A stretch of 61,336 bases of DNA, the filler included, from an uncultured Methanosarcinales archaeon (GTDB lineage Archaea; Nanobdellota; Nanobdellia; Woesearchaeales; CAIVOO01): the NCBI GenBank assembly GCA_964485195.1. It is 5 parts of 5 records of this genome, joined end to end, with 100 filler letters (N's around TTAATTAATTAA, not from the genome) between each part and the next. Parts side by side here need not be neighbours in the genome. Positions count along the whole stretch, not along the records: positions 45,556 to 61,336 come from CAZAIK010000012.1; 4 more parts are not named here. The stretch is one strand, 5' to 3'. Below the pieces are notes generated by a model, which had not been told where the DNA came from, did not search any database, and saw only the letters and a program-made list of their open reading frames with translations. The position numbers and the translations under genes are program-made. Shown one piece after another: positions 1 through 61,336 of the stretch. The first letter of the stretch is position 1. Every line of letters begins with the position of its first letter.

Positions 1-235
1 GCTCAAAATTGTTGTAATACCCGCCCTGCAGGCTGTTCCTTATTATCCCCTCCTCGCCAGTCCTTTGAAGGCAGTTTTCCACAAATGTCTGCACAGGCCC
101 TATTTCCCCGGGCGCTTGAGGCCTTTCAACAACCTCTGTCTCCTGCCTGAGGTAGAGCACGAATGCTATTATTGCCAGGATTATTATCCCGACTATGATA
201 AAAGCGGTTATCTGCCCTCTTTTTCCCATTTTCAT
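1..235 (-). CDS. Class III signal peptide (pilin-like) protein, runs off the window edge
   Basis: Manual translation (not in ORF track): MKMGKRGQITAFIIVGIIILAIIAFVLYL..., basic residues + G followed by Q and a hydrophobic helix; frame open to position 1. Confidence 0.8.
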   Translation of the reverse strand, partial: MKMGKRGQITAFIIVGIIILAIIAFVLYLRQETEVVERPQAPGEIGPVQTFVENCLQRTGEEGIIRNSLQGGYYNNFE

Positions 236-287
236 ATCTTGCTGTCTTGTTTTTTTATAATCTTTTTTACTCTTGCGCCTGCGAATA

Positions 288-455
288 CTATTCCTTGGCC
301 TTTCCGAGTATCCTGAAGACCTTTGTGCCGCAGTTGGGGCATTCTCCCTTTATAGCTTCCATCCCGTTCTTCATAACAACCTTCTTGCCATTCTTTATTT
401 TTACCTGTTTCTTGCACTTCATGCATCTCCCTTCAACTTTTTTTTCTTCTGCCAT
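288..455 (-). CDS. Small basic zinc-ribbon protein, DUF5679-like (55 aa)
   Basis: Manual translation MAEEKKVEGRCMKCKKQVKIKNGKKVVMKNGMEAIKGECPNCGTKVFRILGKAKE; two CxxC pairs; GAGGTGA Shine-Dalgarno just upstream. Confidence 0.85.
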   Translation of the reverse strand: MAEEKKVEGRCMKCKKQVKIKNGKKVVMKNGMEAIKGECPNCGTKVFRILGKAKE

Positions 456-471
456 TTTTCACCTCGTTTTT

Positions 472-996
472 TTATCTCGGAATTCTCCGGGTCCAGTGTC
501 TTACTAAATGCTCCTTTCCTGTCTCCTTCTTTTCCTCCTTCTTCACAATCGGCTCCTGCTTTTTTTCCTGTGGCTGTTCCGCCACCGCCTCTTCAGGAAT
601 CTTCAAAAGTTCGTGTATCTTGTTCATTGAATCCTCAGGAATCTGCTTCTGCTGCCATTCAAAGCTGAGGCCGTCCTCCTGCTTTCTCGGGATTATGTGC
701 ACCATCACGTGGGCGTGCTTCTGCCCTGCCGGCACTCCCTCATTAATCATCAGATTTGTTCCTTCTGCGCCTACTGATTCAAAGATTATTCCCGCTATTT
801 GCTGGGATATGAGGAACATTTTCTGTATGACCGGGTCAGGAACCTGCGGGAGTATTGTGTAATGCTCCTTTGGCATAACTATTGCGTGCCCGAATGCAGC
901 AGGCGAGGGATGGAAGATTGCGAGAATTTCATCATCCTCGTACAATTTCTTAGCTTTACTCTTTCCGCTTGCGTAACCGCAAATCTCGCAGGTCAT
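472..996 (-). CDS. HIT family protein, degenerate triad (HVMVH)
   Basis: CxxC start, P..GH..V.PKEH, G.N, AGQ..H...HIIPR; charged C-terminal tail. Confidence 0.85.
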   Translation of the reverse strand: MTCEICGYASGKSKAKKLYEDDEILAIFHPSPAAFGHAIVMPKEHYTILPQVPDPVIQKMFLISQQIAGIIFESVGAEGTNLMINEGVPAGQKHAHVMVHIIPRKQEDGLSFEWQQKQIPEDSMNKIHELLKIPEEAVAEQPQEKKQEPIVKKEEKKETGKEHLVRHWTRRIPR

Positions 997-1676
997 GAGA
1001 ACATCTCCGTGATTTTGTCCAGGTCTATTTCCTTTTTCTCCTCTGTTTTTTCTTCCTCTTTTGCTGTTTCTTTTTCCGCTTCCCTTGATTCTTCTGTTTT
1101 TGTTTTACTGGCTTTTTCCTTTTCTTCTTCTCTAACCTCCTCCCCTGTTTCTTTTTCCTCTGTTTTTTCTTCCTTAACTGCTTCTTTCCCCTCTCCTGCC
1201 TTTGGTTTTTCTGTTTCTTCCACAGCCGGGCTTTCAAAATCAACGTTGGGAAAATAATTCTTCAAGGTGGGCTTGAGGTTTTCGTAAAGGGCGTTCAGTT
1301 CCTTCTCGTCAATGGGATTTACAGGGATGTCAAGGCTCAAGCCGTCCCCTGAGAACCTTGGTATTACGTGAAGGATGAAATGAGGGGCTTTCTGCCCTGC
1401 TATCTGGCCGTTTGCTATGAAGAAGTTGATGCCTTCCGGCTTCAGGACCTTGAACATCAGCTCTGAAATCCTCTTGCTTATTATTCCAAGATGCATAACC
1501 TCCTCTTCAGAGAGCTGGTTGAAAATGGCGTGATGCTGCTTTGTCAGCACCAGGAGATGGGCGGGGTTTGCCGGGTAAATGTCAAGCACTACCCTGACCT
1601 TGTCATCCTCGTAAATTGTCTTTGAAGGCACCCCTCCGTTCGCAATCCCGCAGAAAATGCACTGCTGCTGGTCCAT
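993..1676 (-). CDS. HIT family protein, degenerate triad (HFILH), with Glu/Lys-rich tail
   Basis: CIFC..IA.G..P...IYED, LDIYP, AGQKAPHFILHVIPRF; ATGA overlap with the next HIT gene. Confidence 0.9.
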   Translation of the reverse strand: MDQQQCIFCGIANGGVPSKTIYEDDKVRVVLDIYPANPAHLLVLTKQHHAIFNQLSEEEVMHLGIISKRISELMFKVLKPEGINFFIANGQIAGQKAPHFILHVIPRFSGDGLSLDIPVNPIDEKELNALYENLKPTLKNYFPNVDFESPAVEETEKPKAGEGKEAVKEEKTEEKETGEEVREEEKEKASKTKTEESREAEKETAKEEEKTEEKKEIDLDKITEMFS

Positions 1677-1972
1677 AAGGCATCTTTATTTCTGGCTCTT
1701 TATATATTTTTTTAAATAGCAAAGTCATTTATCAGAATAAACAAAAAATAAAACCATTTCTTTAGGCAATTCTTAATCCGGCTTCTTTTGCCTCATATCT
1801 TGCCCTATCGCCAGAATTGCATAAAAATATTACTGCTCAAGGACGGGTGAAAGAACCAGCAGAGGTTAAATAATGCGGAAACCTGAAAGAATTTTTGATT
1901 TTAAATTCTCCTTGTATTCAACATACTTCTGAAGCAATACCTTTTTAAATAAATCAAACATATGATTTTAAA

Positions 1973-4900
1973 GTGAAAGCTTCCAAAGAGGTGAAGAGGG
2001 AAGCGGTGGCCTTAGTTGCAGCCATCGTGCTGGTTGTGATAGCTGCATTTCTTGTGAAAACATATTTCTATGGGGAAAAGCCGGCGGTGGAGCCCGTAAA
2101 AGAAGCTGTTGAAACAGCTGAAAAAGAGCCAGCTGGACAGGTCCCTGAACGTGAAATATACCTTAAAAAAGCTGAGCAGAATAAGATAAGCATAGAAAAA
2201 TCCGTCAATGAAAGGACAGAGCAGGTGGCAGGGGCAGAATTCAGCAACCTGAAGACGGATATTAATGAAGTCTCTGCAAAAACCGTAAAGCCGAAAAATC
2301 CCGCATTCAGGTCAGAGATATTCGCTGTGAAAAACGCTGATTTTGACGAGGCAAGGATAACATTGCAAAAAACAGGCAGTGTTGATGCTATCTTTTACTG
2401 CCAGAACTTTGATTTTGATAACGAAACCTGCGAGAAATGGGAAAAAACAAACATTCCTTTTGAGCAGACAGAGGACACCGTTACTTTTGCTGTAACGCAT
2501 TTTTCTGCCTATGTTGCCGGGGAAAACGTTTCCCTGTCAGTCTATTCTTATTCAAGGCCTGCAAACATTCAGGCTCCCTTTTATGCAGAATACGTGAATT
2601 CATCAAACAACTGGCAGGTAAATGACTCGTTCGCAAATGTCACCATAAACTTCAGCGACGGGGTTTTTGACAATATGACTTTTAATGCAACCGCCCAGCG
2701 CTGGGAATACAACAGGAGTTTTACATCAGAAGACGTGTACAATTACACAGTGAATGCCACTTCAGCAGTTTATGAAAACCTCAACCTCACGGACAACATT
2801 ACAATATTTGACTGCACAGTCCCGCAGCAGAATACTTACATCAATGAGGATGCAATCCTCTGCCCGGGAAATTTCAGTGACATGAACTTCATCATAAACT
2901 CCAGCAACGTAACCTTCAGCTGCAATGGCGCCACCGGCGGAAGCGGCATAACCTTCATATCCTCCGGCGGGAACAGCAATGTCACGATTGAAAACTGCAC
3001 TCCCGGAAACACATTTCCCAATATCTTGAACATAGTGAACGGGGAGAACATAACCGTCCGGAATGTAAAAGGCGAGAGGAGAGCGAATCTTGCAAATCTC
3101 AGGAATGTCCTCATACAAAACCTGACAGTCATAACACCCTTATTCACCTCGCCTCCTGAAGTGTTGGAAATATCAAACTCGCAAAACATAACAATAAATA
3201 GCTCTTCTTTTAACCAGCGATATTACAATGGTCACAGAGACAGCGTGGTAATATCAGGAGTTTCAGGCCTTGTCATATCAGACACTTTGGCGGCAAAGGC
3301 AACAAGCTTTCACAGGACTCGCAGCTCGCTGGAAATCTCAGATTCAGAAAAAATCCTGATGGACGGCTTTAGGGCCACCACAGATCCTGTCAGGGCCCAT
3401 AACCTGACAAACGTCACCATAAGGAATTCACAAATGTCCAATGTCAAGGTATTCAATGCCACATTCACAAACGCGCTGCTGGAAAACAGCACTATTGACG
3501 GCATTAACATCGACGGCATTAACGTGACAATCACAAACAACACCATACACTTTGTTGAAAACTTGATATATCTCCGCTCCACTATGAACCTGACAAACAG
3601 CTCAATAGTTAACAATACATTTAAAACTCCGCATTCCGGTTCCAGAACATACTCTCTGCAATTGAACAACACTTTGATTGAAGGAAACTCGCTTGAGGGA
3701 ACCGGCGGCACATTAAATCCGATGTTAAACCTGAGAAATTCCGTGAACAGCATAATAATAAACAACAGGATTTTTGACAATGACGATGGAGGATTTTATT
3801 TTTATGCAAGCAATAATAACATAACAATGGACAACTTGACAGTATATGATACGCGCGCGTATTCTGCTCTTTCTTTTTTCTCCGGCAATCCTGAAAACAG
3901 CACTTTCAACAACCTCCACATATATGACAATTACAGAGGCATAACCTCCGCTACAAACGTCACTATAGAAAACAGCACTATAATGAATAATTCATTTAGG
4001 GATATTAATATAGAATCCTCGGACAATCTTCAAATAGAGCTGAGAAATTCAAGAATAGGACAGAGGATATATTTGGCAGGTATAACAAAAATTAAAGGAG
4101 TAAACCTGACATTCCCAAACACCTCCTCGGAAATAATGTATGAGAACATCACCCTCTCAGGCTCCCTGAATGTAAACAATAACCTAACCCTTGGAAACAA
4201 CTTCATAAACGTTCCTTCTGCTGACTTTCCCCAGTTCAACAAGACTGCAATCCTGAAATTCAAGAAACTGCCCTGGACCACGACACCCCAGCTGTTCAAG
4301 GACGGGGTGAGATGCGATGACACCGACGACTGCAACATAACAAGCTATGATGACGGGGCAGGAATTCTCAAGGCAAGGGTGGCTTCCTTCTCAAACTACA
4401 CAACAGGAAACGCGCAAACCTGCTATAACATCACTGATGACTTGTACATCAACAGGAATTCCACTATTTGTTCTGGATCATACCAGGTGAATGACACGAA
4501 CAATGACGGAATCATAATAATTAACGCTTCTGGCATAACCATTACCCTTGAAGGAGGCACGTTTTTATTAAAGGGAAATAACTCAGGAATAGGCTTTTTT
4601 GCAGAGAACAAAACCAGTATTACTTTAGAAAGCTTTGGTACAGGATGCTGGGAGGTGCGGAATTATGAAGAGGCATTCCATTTCAAGAACGTGAGCAATG
4701 TTCGTCTTGAGGATATCATGCTGCGGTACAACGACAATGGAATTGCAATATACAATTCAACAAACTCCAGCATTGTTGCAGTTGAGCCATTTTGCACTGA
4801 TTTAAACAACAGGAAGAATTCTGTTCTGATACTTGGAAGTTCCGGAATATCGGTTGCTAGTATGAGTGCAAAAGCCGCAAATGTCAGCTTTAACATCACT

Positions 4901-7231
4901 GATTCTTCAGGAACAAGCTTGAAGAGCACCGCTACCGGTCCTTTGATAATTGAAGAGAGTAATGTAGGTTTGCAATTAACCAACTCAGAAAACACAACTA
5001 TTGATGGGCGCATTTTAAATAACAATGAGGGAGCTGTTTTTGTTAACTCGACCAATATCGAATTAACAAATAGAGTTTGGAGTGATCAGGTATTAAACAA
5101 CAATATAACCGCGTTTTCATCAACAGGGATAGAAATATTCTCTTCAGCTTTCTTATTCCCATTTGTTAATTCTTCAATAAAACTAACTGATTCGTCTGCA
5201 ATACTCGACACATTCAGTATGCGCAATCAGACAGGTATAGCAGTAAATATTGACAACTCAACAGCAAACATCTCAAACGTAAGCTTTGAGAATAATGACA
5301 TCAGCCTGCTCGTCAACAAAACATCGGGCGTGAACATACTCTCAAGTGATTTCTCTTCAACCAATCTCTCTTTTTATCTCACAGATTCCACCAGCATAAA
5401 CATTTCAGGCATTTCCATATCTTCAAGCGACATTCCATTTTATCTAATTGATTCCACCAGCATAAGCATCTCAAACATTTCAATCAGCGGAAGTTCGGAC
5501 TATGACCTGTTCTCAATTAACTCAAACGCAACTGTCTTTGACTTTTACGCTTCCAATCCTTTTTTCTCAGACGCAAGCTCAAACATTTCAGCGACAAACT
5601 TCACCCTGTCTGCCGTTAATTCATCAATTAATTACGGAAGCATATTCATTGACGAGGCAGTCAACACCTCATCAGGACTTTACCTTTTATGGAACCTTTC
5701 AGGGCTGGACCCTTCCATAAACCCTGCATTCAACCAAAGCGCCACCATAACCCTTTACAACCTGCTCTGGCCGGTGAATCCCTTTGTCAAGAAGGACGGG
5801 GTGAGGTGCGACAACACCTCTGAATGCACAATAATAAGCTATGACAACCAGAACGGCACATTAATGTTCAACGTCACTGGCTTTTCAAACTATTCCAGCT
5901 CAAACCCAAACCTTCCGGGAACCCCTGACAATGACCCTCCCACAGAGCCGGATGTCTATGACGGCAAGGACTTCGTGGATAGGAACTGGACCAGCAGCCA
6001 GAGTGTTCTTTACGGCTCCTGGAACGGCTCTCAGGACAGGAGCAACATCTTCTATTCATACAGGGTTGTTGACGGAAACGGCTCCTGCCCTGACGGGTGC
6101 GCATTGAAGTACGTGGGCTCTGCAAGGCAGGTGACAGTGAGCGGGCTCTCGCTTGCAGAATGCCACACCTACTTCTTTGAGGTTAGGGCAGAGGACACCT
6201 TCTACAACACTGCCAACATAACATCTTCAGACGGGATAACTGTTGATGTTACAGAGCCTGCAATATCATCCCTTGAAAGCCCAACCCATCCCAGCCAGAA
6301 TGTTTATTACAACAAGAACGATGTGGAATTCAACTGGGCCGGGGCAGAGCCTGATAACACCTGCCCTGCCAATGCCAGCGGAGTGGCAGGCTTTTCATAC
6401 GCTTTTGACAGGAGCTCCAGCACAATACCTGACGCAACAATAGACACAACTTCCAACAGCACTTCATTCAGCAATGTCCAGAACGGGGAGTGGTATTTCC
6501 ACATAAGGGCAATAGACAGGGCAGGCAACGCAGGCACAACCTCTGCCAGGAGAGTGAGGATTAATGCCACCACTCCAAGAGTGACCATTGAGCCTGTGGA
6601 AACTCCCACCCTGCTGGCGAACGTCAACATATCAGGACGAGTCACTGGCAATGTCTCAGACACAATAGCTGTTTTCAGGAACGATGACAACACGCAGAAC
6701 ATATCAATAGGAAGCACCCAAACCGCTTTCACATTTAACACAGGCCTTGACCTGGGAATCAATGAAATTTACGTGAATGCGCTGCTTAACGGCACAACCG
6801 TGGACACCTCCAACACCCTGTACATAAGGAGGCTGAGCGAGGCCAGGAGAAACATAACAGGATTCACAGTTTCCTACAGCGGAGGCTCACTCACAGACAC
6901 GTCAGAAAGCAATCTTTTAGTCACAGAATCCGCAGATGCAGATTTCGGAGTGGGAAAGTCGTCAAACAGGCTGTTTGTTTTCGTGACAAAGCCTGGTGCA
7001 GACACAGCAGAAAGGGAAAGCTATGTTGTCAATAACACCTTTTTTGACTTGATGAATCCTTCCATAGGATTTCCCCTCAGCATAGAGCAGAGGGACATAA
7101 GCACGATACTGAACTACCAGGATTTGGAGATAGTGGGAAACCAGTCTGTGCAGGCAGGACGCTACACACTCGTGATTACCAACAACGGCACTGTAAACGG
7201 AACCCCGCAGATAGTGGTAAGGTTAATATGA
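1973..7231 (+). CDS. Large secreted/surface protein (1752 aa): parallel beta-helix (NosD/pectin-lyase-like) repeats, repeated xFSxY-ending modules, FN3/Ig-like C-terminal region
   Basis: N-terminal TM; very Asn/Ser/Thr/Ile-rich with many N-x-S/T sequons; N.TI.N repeats; WYFHIRAIDRAGN and YFFEVRAED FN3-like strands. Confidence 0.85.
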   Translation: MKASKEVKREAVALVAAIVLVVIAAFLVKTYFYGEKPAVEPVKEAVETAEKEPAGQVPEREIYLKKAEQNKISIEKSVNERTEQVAGAEFSNLKTDINEVSAKTVKPKNPAFRSEIFAVKNADFDEARITLQKTGSVDAIFYCQNFDFDNETCEKWEKTNIPFEQTEDTVTFAVTHFSAYVAGENVSLSVYSYSRPANIQAPFYAEYVNSSNNWQVNDSFANVTINFSDGVFDNMTFNATAQRWEYNRSFTSEDVYNYTVNATSAVYENLNLTDNITIFDCTVPQQNTYINEDAILCPGNFSDMNFIINSSNVTFSCNGATGGSGITFISSGGNSNVTIENCTPGNTFPNILNIVNGENITVRNVKGERRANLANLRNVLIQNLTVITPLFTSPPEVLEISNSQNITINSSSFNQRYYNGHRDSVVISGVSGLVISDTLAAKATSFHRTRSSLEISDSEKILMDGFRATTDPVRAHNLTNVTIRNSQMSNVKVFNATFTNALLENSTIDGINIDGINVTITNNTIHFVENLIYLRSTMNLTNSSIVNNTFKTPHSGSRTYSLQLNNTLIEGNSLEGTGGTLNPMLNLRNSVNSIIINNRIFDNDDGGFYFYASNNNITMDNLTVYDTRAYSALSFFSGNPENSTFNNLHIYDNYRGITSATNVTIENSTIMNNSFRDINIESSDNLQIELRNSRIGQRIYLAGITKIKGVNLTFPNTSSEIMYENITLSGSLNVNNNLTLGNNFINVPSADFPQFNKTAILKFKKLPWTTTPQLFKDGVRCDDTDDCNITSYDDGAGILKARVASFSNYTTGNAQTCYNITDDLYINRNSTICSGSYQVNDTNNDGIIIINASGITITLEGGTFLLKGNNSGIGFFAENKTSITLESFGTGCWEVRNYEEAFHFKNVSNVRLEDIMLRYNDNGIAIYNSTNSSIVAVEPFCTDLNNRKNSVLILGSSGISVASMSAKAANVSFNITDSSGTSLKSTATGPLIIEESNVGLQLTNSENTTIDGRILNNNEGAVFVNSTNIELTNRVWSDQVLNNNITAFSSTGIEIFSSAFLFPFVNSSIKLTDSSAILDTFSMRNQTGIAVNIDNSTANISNVSFENNDISLLVNKTSGVNILSSDFSSTNLSFYLTDSTSINISGISISSSDIPFYLIDSTSISISNISISGSSDYDLFSINSNATVFDFYASNPFFSDASSNISATNFTLSAVNSSINYGSIFIDEAVNTSSGLYLLWNLSGLDPSINPAFNQSATITLYNLLWPVNPFVKKDGVRCDNTSECTIISYDNQNGTLMFNVTGFSNYSSSNPNLPGTPDNDPPTEPDVYDGKDFVDRNWTSSQSVLYGSWNGSQDRSNIFYSYRVVDGNGSCPDGCALKYVGSARQVTVSGLSLAECHTYFFEVRAEDTFYNTANITSSDGITVDVTEPAISSLESPTHPSQNVYYNKNDVEFNWAGAEPDNTCPANASGVAGFSYAFDRSSSTIPDATIDTTSNSTSFSNVQNGEWYFHIRAIDRAGNAGTTSARRVRINATTPRVTIEPVETPTLLANVNISGRVTGNVSDTIAVFRNDDNTQNISIGSTQTAFTFNTGLDLGINEIYVNALLNGTTVDTSNTLYIRRLSEARRNITGFTVSYSGGSLTDTSESNLLVTESADADFGVGKSSNRLFVFVTKPGADTAERESYVVNNTFFDLMNPSIGFPLSIEQRDISTILNYQDLEIVGNQSVQAGRYTLVITNNGTVNGTPQIVVRLI

Positions 7232-7686
7232 ACAAGAAATCCCAGTTTTACATCTTGACAGCAGTCATCCTGCTGGCCATAACCTTCGGGCTTTTCACAG
7301 TGCAAAAAACAGTGCCCAGGCCTTCAGGAACATTTGACTTGCTTGTCAGCAATTATATGAAAGAGGCACCGTTAGCTGCCAATTCCGGGGATTTGGAAGG
7401 ATTTACCAGGGACTTTTACGATTTTGCGCTGACCAGGGAGGGAGGATTTGAAATGATGTATGCCTTTGCTTCACAAGGCAATGTTTCAGTCCTGAGCCTC
7501 ATAAAATCAAGAATTTTTATAAACCAGTTCAGCTTATCATTCAACGACACCATCACACTGACAGGCCCCGAGGAATTGACAGTGTCCATAGGCAGTGAGC
7601 AATACATCATTAACACTTCCAGCCAGGGCTTGAAGGCAATATTTTTGTTGCAGAAGGAAAACAGCAGGCAGGTAAGGATAGAATGA
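7228..7686 (+). CDS. Putative minor pilin (class III signal peptide)
   Basis: MNKKSQFYILTAVILLA N-terminus; coupled to neighbours by ATGA overlaps. Confidence 0.7.
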   Translation: MNKKSQFYILTAVILLAITFGLFTVQKTVPRPSGTFDLLVSNYMKEAPLAANSGDLEGFTRDFYDFALTREGGFEMMYAFASQGNVSVLSLIKSRIFINQFSLSFNDTITLTGPEELTVSIGSEQYIINTSSQGLKAIFLLQKENSRQVRIE

Positions 7687-8168
7687 GGCGAAAAGCAATT
7701 TCACCACTGATAGGCTACGTGCTTCTGGTAGGATTTGTCGTGGCCCTGGCAGCTTTTGTGTTCAGCTGGATGAGCGGGTTTAGCGAGGATTCAACATCTG
7801 ACATAAAGGAAAGGGTGTTTGACGCAGAGCTCTGCGATAGTATGGGAGTAAGTGTTATAGCCTGCATTAACAGTTCAACATCGCAAAATTTATATATAAA
7901 CGTGACCAATAGAGGTGATTTAAGGACAACAAAATTAATATTCAGGTTCATACAGCTGAGAAACACGTCAATCCAGGACCTTTTGGTGTCTGAAATCAAC
8001 ACAACCATAAAACCTCAAAACACAAAGAATTTCAGTGCAGAACAGTTAACCCTAAGCTGGGAAGTGAATGACCAGACACAGGTGGAAGTGGTGCCTGCAA
8101 CAGAAAAAGAGGATTTTTTGATTGTGTGCGATGAAAGAAAGGGAGAGGCTGTTTTTGAAAACTGCTGA
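7683..8168 (+). CDS. Archaeal type IV pilin-like protein
   Basis: MRRKA/ISPLIGYVLLVGFVVALA archaellin/pilin N-terminal helix. Confidence 0.9.
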   Translation: MRRKAISPLIGYVLLVGFVVALAAFVFSWMSGFSEDSTSDIKERVFDAELCDSMGVSVIACINSSTSQNLYINVTNRGDLRTTKLIFRFIQLRNTSIQDLLVSEINTTIKPQNTKNFSAEQLTLSWEVNDQTQVEVVPATEKEDFLIVCDERKGEAVFENC

Positions 8169-8179
8169 AAAGAGGCGAC

Positions 8180-8494
8180 ATGGCGAAGAAAAAAAACGAT
8201 TCAGAAATCGAGAGGGAAATCATTGAGATAGAGGTTGAGAAGTCAAGGCTCAACAGGGAAAAGGCGATGATTGTCCTCAACAAAAGCCTTTTCATATACT
8301 TCGCGTTTCTCTTTGTGGGAATAATAGGCTTCATCAACGCCTACCTGTCCAAGACACTGCTAAATGCCATAATATTTGTGGGGTTAGTCGTGCTGGTAAT
8401 AGGGACAGTGCCTTATGTGCAGACTATGAAGAGGGAAGAGAAAAAATTAAATGATTTAATAGATGACTTAAAAAAGAAAGGGGTAAAGGCATGA
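8180..8494 (+). CDS. Small two-TM membrane protein
   Basis: Two hydrophobic helices flanked by charged coiled segments; within the pilin run. Confidence 0.75.
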   Translation: MAKKKNDSEIEREIIEIEVEKSRLNREKAMIVLNKSLFIYFAFLFVGIIGFINAYLSKTLLNAIIFVGLVVLVIGTVPYVQTMKREEKKLNDLIDDLKKKGVKA

Positions 8495-9018
8495 TGTTCA
8501 GGTCAAAAAGAGGTGTATCGCCATTAATAGCAACAGTGCTTCTCATAGCTTTCGCTGTGGCTCTCGGAGCAGTGGTTATGAACTGGGGCAGGACTTATGT
8601 TGAGGACACGGCCTCGCTTGCAAGGGAGAAATCAGACACAGAGATACAGTGCAGCTCTGACGTGCAGCTTTCATTCCTGAAAGTAAGGGGGATAAAAAGG
8701 GTATGCTACGAGTATGACACTAAAACCTATATAAACTTCACTGTTGAAAACACAGGCAAGCTGGACATAGTCGGGCTTGAAATAACCATTGTGGGAGGGA
8801 AGGACATAAACACAACAAGCATCGACCTGAAATCCATGAATATGACGCTGAAAAGGGCCCGCTTCTACAGGAACGAAAGCGTGGATATGGGAGACTTGGG
8901 CGTGCCCGAGCAGATAAGGATCGTGCCTGAGATAGAAGTGGAGGGGTCAAGGGTCACCTGTCCTGGAACATCCCTTAACGAAGACGAATTCCTCAAGGAA
9001 TGTGGCGAGCTTGGATAA
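8491..9018 (+). CDS. Archaeal type IV pilin (candidate major pilin)
   Basis: SKRG/VSPLIATVLLIAFAVALGAVV canonical class III signal peptide. Confidence 0.92.
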   Translation: MMFRSKRGVSPLIATVLLIAFAVALGAVVMNWGRTYVEDTASLAREKSDTEIQCSSDVQLSFLKVRGIKRVCYEYDTKTYINFTVENTGKLDIVGLEITIVGGKDINTTSIDLKSMNMTLKRARFYRNESVDMGDLGVPEQIRIVPEIEVEGSRVTCPGTSLNEDEFLKECGELG

Positions 9019-9440
9019 TGGCTGAGCGATCCAAAAACATAGCTTTGTTTGTATTTCTGATATTCCTTTTCATATTCCTGGCAGTGATAATCTTTGTTTT
9101 TCTGTACAGCTCCTACACCAGCACGGCAAATTACAGCGTGGAAACCACAAGGACTTCAGTGGAATGCGCAAGCTACACTTTCAGGATAGTGGGAGGCTCA
9201 TTGAATTATGAGAACGGAACGCTTTCCTTTGTCTTTGACCCTTCCTTGGGAAGGGCGAGAGAGCCAAACGCGCTGGTAATCAACACCACAGAAGGGGAAG
9301 CTGAAACCACACCCATAAAGTTCACCTTCAAGCAAAGGATAAGAATAAAAATCCCGCCAGTCACGCAATTTCAGGTTTATCCCAAGGGATGCCCTGACAT
9401 CATAAGAAACTGCGACCTGGATGATAACAGATGCAAATGA
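9018..9440 (+). CDS. Membrane-anchored pilin-associated protein
   Basis: TAATG overlap gives start 9018; one N-terminal TM followed by a beta-rich Cys-containing domain. Confidence 0.7.
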   Translation: MAERSKNIALFVFLIFLFIFLAVIIFVFLYSSYTSTANYSVETTRTSVECASYTFRIVGGSLNYENGTLSFVFDPSLGRAREPNALVINTTEGEAETTPIKFTFKQRIRIKIPPVTQFQVYPKGCPDIIRNCDLDDNRCK

Positions 9441-10180
9441 GAAAAAAAGCCCAGGTATGGATTTCAGCAGTGCTTTATGTTCTTGTAATAGTGGCCATAA
9501 TAGTGATAGTCATAGAGGCAATGACCCCTGTTATAGAGGACCTGAAGGACAAGGCAATCTATAACAGGGTGAGGGAAACCTTCCTCTCCATAAATGAGTA
9601 CATCAGGGATGTGAGCAACGAGGGGCAGGGAAGCCAGAGAACAATACCTGTGGAGGTGCAGAAGGGCACGCTTAACATAGAGGACAACCAGCTCAGGTGG
9701 AATCTGGAGACAGGCGCATCAATACTGGAGCCTAGGACGCAGGTGGAACTCGGAAATCTCATCATAGTGGCCAACGGGGATGTTGACGCCTACAGGACAA
9801 ACAGGAGCACTTTCATCCTGAGAAATTCCAATGTTTTTTTTGAATTCTACAAATACGGCTCTGAAAACAATTTCGTGAACCAGACCAACAGCTCGGGAAG
9901 CATAATTTCATACACTGGCTCAAGCATAATAAAAAGAACGGTTTTCCTGAAAGGACAGCGGCAGGTAAATGTTACACCCTCCTATTCATTTTTCGTTCCA
10001 CCTGACACAGGAAACACAGTGGTGAATGGCTACACCATACTGCCCAGAAAGGGCTTTGACCTTGGCGAGGCCAGTGTGATAGCGCACATCAACTCTTCCA
10101 ACTATGAGTATAATCTCATACTAACCCTTGAAAGCCAGGCCGATTACCTTCAGGTGAAACTGGAAGAGGATTTATCCTAG
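9437..10180 (+). CDS. Putative minor pilin (class III signal peptide)
   Basis: MRKKA/QVWISAVLYVLVIVAIIVIV. Confidence 0.8.
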   Translation: MRKKAQVWISAVLYVLVIVAIIVIVIEAMTPVIEDLKDKAIYNRVRETFLSINEYIRDVSNEGQGSQRTIPVEVQKGTLNIEDNQLRWNLETGASILEPRTQVELGNLIIVANGDVDAYRTNRSTFILRNSNVFFEFYKYGSENNFVNQTNSSGSIISYTGSSIIKRTVFLKGQRQVNVTPSYSFFVPPDTGNTVVNGYTILPRKGFDLGEASVIAHINSSNYEYNLILTLESQADYLQVKLEEDLS

Positions 10181-10668
10181 GCAGAAACAAGGCTTCCCGC
10201 TACTTTCTTGATGGCAATTTTCCCTTTCAGGACTTTCTCCTTTACCTTTTCAGACAAGCCCTCCCCAACTTCCTCTTTTACCTTGTCAAACAGTTTCCTT
10301 ATCTGCTTGTATGCAAAAAGCGCAGAGGCCATCGCGTCCCTCTCGTGCTTGTTGTTAATCTTGATGAAATCTTTTTGTTTCTTCAGCCATTCATCCACCA
10401 GCCTTGTTTTCTTGTTCAGGGGCAGTGTTTTCTCAGGGACAAACAGGACTGCCCCAAGCTTCCTGGAAATATTGCCAACCACTTTCGGAGGGGGCGAAAC
10501 ATCGCAGGAGATTACCAGAATCCTGCCTGTTTTCACGAGTTCTGAGATGACCTTGCTGGAAGAAATGTTCCTCTCTGATTCTACCTTTATAAAATTCCCT
10601 TCTGTGTCAAAGACAGCATAAGCAGTGGTAGTGCCAGGATCCACCCCGACAATCAGCATATTCTTCAT
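10177..10668 (-). CDS. DUF460-like protein (RNase H-like fold)
   Basis: IVGVDPGTTTAYAV, D..PPP..V, HERDA.A.A motifs. Confidence 0.85.
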   Translation of the reverse strand: MKNMLIVGVDPGTTTAYAVFDTEGNFIKVESERNISSSKVISELVKTGRILVISCDVSPPPKVVGNISRKLGAVLFVPEKTLPLNKKTRLVDEWLKKQKDFIKINNKHERDAMASALFAYKQIRKLFDKVKEEVGEGLSEKVKEKVLKGKIAIKKVAGSLVSA

Positions 10669-10752
10669 CTGCCAATGCTAATATTCCTGTTTATTTTAAA
10701 CTTTTTCCAAATTAACGGCAATCTTTAAAAAACTGGAAATAATTAACAGACT

Positions 10753-11124
10753 ATGATTTACACGCCTTCAAAAAACCCGAAGGAGGTTTTTGTTCTCATA
10801 ACCATTGTGGTTCTTGCGGGAATACTGGGATCGACGTTCCTTAGCAACTTTTTTGTTGTGGCGGCTTTATTGTTCTGGATTCAGTTCACGGCAGTCCTGT
10901 CCTACCTCCAGTTCAGCAAGAAGAGAAAATACAAAATCAAAAGTATAACAACGTTTTTGCTCAACCCCCAGCTCAGGTTTTTCATCTTCATATTCATAGC
11001 GGTCGTGGGCCTTTTTTCCATTTTTTATATCTCTCCTGTGATTGCCTACATCTGCCTGGTTGCGTGGTGGCTGTTCTCATTCAATTTTTACAGGCATTAC
11101 AGCGAGTTTAAAATAAGAAAATAA
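10753..11124 (+). CDS. Four-TM membrane protein
   Basis: Four hydrophobic segments; TATA-like TTTAAAAA about 25 nt upstream. Confidence 0.7.
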   Translation: MIYTPSKNPKEVFVLITIVVLAGILGSTFLSNFFVVAALLFWIQFTAVLSYLQFSKKRKYKIKSITTFLLNPQLRFFIFIFIAVVGLFSIFYISPVIAYICLVAWWLFSFNFYRHYSEFKIRK

Positions 11125-11190
11125 GTCTTTTAAACCGCAACTTTAATAAATAAAAACCTCCCTTTTTTAAATTAAAAGAGGTGGCTATAA

Positions 11191-13032
11191 TTGGCATTTC
11201 CATTTTTCGGCAAAAAAGAGGCAAAAGAAGGGGGAGCAGGGGCAGTCAGCCTTCAAAATATGCCCTCTTCACCTGATTCTGGGAAAAAAGCCCCGGAAAT
11301 GCCCGAAACAAAGGGCGAAGTCCCTGAAGAAATGGCTCCAAAAGGGCTTTCTGCTGAAAAAAGGCCTGCTTCTGGTTCTGAGCTGGAGATTCCGGAAACA
11401 GAGGTGCCTGAGGAAGAGCCTGAAGAGCTAAAGCCGGAAGCCCGGAAAAAGCCCCCCTCTCCAAAGGAGGCTGCAGGCGCAAAAAGCAAGTACGAATCCT
11501 TTTATCTTGACCTGAGGCCCAAGTTCGTGAAACTCCCGCCTATGGAGGAAAAGACAAAGATTAACGTCAGGTACCCGCTGATACCCCCCTTTGCATTTGC
11601 GCACATATTCTGGGACGCTGAGAACAAGGAGCTGGTTTATTTCGTGGAAGAGCCACTGATGAGTCCTGCGGAGAAGGAACTGCTGGAGCTTGTGCAGGCA
11701 GGGCTTGAGGAGATGCTTAACATCTCTTATGTCAGGGCAACTAACGCAAACCTGCTGATTAACTATCTTGAGCAGAACATACAGTCCATTCTTGTGGAGC
11801 TTGGAACAAAGGTTTCCAAGGAGACCTATGAAAAGCTTCTTTATTATGTCATCAGGGATTCAATAGGTCTCAACCAGATAGAGCCTTTGATGAGGGATTA
11901 TTACATTGAGGACATAGAGTGCAACGGGGACAATTACCCTCTTTACATCGTTCACAGGAAATACGCAAACATGAGAACCAATGTGATTTATGAAAAAAGG
12001 GATGATTTGGTTAATTTTGTTGAAAAACTCTCACAGAAAGCAGGAAGATATGTCTCTTATGCCAGGCCCCTCCTTGACGGAGCCCTGCCCGACGGCTCAA
12101 GAGTAAATGCAACTTACACAGAGGATGTTACCACAAGAGGGCCCAGCTTTACCATAAGGAAGTTCACAAAAGAGCCCTGGACTCCTGTCCATCTCCTGTC
12201 ATTCGGCACGGTGAATGCAGAAGCGCTCGCTTACTTATGGCTTGCAGTTGAAAACAAGGCAAACCTGATGTTCATAGGAGAGACTGCTTCAGGCAAGACC
12301 ACTTTCATGAACGCAATCTCCCAGTTCATACCCCCTGAAGCAAGAATCTGTTCAATTGAGGACACAAGGGAATTGAACCTTCCGCACATCAACTGGCTGC
12401 CTTCAGTCACAAGGGAAGGATTTGGAATACCAACAGTGCTGGGAACACAATACGGAGAGATAACATTGTTCGACCTGCTGAAGGAAACATTCAGGCAGGC
12501 CCCTGACTACGTCATTCTTGGAGAGACAAGGGGGGAGGAGACATATGTCCTTTTCCAGGGAATGGCGTCAGGCCATCCCAGCCTTGCCACTTTCCACGCA
12601 GGCAGCGTGGAGACGATGGTGAGAAGGTTTGAAACCCCTCCCATAAATCTTTCACCCTCGCTTGTTTCATCACTTGATGTTGTAGTGGTGGTAACCCACG
12701 TTAAAACACCTGAAAAGTCATTCAGGAGGATGAGAAGCTTTGTGGAAATACTGGATGTGTCAGAGGAAATAGGAAAGGTAAATTCAAATATGCTGTTCAG
12801 CTGGGACTCTGCCAAGGACGAGTTCCAGTTCAACGACAAATCGTTGATGCTGCAGAAGATAAGCAAGAACACGGGCAGGAGCATAGAAGACCTTCAGAAT
12901 GAGATAAAGCAAAGGGCTGCCCTGCTTAACAGGATGCTGGAAAAGGGAGTGATAAACTTCAAGGAAACCTCAAAGATAATAAATGCTTACTACAAAGACA
13001 AGAAAGGCACGCTTAAGCAATTCGGAATATGA
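11191..13032 (+). CDS. Type IV pilus assembly ATPase (TadA/VirB11/ArlI family)
   Basis: Walker A GETASGKTT, SIEDTREL, PDY..LGE.RG.E, GH...T.HA; LPDGSRVNAT; TTG start with GAGGTGG SD. Confidence 0.95.
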   Translation: MAFPFFGKKEAKEGGAGAVSLQNMPSSPDSGKKAPEMPETKGEVPEEMAPKGLSAEKRPASGSELEIPETEVPEEEPEELKPEARKKPPSPKEAAGAKSKYESFYLDLRPKFVKLPPMEEKTKINVRYPLIPPFAFAHIFWDAENKELVYFVEEPLMSPAEKELLELVQAGLEEMLNISYVRATNANLLINYLEQNIQSILVELGTKVSKETYEKLLYYVIRDSIGLNQIEPLMRDYYIEDIECNGDNYPLYIVHRKYANMRTNVIYEKRDDLVNFVEKLSQKAGRYVSYARPLLDGALPDGSRVNATYTEDVTTRGPSFTIRKFTKEPWTPVHLLSFGTVNAEALAYLWLAVENKANLMFIGETASGKTTFMNAISQFIPPEARICSIEDTRELNLPHINWLPSVTREGFGIPTVLGTQYGEITLFDLLKETFRQAPDYVILGETRGEETYVLFQGMASGHPSLATFHAGSVETMVRRFETPPINLSPSLVSSLDVVVVVTHVKTPEKSFRRMRSFVEILDVSEEIGKVNSNMLFSWDSAKDEFQFNDKSLMLQKISKNTGRSIEDLQNEIKQRAALLNRMLEKGVINFKETSKIINAYYKDKKGTLKQFGI

Positions 13033-13241
13033 AAGAGGAACTTGAACATTTGAGGGGGAACTTTGAAAGGCTTAAGGAGATAGGGGAGCTTTACGAAGAG
13101 CTGATGTCCAGGGACCTGAGAAAAAGCAGGGAGCTGGAAGAGGCAATAACAAGGTACAAGGCGCTGAAAAACCAGGCCCTAAAGCTGTCCCTGAATTCAA
13201 GGAAGCTGATAAAAAAAATAGAGTCAGAAGACATTCCATGA
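13029..13241 (+). CDS. Small helical charged protein in the pilus operon
   Basis: ATGA overlap with ATPase; fills the gap before the platform gene. Confidence 0.65.
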   Translation: MKEELEHLRGNFERLKEIGELYEELMSRDLRKSRELEEAITRYKALKNQALKLSLNSRKLIKKIESEDIP

Positions 13242-13248
13242 ATGCAAC

Positions 13249-14946
13249 ATGCAAGAAACACGAAAAACAGCTGAGCAGATTCTTGAGCTCATCAAAGAGG
13301 CGGAACAGTACAGCAAGTACAGGGAAGGTCTGAGTAAAAAGATTTCCAGGCTTTTTCAGGAATACCAGAAGGGAAATTACACATATTTCCAGTACAAGGA
13401 GCTTCTCTCCAAACTCGCCAGGGGAAAGTCCAAGAGGGACTGGGAGGAATATTACACTTCTTATCTCTACCAGATTATGAAAAAGATAGAGCTGCTGAAT
13501 GACAAGCTTTTCTATAATGTTCACGAGGACAAGTCGTGGCAGGACCTTGACGTGAAAGGAAGCCCCCAGGTCAGGGTTGAAGAAAGCCAATCAGGGAAAA
13601 AGAAGAGGACAGCTATGGAAATTCCGCGAGCCAAGGAAGCTGAAGCAGAGATTCCCGCGAAAAAGGCGGAAAAAAAGAAGCCTAAGGCTGAAGAAATGCC
13701 TCCTGCGCCCGGGATTGAGGAGGAGAAAACACCTGTCAAATTAAAAGTGCCGTCCCCTTCGATAGATGCGGAAAGGCAGCCTTTCTTTATCATAGCACTA
13801 TGGAGGGACTTGAAGCACTGGTATAAATTATGGAGGCAAAAGCCGATATCCTCAACAATACTGGAGGGAACTAAAAAGCTTTTCAGGCTGAAAGAGGAGG
13901 GCTATCTTGGGGAAAAGGTTACTGTCCCGAAGGAGGTTGTCACTTTCAGGAAAAAGCCAGCCCCGCTTTTTGAAGAGAAAGTTTCCAAGTCAGCAATTGC
14001 TGAAGAGGCCACGAGGATAAAGAGGATAATAGAGCAAAGAAGGGAGCTTGAGCCCTACAAGCCGTCATTCTTTGGCTCTATCGCCAACCTTACAATAAGG
14101 AGAGCTAGCTTTTACCTGATTGACTCCTTTCCTGAATTCTTCAGGTACCTGTATAACTCGTTAAGGCTGGCAAACATAAAGATGCTCTCAAACACCTACG
14201 TGAATGTTATGGTGTTCATCTCGTTGCTGGCGATGATTGTGACCTTTCCCCTTTTCATAATCTTCTTCACGCTGCTGGAAAATCCCTTCGCACTCATACT
14301 CATAAAATCAGTGTTGTTGTCCTTGGTGGCAGGAGCAATATCCTTTTTCGGATTTTATTACTATCCTTTCGGCAAGCTCTCCCAGAGAGCAAAGAATATG
14401 AATGCCAACCTGCCCTTTGCCATAAATCATATGTCTGCTGTGGCCGCATCAGGAGTTCCGCCTGTTAAGATGTTCAGGCTAATAGCGCAGTCCCAGGAGT
14501 ACGGGGAAATATCCAAGGAAGTTGAGAAAATTGTTGAATATGTTTCAATATTCGGGTATGACCTTATCACAGCCCTTAAGTCAGTTGCGGCAATCACTCC
14601 CTCCCCTGAATTCAAGGAATATCTTGACGGGATGGTCAGCAATGTTGAGAGCGGCTCTGACATAAAGGTTTACATGAATGAGAAGTCAAAAGAGGCGTTG
14701 CTTGAGTATGAGCTGGAAAGGCAGAAATATGCAGAGACAATATCCACCTATTCAGACATTTACACAGGAATTTTGATAGCTGCCCCTCTCTTTTTCGTGG
14801 CAGCATTGTCACTTGTAGGCATATTGGGAGGAGCTGTTGGGGGAATTCCCATAGACGCGCTGATAGTGATGGGCACTTACATAATTATCCCCCTGCTAAA
14901 CATAGGTTTCATCATTTTCCTGCAGTTCACGCAGCCGGAGATATAA
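13249..14946 (+). CDS. Type IV pilus membrane platform protein (TadC/ArlJ, T2SS-F domain) with long N-terminal extension
   Basis: NLPFAINHM..A.SG.PP, EYGEISKE, G.D...AL, TPS..F; C-terminal TMs. Confidence 0.92.
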   Translation: MQETRKTAEQILELIKEAEQYSKYREGLSKKISRLFQEYQKGNYTYFQYKELLSKLARGKSKRDWEEYYTSYLYQIMKKIELLNDKLFYNVHEDKSWQDLDVKGSPQVRVEESQSGKKKRTAMEIPRAKEAEAEIPAKKAEKKKPKAEEMPPAPGIEEEKTPVKLKVPSPSIDAERQPFFIIALWRDLKHWYKLWRQKPISSTILEGTKKLFRLKEEGYLGEKVTVPKEVVTFRKKPAPLFEEKVSKSAIAEEATRIKRIIEQRRELEPYKPSFFGSIANLTIRRASFYLIDSFPEFFRYLYNSLRLANIKMLSNTYVNVMVFISLLAMIVTFPLFIIFFTLLENPFALILIKSVLLSLVAGAISFFGFYYYPFGKLSQRAKNMNANLPFAINHMSAVAASGVPPVKMFRLIAQSQEYGEISKEVEKIVEYVSIFGYDLITALKSVAAITPSPEFKEYLDGMVSNVESGSDIKVYMNEKSKEALLEYELERQKYAETISTYSDIYTGILIAAPLFFVAALSLVGILGGAVGGIPIDALIVMGTYIIIPLLNIGFIIFLQFTQPEI

Positions 14947-14947
14947 A

Positions 14948-15877
14948 ATGGCAAAGAAAAGATTTTACGAGGAATGGAAGCCTTACACGCCCACGGCAGT
15001 AATCGCCGCATTTGTTTTCATAATAGACCTTACTTTTTTCTTGGGCACTCCCTGGTTCTTCCCCCTCATAGTTCTTACAGTGGGCATCGCAATCTCACCC
15101 TGGTGGCTCAAGTTCTTCCTGGCCCTCCAGAGGCAGAAGGAAATAGAATCAAGATTCCCTGATTTTGTGAGGAATCTTGCCGGCTCCATAAAGTCGGGAA
15201 TGCCCGCTCCAAGGGCAATAATGCACGTCGCCACGATTGATTACGGAGCCCTTTCGCCGTATGTGAGAAAGCTGGCCAACCAGGTAGAGTGGTCTGTTCC
15301 CCTGCACAAGGCACTATTGATTTTCGCAAGGGACACCAGGAATCCTGTCATAAGAAGGGCGATATCCTCTGTTATCGAGGCTGAGATGAGCGGGGGCAAC
15401 ATTGAGGACGTGCTTGAGTCAGTAACCTCCTCTGTTGTGGAGATAAAAAAACTAAAGCAGAGGAGGAGGGCTGCCACGCATTCCCAGGTCGTGCAGAGCT
15501 ATGTCATTTTCACTGTTTTCATAATCGTGATGATAATCATCCAGAACCTACTGGTGCCTTACATCCAGGGGCTGGAGCAGCAAGGAATAGAAGGGGCTGC
15601 AGCGCCTGCAGGTGTTTCCCTAACAGGAGGCTTGGGAGGGTTGAGGCTAAAGGTCGACCTGGACACTTCATCGCTTCCCGCCTTTATAGGCACGCTCCAG
15701 CAATGGTTCACCAGCCTTTTCGGAATATTCCTTATGGTGGCAGTAATCCAGGCGTTGTTCGCAGGCCTGGTGATAGGCAAGCTTTCAGAAGGGGCGATAG
15801 GCTACGGAGTGAAGCATTCTCTGGTGCTGATGATACTTGCGTTCTTCGTGATATCGCTCGCGCAGGGCTTTGCCTGA
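14948..15877 (+). CDS. Second type IV pilus platform protein (TadB/TadC, T2SS-F domain)
   Basis: E..FPDFVR.L.....SG, YG.LS, SGG....VL, QA.F.GL..GK..EG....G.KH. Confidence 0.92.
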   Translation: MAKKRFYEEWKPYTPTAVIAAFVFIIDLTFFLGTPWFFPLIVLTVGIAISPWWLKFFLALQRQKEIESRFPDFVRNLAGSIKSGMPAPRAIMHVATIDYGALSPYVRKLANQVEWSVPLHKALLIFARDTRNPVIRRAISSVIEAEMSGGNIEDVLESVTSSVVEIKKLKQRRRAATHSQVVQSYVIFTVFIIVMIIIQNLLVPYIQGLEQQGIEGAAAPAGVSLTGGLGGLRLKVDLDTSSLPAFIGTLQQWFTSLFGIFLMVAVIQALFAGLVIGKLSEGAIGYGVKHSLVLMILAFFVISLAQGFA

Positions 15878-16003
15878 GAAAGATTTAAAAGCGATTTATT
15901 TTTACATAGCTATGTGTGCTGAGAAGCCTGATGAAGACAACAGCAGGGAGATGAGACTTTGTCAATGACCTTTTGTGCTGGCTGAAGGCTTCTCTCTTTT
16001 AAA

Positions 16004-16795
16004 ATGAAAATAGAATTGTCACTGAAAAAATCACTTGAGAAGAACGCTGCTGGCTATTTTGAAAAGGCCAAGAAGCTGAAGAAAAAGATTGCAGGAGCAG
16101 AGCAGACAGTTGCAGAGCAGAAGAAAAGGCTTGAGGAGCTCAAAAAAAACAGGGACATCGTACTGGAAAAGGAAAGGCAAAAGCAGGTTCAGGAAGAGCT
16201 CAAAAAACAGAGGAAAGAGGAGAAAGCGTGGTATGAGAAGTTCCACTGGTTCTTCACCTCTGAAGGATTTCTCTGCATCGGGGGAAAGGACGCAACAACA
16301 AATGAGATCGTGGTGAAAAAACACGCTGAAAAGGATGACCTTATTTTCCATACAGAAGAGCCGGGAAGCCCTTTTGTGGTTTTGAAATGCAAGGACAAAA
16401 AATGCGGGAAGGTCTCTGTCCAGGAGGCTGCACAGCAATGCGCAGTTTATTCAAATGCCTGGAAGAGGGGCTTTGCCCCTGTTGTTTATTACGTGAATCC
16501 GGAGCAGGTCACCAAGCAGGCAAAAGGCGGGGAGTATGTTCCCAAAGGGGCATTTATGGTTTACGGAAGCAGGAATTATGTCAAGGATTTCCAGATGAGG
16601 CTGGCGATAGGAATAAAGGATGACAAGGTGATTGGAGGGCCTGTCACTGCAATTGACAGGCAGACAAAAAATTATGTCATAATTCACATGGGTGATACCA
16701 GGAAATCCGAGCTTGCAAAGAAGATACAGCGGAAAATAGGGGGGGATGCTGAGGAAATAATACAATTCCTTCCGGGCGACGGTGACTTTGAATGA
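16004..16795 (+). CDS. NFACT RNA-binding domain protein (short Rqc2/NEMF homolog)
   Basis: NA..YFEKAKKLKKK..GA, WYEKFHWF.TS.G.L..GGKDA.TNE, QV.K....GEY.PKGAFMVYG.RNY. Confidence 0.9.
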   Translation: MKIELSLKKSLEKNAAGYFEKAKKLKKKIAGAEQTVAEQKKRLEELKKNRDIVLEKERQKQVQEELKKQRKEEKAWYEKFHWFFTSEGFLCIGGKDATTNEIVVKKHAEKDDLIFHTEEPGSPFVVLKCKDKKCGKVSVQEAAQQCAVYSNAWKRGFAPVVYYVNPEQVTKQAKGGEYVPKGAFMVYGSRNYVKDFQMRLAIGIKDDKVIGGPVTAIDRQTKNYVIIHMGDTRKSELAKKIQRKIGGDAEEIIQFLPGDGDFE

Positions 16796-17598
16796 TTATT
16801 AAAAGAAACAAGAAATCCCACAAGGGCGAGAACGGCAAGGTTTTGGCGGTGGGCGGCTCAAAAGAGTATGCCGGCGCGATTGCGCTGGCAGGCATCGCCG
16901 CATTGAGGGCGGGCTGCGACCTGGTCACGGTCTGCGCTCCTGAAAAAGTGGCCTGGGCAGTAAATTCCCTTTATCCTGACCTGATAACAGTGAAGTTCAG
17001 GGGTGATTATCTGAATGAAAGGCACGCTGACAAAATAATAAAGTTAAGCAAGGACAGCGATGTTGTGCTGATGGGAAACGGAATGGCCCTGAAGTCAGCA
17101 AAGCTGGCCAGAAAACTGGTCAAGAATATAGACAATCCTTTTGTTCTTGACGCTGACGCGATAAAGGCAGTGAAAATTCAGGACGTGAAGAACTCAATCC
17201 TCACTCCGCACGAAAAGGAACTAGAGATTTTACTGGAAAATTCAGGTTATGCGAATATTAACAGGCTGAAAAGCAGAAAGATGAAGGCGAAGCACCTGCA
17301 AAAAATTGTTGGCACTAATGTTATCCTCCTGAAAGGCCCCACTGATTATGTAATTTCAGCCAAAAAAATCAGGGTGAACAGGACAGGCAATCCGGGAATG
17401 ACCAAGGGAGGGACAGGAGACGTGCTTGCAGGAATCTGCGCAGGCTTCCTTGCCCAGACTAAAAAGCCTTTTTATTCTGCACAAAAATCGTCAGAGATTA
17501 ACGGAAGGATTGCAAACATTCTCCTGCAGAAAAAGAAAGGCTATTATTATCTTGCTTCTGACATGGTTGAGGAGCTGGAAAAAATGAAGGTTATATGA
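16792..17598 (+). CDS. nnrD: NAD(P)H-hydrate dehydratase (YjeF C-terminal domain)
   Basis: R...SHKG.NG.V...GGS..Y.GA, VLDADA, LTPH..E, LLKG..D, GNPGM..GGTGDVLAG. Confidence 0.93.
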   Translation: MIIKRNKKSHKGENGKVLAVGGSKEYAGAIALAGIAALRAGCDLVTVCAPEKVAWAVNSLYPDLITVKFRGDYLNERHADKIIKLSKDSDVVLMGNGMALKSAKLARKLVKNIDNPFVLDADAIKAVKIQDVKNSILTPHEKELEILLENSGYANINRLKSRKMKAKHLQKIVGTNVILLKGPTDYVISAKKIRVNRTGNPGMTKGGTGDVLAGICAGFLAQTKKPFYSAQKSSEINGRIANILLQKKKGYYYLASDMVEELEKMKVI

Positions 17599-17791
17599 AG
17601 TTAAAGAAATATCATCTCAGTTTTGTCCGCATAAGCCCTTCCTCTATTTTCTCGCGTAGCTCCTTTTCGCGATTCTCAGCTTCTTCCTTCTCCTTCGCGG
17701 TGTCCAGCTTAATGCGCATTTTAGGCAACTTATCAGTAAGATCAATGAAAGTTCCTTTATAAATGTTGGCTATATAATATATAAACAGGAT

Positions 17792-18574
17792 TTATTCCAG
17801 TTCACACTTTTCCTTGATCCTGCTGTATATTTCATATGCCTCGGGATTTTCCCTTTCCAGAACCTTTTCCACCCTTGGCAGGAACTCTCCCTGTGCAAGG
17901 TAAGGGTAGAATTCTCCCCAGTTCTTTGTTGCATACATGCAGACCTTTCCCCCCTGCTTGTCTGCGAGCAGCGGGATTCCGACTGATTGTTCTTTTGCTT
18001 CAGGTGCCATACCCTCCCACATCTTTATTTCGTAATAACCTAGTTGCATTCCTTCTTTTTCAGCTTCTTCAGGGGTGTATTCCTTGTGAATGATGTTGTC
18101 ATAGGCATTGTGCAGGACTCTTAATTCTTCCTCGCTGAGTCCTGCCATTTCCTTGTGGAATCTCTCGTGGGGAAGCGCCTCTGTAAAGTCAGGGTTTTTG
18201 CTTGTTAGAATGGATTCCCTGAATATTATTATGTCAGGTTTTGTTAAAATTTTTTCATAATGCCTGATGTCATTCCTGGAGAAACCCTCCTGCATAAGCC
18301 TTTTCCTGAACTCTTCCTGCTCTTTCCGGGTGTCCAGGAAGTTCTTTGTGATGTAGCCACCCACAGGAGCATTAGACATATTTGAGCAGGAGCAGGATAT
18401 TGTTTCTGCGTAAGCATCAAAAACCCTGTTGGGCAGGATGTGCTCATCCTCCCTAAGAAACCTTGTGTAATTATTTGGGTCATAGGTGGTTATTTCTGTG
18501 TTTTTAATGCAGCTGTTCGCTGACAGGGTCAGCGCCAGACTTCCTATGTCCTTTAAAAACTGCCTTCTGTGCAT
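17792..18574 (-). CDS. Putative twin-arginine lipoprotein with HExxH metallopeptidase motif
   Basis: Restarted at 18574: MHRRQFLK..SLAL.LSANSC; HERFH followed downstream by WGEFY. Confidence 0.65.
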   Translation of the reverse strand: MHRRQFLKDIGSLALTLSANSCIKNTEITTYDPNNYTRFLREDEHILPNRVFDAYAETISCSCSNMSNAPVGGYITKNFLDTRKEQEEFRKRLMQEGFSRNDIRHYEKILTKPDIIIFRESILTSKNPDFTEALPHERFHKEMAGLSEEELRVLHNAYDNIIHKEYTPEEAEKEGMQLGYYEIKMWEGMAPEAKEQSVGIPLLADKQGGKVCMYATKNWGEFYPYLAQGEFLPRVEKVLERENPEAYEIYSRIKEKCELE

Positions 18575-18680
18575 CTTGCATATATTAGCGTTATTGGATT
18601 TATAAACCTTTCGGTTATTAACCACCAGAGAGTGACGAAAATAAAAAGATTTAAAAAGGGGCAGAGAATAATTAAGAAAT

Positions 18681-19373
18681 ATGAACAGTGAAAAAGACAT
18701 TCCAGAAGCAGATTTTGAAGAAGAGCCCAGGATTTATTTTGCAGACAGTTTGATAGCAGCCTACAGTGTTTTTCGCGACCAGGTTTACAACCCTGTGTCA
18801 GTTTTGCACCCTTCCTGCGGGTTTGACGCAAGCCCTGCAAGGGTTTTCAATAAAGTAACTTTTGTGGATGCTGAAGAGGGAAATGAAGGCTGCATAAAAC
18901 AGCTTCAGGAAGCTGGCTTTAATGCATTAAAGCAGGACATAAGGGATTACTCTCCTGAAACGCTGCACGACTTGCTTATTTTATTGAATCCTGCCATACC
19001 AACAGAATGGGCATCAAGGCACCTGAAAACAGGAGGCTATGTTCTTTCAAACAATTATCACGGGAATGCCTCTGAAATGCATAACAGTCCTGAATTCACC
19101 TTATGGGGCGTGATTGAAGATGAAAAAGAGCCGGCAATCTCAAGGGAGTTGGAAGACTTGTTCCAGCCGGTAAAGGGTGCTGAGGATTTCAGGAGATTGA
19201 GGCAGGAAGATTTTGAGTTTACCAGGGACACGGTCCTTCATTTTGCTGAACAGGGCATCATAAAAGTAGATCCTGATGCAGATTTTGAGCAAAAATGGGC
19301 TGTTTACAGGGAAGAGCTGAGAGAGGGGATGCCTTACAAAAGAGTTGCTGATTTTTACATTTTTCTCAAGTAA
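18681..19373 (+). CDS. Hypothetical protein, possible SAM-methyltransferase-like fold
   Basis: VLHPSCG.D, VTFVD, DI, DLLIL.NP, LK.GG.V pattern. Confidence 0.55.
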   Translation: MNSEKDIPEADFEEEPRIYFADSLIAAYSVFRDQVYNPVSVLHPSCGFDASPARVFNKVTFVDAEEGNEGCIKQLQEAGFNALKQDIRDYSPETLHDLLILLNPAIPTEWASRHLKTGGYVLSNNYHGNASEMHNSPEFTLWGVIEDEKEPAISRELEDLFQPVKGAEDFRRLRQEDFEFTRDTVLHFAEQGIIKVDPDADFEQKWAVYREELREGMPYKRVADFYIFLK

Positions 19374-20159
19374 TCAGCCGCCTGCGCTGGCGTATTTCTT
19401 CATGGCAGCTTTCCATACTCCTATTGAAACAAGCAGGAATACGATTACAGGGATGACTGTCCATATCAAGTCAATAAGGGAATACCCCCTGATTAATGCT
19501 ATGGAAGGGCCTGTAGCTGTTATCGTTACTGGTACCAAAAAAGCGACAAAGAATCTCATCCCGTAGCTGTAGATTGAGGAGGGATATCTGGCTATGTCCA
19601 TTATCTGGAAGAATATGTTGAACAGCCCGAATGACTCAATGAAAAGGAAAGACAGGGAAGCTATTATTACAATTACTGAATACGTGAACACAAGCGCAAG
19701 GGCAAGGATTAAGAGGAACAGGAGGAAATTGACTGAGATTATGGGGATGCTGAGCTTTACCATTGAGTATGCAATTATGACTAATCCAACAAAAGTCTCC
19801 CCAAGCCCTTCCGGATCCCAGGATGTAAGACTCAAATAAGTCAATGGCTTGTAGGGCTTTGTCAGGAACCTGTCAAAAGTGCCCTCCCTAACTTCATAAA
19901 CCGTTCTCCAGGCAATGGCAACCTGGGAGAAATGCATAAGCCCCATAACAAGGATGAAAACCCCCTGGAGAAGGAGAAACTGCTCAAAGCTCCAGCCCGG
20001 AATCCCTGCAGTTGTGGTGTAAATGACAGTTGTTATTATGGGGCCCACAAAATCAGCAACCATTAACGCAATTACCTTTATTATGAAGTTGGCCTTGTAT
20101 GCCATCTCCTTGTTAAATGCCAGTGCCAGTGATTTCAATACCAAAGCTGTCCTGCTCAT
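19374..20159 (-). CDS. ABC-2 family permease (DUF990-like)
   Basis: Y+ANF, IPGWS, V.EG.FD..L.KP, YP.SIY; about six TMs. Confidence 0.9.
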   Translation of the reverse strand: MSRTALVLKSLALAFNKEMAYKANFIIKVIALMVADFVGPIITTVIYTTTAGIPGWSFEQFLLLQGVFILVMGLMHFSQVAIAWRTVYEVREGTFDRFLTKPYKPLTYLSLTSWDPEGLGETFVGLVIIAYSMVKLSIPIISVNFLLFLLILALALVFTYSVIVIIASLSFLFIESFGLFNIFFQIMDIARYPSSIYSYGMRFFVAFLVPVTITATGPSIALIRGYSLIDLIWTVIPVIVFLLVSIGVWKAAMKKYASAGG

Positions 20160-20956
20160 ACTCCGCTACCTGCAAATTTTTTGTAAGCCACCTTCCACAA
20201 ATATTTTGTTATTAAATAAAGCGCAACAACCCATACCGCAGCCCCCAACATCAGCAACAGCGATTCTGGGAGGGAATGGTTGCCAAGATAAACTGTCACA
20301 GGAACATATCTTATGTACTGGAAGGGCAAAAAATTAGACAAACTGATCACCCATTCCGGAAAAAAAGTCAAGGGTATGAAGCTTCCCGCAAGGAAGGACA
20401 CTATGACTCTTCGCACCCTCCTGATTCCGCCAATTTCCTTGAACCAGAAGGAGGTAAGCCCCACCAGGTAGCCCAGCATGAAGTTTATCAAAATGGCAAG
20501 TATTACCAGTATGACAAACAAGGTTCCGTTTATCAGGGAAGGGCCCCCGAGCCCGAAGAAAAATATTGCTATGAATGAGACAGGGATTATCTCAATAAGT
20601 ATTGAAACAAGGCTCACCCCCATGTGGTCTGCAAAAATCTCCCAAAAATAGGTGAGGGGCCTCAAAAGCTGCGGCGTCAGGGTGCCGTGTACTATGCGCT
20701 CTTCCAAGTCCTCATCAACATAAGTGAATATCAGGAAGCCCACTATCATGTTCAGGGCGTAATAACTAATCATCGTCTCAAAGGTGAATCCCCGTATGAC
20801 TTCCTGTCCCGTGAATTCAAAGATTGACTTCCACAGAAAATAAAAAACCACAAGGGCTATGGGGGTGGTGAATATGTTTACAATGAAGTGAAACCTGTAA
20901 ACCAACGCTGACTTTGCCCCCATCCACGCGCAGGAAAGGTAATGGTCAAGGCTCAT
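20156..20956 (-). CDS. ABC-2 family permease (DUF990-like)
   Basis: YR, G.L...LLRP, G...PL.FFP.W, LPF.Y..Y.P. Confidence 0.9.
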   Translation of the reverse strand: MSLDHYLSCAWMGAKSALVYRFHFIVNIFTTPIALVVFYFLWKSIFEFTGQEVIRGFTFETMISYYALNMIVGFLIFTYVDEDLEERIVHGTLTPQLLRPLTYFWEIFADHMGVSLVSILIEIIPVSFIAIFFFGLGGPSLINGTLFVILVILAILINFMLGYLVGLTSFWFKEIGGIRRVRRVIVSFLAGSFIPLTFFPEWVISLSNFLPFQYIRYVPVTVYLGNHSLPESLLLMLGAAVWVVALYLITKYLWKVAYKKFAGSGV

Positions 20957-21939
20957 TGTTTCTCCCTGTAAATCCGCTGGATTATCTCCTCAATTGGCGG
21001 GTCGCTGATTGTTATGTCCGCAATCTCAAAATTTGAAATAAGGTAATTGACAATGTTCTTGATTGACTGCCTTTTCAGGTCTGCCTCCAGCAACAGTGAA
21101 TATTCCTTGCTCCTGATTACCTTGCACCCTTCAAGCTTCATAGCCTTTTTTGCCTTTTCCTCCAGCTTCACATCAAATATTTTCTTGTTTATGTAATACC
21201 TCTTTATCTTGTCCAGAAGCCCGTCATAAACAATCCTGCCGTGGTTTATTATTATGACTCTCTTGCACAGCTTTTCTATGTCACCCATGTCGTGCGTTGT
21301 GACTATGAACGTGGTTCCGTTCTTCCTGTTGACGTCCTTCACAAAATCCCTCAGCCTGTCCTTGGCAACAACGTCCAGCCCAATGGTGGGCTCGTCCAGG
21401 AAAACAATCTTGGGATTGTGCAATAACGCAGCGACTATCTGGCACTTCATCCTTTCTCCCAATGAAAGGTCGCGCACAGGCACCTTGACAATCTCCTGCA
21501 TGTCCAGCAGTTCAATCATATAGTCCATCCTCTGCCTGAACTCCTCTTCAGGAATGTCATATATTGACCTGTGAAGCCAGAACGTGTCAATGGCAGGCAG
21601 GTCCCAGTAAAGCTGGTGCTTGTGCCCGAAAACAACCCCTATGTGCTTCACATAAGTTTCCCTCTCCTTCCAGGGAATGAAATTCATAACCTTCACTTTT
21701 CCTGATGTGGGGTAAAGCACCCCGGACATTGCCTTTATGGCAGTGCTTTTTCCCGCGCCGTTGGGGCCGATAAAACCCACTATTTCCCCTTTCTTTATAT
21801 CAAAGGAAATTCCCTTCAGCGCGTGCTTAATCTCATAGTCCCTCTTGAAGATGGATTTTACTGCATTGATGAAGCCTTCCCCTCTCCTGTGGGTCTTGTA
21901 GGTCTTTTTCAGGTTTTTAATCTCAATTATTGAAGCCAT
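20953..21939 (-). CDS. ABC transporter ATP-binding protein
   Basis: GPNGAGKST, LSLGERM, FLDEPTIGLD, TTHDM. Confidence 0.95.
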   Translation of the reverse strand: MASIIEIKNLKKTYKTHRRGEGFINAVKSIFKRDYEIKHALKGISFDIKKGEIVGFIGPNGAGKSTAIKAMSGVLYPTSGKVKVMNFIPWKERETYVKHIGVVFGHKHQLYWDLPAIDTFWLHRSIYDIPEEEFRQRMDYMIELLDMQEIVKVPVRDLSLGERMKCQIVAALLHNPKIVFLDEPTIGLDVVAKDRLRDFVKDVNRKNGTTFIVTTHDMGDIEKLCKRVIIINHGRIVYDGLLDKIKRYYINKKIFDVKLEEKAKKAMKLEGCKVIRSKEYSLLLEADLKRQSIKNIVNYLISNFEIADITISDPPIEEIIQRIYREKQ

Positions 21940-22069
21940 TTTCAGCCCGGTATATCTAAAAAGAATGTTAAGGCGCCAGGTTTTTTCCCGTTTTAGTTAT
22001 ACTATTTAAGCTTTTCTTTATTTACTTAAAAGTGCTAAACTAAACCAAATATTTATAAGCGCAAAATTT

Positions 22070-22825
22070 ATGGAAAAACCAGTGAAACTTTCAGGAGCGA
22101 GAGCGCTGAGGAAAGAGTATTCTGTTTCCAAAATGGAGCGGGAAATGGAGGAAGCCCTGTTTAATCAGGATATTGAATTCAGGGATCCTGAGCCTGTGAG
22201 GACAGGAATCATTCACGAGCCCGGAACTGCAGAGGAAATAGTTGCATATTACAAGAAACAGCAGCCTCCCCTGTTCGCCTGCAACCATCTCATCACAAGG
22301 CCGAAGCTGGTTTTCGAAGACCCCTTCTACATTGTCCAGGAAATATCGCTAACCATTTCACCATTCTGGGACGAGCTGGGAAATTACCCCTTCCCGCACA
22401 ACAACAGGCTGAAGCAGACAATGCCCGAGCAGTGCTATACAGAGATAAAAGAAATGGGCCAGTATCCTGATGGGGATCTGACAAGCGCATACCTTGTTTT
22501 CCTTGAAAAAGTTGGTGTTATGGCAAAGACAAAGGGAAGGCCCCTGCTTGACCTGCAGGGAGAGGAGTTCAACTGGCACATTAACCTGCTTGTCTCGCAG
22601 GTTAACGGAACAGCTGACGGGATTTACGAAGTGATGAGAAGGTTAAAAATAACATATTCCCCCTGGATAGCAGGAGGGGAATGCGCCTTCAGCCAGTATG
22701 AAAGGCAGCAGTCAGAGCGCAACCTGGGAAAGGTTCCCAGGACAAAGGCAGAGAGGAACTGGTGGTCCTCATCAGTAACAGACAAAAAGCTGGAGAGGAT
22801 TCTCGCTGGAAAGGATTTGGAATAA
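22070..22825 (+). CDS. Hypothetical protein
   Basis: 251-aa ORF with upstream TTTATAAG TATA-like box; no motif recognised. Confidence 0.7.
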   Translation: MEKPVKLSGARALRKEYSVSKMEREMEEALFNQDIEFRDPEPVRTGIIHEPGTAEEIVAYYKKQQPPLFACNHLITRPKLVFEDPFYIVQEISLTISPFWDELGNYPFPHNNRLKQTMPEQCYTEIKEMGQYPDGDLTSAYLVFLEKVGVMAKTKGRPLLDLQGEEFNWHINLLVSQVNGTADGIYEVMRRLKITYSPWIAGGECAFSQYERQQSERNLGKVPRTKAERNWWSSSVTDKKLERILAGKDLE

Positions 22826-22857
22826 ATTTATAAACAAAAAACCAAGAATCCAGATTA

Positions 22858-23472
22858 ATGATAGAAAAAGTCGTAGAATGGGTAAACTCACTTATCCTCG
22901 CAATCGGCTATCCCGGAATTTTCATACTGATGTTTCTTGAGTCAACAATGGTCCCGATACCATCAGAGATAGTGCTGCCCTTTGCCGGCTATCTCGCAGC
23001 ACAGGGAGAGTTCAGCTTTATCTTTGTTGTGGTGGTGTCGGGGTTTGCAGGGCTTTGCGGAAGCCTGGCATCTTACGCCCTCGGATATTACGGAGGGATT
23101 CCCCTGATAAAGAGATGGGGGCATTACGCCTTATTGGATGAGTGCAGGCTAAAATGGACGCAGAAATGGTTCAGGAAAAAAGGCGAAATAACAATCTTCG
23201 TGAGCAGGTTCATACCAGTGGTGCGCCACCTCATATCAATGCCTGCGGGCGTGGGCAGGATGAACCTTTTCAAGTTCAGCGTTTACACATTTGCCGGCGC
23301 GACAATATGGAGCGCCATACTCGCATACCTGGGGTATTTCTTCGGGGAAAACTACATGATAATACACGAATACTCCAAAGTGTTTGACTACATCATACTC
23401 GCCCTGATAGTGGCAGGAGTTGCATACTACATCTGGCACTTTTACCACGTTGCCCGGGAAAAAAAGAGATAA
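22858..23472 (+). CDS. dedA: DedA family membrane protein
   Basis: GY.GIF.LM.LES...PIPSE.V...AG, F..RFIP.VR...S.PAG. Confidence 0.95.
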   Translation: MIEKVVEWVNSLILAIGYPGIFILMFLESTMVPIPSEIVLPFAGYLAAQGEFSFIFVVVVSGFAGLCGSLASYALGYYGGIPLIKRWGHYALLDECRLKWTQKWFRKKGEITIFVSRFIPVVRHLISMPAGVGRMNLFKFSVYTFAGATIWSAILAYLGYFFGENYMIIHEYSKVFDYIILALIVAGVAYYIWHFYHVAREKKR

Positions 23473-23473
23473 C

Positions 23474-23503
23474 ACGCCAGTGGTCTAAAGGCAGGACACG
23501 ACC
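23474..23503 (+). tRNA. 5' half of a tRNA (Gly-like), cut by the contig end before the anticodon
   Basis: ACGCCAG-TG-GTCT-AAAGGCA-GGAC-A-CGACC: 7-nt acceptor strand, U8, D-stem with GG loop, 5' anticodon stem; identity not provable. Confidence 0.7.
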
Positions 23504-23603
23504 NNNNNNNNNNNNNNNNNNNNNNNNNNNNNNNNNNNNNNNNNNNNTTAATTAATTAANNNNNNNNNNNNNNNNNNNNNNNNNNNNNNNNNNNNNNNNN
23601 NNN
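23504..23603. other. Artificial contig linker
   Basis: N run + TTAATTAATTAA (stops in all frames) + N run, 100 nt. Confidence 0.98.
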
Positions 23604-23764
23604 GGGTTTCTGTGAAATACCTTGGCAAGGGCCAGTACCTGATAAGCGTGAAAGATGAGGATTACAAGTCAGCTGAAAAAACCCTCAGGCCATTGGTTGA
23701 GAACGCGATTTCATACGTTGAAAAGCACGACGGAATGGCAAGCTTTGAGAGAAAGGAAGAATGA
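23604..23764 (+). CDS. eif2a: Translation initiation factor aIF2 alpha, C-terminal fragment
   Basis: Manual translation VSVKYLGKGQYLISVKDEDYKSAEKTL...YVEKHDGMASFERKEE; conserved position upstream of nop10. Confidence 0.85.
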
Positions 23765-23829
23765 TCAGCGCTACTTAGTGGTCCAAGGCAAGAACATAAG
23801 ATTTGAAATAGCTGATTTAAAGAAAAAAA

Positions 23830-24003
23830 ATGAAGCACATAATGAAATGCGCCGAATGCAGTTCTTACACTATGAAGGAAGAGCACTGCAGCCAGAAGAC
23901 AATACCTGCAAGGCCGGCAAAATACTCCCCTGCGGACAAGTGGGCTGAGTGGAGAAGAAAGGCCAAGAAGGAAAAAGCTAAATTGATTTTAACAATCTCC
24001 TAA
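23830..24003 (+). CDS. nop10: H/ACA RNP protein Nop10
   Basis: Manual translation MKHIMKCAECSSYTMKEEHCSQKTIPARPAKYSPADKWAEWRRKAK; C..C..YT.K and P.KYSP.D motifs. Confidence 0.92.
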   Translation: MKHIMKCAECSSYTMKEEHCSQKTIPARPAKYSPADKWAEWRRKAKKEKAKLILTIS

Positions 24004-24143
24004 ATTCATTGACAGTTAAGCCTAATGGCGTCTTTAACATTCTGACAGAATCTTCCTTGTTTTTCCCTGGGAAACACAACCAGGCAAAGAGGAACACCCT
24101 GCTACAGATTCCCCTCCTTCATCTTGTTCAATGGTGATTCCAT
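23978..24143 (-). pseudogene. Decayed hicB-hicA toxin-antitoxin remnant
   Basis: Across frameshifts: TIEQDEGGESVAGCSSLPGCVSQGKT...NVKDAI (HicB-like), then GLTVNEFRRLL (HicA C-terminus-like). Confidence 0.7.
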
Positions 24144-24182
24144 AAAATTCTCTTTTATGAAGATTTAACTAATCCTTATCGC

Positions 24183-24197
24183 GAAACCTTTTTAAAC
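24183..24197 (+). promoter_or_regulatory. BRE/TATA-like promoter of enolase
   Basis: GAAACCTTTTTAAAC ending about 22 nt before the ATG; no SD, so probably leaderless. Confidence 0.55.
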
Positions 24198-24218
24198 ATC
24201 AAATCAACAAAAACATCT

Positions 24219-25472
24219 ATGCTGATACTTCAGGTAAAGGGGCGGGAGATTCTTGATTCAAGGGCAAATCCTACTGTTGAGGCTGAAATAAAAACTGACA
24301 AGGGTGTTTTCAGGGCTGCTGTTCCTTCAGGAGCGTCAACAGGAGTGCACGAGGCCCTGGAATTGAGGGACGGCGGGAAGAGGTTTCTCGGCAAGGGGGT
24401 TTCAAAGGCAGTTAAGAACATTAATGAGGCAATCGCTAAAAGAGTAACGAAAAAGATATTCACAGAGCAGAAGGATTTGGATGATGCTTTGATAAAGCTC
24501 GACGGCACTGCCAGCAAGAAAAAACTCGGCGCCAATGCAATGCTTGCTGTTTCAATGGCCTGCTGCAGGGCATTTGCTGCGGAAAACAACAACAAATTAT
24601 ATGAGTACATTGCGACCATCTCTGACAACAAGGAATTAAGAATGCCCGTGCCTGCCTTCAACATCATCAACGGGGGAAAGCACGCAGAAAACAACATAGA
24701 CATACAGGAGTTCATGATACTTCCTGCCAAGGCAAAGAGCTTCAGGGAAGCTGTAAGGATGGGTGCAGAAACATATCACTATCTCAAGCAGGAAATAGCG
24801 AAAACCCACGGCAAGGACCAGACCAATGTGGGTGATGAAGGAGGATTCGCGCCAAGACTGGAAGGGACTGATGAGGCAATACAACTGATACTTGCTGCCA
24901 TAAAGGACGCAGGTTACAAGAACAAGATATTCCTGGGGATGGACTGTGCAGCCTCGGAGTTTTACAAGGGAAGCAAGTACTATCTTGAGGGAATGGAATA
25001 CAATGCAGAGGAGCTTAGCGAGAGATATTATGAACTGGTCCAGAAATATCCGATAGTGTCAATAGAGGACCCCTTTGCCCAGGACGACTGGCAGAGCTGG
25101 CCAAAACTGATGGAAAAACTGAAAGGCGTGCAGGTTGTGGGGGATGATTTGACAGTCACCAACATCAAGAGGGTTCAGAAGGCGATGGTCCTGAACGCCT
25201 GCAATGCGCTTTTGCTCAAGGTCAACCAGATAGGAACTGTTTCCGAGGCGATAGAGGCTGCCCAGCTGGCAAGGAAAAACAAGTGGAATGTGATTGTTTC
25301 GCACCGTTCAGGAGAGACTGAGGACACTTTCATAGCTGACCTTGCTGTGGGGCTTGGCGCAGGCCAGGTAAAGTCAGGAGCGCCCTGCAGGGGCGAGAGA
25401 ACAGCCAAATACAACCAGTTATTGAGGATAGAGGAGGAGTTGGGGAAGAAAGCCAGGTTCGCAAGAAGGTAA
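24219..25472 (+). CDS. eno: Enolase
   Basis: [54 protein letters not shown]. Confidence 0.98.
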
Positions 25473-25490
25473 CGAAAAATTTACATACTT

Positions 25491-25506
25491 GTCCTGATTA
25501 TTGGAC
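25491..25506. promoter_or_regulatory. Possible operator of the HTH-nucleotidyltransferase antitoxin
   Basis: GTCC-N8-GGAC inverted repeat just upstream of ATG 25520. Confidence 0.4.
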
Positions 25507-25519
25507 TTAAGTACATAAA

Positions 25520-25865
25520 ATGGGACAAGAATCCGCGAACCTGGACAAGATTTTAGAAGTGTTCTATGAACAGCCTGAGAAAACCTTCACTGTCAGAGAA
25601 CTTTCAACAAGGACAGGAATGCCTAAATCAACAGTTCACAAATACCTTCAACAGCTAAAAGAGGAGAAGCTCATAACAGGTAACAAGGCATCAGACACGC
25701 TTTTATTCAAAACCAAAAAACACATTTTTACATTGAAAAGATGATAAAAACAGGGCTTGTTGCTTATATAACAAAAGAATTAACTGACATTAATAAACTC
25801 CCCAAGAAGCTGAAAAACAACATTGTAAACGGAATGAAATTATGGGGTTATCTGGAAGTAGGATG
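25520..25865 (+). pseudogene. wHTH-minimal nucleotidyltransferase (MNT) antitoxin pseudogene
   Basis: HTH N-terminus (F.VRELS..TGMPKSTVHKYL..L); frameshift into FYIEKMIKTGLVAYI; NTase core absent; later LKNNIVNGMKLWGYL tail. Confidence 0.65.
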
Positions 25866-26281
25866 AATTTGATAAGATGGGGGAGTGTGAAGAAAGATTC
25901 ATAAGAAAAATAACTCCTGACAAAGACAAGATTGAATCTATTGCCGGAACCGCAATTAATAGGAGAAAAATTCATCCAATCACGGACAATCACTCCTGAA
26001 AATGTGTCGTTCATCATTGAGGGGTTTTATGAAATAATTAAAGGTTGCTGGTCGCGTTCTTATTAAAGAACGGCCTTAAATCAAGCAATCACCAATGTCT
26101 GATTTCATATTTTTACAAAAGATTTCCTGACCGCGAACTTGAGGCAAGCCTTATTTCCCAGATGAGTTGCTTAAGGAATAAGCTGAACTATTATGGGGAA
26201 ATGATAGACATATCGTTCTACAAGAAGAACAAAGAGGATATTCATAATCTTATAGATTTCTTGTTTGAGATTCTCAAATAA
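25863..26281 (+). pseudogene. HEPN toxin pseudogene
   Basis: Fragments FIRKITPDKDKIESI / SFIIEGFYEIIK / LL.A.LLKNGLKSSNHQCLI..RNKLNYYG in different frames. Confidence 0.7.
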
Positions 26282-26410
26282 ACAATGAGCGAGCATCACT
26301 TACAGCTGAACCGGGTTATTTAGCCCTGAAATGTTGCTTGACGACCGCGCCAGGCGGCGCACCAGTCCTGGATAGAAAACTATTTAAATAATTGTCTTAA
26401 AATTCTTGTT

Positions 26411-26695
26411 ATGGAATACGAAGCCAAGGCTGTGATAATAGGAAGGAAGAAGGACGCCGGCCAGTACGGCGCTTTTGTGGCGCTTTTTGACATGAACGAG
26501 CCGCACAAGAGCGGGAAGGCCCCCAAGAAGGTGCTTGACTTTCTGGGGTGCAGGAATGTTAAGATATCAGGGCTTGACTTCAAGTTTATGATAGGCGGGG
26601 CAGACATAATCATCAACAATATCGAAAAGCTTGAGATAGACGAGAAAGACCAGAGAGTAACAATCAAAGGCAAGCAGAACAAGAATGCTTCTTAA
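26411..26695 (+). CDS. Small hypothetical beta-rich protein
   Basis: TATTTAAATA upstream; overlaps the helicase start. Confidence 0.7.
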   Translation: MEYEAKAVIIGRKKDAGQYGAFVALFDMNEPHKSGKAPKKVLDFLGCRNVKISGLDFKFMIGGADIIINNIEKLEIDEKDQRVTIKGKQNKNAS

Positions 26696-27350
26696 AGACA
26701 TAAAGAAAAAGATTCATCCTGAAGTTTATTCTGTGCTTGGCAATCTTGGAATAAATGATTTGAGGCCTGCGCAGGAAAAGGCGATAAATGAGGGGTTGCT
26801 GGATTACAACAATCTTCTTGTGTGCACTCCCACTGCAAGCGGAAAGACCCTTGTTGCAGAGCTGGCCTTGATGAACAGCATCCTCAACAACGTGGGCAAG
26901 GCGATTTATATTGTTCCGCTGAAAGCACTTGCCACGGAAAAATTCAGGGAATTCAAGAAGAGATATGGTCATCTTGCCAGCATTACAGTTTCCATAGGGG
27001 ACAGGGACAGTGCAGACCCTTACCTCAGCAGGTATGATTTGATAATAACCACCTCGGAAAAGCTTGACTCCCTGATAAGGCACAAGGCGCCCTGGCTCAG
27101 GGACGTGAAAACAGTTGTTATTGATGAAATACACCTTATTGATGATGCGAGCAGGGGGCCGACATTGGAGATATTGATAACGCTTCTGAGAAAACTGCTG
27201 GGCAACATCCAGATAATCGGGTTGAGCGCAACGATAGGGAATCCGAAAGAACTGGCAAGATGGCTGGATGCAAAATTAATAGAGGACTTCTGGAGGCCCG
27301 TGGAATTGCACAAGGGAATTTATTACGAGGGGGAGATTGAGTTTTATTAG
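26685..27350 (+). CDS. Stand-alone N-terminal RecA domain of a Ski2/Hel308-like SF2 helicase
   Basis: Q motif LRPAQ, PTASGKT, PLKALA.EK, DEIH, LSATIGN, RPV.L, then stop. Confidence 0.9.
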   Translation: MLLKDIKKKIHPEVYSVLGNLGINDLRPAQEKAINEGLLDYNNLLVCTPTASGKTLVAELALMNSILNNVGKAIYIVPLKALATEKFREFKKRYGHLASITVSIGDRDSADPYLSRYDLIITTSEKLDSLIRHKAPWLRDVKTVVIDEIHLIDDASRGPTLEILITLLRKLLGNIQIIGLSATIGNPKELARWLDAKLIEDFWRPVELHKGIYYEGEIEFY

Positions 27351-27370
27351 GTCTAAAAAATAAGAAAAAA

Positions 27371-28027
27371 TTATTGATACTGCTCAACCAAGGCGCTTAA
27401 ATCCTCTGGTTCTGAGGGCAGTTCAAACACGGAGTCAGAGACTGTTGTTGAATATTCCACAGCCTTTATTTCAGTTGCCTCACCAGCTACCGAGGTTCTT
27501 GCGTAGAGCATCACGTTTTCAGGGGAATAGCAGGTTTCCACATCTGTCAAGCTGCTGGGGTCAGAGAAACCAAAGCATTTGGCAGTCACGCCCGCAATAA
27601 CCCTTGAAGGCCTGGCGGAAACAATCTGCCCTTCCAGGTTTGCGTTGAACTGGTCAGACATAGTCCTTGGCGGAGTGGCATTTCCGAGGTCAACGCACTG
27701 GCCCGGACTGCAGCTGTAAACTATCTGGTCCATAAAGTAAATGGAGCCAGTCTCCCCGCCCACTGCAAGATCATACCTGAGATTTTCTCCCTTGCGGTAT
27801 AATGTTTTTTCTGAAACATTTGTTATTCCTGTTATCTCATATCCAGCCATAAATGTTGAAGCCCTGTTGTCAATTATGTCCTGCAATTCCGCAGTTGCCT
27901 CCTGAGAAGGCTGCGATGCTTTCACTTCTGTTTCTTCCGCCCGCGACGTGCCTGCTTTTTCACCGCAGGCTGTCAACAGGAAAGCAGAAACAAAAATCAA
28001 AAACAAGAATTTGCTTATATTTTCCAT
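27371..28027 (-). CDS. Lipoprotein
   Basis: Lipobox LLTAC; IAG..A.CF, E.CY, V.DS.F.LP. Confidence 0.75.
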   Translation of the reverse strand: MENISKFLFLIFVSAFLLTACGEKAGTSRAEETEVKASQPSQEATAELQDIIDNRASTFMAGYEITGITNVSEKTLYRKGENLRYDLAVGGETGSIYFMDQIVYSCSPGQCVDLGNATPPRTMSDQFNANLEGQIVSARPSRVIAGVTAKCFGFSDPSSLTDVETCYSPENVMLYARTSVAGEATEIKAVEYSTTVSDSVFELPSEPEDLSALVEQYQ

Positions 28028-28386
28028 TTTTCAGCGTAGTGTCCCACAACCGGCAGTGGAGCGTACTTTCCTGAGGCTGAATTCACGATTCCTATTATGA
28101 TTCCTATTATGAAAAGCATGAAAAGCACAAGCAGGAAAATCCACCCGAGCGCTGTCACTATCCATCCGAGTATCGGCACCCATCCTATTGCAAATGAAAT
28201 TGCCAGGATTACTGCCGAAATTGCCAGGATTACTGCCCAGCAGATAAAAAGCATCAAGCCCTGTTTTGCGTGATAAAGCGCGAACTTGTTGTCCTTTTTT
28301 GCAAGCAAGGGTACCAGAAACAGGATCCAGAGATAGGCAATTATGCCCCAAATCATTCCCTCTTCAACTACTTTGTCTTTTGCCAT
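28015..28386 (-). CDS. DUF4870/Tic20-like membrane protein
   Basis: IAYL..LF.VPL...KD..FA.YHAKQGL, G...PLP.VG. Confidence 0.85.
   Translation of the reverse strand: MAKDKVVEEGMIWGIIAYLWILFLVPLLAKKDNKFALYHAKQGLMLFICWAVILAISAVILAISFAIGWVPILGWIVTALGWIFLLVLFMLFIIGIIIGIVNSASGKYAPLPVVGHYAEKWKI
28196..28237. repeat. Perfect 21-bp tandem duplication
   Basis: GAAATTGCCAGGATTACTGCC twice; encodes AVILAIS twice. Confidence 0.95.
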
Positions 28387-28457
28387 CTAACCACCTCCTG
28401 ACATCCTTTTTGTCTTTTTATTTTTAAATGTTTTGCAAGAAGATAGAGAGGTGGGCT

Positions 28458-28670
28458 TTATAATGCATAAGGAATTTTTATTTCTTCCCCTTCCCTTAAT
28501 TTTTCCTTGGCTTTTTCCAATGGAATTAGTTCCACCTTGTCTTCATAGGCCAGTATTGCCACCTTGGAGCCCTCCTTGAATCCTTCCATTTCCCTGATGT
28601 CCTTGGGTATTGCTATCTGCCCTTTTGATGTTATTGTCGCGCTTTTTACCTCAATTAGCCTGGCTTCCAT
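28458..28670 (-). CDS. AbrB/MazE/SpoVT family DNA-binding protein
   Basis: Restarted at 28670: ATITSKGQIAIPKDIRE..G..EG..V. Confidence 0.9.
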   Translation of the reverse strand: MEARLIEVKSATITSKGQIAIPKDIREMEGFKEGSKVAILAYEDKVELIPLEKAKEKLREGEEIKIPYAL

Positions 28671-28682
28671 CTTACAAGTAAG
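28671..28682. promoter_or_regulatory. Palindromic operator abutting the AbrB start codon
   Basis: CTTAC-AA-GTAAG. Confidence 0.5.
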
Positions 28683-28764
28683 AAATATAAGAAATAGTAT
28701 ATAATTGTTTTGGTTTTTCCATTTATTTTCCATATTGGAATCTAAACTCAATATGTCACTACGC

Positions 28765-28864
28765 NNNNNNNNNNNNNNNNNNNNNNNNNNNNNNNNNNNN
28801 NNNNNNNNTTAATTAATTAANNNNNNNNNNNNNNNNNNNNNNNNNNNNNNNNNNNNNNNNNNNN
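28765..28864. other. Artificial contig linker
   Basis: N run + TTAATTAATTAA + N run. Confidence 0.98.
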
Positions 28865-28938
28865 AAACAAACGCCGCCATTAGCACCACTACCTAACCTT
28901 ATATACTTCCTTTTTTCTCTTGGGAATGGTGGTTTTGA

Positions 28939-29082
28939 ATGGAATTGGCTGTTTTTGGTGCTGGAGGGCTCGCCCTGGGGTTCATAAGGCTGGGGCACAG
29001 ATACATAACAAACAAGACCCTGAAGGACGACCTTCTGGGCTGGATTCTCGTAATTGCGGGACTGTTAGCCCTGTTCCCCTGA
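28939..29082 (+). CDS. Possible small two-TM protein (47 aa)
   Basis: Manual translation MELAVFGAGGLALGFIRLGHRYITNKTLKDDLLGWILVIAGLLALFP. Confidence 0.35.
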   Translation: MELAVFGAGGLALGFIRLGHRYITNKTLKDDLLGWILVIAGLLALFP

Positions 29083-29085
29083 CAA

Positions 29086-29709
29086 TCAAGCAGCTTTCTT
29101 TATGTCAACTTCCCTTTCATACATGTAAGAATCCTCTGGCCTGATAAATCCTATCAATCTATTATCTGCCAAGAAAGAGATCGTTCCCCTACCTTTTAAT
29201 TCAGCAGTATCTCCTGCCAAAGATGACAAATAGGAAAAATTTTGGGGATCAACAAGCCAGATATTGTCAGTCCTATCATGATTTTTGTTTCTTAAAACCA
29301 CTTTATGGCTTATGTCCCTGTCTCTTTTGCCTAATTCACCTTCATAATCAAATTCACACATAAAATCTTCTCTAAACCCTTTTGCCACGAAGCCATTTCT
29401 CTCATGCGGATTCCGATATTCGTGCGAGGGTATTTTTTTTCCCACCATAAGCCTTCCATCTTCAATTCCAAAAGAAAGCGTTTTGCCCTTTAAATCTCTC
29501 AGGAGAAGCTTTTTCATATGTTCTCCTAAAAAATCAGTAAGAATCTCATCAAAATTCGGGTCATCAACAGCTGCAATGTCAGGCATGTGCCAGACAAGCT
29601 TTCCCAGAAAATAACGCATTTGAGGCCCGCTTGGAACTGTATCTTGACTCATCCATTTTTGCACCCTTACTTCCCTTTGAAGAATATCTATCAAATCTGC
29701 TTTTGCCAT
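29086..29709 (-). CDS. Hypothetical protein
   Basis: 207-aa ORF, protein-like composition, no motif recognised. Confidence 0.7.
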   Translation of the reverse strand: MAKADLIDILQREVRVQKWMSQDTVPSGPQMRYFLGKLVWHMPDIAAVDDPNFDEILTDFLGEHMKKLLLRDLKGKTLSFGIEDGRLMVGKKIPSHEYRNPHERNGFVAKGFREDFMCEFDYEGELGKRDRDISHKVVLRNKNHDRTDNIWLVDPQNFSYLSSLAGDTAELKGRGTISFLADNRLIGFIRPEDSYMYEREVDIKKAA

Positions 29710-29774
29710 AGGTAATCCGAAAAAAGCAAAATTTATTAACCTTTTGAAACCTTTAAAAACAAATCAGTCTTAAA

Positions 29775-30290
29775 ATGAAACAACTCCTCTCCCTCCAGGA
29801 CTGCCTTGACTGCAGGGACTGCTGTTATTATCACAAGGGTTATTTGCATCTTGCTCCTGCTTTTGAGAAAACAGCAAAAGTGAAAAAATCAAAAGTGATT
29901 GACAAGAAAACCCATTTCATTGCAAGATGCTCAAGGAAAAAGGACAGCAGCCATTTTTTCTGCGATTTCAGGGACGGCGACAAGTGCGGTCTGAAGGAAA
30001 GAAGGCCCTTTGCCTGCAAATTGTACCCTTTCAACGTGATGAGGGACAGGAAAGGCAATGTTGTCCTGGGAATTGACTTCAACTGCAAGGGCATTAAGAA
30101 AAAATCAGGAAGGGAGATCAAGGAATACGCTGAATACCTCATCCCCACAATTAGGAGGAAAATCAAAAACAAGCTGTTTTATGTTGAGCCTTTTCAGAAG
30201 GAGCTGAGGATAATTGCTAATGTCCAGAGAGCTTCATGCATTTTCAAACATGCTTCCTTCGCATTCAGCCACTTCGTAATCCTCTGTTGA
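29775..30290 (+). CDS. YkgJ-family cysteine-cluster (CxxCxxCC) protein
   Basis: CLDCRDCC, C.F...KC.L...RPFACKLYPF, C.G. Confidence 0.88.
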   Translation: MKQLLSLQDCLDCRDCCYYHKGYLHLAPAFEKTAKVKKSKVIDKKTHFIARCSRKKDSSHFFCDFRDGDKCGLKERRPFACKLYPFNVMRDRKGNVVLGIDFNCKGIKKKSGREIKEYAEYLIPTIRRKIKNKLFYVEPFQKELRIIANVQRASCIFKHASFAFSHFVILC

Positions 30291-31043
30291 GAAATTGCCG
30301 TCCTTCCATCTTGTCAGCATGCTTGTAATATCTTCTGTTTCAAACCTGCACAGGCCCTCCCTGCCTTCTGACATTTTTGCCTGCTCCCTGCTCTCCTGCT
30401 CCTGCTGTTCAACCTGCTCTTCTGTCAGTCCAGAGTTCAGCATCTGCTCCACCAGCGGTTCTGTGAATTCCAGCTCCACCTCCTCTGTTCTTATGTAAAG
30501 AACACACCTTCCTTCTTCCTCCCCTCTTATTTCAAGATAGGAGGTTGTTGTCTGGTTAATGCCGAATATTCCTACGCTTGGCCTGTGAGTGAAGTTTGCA
30601 GGACTGCAATCCCTTGACTCTTCAATGAAGCAGTTGAAATCCCTGCAGGCGGTTAAGGGGCCTGAATATTGCTGGATTCCTGTGCCTTCCTTTTCCTCCA
30701 GCTGCCCATCAGGAGACATTTCATCCTGAGAATCCCCTGGCCGCTCAATTTCTTCTGGCTGCTGTAGCTGCTCTTCTGCCCCAGAATCCTGCTGCTGGCT
30801 GAACATTACAAATCCGAACACAGCGGCTATCACAAGGATCACTGCGACAATCGGGATTATCCATAACGCTTTGGATGATGCTTTCGGCCTGGAAGGCTTT
30901 GTTTCAGAAGTGGCCGCGCTCACCCCCTTTTCAACATCCTTTTCAGACCAGCCCGAATTCCTGAGGGTCTGCTTAATCTGGTCTAAAGAAAATCCCTGTG
31001 AAATCCCTCTTTTTATGTATTCTACAATGGTCTGGTCAGCCAA
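30234..31043 (-). CDS. Membrane-anchored protein with N-terminal helical domain and Cys-containing extracellular domain
   Basis: YI.....G.S...IK..L...GW...DV N-terminus, one TM, C....CF......C.PA; TTG start. Confidence 0.75.
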   Translation of the reverse strand: MADQTIVEYIKRGISQGFSLDQIKQTLRNSGWSEKDVEKGVSAATSETKPSRPKASSKALWIIPIVAVILVIAAVFGFVMFSQQQDSGAEEQLQQPEEIERPGDSQDEMSPDGQLEEKEGTGIQQYSGPLTACRDFNCFIEESRDCSPANFTHRPSVGIFGINQTTTSYLEIRGEEEGRCVLYIRTEEVELEFTEPLVEQMLNSGLTEEQVEQQEQESREQAKMSEGREGLCRFETEDITSMLTRWKDGNFSTEDYEVAECEGSMFENA

Positions 31044-31059
31044 CTTCCCGCCTCTTTAA

Positions 31060-31722
31060 TTAAAACATTTTCCTTACAATGTCCAGCGTATATAAAACTA
31101 TTGCCTCAGCCTGCTCCCTGGTCGGGGAAAAGGCGTCCTGCTTTTTGTGCACTGAATAAATCCTGACCTGGTTTATCAGGTGGACCTGCTCGCTAAGGCC
31201 GGGGTCGAAACTGTAATTGAGCTCCTTTAGCTTTGCAATCAAGTTTCCCAGGCCTATTCCCGGGCTTGTCTCAAGAAGGTCCCTTCCTGAATGCTCATAA
31301 TATTTCCTGTGAAGGGCTGTTTCAAGAATCCTTCCGCACAGTATAATCGCTGATCTCAATAAATTGTTTTCCAGGCATCTTTCCATTTCCTTAAGGTCAG
31401 CATTCACCTCCTCCCTTATTTCCGCGGGCAGCCCGGGAATTATGAATCTTTTTTTGGTTTTTTGCTCCGGCTCTATTCTCCTCACATCTTCAAGGGTGCT
31501 TATCATCTCCTCAAGCCTGTCGTTCCTGTAAAGCCTCCACAGAATTTCGTAATAATCCTCGTCTATCTCCTTTATTTTCTTAATCCTGCTCTCTATGATG
31601 TTCTTGTAATACTCTGCCCTTTTCTCCTTGTAATTGGAAATGTCATACTCCTTCTTGCTTATGTCCAGTTTTGAGCTTAGCACTGCCTTTACAGCGCTCA
31701 TCAGCTCATCTGAATACTTCAT
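31060..31722 (-). CDS. DUF4145/HEPN-like domain protein
   Basis: E...CL.....SA.ILC.R.LE.AL, L..LI..L, R-x4-H (RIYSVH), P..E.A. Confidence 0.75.
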   Translation of the reverse strand: MKYSDELMSAVKAVLSSKLDISKKEYDISNYKEKRAEYYKNIIESRIKKIKEIDEDYYEILWRLYRNDRLEEMISTLEDVRRIEPEQKTKKRFIIPGLPAEIREEVNADLKEMERCLENNLLRSAIILCGRILETALHRKYYEHSGRDLLETSPGIGLGNLIAKLKELNYSFDPGLSEQVHLINQVRIYSVHKKQDAFSPTREQAEAIVLYTLDIVRKMF

Positions 31723-31747
31723 AGAACAAGGAAAGCAAAAGCTATTT

Positions 31748-32636
31748 TTATGTCTTTCCCAAGGTGCTTATGAAATACTTGTCGCCGTCGGAAAGTATGA
31801 ACACCGTGCCCTGGGACTTGCTGTAAACCTTCACTCCCTCTGGCTTTAGGCTCTCGTTTGTCAGCTTGTCGTAAACTATTATTTTAGGGGTGACAAGGTC
31901 AATCACTTCCTGTGAAACTGCGCCGTGCACGCTCAGCACGTCTGCGTCAATATTGTTGTCCTTTACATTGTCAAGGCAGACATCGCTGCAGTCTCCGAGG
32001 AAGAGGAATGAAGCTGAATCGTAATCAAGCCTGAAAACAATGGTGTCATCTTCAGGATTGCCGTTTGATTCGTTTCCGTAAGGCACGAACGCCTCAAATT
32101 CTATATGGTCGCTCACGTCAAAAACCCTGTCCTCTGTGATTTCTATGGGAGGGTAGGAATAGGCATTTGCATAGTTCTGATAGCTCTTGTAGGAGACATA
32201 TTGCCCGTTATAGCTCAGCCCCGAGGAGTAAGCCTGTGAGTTGTTGAAATTGAATATCACGCTGGGAAGCCCCCCTGCATTTTCAGTCCTTGCATTGGAG
32301 CTCAGGACATAATCTATCATTACCAGCCCCTTGTTGATGAGGTATTTCACAAGCTTAAGCCCGTCGCTGTTAGAGCCTCCGTCTATAAGAAGGTTTTTCC
32401 TCTCAGGCGTTCTTATCAAGGCTGAATTGCCTGAAATGTCTATGAACTCAACAGTGAGGTTTCTTATCCTTACCCGCTCTTCCGTGGCGTTTTCCCCTGT
32501 GACGTTGGATGTTTGATTGGCTGTGGCATTTGCTGTTAGGTTTATATCAGTATCTGCTGAAGCATTTAAATCTGTAACATTTTCCGGCTCATCAACATCT
32601 TCAGGAGTTTCATCTTGCATTATCGGCTCTGTGTCA
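31748..32636 (-). CDS. ComEC/Rec2-like metallo-beta-lactamase-fold protein, 5'-truncated, metal ligands degenerate
   Basis: V.FID..G.S.LI.TP....LIDGG, FLFLGD, DVL.V; the THxHxDH site reads SNARTEN. Confidence 0.75.
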
Positions 32637-32736
32637 NNNNNNNNNNNNNNNNNNNNNNNNNNNNNNNNNNNNNNNNNNNNTTAATTAATTAANNNNNNNN
32701 NNNNNNNNNNNNNNNNNNNNNNNNNNNNNNNNNNNN
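32637..32736. other. Artificial contig linker
   Basis: N run + TTAATTAATTAA + N run. Confidence 0.98.
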
Positions 32737-33027
32737 ATTACTTGACAAATCAATATCTGGTGTTTCAACGTAATCATCTTCCCCGTCAAACAAATAAGCC
32801 TCATTTTCATAGCCATCGCTGCCATTCAAAGCGCCGTGAACAGTTCCATTATAAATTCCTGTTTCGTCAGGGGCAAAGGTGCTGTTGCTCCCATTAACGT
32901 CATCAAAGCGCCAAAAACCCTTGTAATCAGGCGGTATGGTGTAAATACCATAAGAGGTAGAGTAAGCAAAATCCGCAAAAACCGCCAGGCCAAATGTCAT
33001 TATTAATATTATGATAATTTTTCTCAT
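32737..33027 (-). CDS. Secreted LamG-like (ConA fold) protein, N-terminal fragment
   Basis: Signal peptide; G.W.FD, D..G..NGT..GA, A..FDG.DDYV. Confidence 0.85.
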
Positions 33028-33206
33028 TATTCTGCCTTCCTCTTCTTTTTTGCCCTGTTATGGCATGTCCAGACTGTCCTGTCATCCCTGTTTAGCAGCA
33101 GTGCAATTTGATGGAACGAAAGGTTTTCCTTTTCGTGAAGATATTCCACAATAGCTTCCAACACGCTTAAAGTCCTGTCTGAGAAAATTCGAAGGGGGAT
33201 GCTCAT
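33027..33206 (-). CDS. Small helix-turn-helix DNA-binding protein (59 aa)
   Basis: Manual translation MSIPLRIFSDRTLSVLEAIVEYLHEKENLSFHQIALLLNRDDRTVWTCHNRAKKKRKAE; TAATG overlap with the LamG gene. Confidence 0.85.
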   Translation of the reverse strand: MSIPLRIFSDRTLSVLEAIVEYLHEKENLSFHQIALLLNRDDRTVWTCHNRAKKKRKAE

Positions 33207-33220
33207 ACTTACAATGTAAG
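33206..33220. promoter_or_regulatory. Palindromic operator copy 1
   Basis: TACTTACAATGTAAG directly abutting the HTH start codon. Confidence 0.75.
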
Positions 33221-33252
33221 AAAATTAATTTCTTTTTTAAAGATTACTATTT

Positions 33253-33269
33253 TACTTACAATGTAAGTA
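33253..33269. promoter_or_regulatory. Palindromic operator copy 2
   Basis: TACTTACA-A-TGTAAGTA, 8-bp perfect arms. Confidence 0.8.
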
Positions 33270-33351
33270 TTAAAAAATCTACTGCGAAATAATAAAAAAC
33301 AGGAAAGTTTAAATAGTAGAAAAATAATGCAAACAAAATCGCAGAGGTGAT

Positions 33352-33579
33352 ATGAAGATGGGAGACATTTCTAAAAAAACACTGGCAGTTTTATTTATAA
33401 TTGCTGTTGTCCTTTCTGCAGTTGCAACTTGGAAGATGCTCAGCACACCAACCACAGTGCTGGTATCAGGAGATGACACGGCAAAAGGAGATGCCCATAT
33501 CAGTTTTGGAGTGGGTTTAGAGCCAAGACCAGCTGAATATGTAGCCAAAGACGGACAAGTCACATTTGAAATAGAATAG
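33352..33579 (+). CDS. Small exported protein
   Basis: GAGGTGA SD; DISKKTLAVL.I.A.V.S leader shared with the next gene. Confidence 0.75.
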   Translation: MKMGDISKKTLAVLFIIAVVLSAVATWKMLSTPTTVLVSGDDTAKGDAHISFGVGLEPRPAEYVAKDGQVTFEIE

Positions 33580-33595
33580 AAGGAGGGGAGAAAAG

Positions 33596-34222
33596 ATGAG
33601 TGATATTAGCAACAAAACTCTGGCAATTCTGATAGGAATTGCAATTGTAATCTCTCTCGTAGGGATTTTAAGCGTAGGAAGAGGGGGTGTTGTTTACCTT
33701 ACAGGAACAGCCACCTCAGGCCAGGGGCCTGTAGCTTTCAACGCCACTTCGGAAGTATCAATCCTCGTGCAGGATTCCATAAACTTCGGAAATGGAAGGG
33801 TTGACAGCACGGCAAACAATGCAACCCTGGACAGCGAGAGCACATCTGCAACCGGCGGAAGCTGGACTTTTAGTGCTCAAAGGATAAACATTGATAACGA
33901 CGGCACAGTAAACATATCCATAAACGTAAGCGCTGACGGAGACAACAACGCAGCAGGATTGATAGGAGGAACAAGCCCTCTGTTCCAGATAAAGATTTCC
34001 CAGGAAGAGGGGACAGCTTGTGTGGGAAGCACAAAAGTTACTGACTATGCAAACGGAGCTGTGCCAAATTCCACGGAAACTCCGCTAACAATCTGCAGCC
34101 TGCTGAATTTCGGACCGCAGACATCAGACGAAATCAACATCTCGTCAAGGATGGTGGTGCCATCTGATACAGAAGCAGGTGCCAGAAACGCTACATTAAC
34201 ATTTAGCGCGACACAAGCATAA
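33596..34222 (+). CDS. Exported beta-rich subunit A (paralog 1)
   Basis: DISNKTLAIL leader, LTG.A, I.FG.G.V, NDG.VNI.I, one Cys pair, C-terminal G.RNATLTFSA. Confidence 0.85.
   Translation: MSDISNKTLAILIGIAIVISLVGILSVGRGGVVYLTGTATSGQGPVAFNATSEVSILVQDSINFGNGRVDSTANNATLDSESTSATGGSWTFSAQRINIDNDGTVNISINVSADGDNNAAGLIGGTSPLFQIKISQEEGTACVGSTKVTDYANGAVPNSTETPLTICSLLNFGPQTSDEINISSRMVVPSDTEAGARNATLTFSATQA
33899..33960. repeat. 62-bp perfect direct repeat, copy 1
   Basis: GACGGCACAGTAAACATATCC...GCAGCAGGATT identical to 34552-34613. Confidence 0.92.
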
Positions 34223-34257
34223 ATATTTAAATTTTTTATAATTTCTTTTTTATTATA

Positions 34258-34866
34258 ATGAAAATACAGGAATCTGTCCTTTTGGCAGCTCTGGTAATCA
34301 CTGTTATCCTCGCGACACTTTCTTTTGTTCAGGAAAAGGGGATTGTGGACATTACCGGCCTGGCCAGCTCAGGCACAGCAACCACAAGCGTAAACTTGAC
34401 TGAAGAGGTTTCTATAGCTGTTACTGGCTCCATAGACTGGGGGAGCGGCAGGGTTGATTCTGACACTGCCAATGCAACGCTTGACAGCAATGCAGGCACA
34501 GTGACAGGAGGGAGCTGGAGCCCTGTGCAGTCATACATCAAAGTAGAGAATGACGGCACAGTAAACATATCCATAAACGTAAGCGCTGACGGAGACAACA
34601 ACGCAGCAGGATTCATCGGGGGCACCAATCCTGAATTTAAGATGATAGGCAATGTGACAGAAACAGGAGCGTGCGCAGGAACACTGGTCCAGACTTTCAC
34701 GAATATTCCCAATTCAACTGAAACTCCATTGACAATTTGCGATCTGCTGAGATACGGACCTCAGGACCAGGATGAGTTCAATGTTTCCATGAAACTGCTT
34801 ATTCCCTCAGATGCTGTTTCAGGAGAGAGAAATGCCACCCTAACCTTCAGCGCGTCCAAGGTGTAG
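34258..34866 (+). CDS. Exported beta-rich subunit B (paralog 2)
   Basis: Colinear with 33596-34222: GRVDS.TA(N)ATLDS, GGSW, PNSTETPLTIC, GPQ..DE, RNATLTFSA. Confidence 0.85.
   Translation: MKIQESVLLAALVITVILATLSFVQEKGIVDITGLASSGTATTSVNLTEEVSIAVTGSIDWGSGRVDSDTANATLDSNAGTVTGGSWSPVQSYIKVENDGTVNISINVSADGDNNAAGFIGGTNPEFKMIGNVTETGACAGTLVQTFTNIPNSTETPLTICDLLRYGPQDQDEFNVSMKLLIPSDAVSGERNATLTFSASKV
34552..34613. repeat. 62-bp perfect direct repeat, copy 2
   Basis: Identical to 33899-33960. Confidence 0.92.
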
Positions 34867-34909
34867 AGACATCAAAAAATATTTAAATGCCTGATTAATC
34901 TCTCAGGCA

Positions 34910-36142
34910 ATGAAAAAAATTTTGCTGTTTTTTTTAATGATTCTATTAATACCTTTAGCCATATCTGTTGGTGTTGCCCCTCCCTCGGCACAATACATAT
35001 TCGAGCCGGGAATGGAGGGAGAGGTGCAGTTCTATTTCAGGAACAACCTCAAAGAGCCGGCAACATTGATAGCCTCCTTAAGCGGAGAGCTGGCAGAATA
35101 TGCTGAAATTATCTCAGAAAAAGAGATGTATTTGAACCATAATGAAAGGGGGTTTGTGGAGATACGCTTTGACCTGCCCGAAAGCATAGGGGAGCCGGGA
35201 TGGCATTCCTTCAATGTTATAGCCACAGAAGCAGAAGGGACTGGGGGCACTGTGGGTGCCAGAGGGCAGATAGTAGTGCCTGTTAAATTTTTCGTTCAAT
35301 ACCCCGGGAAAAAGCTGGACTTAAGGCTGAATGCAAAAGATGCAGGAGAAGGGGAGGAAGTAAAAATTGAGTTGTACATTTCCAACATAGGAACAGAGAA
35401 AGTTAGCAACGCGCAGGCAAATGTGGGGATATACAAGGAGGATGAGAAAATAGGGGAGGTTTCCAGCGAAACATTCGCAGTTGATGTGCTGGAAAACAAA
35501 AAAATAGAATTGCGATGGGATTCTGAAGGCGCCTCCTCAGGTGTTTACCTCGCAAGAGGAACCCTTGATTATGAGGGGGATACTGCCCTGGCAAATGACA
35601 CCTTTAAACTCGGGCTTTTTGACATAGAGGTGCTTGAGCATACCCAAAAAGTTGGGGAAGGCATAATAAACAGGTTCCTGCTCGTCCTGGAAAGCAAGTG
35701 GAACAGGGAAATAGAGAATATTTTTTCAGAGATTACAGTGTTGGATAACAGAAGCGCTATGACTACCTTTTCGATAGCAGAAAAAGCTTTAGGACCCTGG
35801 GAGCAAAAGACACTTTCAGGATTCCTTGACGCAAAAGACCTTGCCAAAGGCATTTATGATTTAGACATAAGGCTTAGGTTTTCAAGCGGCGGAGAAACGA
35901 GGGAAAAAACAGTAAAGGGACAGATAGAGGTTGTAGAGGAAGATAAAGTGGAAGAGATTACTGAAGCTCTCGTTGAGAAGCCCGCCGGGAAGATAGAAAA
36001 AGACATAAAAGGTCTGGGAGCTTATTTAACCACCACCAACATCCTGGTTGCTCTGGTCATAATACTAATAATAGTTAATATAATAATATTAGTGAAGAAG
36101 AAGAAGAAAAATGAGAAAGGAGAAGGGGATACCAACACATAA
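34910..36142 (+). CDS. Secreted three-Ig-like-domain protein with C-terminal TM anchor
   Basis: Signal peptide, GVAP start, N.G, G.Y strands, C-terminal hydrophobic helix + poly-Lys. Confidence 0.8.
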   Translation: MKKILLFFLMILLIPLAISVGVAPPSAQYIFEPGMEGEVQFYFRNNLKEPATLIASLSGELAEYAEIISEKEMYLNHNERGFVEIRFDLPESIGEPGWHSFNVIATEAEGTGGTVGARGQIVVPVKFFVQYPGKKLDLRLNAKDAGEGEEVKIELYISNIGTEKVSNAQANVGIYKEDEKIGEVSSETFAVDVLENKKIELRWDSEGASSGVYLARGTLDYEGDTALANDTFKLGLFDIEVLEHTQKVGEGIINRFLLVLESKWNREIENIFSEITVLDNRSAMTTFSIAEKALGPWEQKTLSGFLDAKDLAKGIYDLDIRLRFSSGGETREKTVKGQIEVVEEDKVEEITEALVEKPAGKIEKDIKGLGAYLTTTNILVALVIILIIVNIIILVKKKKKNEKGEGDTNT

Positions 36143-36545
36143 GGCAGCAATTCTTCTGGCAGTGGCAGTATTAATAACAGCGGGAATAACTGCTCTTGTT
36201 TACTCCTCTTATAAAATACTGAACTATGAGGAATTTGAGGTAAAGCTACAGGTTTCTGACAAGCAGAGGATAGGATTCAACCTAGATCCTGGAGTATTTA
36301 ATTTTGGAAAGGTGCCCCAGGGCAGTGTCGCAAAAAGGAACGCAACAGTCAGCCAGAACTATCCCCAGGATGTTGTTGTCCGCATCGAGATAGAAGGCAT
36401 AAAAGACCTGGTAAGCGTCAGCCAGAACTATTTCATCCTGCCGACAAACATCACCAGGGAGATTGAAATAATAGCCAGAATCCCTGAAAATAAGAGTGCG
36501 GGGAACTATTCGGGAAAACTGAAAGTTTACTATCTGAGACCATAA
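36111..36545 (+). CDS. Membrane-anchored Ig-like protein
   Basis: N-terminal TM, IGF, FG..P.G, N.F.L, GNYSG.L.V. Confidence 0.75.
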   Translation: MRKEKGIPTHKAAILLAVAVLITAGITALVYSSYKILNYEEFEVKLQVSDKQRIGFNLDPGVFNFGKVPQGSVAKRNATVSQNYPQDVVVRIEIEGIKDLVSVSQNYFILPTNITREIEIIARIPENKSAGNYSGKLKVYYLRP

Positions 36546-36576
36546 GCTTTTAAAATATAAAAAGATTGGGAGTCCT

Positions 36577-37239
36577 ATGCGAAGAATCATCATTCTCCTG
36601 TTAGCTGTTCTTGCAGTAACATTGGTGATTTATGAAGATGAAAGCTTTACTGAGAAAATCACCGGCTCTGCCACAGGTTCCTCTTCCATTAGCTTCAGGA
36701 TACTTTCGGAATGCAACATACCCCTGAAAGAAGGCTGGAACCTTATATCAGTCTGCTCAAACCTTTCCAACAAAAGCGTGAAAAGTGCATTAAAGGACAT
36801 TGAAAATGATTACAGGTACGTCCTGAGGTGGAATAGAAGCGCACAGGAATTTGATATTTACAGCCCTTTGGCAGCAGAGAATGACTTTAATGTGCTGGAA
36901 GAAGATAAAAGCTATTTTGTGTACTTGGAAATAGCAAACAGCACAATAAATGCTGAAGGAAAACCATTTGGGGATTTGGAAATCCCTCTTGTTTTCGGGT
37001 GGAACACTCCTGTTTACCCTTATACTTTCCAGGCGGAGGTCATAAGATACCTGGAATCCATAAACGATAGCTACAGGTATGTAATGGTATGGAACTCCTC
37101 AAGCCAGGAATTTTTAATATTCAGCCCGCTGGCTGTGGAAAATGATTTTTCAAACATATCTGAGGGTGAAGGCCAGTTCGTTTACATCTCAAACACAAGC
37201 GGAGCAATACTTAAATACAACAAAAGCAGGTTGCAATAA
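36577..37239 (+). CDS. Exported protein with two GWNL-type repeat domains
   Basis: ITGSA after TM; IPL..GWN...YRYV..WN...QEF.I.SPLA.ENDF duplicated. Confidence 0.8.
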   Translation: MRRIIILLLAVLAVTLVIYEDESFTEKITGSATGSSSISFRILSECNIPLKEGWNLISVCSNLSNKSVKSALKDIENDYRYVLRWNRSAQEFDIYSPLAAENDFNVLEEDKSYFVYLEIANSTINAEGKPFGDLEIPLVFGWNTPVYPYTFQAEVIRYLESINDSYRYVMVWNSSSQEFLIFSPLAVENDFSNISEGEGQFVYISNTSGAILKYNKSRLQ

Positions 37240-37241
37240 AA

Positions 37242-38765
37242 ATGAGGCATAAGCAATTGGTATTACTGTTAATTTTCGTTTTATTGTCCCATCCTGCACA
37301 TGCAAAGATCTTCCTGGGAACTGTAGATGGTTACGTCCTTAATATGACAAACGGGATTGTGGAAGGTGCCAATGTTACTGCAACTGTAAACGGGTGTTCT
37401 GGAGGAGAAACCAATGGCTGCGCTGGGAGTGATGTATCGCAATCCAACGGGTATTATGTAATAGCAAATCTGAATGCCGATCCAGGAGATATTATAAGTG
37501 TAAGCGCCACCGCTATAGTGGATGGAAACCAGGGCAGTGGAAGCAGTTCAGGGACAGCAAATGAGTTTCAGGCTGCAAGGGTGAATGTAAGTCTTTGTTT
37601 CAGCCCTTCTGCTCCCTCGCTTATAGACCAAGAGGACACCCACAATAGTTCTGTGAATCTTTACTGGAATTCCGGAACAGACCCCTTTGGATTTTCAACA
37701 TATGACGAGTTCCAGCTGGACAGCGGCCCGGTTCAGGTAAAAACCTCTCCTGTTTCCCTGAATGTTTCATATTCCTCTCATACCTGGAGGGTAAGGACTT
37801 GCAACACGAATGGGGTTACAAGCTGCTGTTCAGATTTTTCAGAAGACAGCTTCACTGTGGTAAATAATGCCCCCTCCCCTCCCTCATTAGTTCCGCAGGC
37901 TGACACTCACAATAACTCTGCCACTCTCAGCTGGACAAATGGAACAGACCCTGACGGGGATGAGGTTTATCATCAGTTCCAGTTTGATTCCCAGCCAGTT
38001 CAGAACAACAGTTTCTCCCCAGTCACCATCACTGACATCTCATTCGGGTCTCACACATGGGGTGTGAGGGCGTGCGATTTCCTTGTTTGCGGAGCGTGGG
38101 CAACAGACACCTTTGAAGTAATCAACAGCTTGCCCTCTGCTCCTGTGCTTGTTGAGCAGGGCAACACGCAAAGCTCCAGTGTGGGGCTGACCTGGACCTC
38201 TGGAACAGACCCTGACGGGGATATTGTTCATGACTGGTTCCAGTTTGGCAACTCAAGCGATTTCTCAAGCTTGTTTTACAATGACACTAATGCTTCCCAC
38301 CCTTCCTATATCAGCGGTCTGCCTTCTTTTGAAAAATATTACTGGAGGGTCAGTTCGTGCGATTCTGAAGGGTGCAGTGACTGGGCCTCAAGCTCCTTTG
38401 TCAAGTACAAATGCCCTCCTTGTGAAGGAGAAGACATTGAAGAAAGAGGAGAAGGAAAGGGGTCAACTGAAGCGCAAAAAATTGCTGAAAGGGTTATCCC
38501 CTCAGGGCCTGTGGAAGTTTTGCCGGAAGAACCCCCTGAAGAGGAGATTGAAGAGGAAGGGGAAATCACAGAAGAGGCAGCTGAAAAAGAGGCTGGACAG
38601 GCCCGGACCCCGGCAGGATTTGCATACTTTTTCGGGGAAAGGGTCCAGGATAATCTGTGGTGGATATTTCTGGTCATAATCTGGGGTGTGATAATAACAC
38701 TCGCTTTGATAAGGAGGAAAAAGAAAAAGACATCAGGGCATAATAGAGAACCACTTCAAAAGTAA
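37242..38765 (+). CDS. Surface protein: carboxypeptidase-regulatory-like domain, three FN3-like repeats, acidic linker, C-terminal TM
   Basis: G.V......GANVT; PS.P.L..Q..T....L.W..GTDP.G three times; W.VR.C; TM + RRKKKK. Confidence 0.85.
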   Translation: MRHKQLVLLLIFVLLSHPAHAKIFLGTVDGYVLNMTNGIVEGANVTATVNGCSGGETNGCAGSDVSQSNGYYVIANLNADPGDIISVSATAIVDGNQGSGSSSGTANEFQAARVNVSLCFSPSAPSLIDQEDTHNSSVNLYWNSGTDPFGFSTYDEFQLDSGPVQVKTSPVSLNVSYSSHTWRVRTCNTNGVTSCCSDFSEDSFTVVNNAPSPPSLVPQADTHNNSATLSWTNGTDPDGDEVYHQFQFDSQPVQNNSFSPVTITDISFGSHTWGVRACDFLVCGAWATDTFEVINSLPSAPVLVEQGNTQSSSVGLTWTSGTDPDGDIVHDWFQFGNSSDFSSLFYNDTNASHPSYISGLPSFEKYYWRVSSCDSEGCSDWASSSFVKYKCPPCEGEDIEERGEGKGSTEAQKIAERVIPSGPVEVLPEEPPEEEIEEEGEITEEAAEKEAGQARTPAGFAYFFGERVQDNLWWIFLVIIWGVIITLALIRRKKKKTSGHNREPLQK

Positions 38766-39380
38766 GCGGTCTGTCGCCCTCATCAACTCTCTTCCGGGTC
38801 CCTGAACAACAACGCAATTGTTTTCCAAATAAACCTTCGTGTCATTGGCGTGCTTAAGGGATATGGCCGGCGAGCCAGCATTTTCGCAGGTTACAAGAGG
38901 CCTGCTAACACAGGCCTTTGTTTCATTAATGGTGCAGGCAGCTATGGGAGTGATGTTAAAGGTCTGGGCAAGGTTTATGCTGATTTCAGAAGCTGCCAAA
39001 GCAATATAGGAAAAATTTTTCCCGAGAGGGTTAAAGGTTATATAGATTTTAGTCTTATTTGTGAAAAAATTGTTAATATCCTTTGATATTGATACGTTTT
39101 CAAGCTCGGGGGGGCCATAATGAAGGGGAACCCTGTAAACTTTATTGGTTCCGGCCTTTTGTATCTCAGTAAACCACATCCCTGAAATATTTTGAAAAAC
39201 AAAACCATTATAAGAGTAAGACTGGAATTCTTTCTTTTCAGGAACAAAAAACCTTACAGACAGCAGGGATATTATAAACAAGACTATGATTATTATGGCC
39301 AGCCAGAAATATCTTGACTGTTTCTTTTCCTGCCCCTTTTCTTCAGATTGCTTTTTCTTAGCCATCTTGAATAATGCCAT
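38733..39380 (-). CDS. Membrane-anchored hypothetical protein (paralog of next gene)
   Basis: TM, YNGF.F, YITF, VTC.NA..P.I.L, N.C...G, +RL. Confidence 0.75.
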   Translation of the reverse strand: MALFKMAKKKQSEEKGQEKKQSRYFWLAIIIIVLFIISLLSVRFFVPEKKEFQSYSYNGFVFQNISGMWFTEIQKAGTNKVYRVPLHYGPPELENVSISKDINNFFTNKTKIYITFNPLGKNFSYIALAASEISINLAQTFNITPIAACTINETKACVSRPLVTCENAGSPAISLKHANDTKVYLENNCVVVQGPGRELMRATDRLLLKWFSIMP

Positions 39381-39927
39381 AAACTGAGTAAATAAGCCTC
39401 TCCCCCAGAATGCCTGGACTGCCCTTAAGCGTGATACAGCTGTTATTTAAAATTATTGAATCATTCGCAGATGTTTCTTCCAGCACAATAACAGGCACTG
39501 GAGGGGTGGCATTTTTGCAGGTTATGACAGGCAGGTTATTGTTATTTTCAGATACCAGCGCATTAATCACAAACCTTGCATTTGTTCCCAAGTTTCTTCC
39601 CAGATTATACTGGGCCAGGGCCAGTTCCTGGGAATCCCCTGTCTCATTATATGTTATGTAAACCATTCGCGCGTTTTGTATAAGGGAAACTGCTTGCGAA
39701 GGGAGTGATATATTCAGTAAAGTTGCAGGCAGATAGTTAAATGCGAGCATTTTTCCTTCTGTTTGAGTCACCCATTTGTTATTCTCATAAGAAAAGGAAT
39801 AATCATTATATCTGTATCTTTCAGCATCTCCCCCTCCGCTCCAGATAAATCCTATAGCGCTCAATGCCATTAGCAAAGCAATAAAAACAGCCACGTAGAT
39901 TATGGAGCGGTTTTTTTCCTTTTTCAT
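39358..39927 (-). CDS. Membrane-anchored hypothetical protein (paralog of previous gene)
   Basis: TM, YN.Y.F, YITY, ITC.NAT..PVI.L, N.CI.L.G, ERL.Y. Confidence 0.75.
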   Translation of the reverse strand: MKKEKNRSIIYVAVFIALLMALSAIGFIWSGGGDAERYRYNDYSFSYENNKWVTQTEGKMLAFNYLPATLLNISLPSQAVSLIQNARMVYITYNETGDSQELALAQYNLGRNLGTNARFVINALVSENNNNLPVITCKNATPPVPVIVLEETSANDSIILNNSCITLKGSPGILGERLIYSVYGIIQDG

Positions 39928-40029
39928 ATAAAGCCAGATTTGTCTTGATTTAAAAGGTTTGTTATTGAAATAGCGGGTTAAGTCAACTATCCTGTGTTGG
40001 CGCTGGTGCTGCCTGGCGCAGTTGCCAAC

Positions 40030-40330
40030 TAAAACCTTAGATTACAAATAAGTCGGGTTCAGGAGCGGTTTTGGAAGTGAACAGAGCTCAGCACCAGATT
40101 TTGCACAATTAACTTGACTTAACCGGGGAGATGGAACTTTCAAAAAGCCTGTAAGGATAGGGAACAGAATTGATATTGAAAGAGTGGGATTTGAGGTTAT
40201 GGGAATCAGGAAAACCCTGGGAAACCGCTTTTTAACACCCAAATATTGGTAAGCCAGGAAACTTTAAGGGGAATCACGGGCAATGAAAAGGAATACAGGC
40301 TTCTAACCTTAAACCTGCGGAATCTGTCAG
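40030..40330 (+). pseudogene. Remnant of a MacB/FtsX-type ABC permease
   Basis: FKKPVRIGNRIDIERVGFEVMGIRKTLGN between stop codons; boundaries approximate. Confidence 0.45.
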
Positions 40331-40370
40331 ATACGAATGATTTAAAAATAAAGACATCTTAGTCTCGGAT

Positions 40371-40529
40371 ATGAAATGCGAGATATGCGGTAATAAGATA
40401 GAGGAAACCTTCCTGAAAAAGATTTTGGGAAGCTATGTCAAGGACAAAAAAGGGAAAAAGCATTCAATTTGCAGGGAATGCCAGTCAAAATTCAAGTCCA
40501 AGGAAGAAATTCTTGAGACACTGAAATAG
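40371..40529 (+). CDS. Small zinc-finger protein (52 aa)
   Basis: Manual translation MKCEICGNKIEETFLKKILGSYVKDKKGKKHSICRECQSKFKSKEEILETLK; TTTAAAAA upstream. Confidence 0.8.
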   Translation: MKCEICGNKIEETFLKKILGSYVKDKKGKKHSICRECQSKFKSKEEILETLK

Positions 40530-40566
40530 CAAATAATTTAAAAACAAGATATAAAGCAGATTCTAC

Positions 40567-40655
40567 GCCCCCGTAGCATAGCAGCTATTGCGGCTGCCTC
40601 GTATTTTAATTAAAAAGAAAGCAGCAGGTCGTGGGTGCAAATCCCACCGGGGGCT
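40567..40655 (+). tRNA. tRNA-Thr(CGU) with a 16-nt intron at 37/38 (40604-40619)
   Basis: Acceptor GCCCCCG/CGGGGGC + U73, anticodon stem GCTGC/GCAGC, loop CT-CGT-A|A, T-stem GTGGG/CCCAC. Confidence 0.9.
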
Positions 40656-40711
40656 TTTGAACTAAGTGAAAAAATACAGGTGGACCAGTAAATGAGCAAA
40701 GCGGGAAGTAT

Positions 40712-41281
40712 ATGACAGAAAAGATGAAGAAGGAAAACCCTGAAGAGGTAGTTGAACAGGATATTGAGGTGGAGATTAGTCAGGAGGAATCCTCTTTCAA
40801 AAAATTCCTGGTGATTATAATGGCTGTTTTCCTAGCCCTTTTGGTCATTTCCTTTGCATTTGTAAATTATCCATTGGGGGACATTTTTCAGGGAAGAGTG
40901 GAGTCAAGGGAAATTGTGGGAAACATCCTTATGGCTAAAAATTTTTCAATCCTGTTTGAGAATAATACTGCCAATAGATTAAATAAGTTGTATTTTAAGG
41001 ACAGGACCAAGGAAATCAGCGTATGCCTCCTGGGCTACAAGGAAGAAAGGGAGTATCATATCACATCCTTTTACCAGCCAGAGACATATGCAGATTCCTA
41101 CAGCCACGTCTCTTTCAGGCCCTGCTCCAAAGACACTTTGATAATGCTTCACACACATCCCTACAGGCACTGCATAGCCTCCCAAACCGACCTGGAAACG
41201 CTGAACAAGACAAAACAGGTTAACCAGGATGTCTTGATGGTAATAATGTGCGAAGCAGAAAGGTTCAGTGTTTATTCATAA
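40712..41281 (+). CDS. Membrane-anchored JAB/MPN (JAMM) domain protein
   Basis: One TM, then E...CL.G and HTH-x7-S-x2-D (HTHPYRHCIASQTD). Confidence 0.75.
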   Translation: MTEKMKKENPEEVVEQDIEVEISQEESSFKKFLVIIMAVFLALLVISFAFVNYPLGDIFQGRVESREIVGNILMAKNFSILFENNTANRLNKLYFKDRTKEISVCLLGYKEEREYHITSFYQPETYADSYSHVSFRPCSKDTLIMLHTHPYRHCIASQTDLETLNKTKQVNQDVLMVIMCEAERFSVYS

Positions 41282-41727
41282 CTTAGTTTCTTTCTTGGAT
41301 ATTTCTCCTGCATTTGTTTAATAAAAAAGAGGTATTCTTTGTATATCTTAGCCCCAAACTCCATTTTTATTTTTTCCCTGTACTCTTTTTGTTTTTTTGT
41401 CAAGAATTCTTTTTCCCTTTTGGAATCATCATCCAGACCCTTGCTTTGTTTTAGAATAAATATGCTTTCATTAAAAGCCATTGTTCCCAGCACAGTTATT
41501 TTTTCTTTGCTGAATTGTTTTAGTTCATTAATTTCCAAAGCCCGTTTGATAAGGTCATTTACAACATCCTGGGTTAATTCTAAATTGACCTTTTGCAATC
41601 TTAAAACTATCCAGTCACCTTCAGAAACTTTAAGCTCTTCAACTACCTTTTTAGGTATTCTAACACAGTAAGAATTGCCCTGCTTTATCAGCTTGTTCGC
41701 TGTCCTTAGCCATTTATCCCTTGACAT
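41272..41727 (-). CDS. AbrB-domain protein with helical C-terminal extension
   Basis: K.IKQGNS..V.IPK.V...L....GD. Confidence 0.8.
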   Translation of the reverse strand: MSRDKWLRTANKLIKQGNSYCVRIPKKVVEELKVSEGDWIVLRLQKVNLELTQDVVNDLIKRALEINELKQFSKEKITVLGTMAFNESIFILKQSKGLDDDSKREKEFLTKKQKEYREKIKMEFGAKIYKEYLFFIKQMQEKYPRKKLSYE

Positions 41728-41728
41728 A

Positions 41729-41748
41729 TAATTACTTTGTAATTACAA
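41729..41748. promoter_or_regulatory. Putative AbrB operator
   Basis: TAATTAC direct repeat and TTGTAATTACAA palindrome next to the start codon. Confidence 0.5.
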
Positions 41749-41802
41749 TATTATTTAAGCTTTTTGGCAAATATTTAAAAACAGTTGTCATATTGCCTGG
41801 AT

Positions 41803-43560
41803 ATGCCAAGAATAGCTATTGTAAAGAAGGAACGCTGCAAGGGAGGGATTGACTGCCCCTACGTATGCCGGTCGGTCTGCCCTGTCAACAGGTCAGGCAA
41901 GGACTGCATCGTGACAGATGAAAAAACCAAGAAGGTCATAATAGATGAATCCCTGTGCATCGGATGCGGGATATGCCCCAAAAAATGTCCCTATGAAGCA
42001 ATTGACATAATCAAACTGCCAGAAGAACTGAAAAAGCCGCCTGTTCACAGGTACGGAAGGAACGGATTTCACCTTTACAATCTTCCCATCCCCATTTTCG
42101 GGAAAGTAGTGGGGCTTGTGGGGAGAAATGGGATAGGGAAAACCACTGCCCTGAAGGTTCTTTCAGGAATTCTGAAGCCGAACCTGGGGGAAGAAAAGGA
42201 GGCAAGCTACGAAGAGCTGATTAGCTTCTTCAAGGGAAGCGAAGCCCAGGTCTTTTTTGAAAAACTGAAGAAAGAGGAAATCAGGATTGCTTACAAGCCA
42301 CAGGCGGTCGACCTTATGGCAAGGCAATTTGAAGGGAAAGTGAGGGGCTTGCTGGAAAAGGTTGATGAAAAAAACCAGCTAATGGAGGTTGCTGAAAAGC
42401 TTGAAATCAGCAATGTATTAGATAATAATATCAAGGAGGTTTCAGGAGGGGAATTGCAGCGCATTGCCATTGCAGCCACTGTTCTCAAGAAAGCCAATTT
42501 TTATGTCTTTGATGAACCCACCAGCTATCTTGACATAAAACAAAGGATTAAGATTAGCAGGTTCATCAAGGAACTTGCAGATGAAGGAACCGCAGTGATG
42601 GTAGTAGAGCACGATTTGATAATTCTTGATTACATGGCAGATTTGATTCATATTGTTTACGGAAAGGAAGCTGGTTATGGGATAGTGAGCCTCCCAAAAT
42701 CTGTGAAGAACGGAATAAATGTTTACCTGGAAGGCTACCTGAAGGAGGAAAATATAAGGTTCAGGGACAAGAAAATTACTTTCCTGGCAAAACCGCCCTC
42801 AGAAAGCAAGAGAGATATCCCGCTGGTCTCCTGGAAGGGTATGACGAAAAAGGTGGGAAACTTTGAGATTGCTGCAGAAGAAGGAGAAATACGTCAGTCT
42901 GAAGTTTTGGGTGTTCTCGGGGAGAATGGTATCGGAAAAACGACTTTTGTGAAAATGCTTGCAGGGGTTTTGAAGCAGGATAAAGGCAGCATAGACAAGG
43001 AAGTCAAAGTTTCCTACAAGCCCCAGTATCTGAAGTCAGACTCTGAAGACGCTGTATCCAATATTCTGGGAGAAGCTATTTCAAAATATGAAGCGCAGTT
43101 AATCAGGCCTCTTAACATAAGGCCCTTGCTTACCAAGAGGCTTAATCAGTTAAGCGGAGGAGAACTGCAAAGAGTGGCTATTGCAGAGGCATTGTCAAAG
43201 GATGCTGAACTGTTCTTGTTGGACGAGCCGTCTGCATACCTGGATGTGGAGCAGAGGCTGACGGTTTCAAAGGTGATAAGGGATGTTGCAGAAAGCAAGC
43301 AGGCAAGCTGCATTGTGGTGGACCACGATTTGCTGTTTACAGATTACCTGTCTGAAAGGCTGATGATTTTTGAAGGGCAGCCTGCGGTCAGGGGCAATGC
43401 CCAAGGCCCCTTCTCTATGCAGGAAGGCATGAATTTTTTCCTGAAGGATCTGGATATTACTATGAGAAGGGAGACAGAAACGTTGAGGCCAAGAATCAAC
43501 AAGCCCGGAAGCCAGATGGATGTTAAGCAGAAAAGCGAGAACAAATATTACTATGTCTGA
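41803..43560 (+). CDS. rli: Ribosome recycling ATPase ABCE1/RLI
   Basis: N-terminal 2x[4Fe-4S] Cys motifs, two ABC domains (GRNGIGKTT, GENGIGKTT, SGGELQR), RPRINK..S..D. Confidence 0.97.
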   Translation: MPRIAIVKKERCKGGIDCPYVCRSVCPVNRSGKDCIVTDEKTKKVIIDESLCIGCGICPKKCPYEAIDIIKLPEELKKPPVHRYGRNGFHLYNLPIPIFGKVVGLVGRNGIGKTTALKVLSGILKPNLGEEKEASYEELISFFKGSEAQVFFEKLKKEEIRIAYKPQAVDLMARQFEGKVRGLLEKVDEKNQLMEVAEKLEISNVLDNNIKEVSGGELQRIAIAATVLKKANFYVFDEPTSYLDIKQRIKISRFIKELADEGTAVMVVEHDLIILDYMADLIHIVYGKEAGYGIVSLPKSVKNGINVYLEGYLKEENIRFRDKKITFLAKPPSESKRDIPLVSWKGMTKKVGNFEIAAEEGEIRQSEVLGVLGENGIGKTTFVKMLAGVLKQDKGSIDKEVKVSYKPQYLKSDSEDAVSNILGEAISKYEAQLIRPLNIRPLLTKRLNQLSGGELQRVAIAEALSKDAELFLLDEPSAYLDVEQRLTVSKVIRDVAESKQASCIVVDHDLLFTDYLSERLMIFEGQPAVRGNAQGPFSMQEGMNFFLKDLDITMRRETETLRPRINKPGSQMDVKQKSENKYYYV

Positions 43561-43740
43561 TAATTAAAGGTTTTTTGCCGGCTCAAAAAATCCCAGGTCT
43601 GTCCAGTTTTGTGAACATTCTCTTAAATCCTTTATGGTTAACCTGCCCTCATTATTCTTGAATGAAATGTCATTTTAAAGATTTTTGAAAACAGAATGAT
43701 TTATAAATTTTTGTAATTTCACCACTCTATAAAGGTTAAA

Positions 43741-44370
43741 ATGGCTAATTTCAGGTATCTCGGGCTTGATGAAACAAGAAACGGCAGAACAGATGTCCTT
43801 TTCGTAGGCGTAGCCTCATCCAATAATGCAGATATACAAAAATCTGAGAACCTCCGAAAACTGGATTTCAATGGATTAAGCAGGAAGAGCGGGAAGAAAA
43901 AGAAGAAGGGCGCAAAGCCGGCCTCTCCTGAAGTGTACCTCTCAAAAATTTTTGATATTATTGATGAAAAAGCAGATGAAAGCCCACAAAACAGGGATTT
44001 CAGGTATGTATTAATCCCTGAATATTTCAGTTCGCATTTCCACAAGCAGCAGATAAAGATTATTGGCTTTGCAGCGTTAATCAATGCCTTCGGAGAGCTG
44101 GAAAAAGTAATTATCGATGGCAATATGAGAGGGAAAAGCAGGGAAACCCTAAAAGGAAGGGCAGGGCCTGTGCCAATTATGGCTTCTGCTGAGGCAGATG
44201 TCACTTATCCCATTGTTAACATGGCTGACCAGATAGCCAATATTCTGTACAGGCTATACTCAGATTCCAAGAAAAATGGAGTTATTATGAGCAGGAGCCA
44301 GGACAGGCTGCTGGGTTCGCGCCTGATTGAGCCAAGATTGTCGGATTATAAAGGGCTAATAAAAAGGTGA
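43741..44370 (+). CDS. Divergent RNase HII-like protein
   Basis: GLDE...G, IIDG, AD..YPIV..A..IA. Confidence 0.55.
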   Translation: MANFRYLGLDETRNGRTDVLFVGVASSNNADIQKSENLRKLDFNGLSRKSGKKKKKGAKPASPEVYLSKIFDIIDEKADESPQNRDFRYVLIPEYFSSHFHKQQIKIIGFAALINAFGELEKVIIDGNMRGKSRETLKGRAGPVPIMASAEADVTYPIVNMADQIANILYRLYSDSKKNGVIMSRSQDRLLGSRLIEPRLSDYKGLIKR

Positions 44371-45297
44371 TTATTCCCACTTCCCGCATTTGGAGCCGAT
44401 GTGAGATATTTCTCCGCAGATACCTATCCTGATAATGTCACACTTGTTCACGCAGTCCTGGCATTGAAAAGCCTCTCTTTTTAGTTTGTATTTCCTGAAT
44501 TCCAGCCCACGGAATTTGGTTTTTTGGGGCAGGTTCCTTATCACAAGCAGTGCCATCCCAATGGCTCCCATGACCTTGTAATGCTCAGGTATTATTATTT
44601 TGGTGTTCAACTGCTCTTCAAATGCCTTGACAATTCCCTTGTTTGATGCTACCCCTCCAAGAAGGACAAACGGCTCTTCCAAATCCTTTCCCTTGGCAAC
44701 GTTGTTAAGATAATTTTTAACCAGGTTGCTGCACAATCCCTTGATTATGTCTTCAACCTTGTGGCCGGCCTGCTGCTTCTGAACCATGTCTGACTCTGCA
44801 AAAACTGTGCAGCGGCCTCCCACTTCAATGGCTTTTTTGGATTTCAGGGCGATCTTCCCAAAATCCTCTATGGGAATGCACAGCCGGCCTGCCTGCTGGT
44901 CAAGAAAAGAGCCGGTGCCTGCAGCGCATACAGTGTTCATGGCAAAATCAACAGGAACTCCCTTCCTGAAAATGATTATCTTTGAATCCTGCCCGCCTAT
45001 TTCAAAAACTGTCCTTGCTTCAGGATAAAATTTGGAAAGGGCTGCTGCGTGAGCTGTTATCTCATTCTTTACCAAATCCGCGCCGACCACCTTTCCGATG
45101 AATGTCCTTGCACTTCCTGTAACGCCGACCCCAATCACTTTGTAACCCTTGGGAATTTTATTGAATATGCTCCTCAATTTTTCCAATGGCTTGCCCTGGC
45201 TTCGCTCATAGAAAGTTTTCAAAACCTTGTTATTTTCAGAAATAAGCGCAACCTTCACGGTCACTGAGCCAATATCCAGACCCATTATGCATCTCAT
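44371..45297 (-). CDS. 2-hydroxyacyl-CoA dehydratase activator (BadF/BadG/BcrA/BcrD ATPase)
   Basis: GLDIGS.T.K, NEITAH, EIGGQDSK, MN..CAAGTGSFL, RCTVFAESD, GGVA.N. Confidence 0.93.
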   Translation of the reverse strand: MRCIMGLDIGSVTVKVALISENNKVLKTFYERSQGKPLEKLRSIFNKIPKGYKVIGVGVTGSARTFIGKVVGADLVKNEITAHAAALSKFYPEARTVFEIGGQDSKIIIFRKGVPVDFAMNTVCAAGTGSFLDQQAGRLCIPIEDFGKIALKSKKAIEVGGRCTVFAESDMVQKQQAGHKVEDIIKGLCSNLVKNYLNNVAKGKDLEEPFVLLGGVASNKGIVKAFEEQLNTKIIIPEHYKVMGAIGMALLVIRNLPQKTKFRGLEFRKYKLKREAFQCQDCVNKCDIIRIGICGEISHIGSKCGKWE

Positions 45298-45455
45298 TTT
45301 CTTTTATGATTTTCAAGCATATCCACAAAGGCCTCCACCCTGACTTTCATATTTTCCTCATTGGTATGGGCATCGTAGGAGAGGCTCAGGATAGGGGGAA
45401 ACAGCTTTTTATTCGAGGTCAGAACTTCATTGGCAACTTCCTCCGGAGTGCAGCT
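45294..45455 (-). CDS. 2-hydroxyacyl-CoA dehydratase-like subunit, C-terminal fragment
   Basis: Manual translation SCTPEEVA...PILSLSYDAHTNEENMKVRVEAFVDML; ATGA overlap with activator. Confidence 0.8.
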   Translation of the reverse strand, partial: SCTPEEVANEVLTSNKKLFPPILSLSYDAHTNEENMKVRVEAFVDMLENHKRK

Positions 45456-45555
45456 NNNNNNNNNNNNNNNNNNNNNNNNNNNNNNNNNNNNNNNNNNNNT
45501 TAATTAATTAANNNNNNNNNNNNNNNNNNNNNNNNNNNNNNNNNNNNNNNNNNNN
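45456..45555. other. Artificial contig linker
   Basis: N run + TTAATTAATTAA + N run. Confidence 0.98.
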
Positions 45556-45560
45556 TTCAG

Positions 45561-46769
45561 ATGACTTCAATATGCTTTTATTTTCAGGTGCATCAGCCTT
45601 TTCGTATGGTTAACTATCCTGTTTTTGATATAGGAAAGCATTCAGAATATTTTGACGATGCCAAGAATGAAGAAATCACGAAAAAGGTGGCGAAAAAATG
45701 CTATATCCCTGCCAACAGGCTTATGCTTGACCTGATTGAGAGGACAAACGGCAAATTCAAAATTGCCTACAGCATTTCAGGAACAGCACTTGAGCAGTTT
45801 GAGAAATACGCTCCGGAAGTGATAGACTCCTTCAGGGAGCTGGCAAAAACAGGCTGTGTTGAATTCCTCGGGGAAACATATTATCATTCGCTTTCATTTT
45901 TCTACTCCAGAAAGGAGTTTGAGGAGCAGGTGAGAATGCACGGCAAGAAGATAAGGAAACTGTTCGGGCAGAAGCCCAGGGTTTTCAGGAACACTGAATT
46001 AACATACAACAATGAGGTAGGGAGAGCAGCAGAGAAAATGGGCTACAAAGCTGTTTTGGCAGAGGGCTGGGACAAAATCCTTGAATGGCGCTCCCCCAAT
46101 TTTGTCTACAATCCCCTTGGCTCCAAAAAAATAAAATTATTGCTGAAAAACTACAAGCTGAGCGACGACATAGCATTCAGGTTTTCAAACAGGGGATGGA
46201 AGGAATGGCCATTGACAGCAGAAAAATATTCAGCCTGGATAGCATCCATGCAGGGCCAGACCATAAATCTTTTTATGGACTATGAGACAATAGGGGAGCA
46301 CCAATGGGAGGACACAGGCATATTTGGTTTCCTTGAAAAACTGCCTTTTGAGCTGCTGAAATACAATCACCTTGAGTTCAAGACCCCCTCTGAGATTGCA
46401 AAAATGGACTCTGTTGCCCAGCTTAATGTTCCTTACACAGTCTCGTGGGCAGACTTGGAAAGGGATTTGAGCGCCTGGACAGGCAACAAGATGCAGGAAT
46501 CGGCACTGCAGGAACTGTACAGCCTGGAAAGGCCGATAAAGAGAAGCGGCGACAAGAAAATGCTGGAGCACTGGAGGAAACTCCAGACATCAGACCATTA
46601 TTATTATATGTGCGTCAAGTATTTTGCAGACGGGGATGTACATAAATACTTCAACCCGTACGACACCCCATATGAATCATATATTAACTTCATGAACATA
46701 ATGAATGACATTATGCAGAGAGTGAAAAAAACAAGAAAAGCCTTACTTGGTTTTCCAGTGTTGAGATGA
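45561..46769 (+). CDS. Glycoside hydrolase family 57 (alpha-amylase-like)
   Basis: YFQVHQP.R, ETYYHSL, FRNTEL, LSDDIAFRF, DYET.GEH, SWAD.ERD.SAW, LQTSDH. Confidence 0.95.
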   Translation: MTSICFYFQVHQPFRMVNYPVFDIGKHSEYFDDAKNEEITKKVAKKCYIPANRLMLDLIERTNGKFKIAYSISGTALEQFEKYAPEVIDSFRELAKTGCVEFLGETYYHSLSFFYSRKEFEEQVRMHGKKIRKLFGQKPRVFRNTELTYNNEVGRAAEKMGYKAVLAEGWDKILEWRSPNFVYNPLGSKKIKLLLKNYKLSDDIAFRFSNRGWKEWPLTAEKYSAWIASMQGQTINLFMDYETIGEHQWEDTGIFGFLEKLPFELLKYNHLEFKTPSEIAKMDSVAQLNVPYTVSWADLERDLSAWTGNKMQESALQELYSLERPIKRSGDKKMLEHWRKLQTSDHYYYMCVKYFADGDVHKYFNPYDTPYESYINFMNIMNDIMQRVKKTRKALLGFPVLR

Positions 46770-46779
46770 GGTAATATTT

Positions 46780-48297
46780 ATGGCCAGGCCAAAAAACAAA
46801 GTAATCCTTGTGATAAGGGACGGTTGGGGTTATAGGAAATCGCCAGTTAAAAACGCTGTCAGGGCGGCAAAGACACCTGAAACTGATGCGCTGATGAAAA
46901 AATATCCGAACACCCTGCTTAAGGCAGCGGGGGAAGCAGTGGGGCTTCCAAAAGGGTACCAAGGGAATTCTGAAGTGGGCCATATGGCTCTCGGAGCAGG
47001 AAGGATTATCAAGCAGTCACTGACAAGAATTAACAAGGCAATAAAAACAGGGAAATTCTTTGAAAAACCTGCCCTGCGCAAGGCAATAGACAACTGCAAG
47101 AAGAACAAGTCAGCCCTCCACATAATGGGGCTGCTGCAAACAGAAGGGGTTCACAGCCACATCAACCATTTGTTCGCACTGCTGGACCTTTGCAAAAGGA
47201 AAAAATTCACGAAAAATGTTTACATCCACGTTTTCACCGACGGCAGGGACGCTCCGGTCACGGAAAGCGTCAGGCATATCAGGGAATTGGAAAGCAAAAT
47301 CAGGAAAATGGGAGGCGGCCCGGTGATTGCGACAGTTTCAGGAAGATATTACGCAATGGACAGGGACAGGAGATGGAAAAGAACCAGGAAAGCATATGAC
47401 TGCATCGTTAATGCAAAAGCAGAGGAATCATTCAATGATCCCTTAAAGCAGGTTAGGGAATGCCATCAGGCAGGAGAGACCGACGAGTTCATAAAGCCCA
47501 GAAAAGCTGAATGGTATGAAGGAGTCAAGCCAAATGACTCAATGATCTTCTTTAATTTCAGGACAGACCGCACAAGGCAGCTGACCAAGGCCATCGTGGA
47601 AAAGGATTTCAAAGGATGGAAACGAAAGCCATTGGACGTGTATTTTGCAGCAATGACTGAATACTATGAAGGCATGAATGCAGAGATAGCTTTTGAGGAA
47701 ATTCCTCTCAAGAACCTTCTGGGGGGAATCATAAGCAGGGAAGGGTGGAAGCAGCTGAGGATATCTGAAACTGAAAAATATGCTCACGTTACCTTTTTTT
47801 TCAACGGGCAGGAGGATGAGCCCTACAGGAACGAGGACAGGATATTAATCCATTCCCCGAAAGTGGCCACCTATGACAAAAAGCCGGAGATGAGCGTGTT
47901 CAGGATAAAGGGCAGGGTTGTGGGAGAGATAAAAAAAGGAAAATATGATTTGATCATAACCAATCTTGTCAACGGGGACATGGTGGGGCACACAGGCAAC
48001 TGGAATGCAACAATAAAGGCATTGGAAGCAGTTGACAAGTGCCTTGGGGAGATTGTGAGAGCAGGAAGAGAGAATAATTATGATTTCGTGATTTGCGCAG
48101 ACCACGGAAACGCAGAGGACATGACAGAGAAATGGAGGACTTCCCACACCATAAACCCGGTTCCCTGCATAGTCATCTCAGACAAGGCAAAAGCCCTCAA
48201 GAGGAACAAGGGGCTCAAGGACGTGGCTCCCACAATACTTGACATTATGGGACTCAAAAAGCCGAAGGATATGACAGGGGAAACATTAATCAAGTAA
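46780..48297 (+). CDS. gpmI: 2,3-bisphosphoglycerate-independent phosphoglycerate mutase
   Basis: DGWG, GNSEVGH, TDGRD, GRYYAMDRD, ETEKYAHVTFF, DMVGHTG, ADHGNAE. Confidence 0.97.
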   Translation: MARPKNKVILVIRDGWGYRKSPVKNAVRAAKTPETDALMKKYPNTLLKAAGEAVGLPKGYQGNSEVGHMALGAGRIIKQSLTRINKAIKTGKFFEKPALRKAIDNCKKNKSALHIMGLLQTEGVHSHINHLFALLDLCKRKKFTKNVYIHVFTDGRDAPVTESVRHIRELESKIRKMGGGPVIATVSGRYYAMDRDRRWKRTRKAYDCIVNAKAEESFNDPLKQVRECHQAGETDEFIKPRKAEWYEGVKPNDSMIFFNFRTDRTRQLTKAIVEKDFKGWKRKPLDVYFAAMTEYYEGMNAEIAFEEIPLKNLLGGIISREGWKQLRISETEKYAHVTFFFNGQEDEPYRNEDRILIHSPKVATYDKKPEMSVFRIKGRVVGEIKKGKYDLIITNLVNGDMVGHTGNWNATIKALEAVDKCLGEIVRAGRENNYDFVICADHGNAEDMTEKWRTSHTINPVPCIVISDKAKALKRNKGLKDVAPTILDIMGLKKPKDMTGETLIK

Positions 48298-48298
48298 T

Positions 48299-48787
48299 TC
48301 AACCACCCATATAGCTTCTCACAAGAAGTCCCACCAGGTATGTGCTCACGATTACCACCACAGCAATCAAGAGATGCTCGCCAACAACCTTCCAAGATGA
48401 TTTTTCCTGAACCCTTGCCATTATGTAGCTGTAAACTGCGATGACAGCCAGGCCGAACGTCACGCTTATTATGATGGCAGTAGTTATGCTTAGGAAAATG
48501 AAAGGGAGAAGGAATATTATTGCAAAAGAGAACTTTGAAAAAAACGCATAAAGGGTGCTTTCCCACACTTTCGCGTCCCCCTCAGCCTCCTCACTGATGT
48601 GAATCCCGAAGCTGTCAGAAAGGGTGTCGGCAACAGCAACTGAAACAATCCCTGCAATGACCGCTATTCTGCTGTTCGTGGCTGTGTTTATTCCTATGAT
48701 CATTCCAAGTATGGTTATGATTCCCGAAGTAAGCCCGAAACTGAAACCCTTTGTTGCCGCCCTTCCCTTTAACACGCTTTTTTTCAT
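48299..48787 (-). CDS. VIT1/CCC1 family metal transporter-like protein
   Basis: FGL.SG..T.LG, A.AD..SD..G..ISEE.E; five TMs. Confidence 0.85.
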   Translation of the reverse strand: MKKSVLKGRAATKGFSFGLTSGIITILGMIIGINTATNSRIAVIAGIVSVAVADTLSDSFGIHISEEAEGDAKVWESTLYAFFSKFSFAIIFLLPFIFLSITTAIIISVTFGLAVIAVYSYIMARVQEKSSWKVVGEHLLIAVVVIVSTYLVGLLVRSYMGG

Positions 48788-48920
48788 TTTGGACAGTGTT
48801 ACATCAGCAGTATTTTAAATATTACCATTGCGCCCAGCGATATGGCAAGAAGATAAGTTTTCTATTTGAAAATAGTAACAATCAAAAAGTTTATATACTG
48901 CTTCCTAAACGCTACCAAGT

Positions 48921-50048
48921 ATGGAAAAAGAATATCATAGCATTGCAGTAATTCCCGGGGATTTGAATGGCGTAACTGTCACTGACGCTGCCCTGAAGCT
49001 AAGCGAGGCAGCAGGCCGCGCATTGGCACGGCCGATAAAACACACAAGATTTGACTATAACGCTGACTATTTTCTGAAGAATGATATCAAAGAGCTCAGG
49101 TTCAGGGAGCTTGAGGAGCTGAAAAAATATGACCAGATATTCCTCGGGGCTGTGGGCGACCCCACCAAGGCAAAGCCAGGAATACTTGAAGTCGGCATCC
49201 TGCTGAGATTAAGGCAGGCATTCGGCCAACACGTGAACTTAAGGCCCATAGTGCTGCCAGAAGGAGTCCCTTCACCGATCGTGGGGAAGGACCACAGGCA
49301 CATAAACTTTGAAATCTGCAGGGAAAACTCAGAAGGGCTTTACGTTGCAGAGGGAAGGGTTGAAAATGCAGGTTCTGCCAATGAAGTAGGCATACAGGAG
49401 ATGCACTGCAGCTATAAAGGAGTCAAAAGGCTGGCAGAATTCGGGGAGCAGAGGGCAAGAGAGAGAACAGAAAAAGGCAAAAAACCAGTTATGCATTTTG
49501 TTTTCAAGACAAACATCCTGACATTTGCTGCCAGGCCCTGGCAAAGGGTCTTTGAAGAATACCAGAAAAGGGAGGACATTGACGTGAAATACATGCACGT
49601 TGACAATTTCGCAATGCAGACGATAACAAAGCCGGAGCAGTTCAGCGTGGTGATAACAGAAAATATGTTTGGTGACATCCTTACTGACTTGGGCGCAGTG
49701 GTCCAGGGCGGAATAGGAAGCGCAGTTTCAGGAAACATAAACCCCGCAGGGGAATTTCCCTCAATGTTTGAGCCAATACACGGAACAGCCCCGGACAAGT
49801 GGTACGAGACAGATGAAAAAGGCAATTATGTTCCTGGAACATTCAGTCCTGAACTGGCCCAGGGAATGAGGCCGGAAGCGGCATTCTTGTCATATGCAAT
49901 GATGCTGGAGCAGATGAAGGAAAAAGACGCTGCCAAGCTTGTGAGGGAGGCTGCCCTGCAAAACCTGAGAGACCCCGGCTACAAAGACAAGAAACTCGAT
50001 GACCTGACAGACCAGGCCTGCAGGTTTGCGAAAGAACAGGAAAAATGA
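48921..50048 (+). CDS. Isocitrate/3-isopropylmalate dehydrogenase family enzyme (LeuB-like)
   Basis: IAVIPGD, GAVG.P, LR..F....NLRP, RENSEG.Y, K.N, N.FGDILTD, FEP.HG.APD. Confidence 0.9.
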   Translation: MEKEYHSIAVIPGDLNGVTVTDAALKLSEAAGRALARPIKHTRFDYNADYFLKNDIKELRFRELEELKKYDQIFLGAVGDPTKAKPGILEVGILLRLRQAFGQHVNLRPIVLPEGVPSPIVGKDHRHINFEICRENSEGLYVAEGRVENAGSANEVGIQEMHCSYKGVKRLAEFGEQRARERTEKGKKPVMHFVFKTNILTFAARPWQRVFEEYQKREDIDVKYMHVDNFAMQTITKPEQFSVVITENMFGDILTDLGAVVQGGIGSAVSGNINPAGEFPSMFEPIHGTAPDKWYETDEKGNYVPGTFSPELAQGMRPEAAFLSYAMMLEQMKEKDAAKLVREAALQNLRDPGYKDKKLDDLTDQACRFAKEQEK

Positions 50049-50392
50049 TAAGACAGTCTGAATATAATCCAGGATTGAGCCTGGAGGAAGCAGAGGAAAG
50101 ATATAATGAAGTGAAAGGCAAGTTTGAAAGAGTTAAAACCAATTATTCCGGAGCGCTCTGGAAATTCAGGATAGGAAGGTTCAGGAAAAACATTAAAGAG
50201 GAAGACAAGCAAACCTTAGCTGACTGCGTGGGTGTTCTACTGCCTTTAATGAGAGCGCCTTCTGTTCAGGAACAGGCAAGAAAATCAGAGAACTCTGAGG
50301 AAACGCTGCACTACCTGGCTTCGCAGCTTAACTGGCAGATACTTGATTACCTTGCAGATTTCAGGAATTCAGGCATTGAAAGAATAGAGTAA
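50045..50392 (+). CDS. Hypothetical protein
   Basis: ATGA overlap with the dehydrogenase gene. Confidence 0.55.
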   Translation: MIRQSEYNPGLSLEEAEERYNEVKGKFERVKTNYSGALWKFRIGRFRKNIKEEDKQTLADCVGVLLPLMRAPSVQEQARKSENSEETLHYLASQLNWQILDYLADFRNSGIERIE

Positions 50393-50889
50393 GATTGCAC
50401 AAACCTTCTGAAATCAACAGACCTTTCCCTTCTCAGGACTTCCCCTTCGGCAGAAAGCAGCGCTATTTCTATTGCTGACTCGTTATTCCTGAAAGGCCTG
50501 TCAAAATAAAACACCTTTTTTCCCTTCCTCATAGGATTGCACAATTCCTCAGCATACCTTGGGATCTTGGCAGAGATGTAGTCGCCTGCCTTGACAGCGG
50601 AAAAGCCGTCAAATGTTATGAGATTGACAGGAATTGCCTTGTTATCCGGCGAAACATTCAGGATGAGCCTTGAAGCATAACCCCCTTTGTATGACGGAGA
50701 ACGCCCTCCGATAACAGGGTTGGGAGTGAATGACGTTGGATATGTCTCTGCCACAACCTCATCAACAGTGAAATTTTCAGTGACCACAAGTTCAGAAGGT
50801 TTTTTTGAGCGGGATTCCAAATCCAAGATTTTCTTTAGTTTTTCCTTCTGTATCTCATCCATAACATTGTTCAGATTCCCCTGACCCAT
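50347..50889 (-). CDS. Hypothetical protein
   Basis: 180-aa ORF with upstream TTTTATA box. Confidence 0.65.
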   Translation of the reverse strand: MGQGNLNNVMDEIQKEKLKKILDLESRSKKPSELVVTENFTVDEVVAETYPTSFTPNPVIGGRSPSYKGGYASRLILNVSPDNKAIPVNLITFDGFSAVKAGDYISAKIPRYAEELCNPMRKGKKVFYFDRPFRNNESAIEIALLSAEGEVLRRERSVDFRRFVQSYSILSMPEFLKSAR

Positions 50890-51126
50890 ATGTTAAAAAG
50901 CGCATAAGAATATAAAAACCTTTCGGAACAAAGTTTTCAGAAGTATTTAAATAGCACATTATAGAGCAGGCCTGTACTTTCCTCTTTCAATCTGTTTCAT
51001 CTCTTTTATCACGTAACTAAGATGCACTTGTATAAAAGAATCATGCTCTAAAAAGGGTTAGGGGGCTTCCATAAGCCAAGAACAGCCCAAAACTGATTAT
51101 ATTCTCATAAGAATAAAAAATAAAGA

Positions 51127-52239
51127 TCAGATAAAACCAAAAATCATTCCTGCAATCGTAGAATATACTATAACCAGGCCAATGTATACAGCAGTCTTCT
51201 TATTGCCTAAGACACCTCTGACCACCAGCATATTGGGCAGGCTCAGGGAAGGCCCCGCCAATAAAAGCGCCAGAGCAGGCCCTTGGTGCATGCCTTTGGC
51301 AATCAAGGCCTGCAGGATGGGTATCTCTGTCAATGTTGAGAAATACATGAAAGCCCCGAATATTGATCCTATGAGATTTCCTATCAGGGTATTGCTTCCA
51401 ACCAGCTGGGTGATAAGGCTTTCCGGAAGCAGGGGCATGATGAATCCTGCAATGAAGACTCCAATAAACAATAATGGCAGTATGAGCTTTGAGAAGTTCC
51501 ATGTCTCATTAAGCCATTTATGCACAACATGATCCCTGAATTTCCACAATGCAAGGCCGACAACACTTAGAGTGAATGTTCCCATCAGGGAATATTTCAG
51601 GATATTGCTGATCTGCAATCCATTGACAACAAGTACCCCAATCATGAGCCCAAAAAAAGCGATCATAACCTTGTTGGACAGCCTTGATTCTTCTGTCTCA
51701 TGGATCATCAGTTTCTCCTTACCCACTTTCTCCCTGAAAATTGCGTGCATTGTGAGACCCACCAATATGGAAAGCAATATTGCTGAAGTGATTCTTGCCA
51801 GCCCAATCTTCAATCCCAAAACACTCATAGTCAGGAATATGGCAGCAATGTTGATTGCCGGGCCTGAGAAAAGGAATGTTACTGCCGGGCCCAGTCCTGC
51901 ACCTCTTTTCCTTATGCCTGCAAAAAGGGGCAGGATTGTGCATGAGCATACTGCAAGTATCGCTCCTGATACAGAAGCAACCCCATAAGAGACATATTTC
52001 TTAGCTTCATGGCCAAGATACTTCATGACTTTCTCTTTCTGGATAAATACGCCAACAGCACCTGCTATGAACAAGGCAGGAACAAGGCAGGTCAAGACGT
52101 GCTCTCTGGCGTAATCATGCAGCAGATCAAATGCAGAAAGTATTGAAGTCCTGAACCATTCTGCCTGCGAGGGCACGAAGTACAGTATCGCAAATATTAC
52201 TGCAATCCATATGAGCATGTTCCAGTCTTTTCTTTCCAT
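51127..52239 (-). CDS. arsP: ArsP/DUF318 family permease
   Basis: HVL.CLVPA.FIAGA, AVCSCT.LPLF, FL.SGPAIN, MYF.TLTE.PI, LLLAGP.LSLP. Confidence 0.9.
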   Translation of the reverse strand: MERKDWNMLIWIAVIFAILYFVPSQAEWFRTSILSAFDLLHDYAREHVLTCLVPALFIAGAVGVFIQKEKVMKYLGHEAKKYVSYGVASVSGAILAVCSCTILPLFAGIRKRGAGLGPAVTFLFSGPAINIAAIFLTMSVLGLKIGLARITSAILLSILVGLTMHAIFREKVGKEKLMIHETEESRLSNKVMIAFFGLMIGVLVVNGLQISNILKYSLMGTFTLSVVGLALWKFRDHVVHKWLNETWNFSKLILPLLFIGVFIAGFIMPLLPESLITQLVGSNTLIGNLIGSIFGAFMYFSTLTEIPILQALIAKGMHQGPALALLLAGPSLSLPNMLVVRGVLGNKKTAVYIGLVIVYSTIAGMIFGFI

Positions 52240-52240
52240 A

Positions 52241-52951
52241 TCACATCACCATTATTCCAATGTAATAGATTCCTGCAAGGATGAATATTCCTGCCACTAT
52301 TTTTCTCATCCATTTCTCAAAGGTTCCTATCTTGTTCATAATACTGCCAAGCTTAGCAACACTCTTGACTAGGATGAATGAGAAGATTATTACTGGCAAT
52401 CCTGTCGCAAATGCAAATACTGAAGGGATTATCAGCCCGTCTCCAGCTTTTAAAGCAATCGGGATGAGCATTCCAAAAAATAACACTGCACTAAACGGGC
52501 AGAATGCAAGAGCAAATATCACTCCCAAAAGAAAGCTTCCTAAAAATCCTTTGCCTGCAAGTTTTTCTTTGAGTTTGTTCAGCTTATTGCTTGGCTTAAA
52601 CATATTTATCTTGATGATATCAAGCATTATGATTCCAATAATCAAAAGCAATGGTCCGAGAAGGTTTTCTCCGTATTTCTGCAGGAATAGCGCTATTGCC
52701 TGGGTGTTCAGCCCAAACCAGACTATTGCTGAGGCTATCAATACATAAGTGAGCATTCTTCCAAGCGTGTAGAGAAATCCAACTATGATAGTGTGTTTGC
52801 TGTTATCTATTTTCTTGCTTGCATAAGCTATAGCGGTGATGTTTGTCGCCAAAGGGCACGGGCTTATCGCTGTCATCAGTCCTATGAAAAATGCAGCAAG
52901 TATTCCTATCTCACTTGTCCCCATTGCTTCCATGAATGCCATCAGTCCCAT
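52241..52951 (-). CDS. arsG: ArsG-like / DsbD-CcdA family membrane protein
   Basis: TAISPCPLATNI.A, YTLGR...Y, FALAFCP.S..LFFG.LIP. Confidence 0.85.
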   Translation of the reverse strand: MGLMAFMEAMGTSEIGILAAFFIGLMTAISPCPLATNITAIAYASKKIDNSKHTIIVGFLYTLGRMLTYVLIASAIVWFGLNTQAIALFLQKYGENLLGPLLLIIGIIMLDIIKINMFKPSNKLNKLKEKLAGKGFLGSFLLGVIFALAFCPFSAVLFFGMLIPIALKAGDGLIIPSVFAFATGLPVIIFSFILVKSVAKLGSIMNKIGTFEKWMRKIVAGIFILAGIYYIGIMVM

Positions 52952-52953
52952 TT

Positions 52954-53430
52954 TTAATTGCCTGCAAGTTTCTGCTCAATGACCCCTTTAAGATAATTCA
53001 TGTAATCCTGCTTATTCCTTAACTTATACCATACTTGGATATTTTGCTCCGGAGTAAAATCACCTCCTCTGTATGTTCCAAGCCAGAGTGATGATCCTGT
53101 AGCGCCATATTTCATGACCAAATCCCTGTTTTCTGGAAGTTCGCCATTGATGTGGTCAAAGATTATTATTCCTTTCTCAAGTTCTTCTTTGAAGTAAGTG
53201 TTCACTGTCTCTTCAGCATAATCACCCATGGTTACGCAGGAATAACATTGATTATTTCCATGAAAATGATATATCTCAAGCTTGTCGATGTTTACTGCCC
53301 TTTCTGCTGATGACATATCATTCACAGCATTGCCTGCCGAGTTATTCTCATTTTCACTGCCTGAACAGCCTGCAACCAATACTGCAAAGATCACCACTGC
53401 GATTATCACTGCATAGTCTCTCCATTTCAT
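52954..53430 (-). CDS. arsF: ArsF-like thioredoxin-fold lipoprotein
   Basis: Lipobox LVAGC; YHFHG..QC.SC, F..EL..G, N......Y....SSL. Confidence 0.8.
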   Translation of the reverse strand: MKWRDYAVIIAVVIFAVLVAGCSGSENENNSAGNAVNDMSSAERAVNIDKLEIYHFHGNNQCYSCVTMGDYAEETVNTYFKEELEKGIIIFDHINGELPENRDLVMKYGATGSSLWLGTYRGGDFTPEQNIQVWYKLRNKQDYMNYLKGVIEQKLAGN

Positions 53431-53434
53431 CTTA

Positions 53435-53662
53435 TTACAACCATCCTTTTATTTCTTCAACATCAGCCACTTTGCCGTAGCTCTTGACTTCACCGTCAAT
53501 GACTATGGCTGGAGTTGACATCACACCATATTCAACAATCTTGCTCACATCAGTGACTTTTACAATATCTGCCTTCTTCTTTGCCTCTTCAACAGCCTTC
53601 CTCGCATTATCTTCAAGCTGCTTGCATTTCGGGCAGCCTGTTCCAAGTATCTCTATTTTCAT
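53435..53662 (-). CDS. Small redox-active disulfide protein (MTH895/TM0996-like thioredoxin)
   Basis: Restarted at 53662: MKIEILGTGCPKC, YGVMSTPA.VIDG. Confidence 0.92.
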   Translation of the reverse strand: MKIEILGTGCPKCKQLEDNARKAVEEAKKKADIVKVTDVSKIVEYGVMSTPAIVIDGEVKSYGKVADVEEIKGWL

Positions 53663-53862
53663 TGTCTTAAACCTCCAAACTTGATTATCCTTACTAATGC
53701 AAATACAATAAATGCCATCCCGAACCAAACATGCAAATCAATTATTAATCCTGAGCCTGCTGAACTGCCTGTTAGATATTTAATAAATAAGGGAATAGAT
53801 GTTACTGTAACCAAAATAAAGCTGATTATGCACAACATTTCGAATAGTTTATCTTTATTCAT
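53659..53862 (-). CDS. Small two-TM protein with LHVWFG motif
   Basis: ATGA overlaps on both sides. Confidence 0.7.
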   Translation of the reverse strand: MNKDKLFEMLCIISFILVTVTSIPLFIKYLTGSSAGSGLIIDLHVWFGMAFIVFALVRIIKFGGLRQ

Positions 53863-54179
53863 TCTTTAACTCCTTTTGCCCTGTCTTGGATTCCAAGAAC
53901 AACTAAATCTTCTTCCGCCTTTATCCCCCTTATCTCATCTTTTTTGATGTAAATCCCCTGATTCTTAATCAGAGTATGTTCTCCATCAATATCTGTGAAT
54001 ATGCCCTTTCCTTCAATCACAGTCAGCAATACGCCATAATCCTCTGGATGAGGGGGGATCTCAACTCCTTTCTTCAGGCATATCAGCGCCGCGTGAAATC
54101 CTCTAGTGTTCAGGAAATGCCTTTTGATTGGCTTTTCGTCTGAAAAGATTACTTTTTCATTCAAGTCGTATGTTTTCAT
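53859..54179 (-). CDS. Cupin domain protein
   Basis: L..G.EIPPH, V.EG.G, R.I.A.EDL. Confidence 0.8.
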   Translation of the reverse strand: MKTYDLNEKVIFSDEKPIKRHFLNTRGFHAALICLKKGVEIPPHPEDYGVLLTVIEGKGIFTDIDGEHTLIKNQGIYIKKDEIRGIKAEEDLVVLGIQDRAKGVKE

Positions 54180-54203
54180 GCCTGGTCCCCGTATTGTAAC
54201 ATA

Positions 54204-54545
54204 TTATCCTGTGCAGCTGCAGGGCTTTGGATTGAGCTTCTCCTCAAGCTCTTTCTTTGCCACTTTCAGAAGCCCATTCTCTTTTATCAAATCCTTGACA
54301 TGCTGCCTGTCAGGGAAGCTTATTGCATCAAAAATGCACCATGTCTCGCATGAGGTGCAGCCCACCATGCAGTTATTAGGCCTTGCAACAACTGATTTGT
54401 TCTTTTCTCTGTCAAAATCAAACACATTCCTGCCGCAGCTTGTGACGCACATGCCGCATCCAGTGCATTTTGCTCCATCAATTGTCGGATGCCAGTCTAT
54501 CTTTGCCCGGTCAACACCTTTCCACTTTGAGAATTTTTCATCCAT
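54204..54545 (-). CDS. 2[4Fe-4S] ferredoxin (ArsE-like)
   Basis: W.G..R..I.W.P.ID..KCTGCGMCV.SC, NC.VGC.SC...C..DAI.FP. Confidence 0.9.
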   Translation of the reverse strand: MDEKFSKWKGVDRAKIDWHPTIDGAKCTGCGMCVTSCGRNVFDFDREKNKSVVARPNNCMVGCTSCETWCIFDAISFPDRQHVKDLIKENGLLKVAKKELEEKLNPKPCSCTG

Positions 54546-54547
54546 AC

Positions 54548-54802
54548 TTACACTTCCAATAACCTGAACAACTTTTTGACCCTTGGATCTTTGATTGAAT
54601 ACATTATTTTTTTCCCGTCTCTTCTTGTCCTGACTATGCCCTCTTCTCTGAGTTTTTTCAGGTGCATTGAAGTATTTGATTGTGTCCTCCCTATATGCGA
54701 GGGGATTTCACAAGCGCATTTCTCTCCAGTAAGCAAAAAACGGATTATATTGTATTTTGTCTCTTCACCCAACGCCTTAAGGAGTCTGAAAGTATTAATC
54801 AT
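54548..54802 (-). CDS. arsR: ArsR/SmtB family repressor
   Basis: KAL...T...I, EKCACEI, QS..S.HL..L...G.V..RR.G....YS. Confidence 0.93.
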   Translation of the reverse strand: MINTFRLLKALGEETKYNIIRFLLTGEKCACEIPSHIGRTQSNTSMHLKKLREEGIVRTRRDGKKIMYSIKDPRVKKLFRLLEV

Positions 54803-54821
54803 ATCAACCTGGATTGATATG
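54800..54821. promoter_or_regulatory. ArsR operator
   Basis: CATATCAA-N6-TTGATATG inverted repeat between the TATA box (54822-54832) and the start codon, overlapping the ATG. Confidence 0.8.
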
Positions 54822-54841
54822 TTATATATAAATGTTTCGGT

Positions 54842-55459
54842 CTACTCTGCATGTAAGTTTTCAATATGCCTTCTAGAATTAGAGTAAATCACAGGAATCC
54901 TGAACTTTTCTATCTTGTTTCCTGCATTGTCAACAGGGATGACCAGCCCAAGGCTGTCTGCATAATCATTCCAATCAATCAATACAATATCATCCATTCC
55001 TTCTCTAATAGCTGACTCTGTTGATTCATGAAATATAAGCTTCTCTGTGTTAGGAAGGTATTCACTGGCAAGCTTTTCATCTGCTGCTGTGTGGATTCTG
55101 CTGTCTTTCAGTTGGGAGATATGCATCAATCGCTTTTCTCTGCCTACCAGAGTCAAGCCCTGCCTTAGCTGTTTTTCAAAAGGGTTATTCACTTCATTTC
55201 CATTGGCAAGCCTTCCCACAAGCACCAAATCAACATCGCCGTCATTAAGGGCCTGAAGCGCCTCTGCTGTATAGTCAAATGGCTGCAATGAAACATAGCT
55301 GTTCTTTGACGCAATATCCTTTGCCAGATCAGACATTGTGGGGCAGTAGCCAAGGATTGCCTGCTCTTTTACAACAGCCATCCCTGCAGCATCACATCCT
55401 GCCAGCAGCATCAATGCCATGATCGCAGGAATACCCAACAGGAGGATTGTCTTTCTCAT
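54842..55459 (-). CDS. Lipoprotein, possible type 2 substrate-binding fold
   Basis: Lipobox LLAGC; GYCPTM, EAL.AL..G.VD..LVGR. Confidence 0.65.
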   Translation of the reverse strand: MRKTILLLGIPAIMALMLLAGCDAAGMAVVKEQAILGYCPTMSDLAKDIASKNSYVSLQPFDYTAEALQALNDGDVDLVLVGRLANGNEVNNPFEKQLRQGLTLVGREKRLMHISQLKDSRIHTAADEKLASEYLPNTEKLIFHESTESAIREGMDDIVLIDWNDYADSLGLVIPVDNAGNKIEKFRIPVIYSNSRRHIENLHAE

Positions 55460-55728
55460 TTTTGGATCTTCCTTAATGCTTCAGTCAAATCCGATGCATC
55501 AAAACCTATAAGTTGAACATTGTTTTCCTCAATGAACCTGTTCACTGTATCATTTACATCATCTATGCTTTTTCCTGCAAGCAATCCTTCTATCTGGGTG
55601 ATTGCTGTTTCTGGGTGTATAAAAAAATCACCTGAAATTTTTATGGATCTTATGGTGTCTTTCTCCATATCGACTTCCAGCCTTAGCAGTTTTCCGTTAG
55701 GAACCTTGTAATCAATATCATGCTTCAT
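55456..55728 (-). CDS. Lipoate-protein ligase accessory subunit (LplB, stand-alone C-terminal domain)
   Basis: K...GKL, I..I.ISGDFF.HPE..I..IE..L.G; ATGA overlap. Confidence 0.88.
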   Translation of the reverse strand: MKHDIDYKVPNGKLLRLEVDMEKDTIRSIKISGDFFIHPETAITQIEGLLAGKSIDDVNDTVNRFIEENNVQLIGFDASDLTEALRKIQK

Positions 55729-56480
55729 CTTAATCCCCGCCAGCTCGCTGTTGAATATTTTTCCCTGCATAATTCTTGGGCTAATGCAAGCTCCTCTTCG
55801 GTTAATCCGGATTCTTCAAACCTGACTTCAAAAACCTCTTCAAAACCCTTTATCAAACAATCTCTTAATTCTTCAATAGATATCTCTTTTTTCAGCTCTT
55901 TATTCAGAGAGGTTACCCTCTCTTCAACAGCTTTAATCATCTTGTCTTTTATCTTCTCATCCGGCACTTTTAGAAGAGAAAACATCTTCTTGATATCCAC
56001 CTCAATAAGAATTGTTCCGTGCTGCAAGACAAAACCTTTTTTTCTTGTCTGGGCATTTCCTGAGATCTTTTTTCCATTGACAATTATATCATTTACCTGC
56101 TTAAACTCCGGGTTGATATGCAACAGCTCCAGGCCTTTTATTGCAGCAGAGCATATCTTCTGGTATGATGCAATGATATCCTGCGGGACATCTTTCTCAG
56201 AGATTGCTAAGGAATAGGTCAATTCATTATCATGAAAAACCGCCCCTCCGCCAGTATATCTCCGCACAATATCCACTCCCTGTTTTTCTGCATTATCAGC
56301 ATCAACCTCTTTTTTAAGTGACTGGAAATAGCCCATTGTCATGCATGGAGGATTCCATGTAAAGAATCTTAGTGTATTTGGAACTTTGTTCTTGATTCTA
56401 AAAGCCAGTATGGCTTCATCTATTGCCATCTGCATAGCGCCATTTGTCTCTATTGTCTTAATAAGCCTCCATGTTTCCAT
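55725..56480 (-). CDS. lplA: Lipoate-protein ligase catalytic subunit
   Basis: MAIDEA, G.FQ, VRR.TGGGAVFHD, NDI.V.GKKISG.AQ, LQHGT. Confidence 0.93.
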   Translation of the reverse strand: METWRLIKTIETNGAMQMAIDEAILAFRIKNKVPNTLRFFTWNPPCMTMGYFQSLKKEVDADNAEKQGVDIVRRYTGGGAVFHDNELTYSLAISEKDVPQDIIASYQKICSAAIKGLELLHINPEFKQVNDIIVNGKKISGNAQTRKKGFVLQHGTILIEVDIKKMFSLLKVPDEKIKDKMIKAVEERVTSLNKELKKEISIEELRDCLIKGFEEVFEVRFEESGLTEEELALAQELCREKYSTASWRGLR

Positions 56481-56481
56481 C

Positions 56482-56919
56482 TTAACTACCGACCAAGTCT
56501 ATTGTAGTGCCGGAAGATGCCAGTACCTCTTCTCCTGCAATTAGCTCAATATTAACAGAGTAAGGCCCTGGGTAAACTCCTCCGCACCCTGAAGTACAAT
56601 GAGGTGTTTTTACAACAAACGTAATTTCATTCTTGCCGCTATTGATATCAATAACTTTTGATTTATCAATATAAGCATAATTATATGGCTTAATCCCTGT
56701 TAATCTTGCAGTTATATCCTGCATTTGTATATGGCTTTTTACAACCGCGGTTATTTTTATCTCCTCATAAGACCCATAAGTCTTTTTGTCTGTCTCAAAG
56801 CTTAATATATTGACATCAGCAATATTCTGTTGTTGCATGCACCCTACAAGTATAAATGAAGTAAATACAAAAACCAGCATTTGCGTAATTTTTATCTTAT
56901 TTTTTATTATCACATCCAT
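56482..56919 (-). CDS. Ig-like lipoprotein with CxxxC motif
   Basis: Lipobox LVGC; TDK..Y, P.CTSGCGG..PG.Y. Confidence 0.7.
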   Translation of the reverse strand: MDVIIKNKIKITQMLVFVFTSFILVGCMQQQNIADVNILSFETDKKTYGSYEEIKITAVVKSHIQMQDITARLTGIKPYNYAYIDKSKVIDINSGKNEITFVVKTPHCTSGCGGVYPGPYSVNIELIAGEEVLASSGTTIDLVGS

Positions 56920-57773
56920 CCCTCATCTGATATAAAACTGCTTGCCCTATATGAACTTCTCACTAAAGGCCCTGCAACAACCTGCTTTATTCCCAATTCT
57001 TTGGCCTTTTCTTCAATTTCCTTGAACTCCTCAACAGTATACTGCTTCTTCATTCTAAAATGTTTTCTGCTAGGCTGCAAATATTGCCCGATTGTCACAA
57101 TGTCGCAGCCAGCATCCTTTAGATCAGTTATAGTCTGGAGAATTTGGCTCATCTCTTCTCCAAAGCCCAGCATAAAGCCTGATTTGATTTTTATCTCTGG
57201 ATTGAAATTTTTTGCAGTTTTTAGCAATTTTAGGGAAAAATCATAGCTGCCGTTTGGCCTTAATAAAGGGAATAGGTCTCTCACAACCTCAATATTATGA
57301 TTTAGCACGTCTGGCTTGGAATCAATTATTTTTTTTAGCGCTTCCCAATTGCCTTTCAAGTCCGATATCAAAAGCTCCACCCTGCATTTTGGAGTGGCCT
57401 GTCTGATCTCATCAACCGTTTTTACAAATTGTTCAGCGCCACCATCTTCTAAATCATCTCTTGTGACACAGGTTACGACAGCATAACTCAGACCAAGTTT
57501 TTTAACGGCTTCCGCTATCCGTTTTGGTTCATCATCATCAACATCTTTAGGCACTCTTTTATTTATGTTGCAATAAAGACAGTTCCTTGTGCATGTATTC
57601 CCCAGTATCATAAACGTAGCAGTCCCTTTTGAAAAGCATTCATATCTATTAGGGCAATTTGCTTCCATACATACCGTAGTAAGATTATTGTCCTCGGTCA
57701 GCTTCTTTGTCTTCAAGTATTCATTCTTATTGTAAGGTTCTATTTCAACCCAGGATGGGACGCCTGTTATCAT
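56910..57773 (-). CDS. lipA: Lipoyl synthase
   Basis: TVC.EA.CPN..EC, CTRNC.YC, RDDL.DGGA, NHN.E, GQYLQP, GPLVRSSY.A. Confidence 0.97.
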   Translation of the reverse strand: MITGVPSWVEIEPYNKNEYLKTKKLTEDNNLTTVCMEANCPNRYECFSKGTATFMILGNTCTRNCLYCNINKRVPKDVDDDEPKRIAEAVKKLGLSYAVVTCVTRDDLEDGGAEQFVKTVDEIRQATPKCRVELLISDLKGNWEALKKIIDSKPDVLNHNIEVVRDLFPLLRPNGSYDFSLKLLKTAKNFNPEIKIKSGFMLGFGEEMSQILQTITDLKDAGCDIVTIGQYLQPSRKHFRMKKQYTVEEFKEIEEKAKELGIKQVVAGPLVRSSYRASSFISDEGWM

Positions 57774-58048
57774 GAAAATACCTTATTTGCTTCTATCAAG
57801 GCAACAAATCCTTCATAGTCAACTAGTTTCACATTTGCATTATTTTTTATACCCCTTAGTTCCAAATCCTCTTTTAGGGCAATAATCTCAGCATTTTTTT
57901 CTTTAAACTCTTCAATAGCTTTTGATGTTTTATTGTTCAGCATAAGGACCCCATCTTGTATGAGGAGCACTTTATCATCTTGCTTGACATATTTCATTAC
58001 ATTTGTATTTTTGTTTGATAATGATTCTTTTATTATGAATAGCACCAT
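57770..58048 (-). CDS. dsrH: DsrH/TusB sulfur relay subunit
   Basis: D.VLLIQDGV, L.EDL..RG, DY.GFV.L. Confidence 0.9.
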   Translation of the reverse strand: MVLFIIKESLSNKNTNVMKYVKQDDKVLLIQDGVLMLNNKTSKAIEEFKEKNAEIIALKEDLELRGIKNNANVKLVDYEGFVALIEANKVFS

Positions 58049-58057
58049 TTTTTCACC

Positions 58058-58408
58058 TCAAAAATTGATTATTGTCTCGGCCTCATCGATAAAGTCGCGC
58101 AATTCTTTGTTTGTTATATGGTCTGCTTTAATGCAGTCAGATTCTGCAAGATTTCGCTCTGTCATTGATTCTTCACTGGCAAATATCTTTAGGCCAAATT
58201 CTTCTGCGTTATCAAACCCTTCTTTTAGTCCTGTCATCCCTCCTAATTCTGGTTTTTGGTCTTTTGCCAGGCAAAACACGCCATCATTTGCAAAGACCAG
58301 CTTTGTCTCTAAATCCATCCCTGCGAAAGCAATGCCTGCCCTCAATGCTTCTGCTGCAAAAACGCTTCCAAAAGGCGCGTTATTGACGATTAGCAATACT
58401 TTATTCAT
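58058..58408 (-). CDS. dsrF: DsrF/TusC sulfur relay subunit
   Basis: APFGS....EALR, F..DGV..L.K.Q.P, ES..ER.L. Confidence 0.88.
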   Translation of the reverse strand: MNKVLLIVNNAPFGSVFAAEALRAGIAFAGMDLETKLVFANDGVFCLAKDQKPELGGMTGLKEGFDNAEEFGLKIFASEESMTERNLAESDCIKADHITNKELRDFIDEAETIINF

Positions 58409-58417
58409 TTTTTCACC

Positions 58418-58762
58418 TCATATGCTTACGAATCTGTCGCATTCCTTGATTAAGTCTGCAAGACCCGGAAGGCCTTCAAGCTCTCCTTTTTCTACAAGCT
58501 GATCTCTTTTTATACCCCTATATTGGACGCAGACTCCGCAGATCTTTACTTCAACCCCTATTCTTGTCAATTCATCTAGCTTTCTGGCAAGGTTTCTCTC
58601 GCTTCCAGAATTAATCCCTTTATTTGCTGCTATTACGCTGTCTACATAAAGAAAGATTTTTACCTCATGTTTTTTGCTTATTGCAGCTTTTGCCAGATGG
58701 TATGCTGTGTCTACATCCTGATATGTATAGGGCGGCCTTACTAACATCAATCCAAGTTTCAT
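58418..58762 (-). CDS. dsrE: DsrE/TusD sulfur relay subunit
   Basis: PY....DTA..LA.AA, IFLY.D.V, CGVC...RG, GL..LA......DR.V. Confidence 0.9.
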   Translation of the reverse strand: MKLGLMLVRPPYTYQDVDTAYHLAKAAISKKHEVKIFLYVDSVIAANKGINSGSERNLARKLDELTRIGVEVKICGVCVQYRGIKRDQLVEKGELEGLPGLADLIKECDRFVSI

Positions 58763-59775
58763 TCTTTTTCACCTCTCATAAACATAAAATATGCAGCAGT
58801 CCATGCTCCTAATATTATGAACGTTCCTGCTATGATGCTACTTACAGCTAACTGCGGAACGCCGCTTAAGATATGGCCAATGTTGCATCCGCCAGCAATT
58901 ATCGCGCCTAATCCGAGAAGTATCCCCCCGATAAATGCCTGAACTCCCATTTTTATTGGAGGCATCCTTATTTTGAATTCATTAGCAATTAAAGCAGCAA
59001 TAAACGCCCCGATAATCAACCCAATAACCTCGAAAGATTCCCAGGTTAGGAAGTTCTGGCCAGTAATTATAGACTTCACGATTGTCTCAAAACCCATTGT
59101 GATCCCTAAAGGATAATTTCTTCCTGAAAGAGGGGAAAATATAAATGCCAAAATCCCTATAATCCCTATTGTCATTCCTGTGGCTTTCCAGTTCCAGCCT
59201 GATTTGAATATCCTGCCAAATATAGATTTTTCAGTCTCTGATGATGAAGCTTCCTTTTGCCTAAATAAAAAGTATATTCCAATAATTGAAAGGACTATGA
59301 CAAATAACCATGCAGGAATTCCTGTGACTGAAGATAATGTTATTTTTCCTAAATCCTGCTGCTGTATTGTTTTGGTGATGCCTGACAAAAATCCGTCTTT
59401 TGCAAAATAAGCTGTAGATGCAAATGCCAGCAGCGCAAGCATTGAACTGACCATCCCTTCACCAACTCTATAAGCTGTCCCGCTTGCACATCCTCCTGCA
59501 ATCACCATTCCAATGCCAAAAATAAATCCTCCTGTAATTACACCCAAGATAAAAAACGATTTTGGAGCAAGAGTGATTATTCCAAAATAGGAAAGCAGAC
59601 CAAATCCTATCATCTCAATAATGAGAGCCAGACCAACTGCTTTCAGCAAAGTAAAATCTTTGAATACCAATGGATCACGGAATGCTGAATTCATGCAGAA
59701 CCTGCCTTTTTGCAAAACAAAACCAAACAACAATCCAATGACTAATCCAGATAATATCCCAAAAAATTCCATCAT
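58759..59775 (-). CDS. yeeE: YeeE/YedE (TsuA-like) thiosulfate/sulfur transporter
   Basis: FG..LQ+GRFC, GG..FG.GM..AGGCASG, GG.L.G.GA..AGGCNIGH. Confidence 0.93.
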   Translation of the reverse strand: MMEFFGILSGLVIGLLFGFVLQKGRFCMNSAFRDPLVFKDFTLLKAVGLALIIEMIGFGLLSYFGIITLAPKSFFILGVITGGFIFGIGMVIAGGCASGTAYRVGEGMVSSMLALLAFASTAYFAKDGFLSGITKTIQQQDLGKITLSSVTGIPAWLFVIVLSIIGIYFLFRQKEASSSETEKSIFGRIFKSGWNWKATGMTIGIIGILAFIFSPLSGRNYPLGITMGFETIVKSIITGQNFLTWESFEVIGLIIGAFIAALIANEFKIRMPPIKMGVQAFIGGILLGLGAIIAGGCNIGHILSGVPQLAVSSIIAGTFIILGAWTAAYFMFMRGEKE

Positions 59776-60012
59776 CTACTTCACCTTTATCAGCATTCTA
59801 TGTTCAGGGCCTTTTATTTTTTCAACACTTATAACCTTATGCCCCTCTTTCTCTGCATTTCGTGGAATCCTCTCCAAGGACAGAGGATAATCTGTCAAGA
59901 CTTCAAGGATATCACCAGATTTCATCTCCTTTAATTTTTTTCTTGTCTTTATGTCAGGATAAGGGCAGATTTCTCCCCTCACATCAATTGTAGCATTAGG
60001 CTTTTCAGCCAT
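59776..60012 (-). CDS. tusA: TusA/YeeD family sulfurtransferase
   Basis: D.RG..CPYP, L..M..G..LEV..D.P.S...IP. Confidence 0.92.
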
Positions 60013-60023
60013 TTTGCATCACC

Positions 60024-60464
60024 TCAGTTTAATTTGTCTCCCGGGTTTATGCAGTTGTTTTCGAGACAGTATTTTATCTTGCTTTCCATCTCATCTCCCA
60101 TGTAATCCGCGTAGCCGACCCAGTACTCTTCACCTATAAATGTTGTTGGAACTCCTTGTGCTGATGTGCCGTAAGCTTTTGCAACTTCCTGGAAAAGCCT
60201 GGCGTTCTCTGGATTCTTCCAGGTCTCAAACATCTTTATCTCAATTTCAGGATACTTCTCCTGCATCTCTTCAAGGAAAGGCTTCTCCTCAGCGCAATGA
60301 GGGCAGCCATCTCCCCAGAAAAAATAAACTGTCACTTTGCCAGGATCATCATTGAGGTTTGCAACAACACTGCCTGTTGGTATTGTTTGCGTATTTGAAG
60401 AGCATCCTGTTAACGCTATGCTTCCTAATATTACCAATATCAAATACAATTGTTTGTGTTTCAT
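60024..60464 (-). CDS. Glutaredoxin/thioredoxin-fold lipoprotein
   Basis: Lipobox LTGC; FWG.GCPHC, GVP..FIG. Confidence 0.88.
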   Translation of the reverse strand: MKHKQLYLILVILGSIALTGCSSNTQTIPTGSVVANLNDDPGKVTVYFFWGDGCPHCAEEKPFLEEMQEKYPEIEIKMFETWKNPENARLFQEVAKAYGTSAQGVPTTFIGEEYWVGYADYMGDEMESKIKYCLENNCINPGDKLN

Positions 60465-60847
60465 TTTATCTTTTCTCCGTATGTTTTTTCAGCTTCTTTT
60501 GGATCTAACAGGTTATCAACTCCTTCTTTGTCCTCTATCTTAATTTTCATAATCCAGTTTTTGTAAGGCTCCTTATTTATCTTTGATGGCTCGTCAAAAA
60601 GTGAATCATTCACTTCTATAATTTCTCCGCTGACCGGGCTTGATAGGTGTCCTGACCACTTGACTGCCTCTAGAGATACATAAGTTTCTCCCTGTTTTAT
60701 CTTTTTCCCTTTTTCAGGAAGCTTGATGAACACAAATTCCTTCACTTTTTTTGCAGCAGGCTCAATAATTCCCACCGTAGCTATATTAGCTTCAATTTTT
60801 ACCCAAGAGTAGTCTTTATTGTACCTTAAATCATTTGGAAATTTCAT
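60461..60847 (-). CDS. Glycine cleavage H-like lipoyl carrier protein
   Basis: P..L.Y....WV, VGI, E.VK (lipoyl-Lys), SPVSG...EVN..L...P..IN..PY..W; GGAGG SD. Confidence 0.92.
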   Translation of the reverse strand: MKFPNDLRYNKDYSWVKIEANIATVGIIEPAAKKVKEFVFIKLPEKGKKIKQGETYVSLEAVKWSGHLSSPVSGEIIEVNDSLFDEPSKINKEPYKNWIMKIKIEDKEGVDNLLDPKEAEKTYGEKIK

Positions 60848-61336
60848 TTTCAACCTCCTTTTCATCATCTTCAGATTTTTCTTTTGTCATATCCTCATTT
60901 TTATCAGCTTCATCTGGTTTTTTGTTTTTCTTGATCCTCTTTGTAATGTAGACAATAATTCCCGCTGTTGTCAGGGCTGTAGCAACCAGTCCTAAAGAAA
61001 CCAATGCATTGTTCATCAGGGCAGGCTTAATTATCAAGACCATGCCTAAACACAGCATCATCACCCCTGAGATCAGCTTTAAGACCTGTCCCTGCCATTC
61101 TGTCATTTTTTTAGCTCCTAAAGTGATTACAAACATCAAGACAATGAACAGTAGGGGGATAATATAAACCAAGTTATAAAACCCAAGGTATATATAGTAT
61201 TGTGCAGTTGATAAATTGTGAAGAGTCAACACTCTTGTAAATACCATCGGGAATCCTGCAGTGCACAATAGCTCATAACTATTTGCAGCAATGGCAAGGA
61301 TAATCGTGCCTATCATCATTGATGGAAGAGAGGAGG
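60831..61336 (-). CDS. DsbD/CcdA-like membrane redox protein, C-terminal part (extends beyond window)
   Basis: N.YELLCTAGFP..F, Y...YN..Y..PL, LKL.SG..M. Confidence 0.75.
   Translation of the reverse strand, partial: SSLPSMMIGTIILAIAANSYELLCTAGFPMVFTRVLTLHNLSTAQYYIYLGFYNLVYIIPLLFIVLMFVITLGAKKMTEWQGQVLKLISGVMMLCLGMVLIIKPALMNNALVSLGLVATALTTAGIIVYITKRIKKNKKPDEADKNEDMTKEKSEDDEKEVENEISK

Follow-up and report, generated by a model that had tools for sequence, protein, structure and literature searches.

The window analysed here, the whole stretch of 61,336 nucleotides, is a patchwork of contig pieces from one archaeal genome of 1.13 Mb (99.5% complete, labelled G000 below), and at 54842..61336 it carries thirteen open reading frames on the minus strand. 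All of them were found where the original prediction had placed them, on contig C12 (15,781 bp), and the tight packing that it described was confirmed, neighbouring genes being spaced -46 to +11 bp apart with family matches that agree for the named enzymes and carriers. The repeated GAGGTGA ribosome-binding motifs were borne out in part: the motif precedes tusA, dsrE, dsrF and dsrH, but the window contains 12 copies in total, of which these are 4; 6.4 are expected by chance, and 12 were reached in 1 of 100 shuffles. The terminal gene is separated by 39 bp from the next gene, arsR, which belongs to an adjoining ars-like thiol module (51127..54802, minus strand) encoding ArsR (CAC), an HgcB-like ferredoxin, a cupin, DUF4405, Thioredoxin_3, an ArsF-like lipoprotein, ArsG (DsbD_2) and an ArsP_1 permease. 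These neighbours were also observed beside the operon in the related genomes and loci G025, G036, L029, G356 and L129.

The first gene (60831..61336, minus strand) is still open at the window end, where contig C12 terminates within it, and encodes the C-terminal 167 amino acids of a thioredoxin (Trx)-fused two-Cys membrane protein that reaches 578-592 amino acids in the relatives G134 and G356. D-x-x-N-P-C and C-T-A-G-x-P are invariant across 22 relatives of this protein, whose Trx domains are exported and face outward. It had been described as DsbD-like, a label that stands for the architecture alone: no Pfam or NCBIfam DsbD model and no Pfam family at all matches it, hhalign gave a probability of 0.2% for its membrane domain against ArsG/DsbD_2, and CcdA reached a Z of only 7.2, amid many helical chains of like Z. 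Kinship of the membrane domain with DsbD/CcdA is not demonstrable. Start/stop-coupled to this gene is that of an orphan GcvH-family lipoyl carrier of 135 amino acids with lipoyl-Lys70 in EAVKWSG (60461..60868, minus strand; PF01597 119.8 bits; NF002270 130.3, above its cut-off of 117; TIGR00527 105.7, below 115.85). The lysine is conserved without exception in 23 of 23 relatives, and the protein holds the sole lipoyl domain detected genome-wide. In the same way, gcvH is start/stop-coupled to the gene of an exported Trx/Grx-fold lipoprotein (60024..60464, minus strand; PF00462 24.8, cut-off 22.9) with lipobox Cys21 and CPHC at 54-57.

The lipoate genes, all on the minus strand, lie at the distal end of the run. 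A canonical lipoyl synthase LipA (56910..57773; NF004019 380.7, cut-off 203; TIGR00510 330, cut-off 310.25) displays CX4CX5C, CX3CX2C and RSSY, and the two subunits of a bipartite lipoate/octanoate-protein ligase are encoded by lplA (catalytic; 55725..56480; PF21948 189.8 bits) and lplB (accessory; 55456..55770; NF053749 76.3, cut-off 65). Between lipA and lplA, a lipoprotein with C108-x3-C112 (56482..56919) matches no Pfam or NCBIfam family; it has homologues in G134, G036 and L029, and one run, X2, is a variant without it. Finally, the terminal gene encodes a lipoprotein with an invariant C39-P-T-M and no family match (54842..55459), which is predicted to fold as a type-2 periplasmic-binding protein: the model (pLDDT 85) retrieved LysR effector domains and PBP2 binding proteins by Foldseek with E about 1e-8.

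Five minus-strand genes for sulfur import and transfer separate the Trx lipoprotein from LipA. They encode a TusA/YeeD-type sulfur carrier with a single Cys16 in CPYP (59776..60012; PF01206 83.6 bits; top NCBIfam YedF 75.6, below 79), a YeeE/TsuA-family sulfur-compound transporter with Cys27, Cys96 and Cys297 (58759..59775; PF04143 295.8 bits), and DsrE/TusD-like (58418..58762; PF02635 79.8), DsrF/TusC-like (58058..58408; PF02635 61 bits; TIGR03010 62.5, below 94.15) and DsrH/TusB-like (57770..58048; PF04077 70.2; TIGR03011 71.2, cut-off 49.2) subunits, the last without cysteine. The DsrE-like subunit carries a C75-x-x-C78 pair at the active site, in which C75 aligns with the cysteine of Allochromatium vinosum DsrE (2hy5) and Escherichia coli TusD (2d1p). 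Both cysteines of the pair are kept in 42 of 42 yeeE-linked DsrE homologues.

Elsewhere in the genome, E2, GcvP, GcvT, DsrC/TusE and HdrB-type CCG domains gave no match. The absences that the original prediction had noted in the visible part extend to the whole genome for these, but not for the L component, as an Lpd-like gene lies on contig C5 (NF004947 590.4 bits against a cut-off of 592); no Lpd-like match was obtained in G134 and G356, both 92% complete and fragmented. Since these families are unmatched and GcvH has the only lipoyl domain, lipoate has no further use in this genome. The genome also contains one TrxR-like and two cysteine desulfurase-like genes, so that its gene content calls for no lipoyl reductant and no additional supply of sulfur, which counts against the carrier reading favoured below. 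Part of this bears on whether the locus is a reduced dissimilatory sulfur oxidation system of the sHdr-LbpA type, or GcvH a true glycine cleavage protein, with partners off the contig. An H-like protein that binds lipoate, a dedicated ligase, TusA and DsrE-family proteins do form the sHdr-LbpA accessory set (PMC11094781). However, CCG/HdrB, GcvP and GcvT are unmatched in a nearly complete genome, the synthase is LipA and not LipS1/S2 (its LipS2 score is just 28.6), and the DNA past the equivalent of 61336 in G134 and G356 encodes the remainder of the membrane protein, followed in G356 by a membrane HTH gene, ABC transporter genes and ribosomal protein genes. No sHdr or glycine-cleavage gene was found in that DNA. 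The genome-wide negatives and the relatives' flanks largely refute this explanation, which is extremely unlikely.

The operon was then placed among 401 sampled genomes of the same GTDB order, in which GCV_H was found in 97, E2 in 75 and GcvT in 39, while 63 possess GcvH with neither E2 nor GcvT. In 20 loci that we selected from this GcvH-alone set and fetched, gcvH abuts the gene of a Trx-fused two-Cys membrane protein in 17, at a spacing of -35 to +59 bp in relatives, and a CoADR-like flavoprotein (14), a membrane HTH protein (13), lplA (11) and lipA (7) are also encoded. G007 contains gcvH-lipA-lplB-lplA and then a true Lpd (TIGR01350 454.8, cut-off 408.8). The operon core consists of the membrane protein, GcvH and the CoADR-like flavoprotein, to which LplAB and in some cases LipA are added. 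The locus in the window is a rare variant of this much commoner operon of ultra-small archaea rather than the self-contained module first suggested. No published description of it was found in the literature, and a thiol-redox system with an orphan GcvH is apparently widespread and undescribed.

What distinguishes the variant is the content of one slot, flanked by the Trx lipoprotein gene and lipA. The flavoprotein occupies it in G036, L029, L129, L143 and L144 and the sulfur relay in G000, G134 and G356, and it is empty in G025, where the core is present. The genes tusA-yeeE-dsrEFH are an inserted cassette occupying the flavoprotein's place, and were found there in these 3 of 401 genomes only, in identical gene order. 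G134 and G356 belong to other GTDB families, and the gene set is conserved in them with 53-95% protein identity. The three loci are close kin and therefore represent one acquisition, not three independent associations. Between G000 and G356, island proteins are 53-90% identical and the ribosomal proteins L1, P0 and P1 47-66%, and the island is absent from the same-genus genome G001; because of this, it appears to spread laterally inside the order.

The absence from G001 could also be taken to mean that contig C12 is a misbinned non-DPANN fragment. The composition of its island is marginal (only 3.4% of the 10-kb pieces taken from the large contigs deviate more strongly from the genomic mean), and one related record bears the submitter's title 'Methanosarcinales'. 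On the contrary, a GH57-like gene at the left end of C12 has its top DNA match, at 76%, in G001, the 205-kb contig C1 encodes a second, paralogous copy of the membrane protein, and the island of G356 shares its contig with archaeal L1, P0 and P1 genes. Elsewhere in the order, too, the island sits within large contigs or closed genomes (G091, one 910-kb contig; G196:C1, 277 kb), and the relatives' records are titled Nanobdellota/Nanoarchaeia. Misbinning is very improbable, and a DPANN origin is upheld.

The cassette could be an autonomous thiosulfate/sulfane-sulfur uptake unit for general supply, co-transcribed from a permissive insertion spot with no direct hand-over to GcvH or LipA. In agreement with this, 80 metagenomic yeeE loci contained tusA in 71 and a dsrE-like gene in 39, and the cassette was free-standing in most of them, 75 having no GcvH-like gene within the fetched stretch, although many stretches were short. 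GAGGTGA precedes four cassette genes and no core gene, which fits a separate origin, the combination of relay and lipoyl-GcvH is confined to three of the 401 genomes, and G025 offers the core with its slot vacant. Yet the embedding is tight (dsrH and lipA share 4 bp, and the gap between the Trx lipoprotein gene and tusA is 11 bp), the arrangement is preserved in G134 and G356, and the same cassette recurs next to GcvH-like genes on unrelated anaerobe contigs. These are the remaining 5 of the 80 loci, which extend the link between relay and lipoyl protein beyond DPANN; annotation of these five showed added Hdr, MvhD or GltD-like redox genes in four (L047, L120, L082 and L105), and L047 also encodes LplA. 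Moreover, DsrC/TusE are the known acceptors of DsrEFH/TusBCD and were not found in the genome, so the acceptor of the relay must be sought nearby. Simple co-location is possible but rather doubtful.

Another possible recipient is lipoate synthesis, as originally proposed. LipA sacrifices its auxiliary [4Fe-4S] cluster at each turnover, and the relay would provide sulfur from thiosulfate to restore it. Translation of lipA is coupled to that of dsrH, and lipA is kept in 3 of 3 relay-bearing loci against 7 of 20 flavoprotein-type loci. The flavoprotein directly upstream of lipA overlaps it by 4-22 bp in G036, L029 and G026, and the slot may therefore serve LipA. Nevertheless, support from outside is lacking, with lipA in 0 of the 80 metagenomic yeeE loci, two cysteine desulfurase-like genes are present for Fe-S assembly, and the sulfur demand of a single lipoyl carrier is tiny for a dedicated importer and five-protein relay. 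In addition, 9 of the 14 loci that combine flavoprotein and gcvH are without lipA in the fetched stretch, so the flavoprotein tracks GcvH, not LipA. Supply of LipA is improbable.

The other proposal of the original prediction, that the lipoylated H-protein is itself the sulfane sulfur or redox carrier, is unproven but fits better than supply of LipA. We tentatively favour, at somewhat short of even odds, a cytoplasmic dithiol/disulfide carrier outside glycine cleavage and 2-oxoacid dehydrogenases, which the inserted relay may meet through the CxxC DsrE. Every transfer step of the following scheme is drawn from gene order and motifs. LplAB would load octanoate or lipoate onto GcvH and LipA would insert the sulfurs. 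Reduced lipoyl-GcvH would exchange thiols and disulfides with the membrane protein and onward with the surface Trx domains, and might be recharged from NAD(P)H by the Lpd-like enzyme of contig C5. In parallel, YeeE would import thiosulfate or a related sulfane compound, whose sulfane sulfur could pass to TusA Cys16 and then to DsrE Cys75. Cys78 would resolve the Cys75 persulfide to sulfide, and the remaining DsrE disulfide may be re-reduced by dihydrolipoyl-GcvH, a thiosulfate:dithiol sulfurtransferase-type chemistry.

Parts of this arrangement are found in known systems. YeeE/YeeD (TsuA/TsuB) mediate thiosulfate uptake, and there, as in the window, a tusA-like gene lies next to yeeE, YeeE has three conserved cysteines and TusA has one. 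However, the pair in the window scores below the curated equivalog cut-offs (NF052577 315 against 400; NF041048 32.9 against 147.5), precedes a DsrEFH-type trio and lies inside a lipoylation operon. E. coli YchN (1jx7), of the DsrE family, has the same CxxC pair at the active-site position, but its function is unassigned and its annotation goes no further than hypothetical protein, whereas the DsrE described here is encoded together with a transporter and with partners resembling DsrF and DsrH.

Reductant relays run from thioredoxin through DsbD/CcdA/ScsB (ScsB, PMC3322552) to exported Trx-fold proteins. Such relays and the present operon have in common two essential-looking, proline-adjacent membrane cysteines in helices 1 and 4 and CxxC domains of the Trx fold that are exported, both as fusions and as separate proteins. 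In contrast, the cytoplasmic partner encoded alongside is here a lipoyl carrier and not a thioredoxin, and the window's membrane domain matches no DsbD Pfam model, which leaves homology unproven. The Lpd-DlaT-AhpD-AhpC system of Mycobacterium tuberculosis is a peroxidase relay in which protein-bound lipoyl serves as dithiol reductant and a flavoprotein disulfide reductase recharges it. This system and Staphylococcus aureus GcvH-L (PMC12440151) resemble the one proposed here in that protein-bound lipoyl, recharged by such a reductase, acts as an antioxidant carrier or dithiol reductant of general use. The locus has no AhpC/AhpD, macrodomain or sirtuin partners and encodes a membrane thiol protein and a sulfur relay in their stead. 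Finally, the sHdr-LbpA sulfur-oxidation system works with TusA/DsrE3/rhodanese sulfur transferases (Cao et al. 2018, PMC6067878; Tanabe et al. 2024, PMC11094781) and likewise combines a GcvH-like lipoate-binding protein, its own ligase and lipoyl synthase genes with TusA and DsrE-family carriers, lipoate being used beyond glycine cleavage and 2-oxoacid dehydrogenases. By comparison, no sHdr (CCG) genes were found in the genome of the window, LipA stands in place of LipS1/S2 and a DsrE/F/H-type relay with a CxxC DsrE in place of DsrE3 homologues, and the operon is also tied to the genes of a Trx-fused membrane protein and of Trx lipoproteins that are exported.

A tightly coupled set of genes for a lipoyl carrier, its maturation and a sulfur relay was found on the minus strand at 54842-61336, in a genome where no classical lipoate user was matched. 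The operon consists of 13 ORFs separated from their neighbours by -46 to +11 bp, and its gene set agrees with the original prediction, the families being confirmed by Pfam and NCBIfam and the expected residues being present. The gcvH product matches PF01597 (119.8 bits) and passes NF002270 (130.3 for a cut-off of 117) and falls below the equivalog TIGR00527 (105.7 < 115.85); it holds the lipoyl-lysine Lys70 and its closest solved structures are canonical GcvH proteins. The same family searches confirmed the thioredoxin/glutaredoxin-fold lipoprotein as well as TusA, whose Cys16 lies within CPYP. YeeE (PF04143, 295.8 bits) contains three cysteines and is encoded immediately after tusA with a gap of 0 bp; the YeeE/TusA pair misses the curated TsuA and TsuB cut-offs, and thiosulfate is its predicted substrate. 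DsrE, DsrF and DsrH (PF02635 twice and PF04077) form three paralogous subunits in one operon, as in DsrEFH/TusBCD. The cysteine-free DsrH passes TIGR03011 (71.2 for a cut-off of 49.2), and the DsrE/F equivalog models TIGR03012 (56.9 < 89.25) and TIGR03010 (62.5 < 94.15) stay below theirs.

The lipoyl synthase is LipA, above cut-off with both NF004019 (380.7) and TIGR00510 (330 for 310.25), and the LipS2 model NF053743 reached only 28.6 on it for a cut-off of 270. It bears CX3CX2C at residues 61-68, CX4CX5C at 35-46 and RSSY at 272-275, which we take to be the LipA-defining radical-SAM, auxiliary-cluster and C-terminal motifs, respectively. LplA and LplB are separate catalytic and C-terminal-domain subunits (PF21948, 189.8; NF053749, 76.3 for 65; NF053750, 215.4 < 480). 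Lipobox cysteines were found in all three lipoproteins, the last of which has no family match and is modelled with a type-2 periplasmic-binding fold (pLDDT 85). A scan for bacterial promoters and terminators gave chance-level counts, its consensus being bacterial and not applicable to archaea.

The GcvH of the operon is the sole lipoyl domain found in the source genome (1,126,147 bp in 32 contigs, rated 99.47% complete). The E2 catalytic domain PF00198 was matched neither there nor in five relatives of the same order (G134, G356, G025, G036 and G007). In the 99.5%-complete source genome, GcvT (PF01571) had no match and GcvP (PF02347) left at most a 14-bit sub-threshold hit; the DsrC/TusE acceptor (PF04358) and the HdrB-type CCG domain (PF02754) were likewise unmatched. 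The absence of such genes, noted originally for the visible DNA, thus extends to the genome for E2, DsrC/TusE, the T-protein and, that hit apart, the P-protein. It fails for the L-protein, as a 471-aa Lpd-like flavoprotein disulfide reductase with a CxxxxC pair, scoring 590.4 bits for a dihydrolipoyl dehydrogenase cut-off of 592, is encoded on contig C5 at 35719-37134 (fetched locus L004:433-1848), far from gcvH. For MnmA, a PP-loop protein of weak resemblance was all that was seen. The Lpd-like protein is matched in the source genome and in G025 and has no match in G134, G356 and the same-genus genome G001, and therefore does not track the operon. The source genome also encodes one thioredoxin-reductase-like and two cysteine-desulfurase-like genes.

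The operon sits on contig C12, which lies whole within the window (45556-61336, 15,781 bp) and ends at 61336 within the first gene of the operon; the assembly gives no continuation past this point, and comparison of the contig ends with the other 31 contigs of the genome found no overlap and no extension. The N runs at 23504-23603, 28765-28864, 32637-32736 and 45456-45555 are the joins of five contigs (C2, C4, C5, C6 and C12), across which gene order is artificial. A misbinned foreign contig was considered as the source of this DNA. Island proteins are 53-90% identical between the source genome and G356, compared with 47-66% for the ribosomal proteins L1, P0 and P1 of the same pair; the match of G001 to C12 is confined to its GH57-like end (76%), and the composition of the island half is marginal. 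Taken together, these observations speak for lateral transfer of the island within the order and against misbinning. Its presence within a closed 910-kb genome (G091) and within a 277-kb contig of G196, and the occurrence of a flavoprotein form in G003, a member of the same family, also fit this view.

In two DNA runs from one study of microbial mat metagenomes, 93% and 81% of the sampled words were present; the contigs of these runs are short and none covers the whole stretch. No RNA run containing the sequence was listed. In a contig of a second mat metagenome (sequencing run X2), lipA is joined to lplA, with 489 bp holding the Cys-lipoprotein gene missing (window 56454-56944) and 40 other letters in between, indicating a co-occurring variant without this gene, as is also the case in G356 and G025.

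Family searches across 401 genomes of the order found GcvH in 97, E2 in 75 and GcvT in 39, and GcvH without E2 or GcvT in 63; of these 63, 10 are weak hits and 4 are stop-interrupted, their removal leaving 51, and none of the four genomes flagged as unpublished is among them. GcvH and E2 occur together in only 11 of the 401 genomes, two of those GcvH hits being weak (E >= 1e-7), so that the two are nearly exclusive and each lineage of the order seems to retain a single one of these lipoate users. LipA was found in 11 of 41 genomes, including the source genome, and in none of six genomes of the same family. Where its identity to the operon protein is about 40% it adjoins E1/E2 genes (G014, G031 and G032), and where it is 51-72% it adjoins gcvH with lplA/lplB and without E2.

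Twenty orphan-gcvH loci were fetched, as a non-random, hand-chosen set of strong hits lying mostly off contig ends, several being nevertheless cut by them. In 17 of the 20, gcvH adjoins a gene for a 427-604-aa protein with one or two exported CxxC thioredoxin domains and a membrane domain, the gap between the two genes ranging from -35 to +59 bp. A flavoprotein whose best model is CoA-disulfide reductase, below cut-off, was present in 14 loci, a small membrane-anchored winged-helix protein in 13, lplA in 11 and lipA in 7; tusA, yeeE and dsrE were found in none of these 20. The conserved feature is the pairing of gcvH with the thioredoxin-membrane protein and a flavoprotein, the sulfur relay being inserted. 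The lipoyl-lysine lies in the context (L/V)E(A/G/S)(V/I/L/M)KW(S/T)G in 22 of 23 GcvH sequences. The exception, G007, has the canonical ESVKSVSD; there, gcvH-lipA-lplB-lplA is followed by a dihydrolipoyl dehydrogenase passing TIGR01350. At E <= 1e-10, a profile of the membrane domain hit 210 of 301 genomes, and among 49 genomes whose hit reached 290 bits or more, 47 have GcvH. This count is partly circular, gcvH neighbours having been the source of the profile, and it takes in genomes flagged unpublished. The conserved pairing suggests that lipoyl-GcvH acts as a dithiol carrier that would exchange equivalents with the membrane protein and be recharged by a flavoprotein.

The first ORF of the operon is the C-terminal 167 residues of this larger membrane protein. 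Its original description as DsbD-like finds support in architecture, in the form of two proline-flanked membrane cysteines and a fused or partner exported thioredoxin domain; no DsbD model matched the ORF itself. The membrane domains carry invariant D-x-x-N-P-C and C-T-A-G-x-P motifs in 22 of 22 sequences, and CxxC thioredoxin domains precede them N-terminally in 17 of 17, yet none of five membrane domains had any Pfam hit, DsbD_TM and DsbD_2 included, and hhalign against an ArsG/DsbD_2 alignment gave a probability of 0.2%. The membrane-domain model (pLDDT 79.5) had no Foldseek match at E <= 0.001. By structure comparison, CcdA (5vkv) ranked 22 amid many helical chains of Z 7-8.5 (Z 7.2, rmsd 4.3, 190 of 224 residues), and an Atlas lead named SfLAP/DsbD_TM at 0.91; no clear relative emerged from the fold searches. 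Complex prediction for GcvH and this domain, with alignments A5 and A4, gave an uncontrolled score of 0.01 for a mark of 0.32, which speaks neither for nor against contact between the two.

A paralogue of the membrane protein was observed on contig C1 (113527-114638) split into two ORFs (185 and 144 aa) that lie in different reading frames, with the first-cysteine motif broken; the gene may be frameshifted or a pseudogene, or the assembly may be wrong here. On contig C16 (6759-7540), downstream of an ArsR-like gene lies a gene for a membrane-anchored winged-helix protein with Cys-x-Cys, 64% identical to the product of the gene preceding the operon in G025, and no membrane-thiol gene comes after. 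Although this pair resembles the upstream region of the operon in relatives, C16 was ruled out as the missing neighbour, as no part of the membrane protein is encoded on it.

The relay occupies the space between the thioredoxin-lipoprotein gene and lipA. In G036 and four other loci (L029, L129, L143 and L144) this slot holds a CoA-disulfide-reductase-like flavoprotein gene, in G025 it is empty, and in the window it holds tusA-yeeE-dsrE-dsrF-dsrH. GAGGTGA ribosome-binding sites precede tusA, dsrE, dsrF and dsrH (58053-60025) and none of the core genes of the operon, which fits a separate origin of the cassette. A search for YeeE in the 401 genomes returned six matches, of which only those of the source genome, G134 (93% identity) and G356 (81%) are full-length, the other three being weak fragments. 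G134 and G356 belong to other GTDB families and keep the gene order from the thioredoxin lipoprotein to lplA/lplB; among the 401 genomes, the relay was seen with the lipoate genes in these three. Upstream of gcvH, the membrane protein continues in G134 and G356, reaching 578 and 592 aa. Further upstream, G356 carries genes for a membrane winged-helix protein, for ABC transporters and for the archaeal ribosomal proteins L1, P0 and P1; in G134, an ORF for a predicted membrane protein is present there with its 3' end. No sHdr (including CCG) or glycine-cleavage genes were found upstream of gcvH on these two contigs, in DNA equivalent to that beyond 61336.

In metagenome contigs, the closest YeeE homologues have at most 56% identity over the full length. 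In 80 metagenomic yeeE loci, of which only 22 are at least 10 kb long, yeeE has tusA ahead of it in 71 and a dsrE-like gene behind it in 39; within the fetched stretches, a GcvH-like gene was found in five, lplA in one and lipA in none. Those five loci, from unidentified anaerobes (L047, L120, L082, L105 and L092), combine tusA-yeeE-dsrEFH with a PhoU/AbrB-type regulator and, in some, GcvH-like proteins with N-terminal extensions of 70-100 aa. All but L092 also have HdrA/B/C-, MvhD- or GltD-like genes, and L047 has LplA. They may represent a separate lipoyl-linked sulfur redox system.

Cys75 of DsrE aligns with the single active-site cysteine of Allochromatium vinosum DsrE (2hy5_A) and Escherichia coli TusD (2d1p_A), in a C-V-A-A motif; Cys78 is an extra second cysteine, the CxxC pair being shared with E. 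coli YchN and present in 42 of 42 yeeE-linked DsrE homologues. This pair, the missing DsrC/TusE acceptor and the fact that, in unrelated contigs, the cassette again occurs next to GcvH-like genes and in no case next to lipA suggest that the relay is linked to the lipoyl-GcvH carrier. A sulfur compound would be imported by YeeE and its sulfur passed to TusA, which would hand it on to form a persulfide on Cys75; Cys78 would resolve this persulfide, and DsrE would be re-reduced by the dihydrolipoyl group of GcvH. Against such a link, the cassette stands alone in most other loci, the three DPANN cases represent a single lineage of the island, and G134 and G356 have no detected Lpd-like gene. Supply of sulfur to LipA by the relay, as first envisaged, keeps some weight given that the slot is translationally coupled to lipA.

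The link to the carrier could be taken further, to a reading that we consider improbable, in which ultra-small archaea use protein-bound lipoate in place of thioredoxin, or beside it, on the cytoplasmic side of a thiol relay across the membrane. The flavoprotein that otherwise charges the carrier from NAD(P)H would here have been replaced by the sulfur relay, which would charge or discharge lipoyl-GcvH directly. Two directions are possible. The dihydrolipoyl arm could reduce thiosulfate-derived persulfide to sulfide, or sulfide of the sulfidic mat could reduce the lipoyl disulfide, with DsrE, TusA and YeeE removing sulfane sulfur. The latter would explain both the position of the relay in the exact flavoprotein slot and the lack of a detected Lpd-like gene in G134 and G356.

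An ars-like module adjoins the operon (51127-54802) and encodes a cytoplasmic Thioredoxin_3 protein, an ArsG/DsbD_2 membrane protein and an ArsF-like CxxC lipoprotein, which could form a trans-membrane thiol set of their own, together with an ArsR with a CAC motif, an HgcB-like ferredoxin, a cupin, a DUF4405 protein and an ArsP_1 permease. The module accompanies the lipoyl operon in several relatives. In G036 (L021:12539-12886), a YlbF/YmcA-family protein (PF06133) with a GGCCG end is encoded between the binding-fold lipoprotein gene and arsR.

Glycine cleavage and the 2-oxoacid dehydrogenases are the textbook users of lipoate, and to our knowledge sHdr-LbpA is the first exception. In about one in six sampled genomes of a DPANN order (63 of 401), a lipoyl carrier is kept along with genes for its maturation, and neither classical use was matched. 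The carrier gene nearly always adjoins one for a two-cysteine membrane protein whose thioredoxin domains face outwards. If the carrier indeed moves reducing power or sulfane sulfur, this would give an old cofactor a new role and fill a gap in the redox and sulfur economy of ultra-small archaea that depend on hosts. The variant with the relay is a natural experiment on the reaction partners of the carrier, and all parts of the system, small soluble proteins and one membrane protein, can be tested in vitro. Literature searches (lipoate or lipoyl synthase in DPANN, YeeE with GcvH, the LipA auxiliary cluster with TusA, GcvH with DsbD/CcdA) found no description of the operon. The available portions of two papers describe sHdr-LbpA systems and lipoate assembly, a lipoyl-GcvH/thioredoxin-membrane operon not being among the systems in those portions (PMC11094781, PMC10332631), and one of them places bipartite LplAB ligases in 'Nano- and Haloarchaeota' (PMC10332631).

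Compared with known systems, the operon shares with glycine cleavage a GcvH-family H-protein with its lipoyl-lysine, but the P- and T-proteins were not found in the genome, and it differs from the 2-oxoacid dehydrogenase complexes in that no E2 was matched. As in YeeE/YeeD (TsuA/TsuB), a Sulf_transp membrane protein has an adjacent TusA-like partner, although the curated cut-offs are missed. The E/D, F/C and H/B subunits and the E/D active-site cysteine are those of DsrEFH/TusBCD, whose DsrC/TusE acceptor was not found. Two conserved membrane cysteines and a fused or partner exported thioredoxin domain recall the DsbD/CcdA transporters, yet the membrane domain matches neither the DsbD_TM nor the DsbD_2 model. 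Finally, TusA and DsrE-family sulfur transferases adjoin a lipoate-binding protein as in sHdr-LbpA, but in a genome without detected CCG-domain subunits and with LipA as the synthase, where sHdr-LbpA has LipS1/LipS2 with sLpl(AB).
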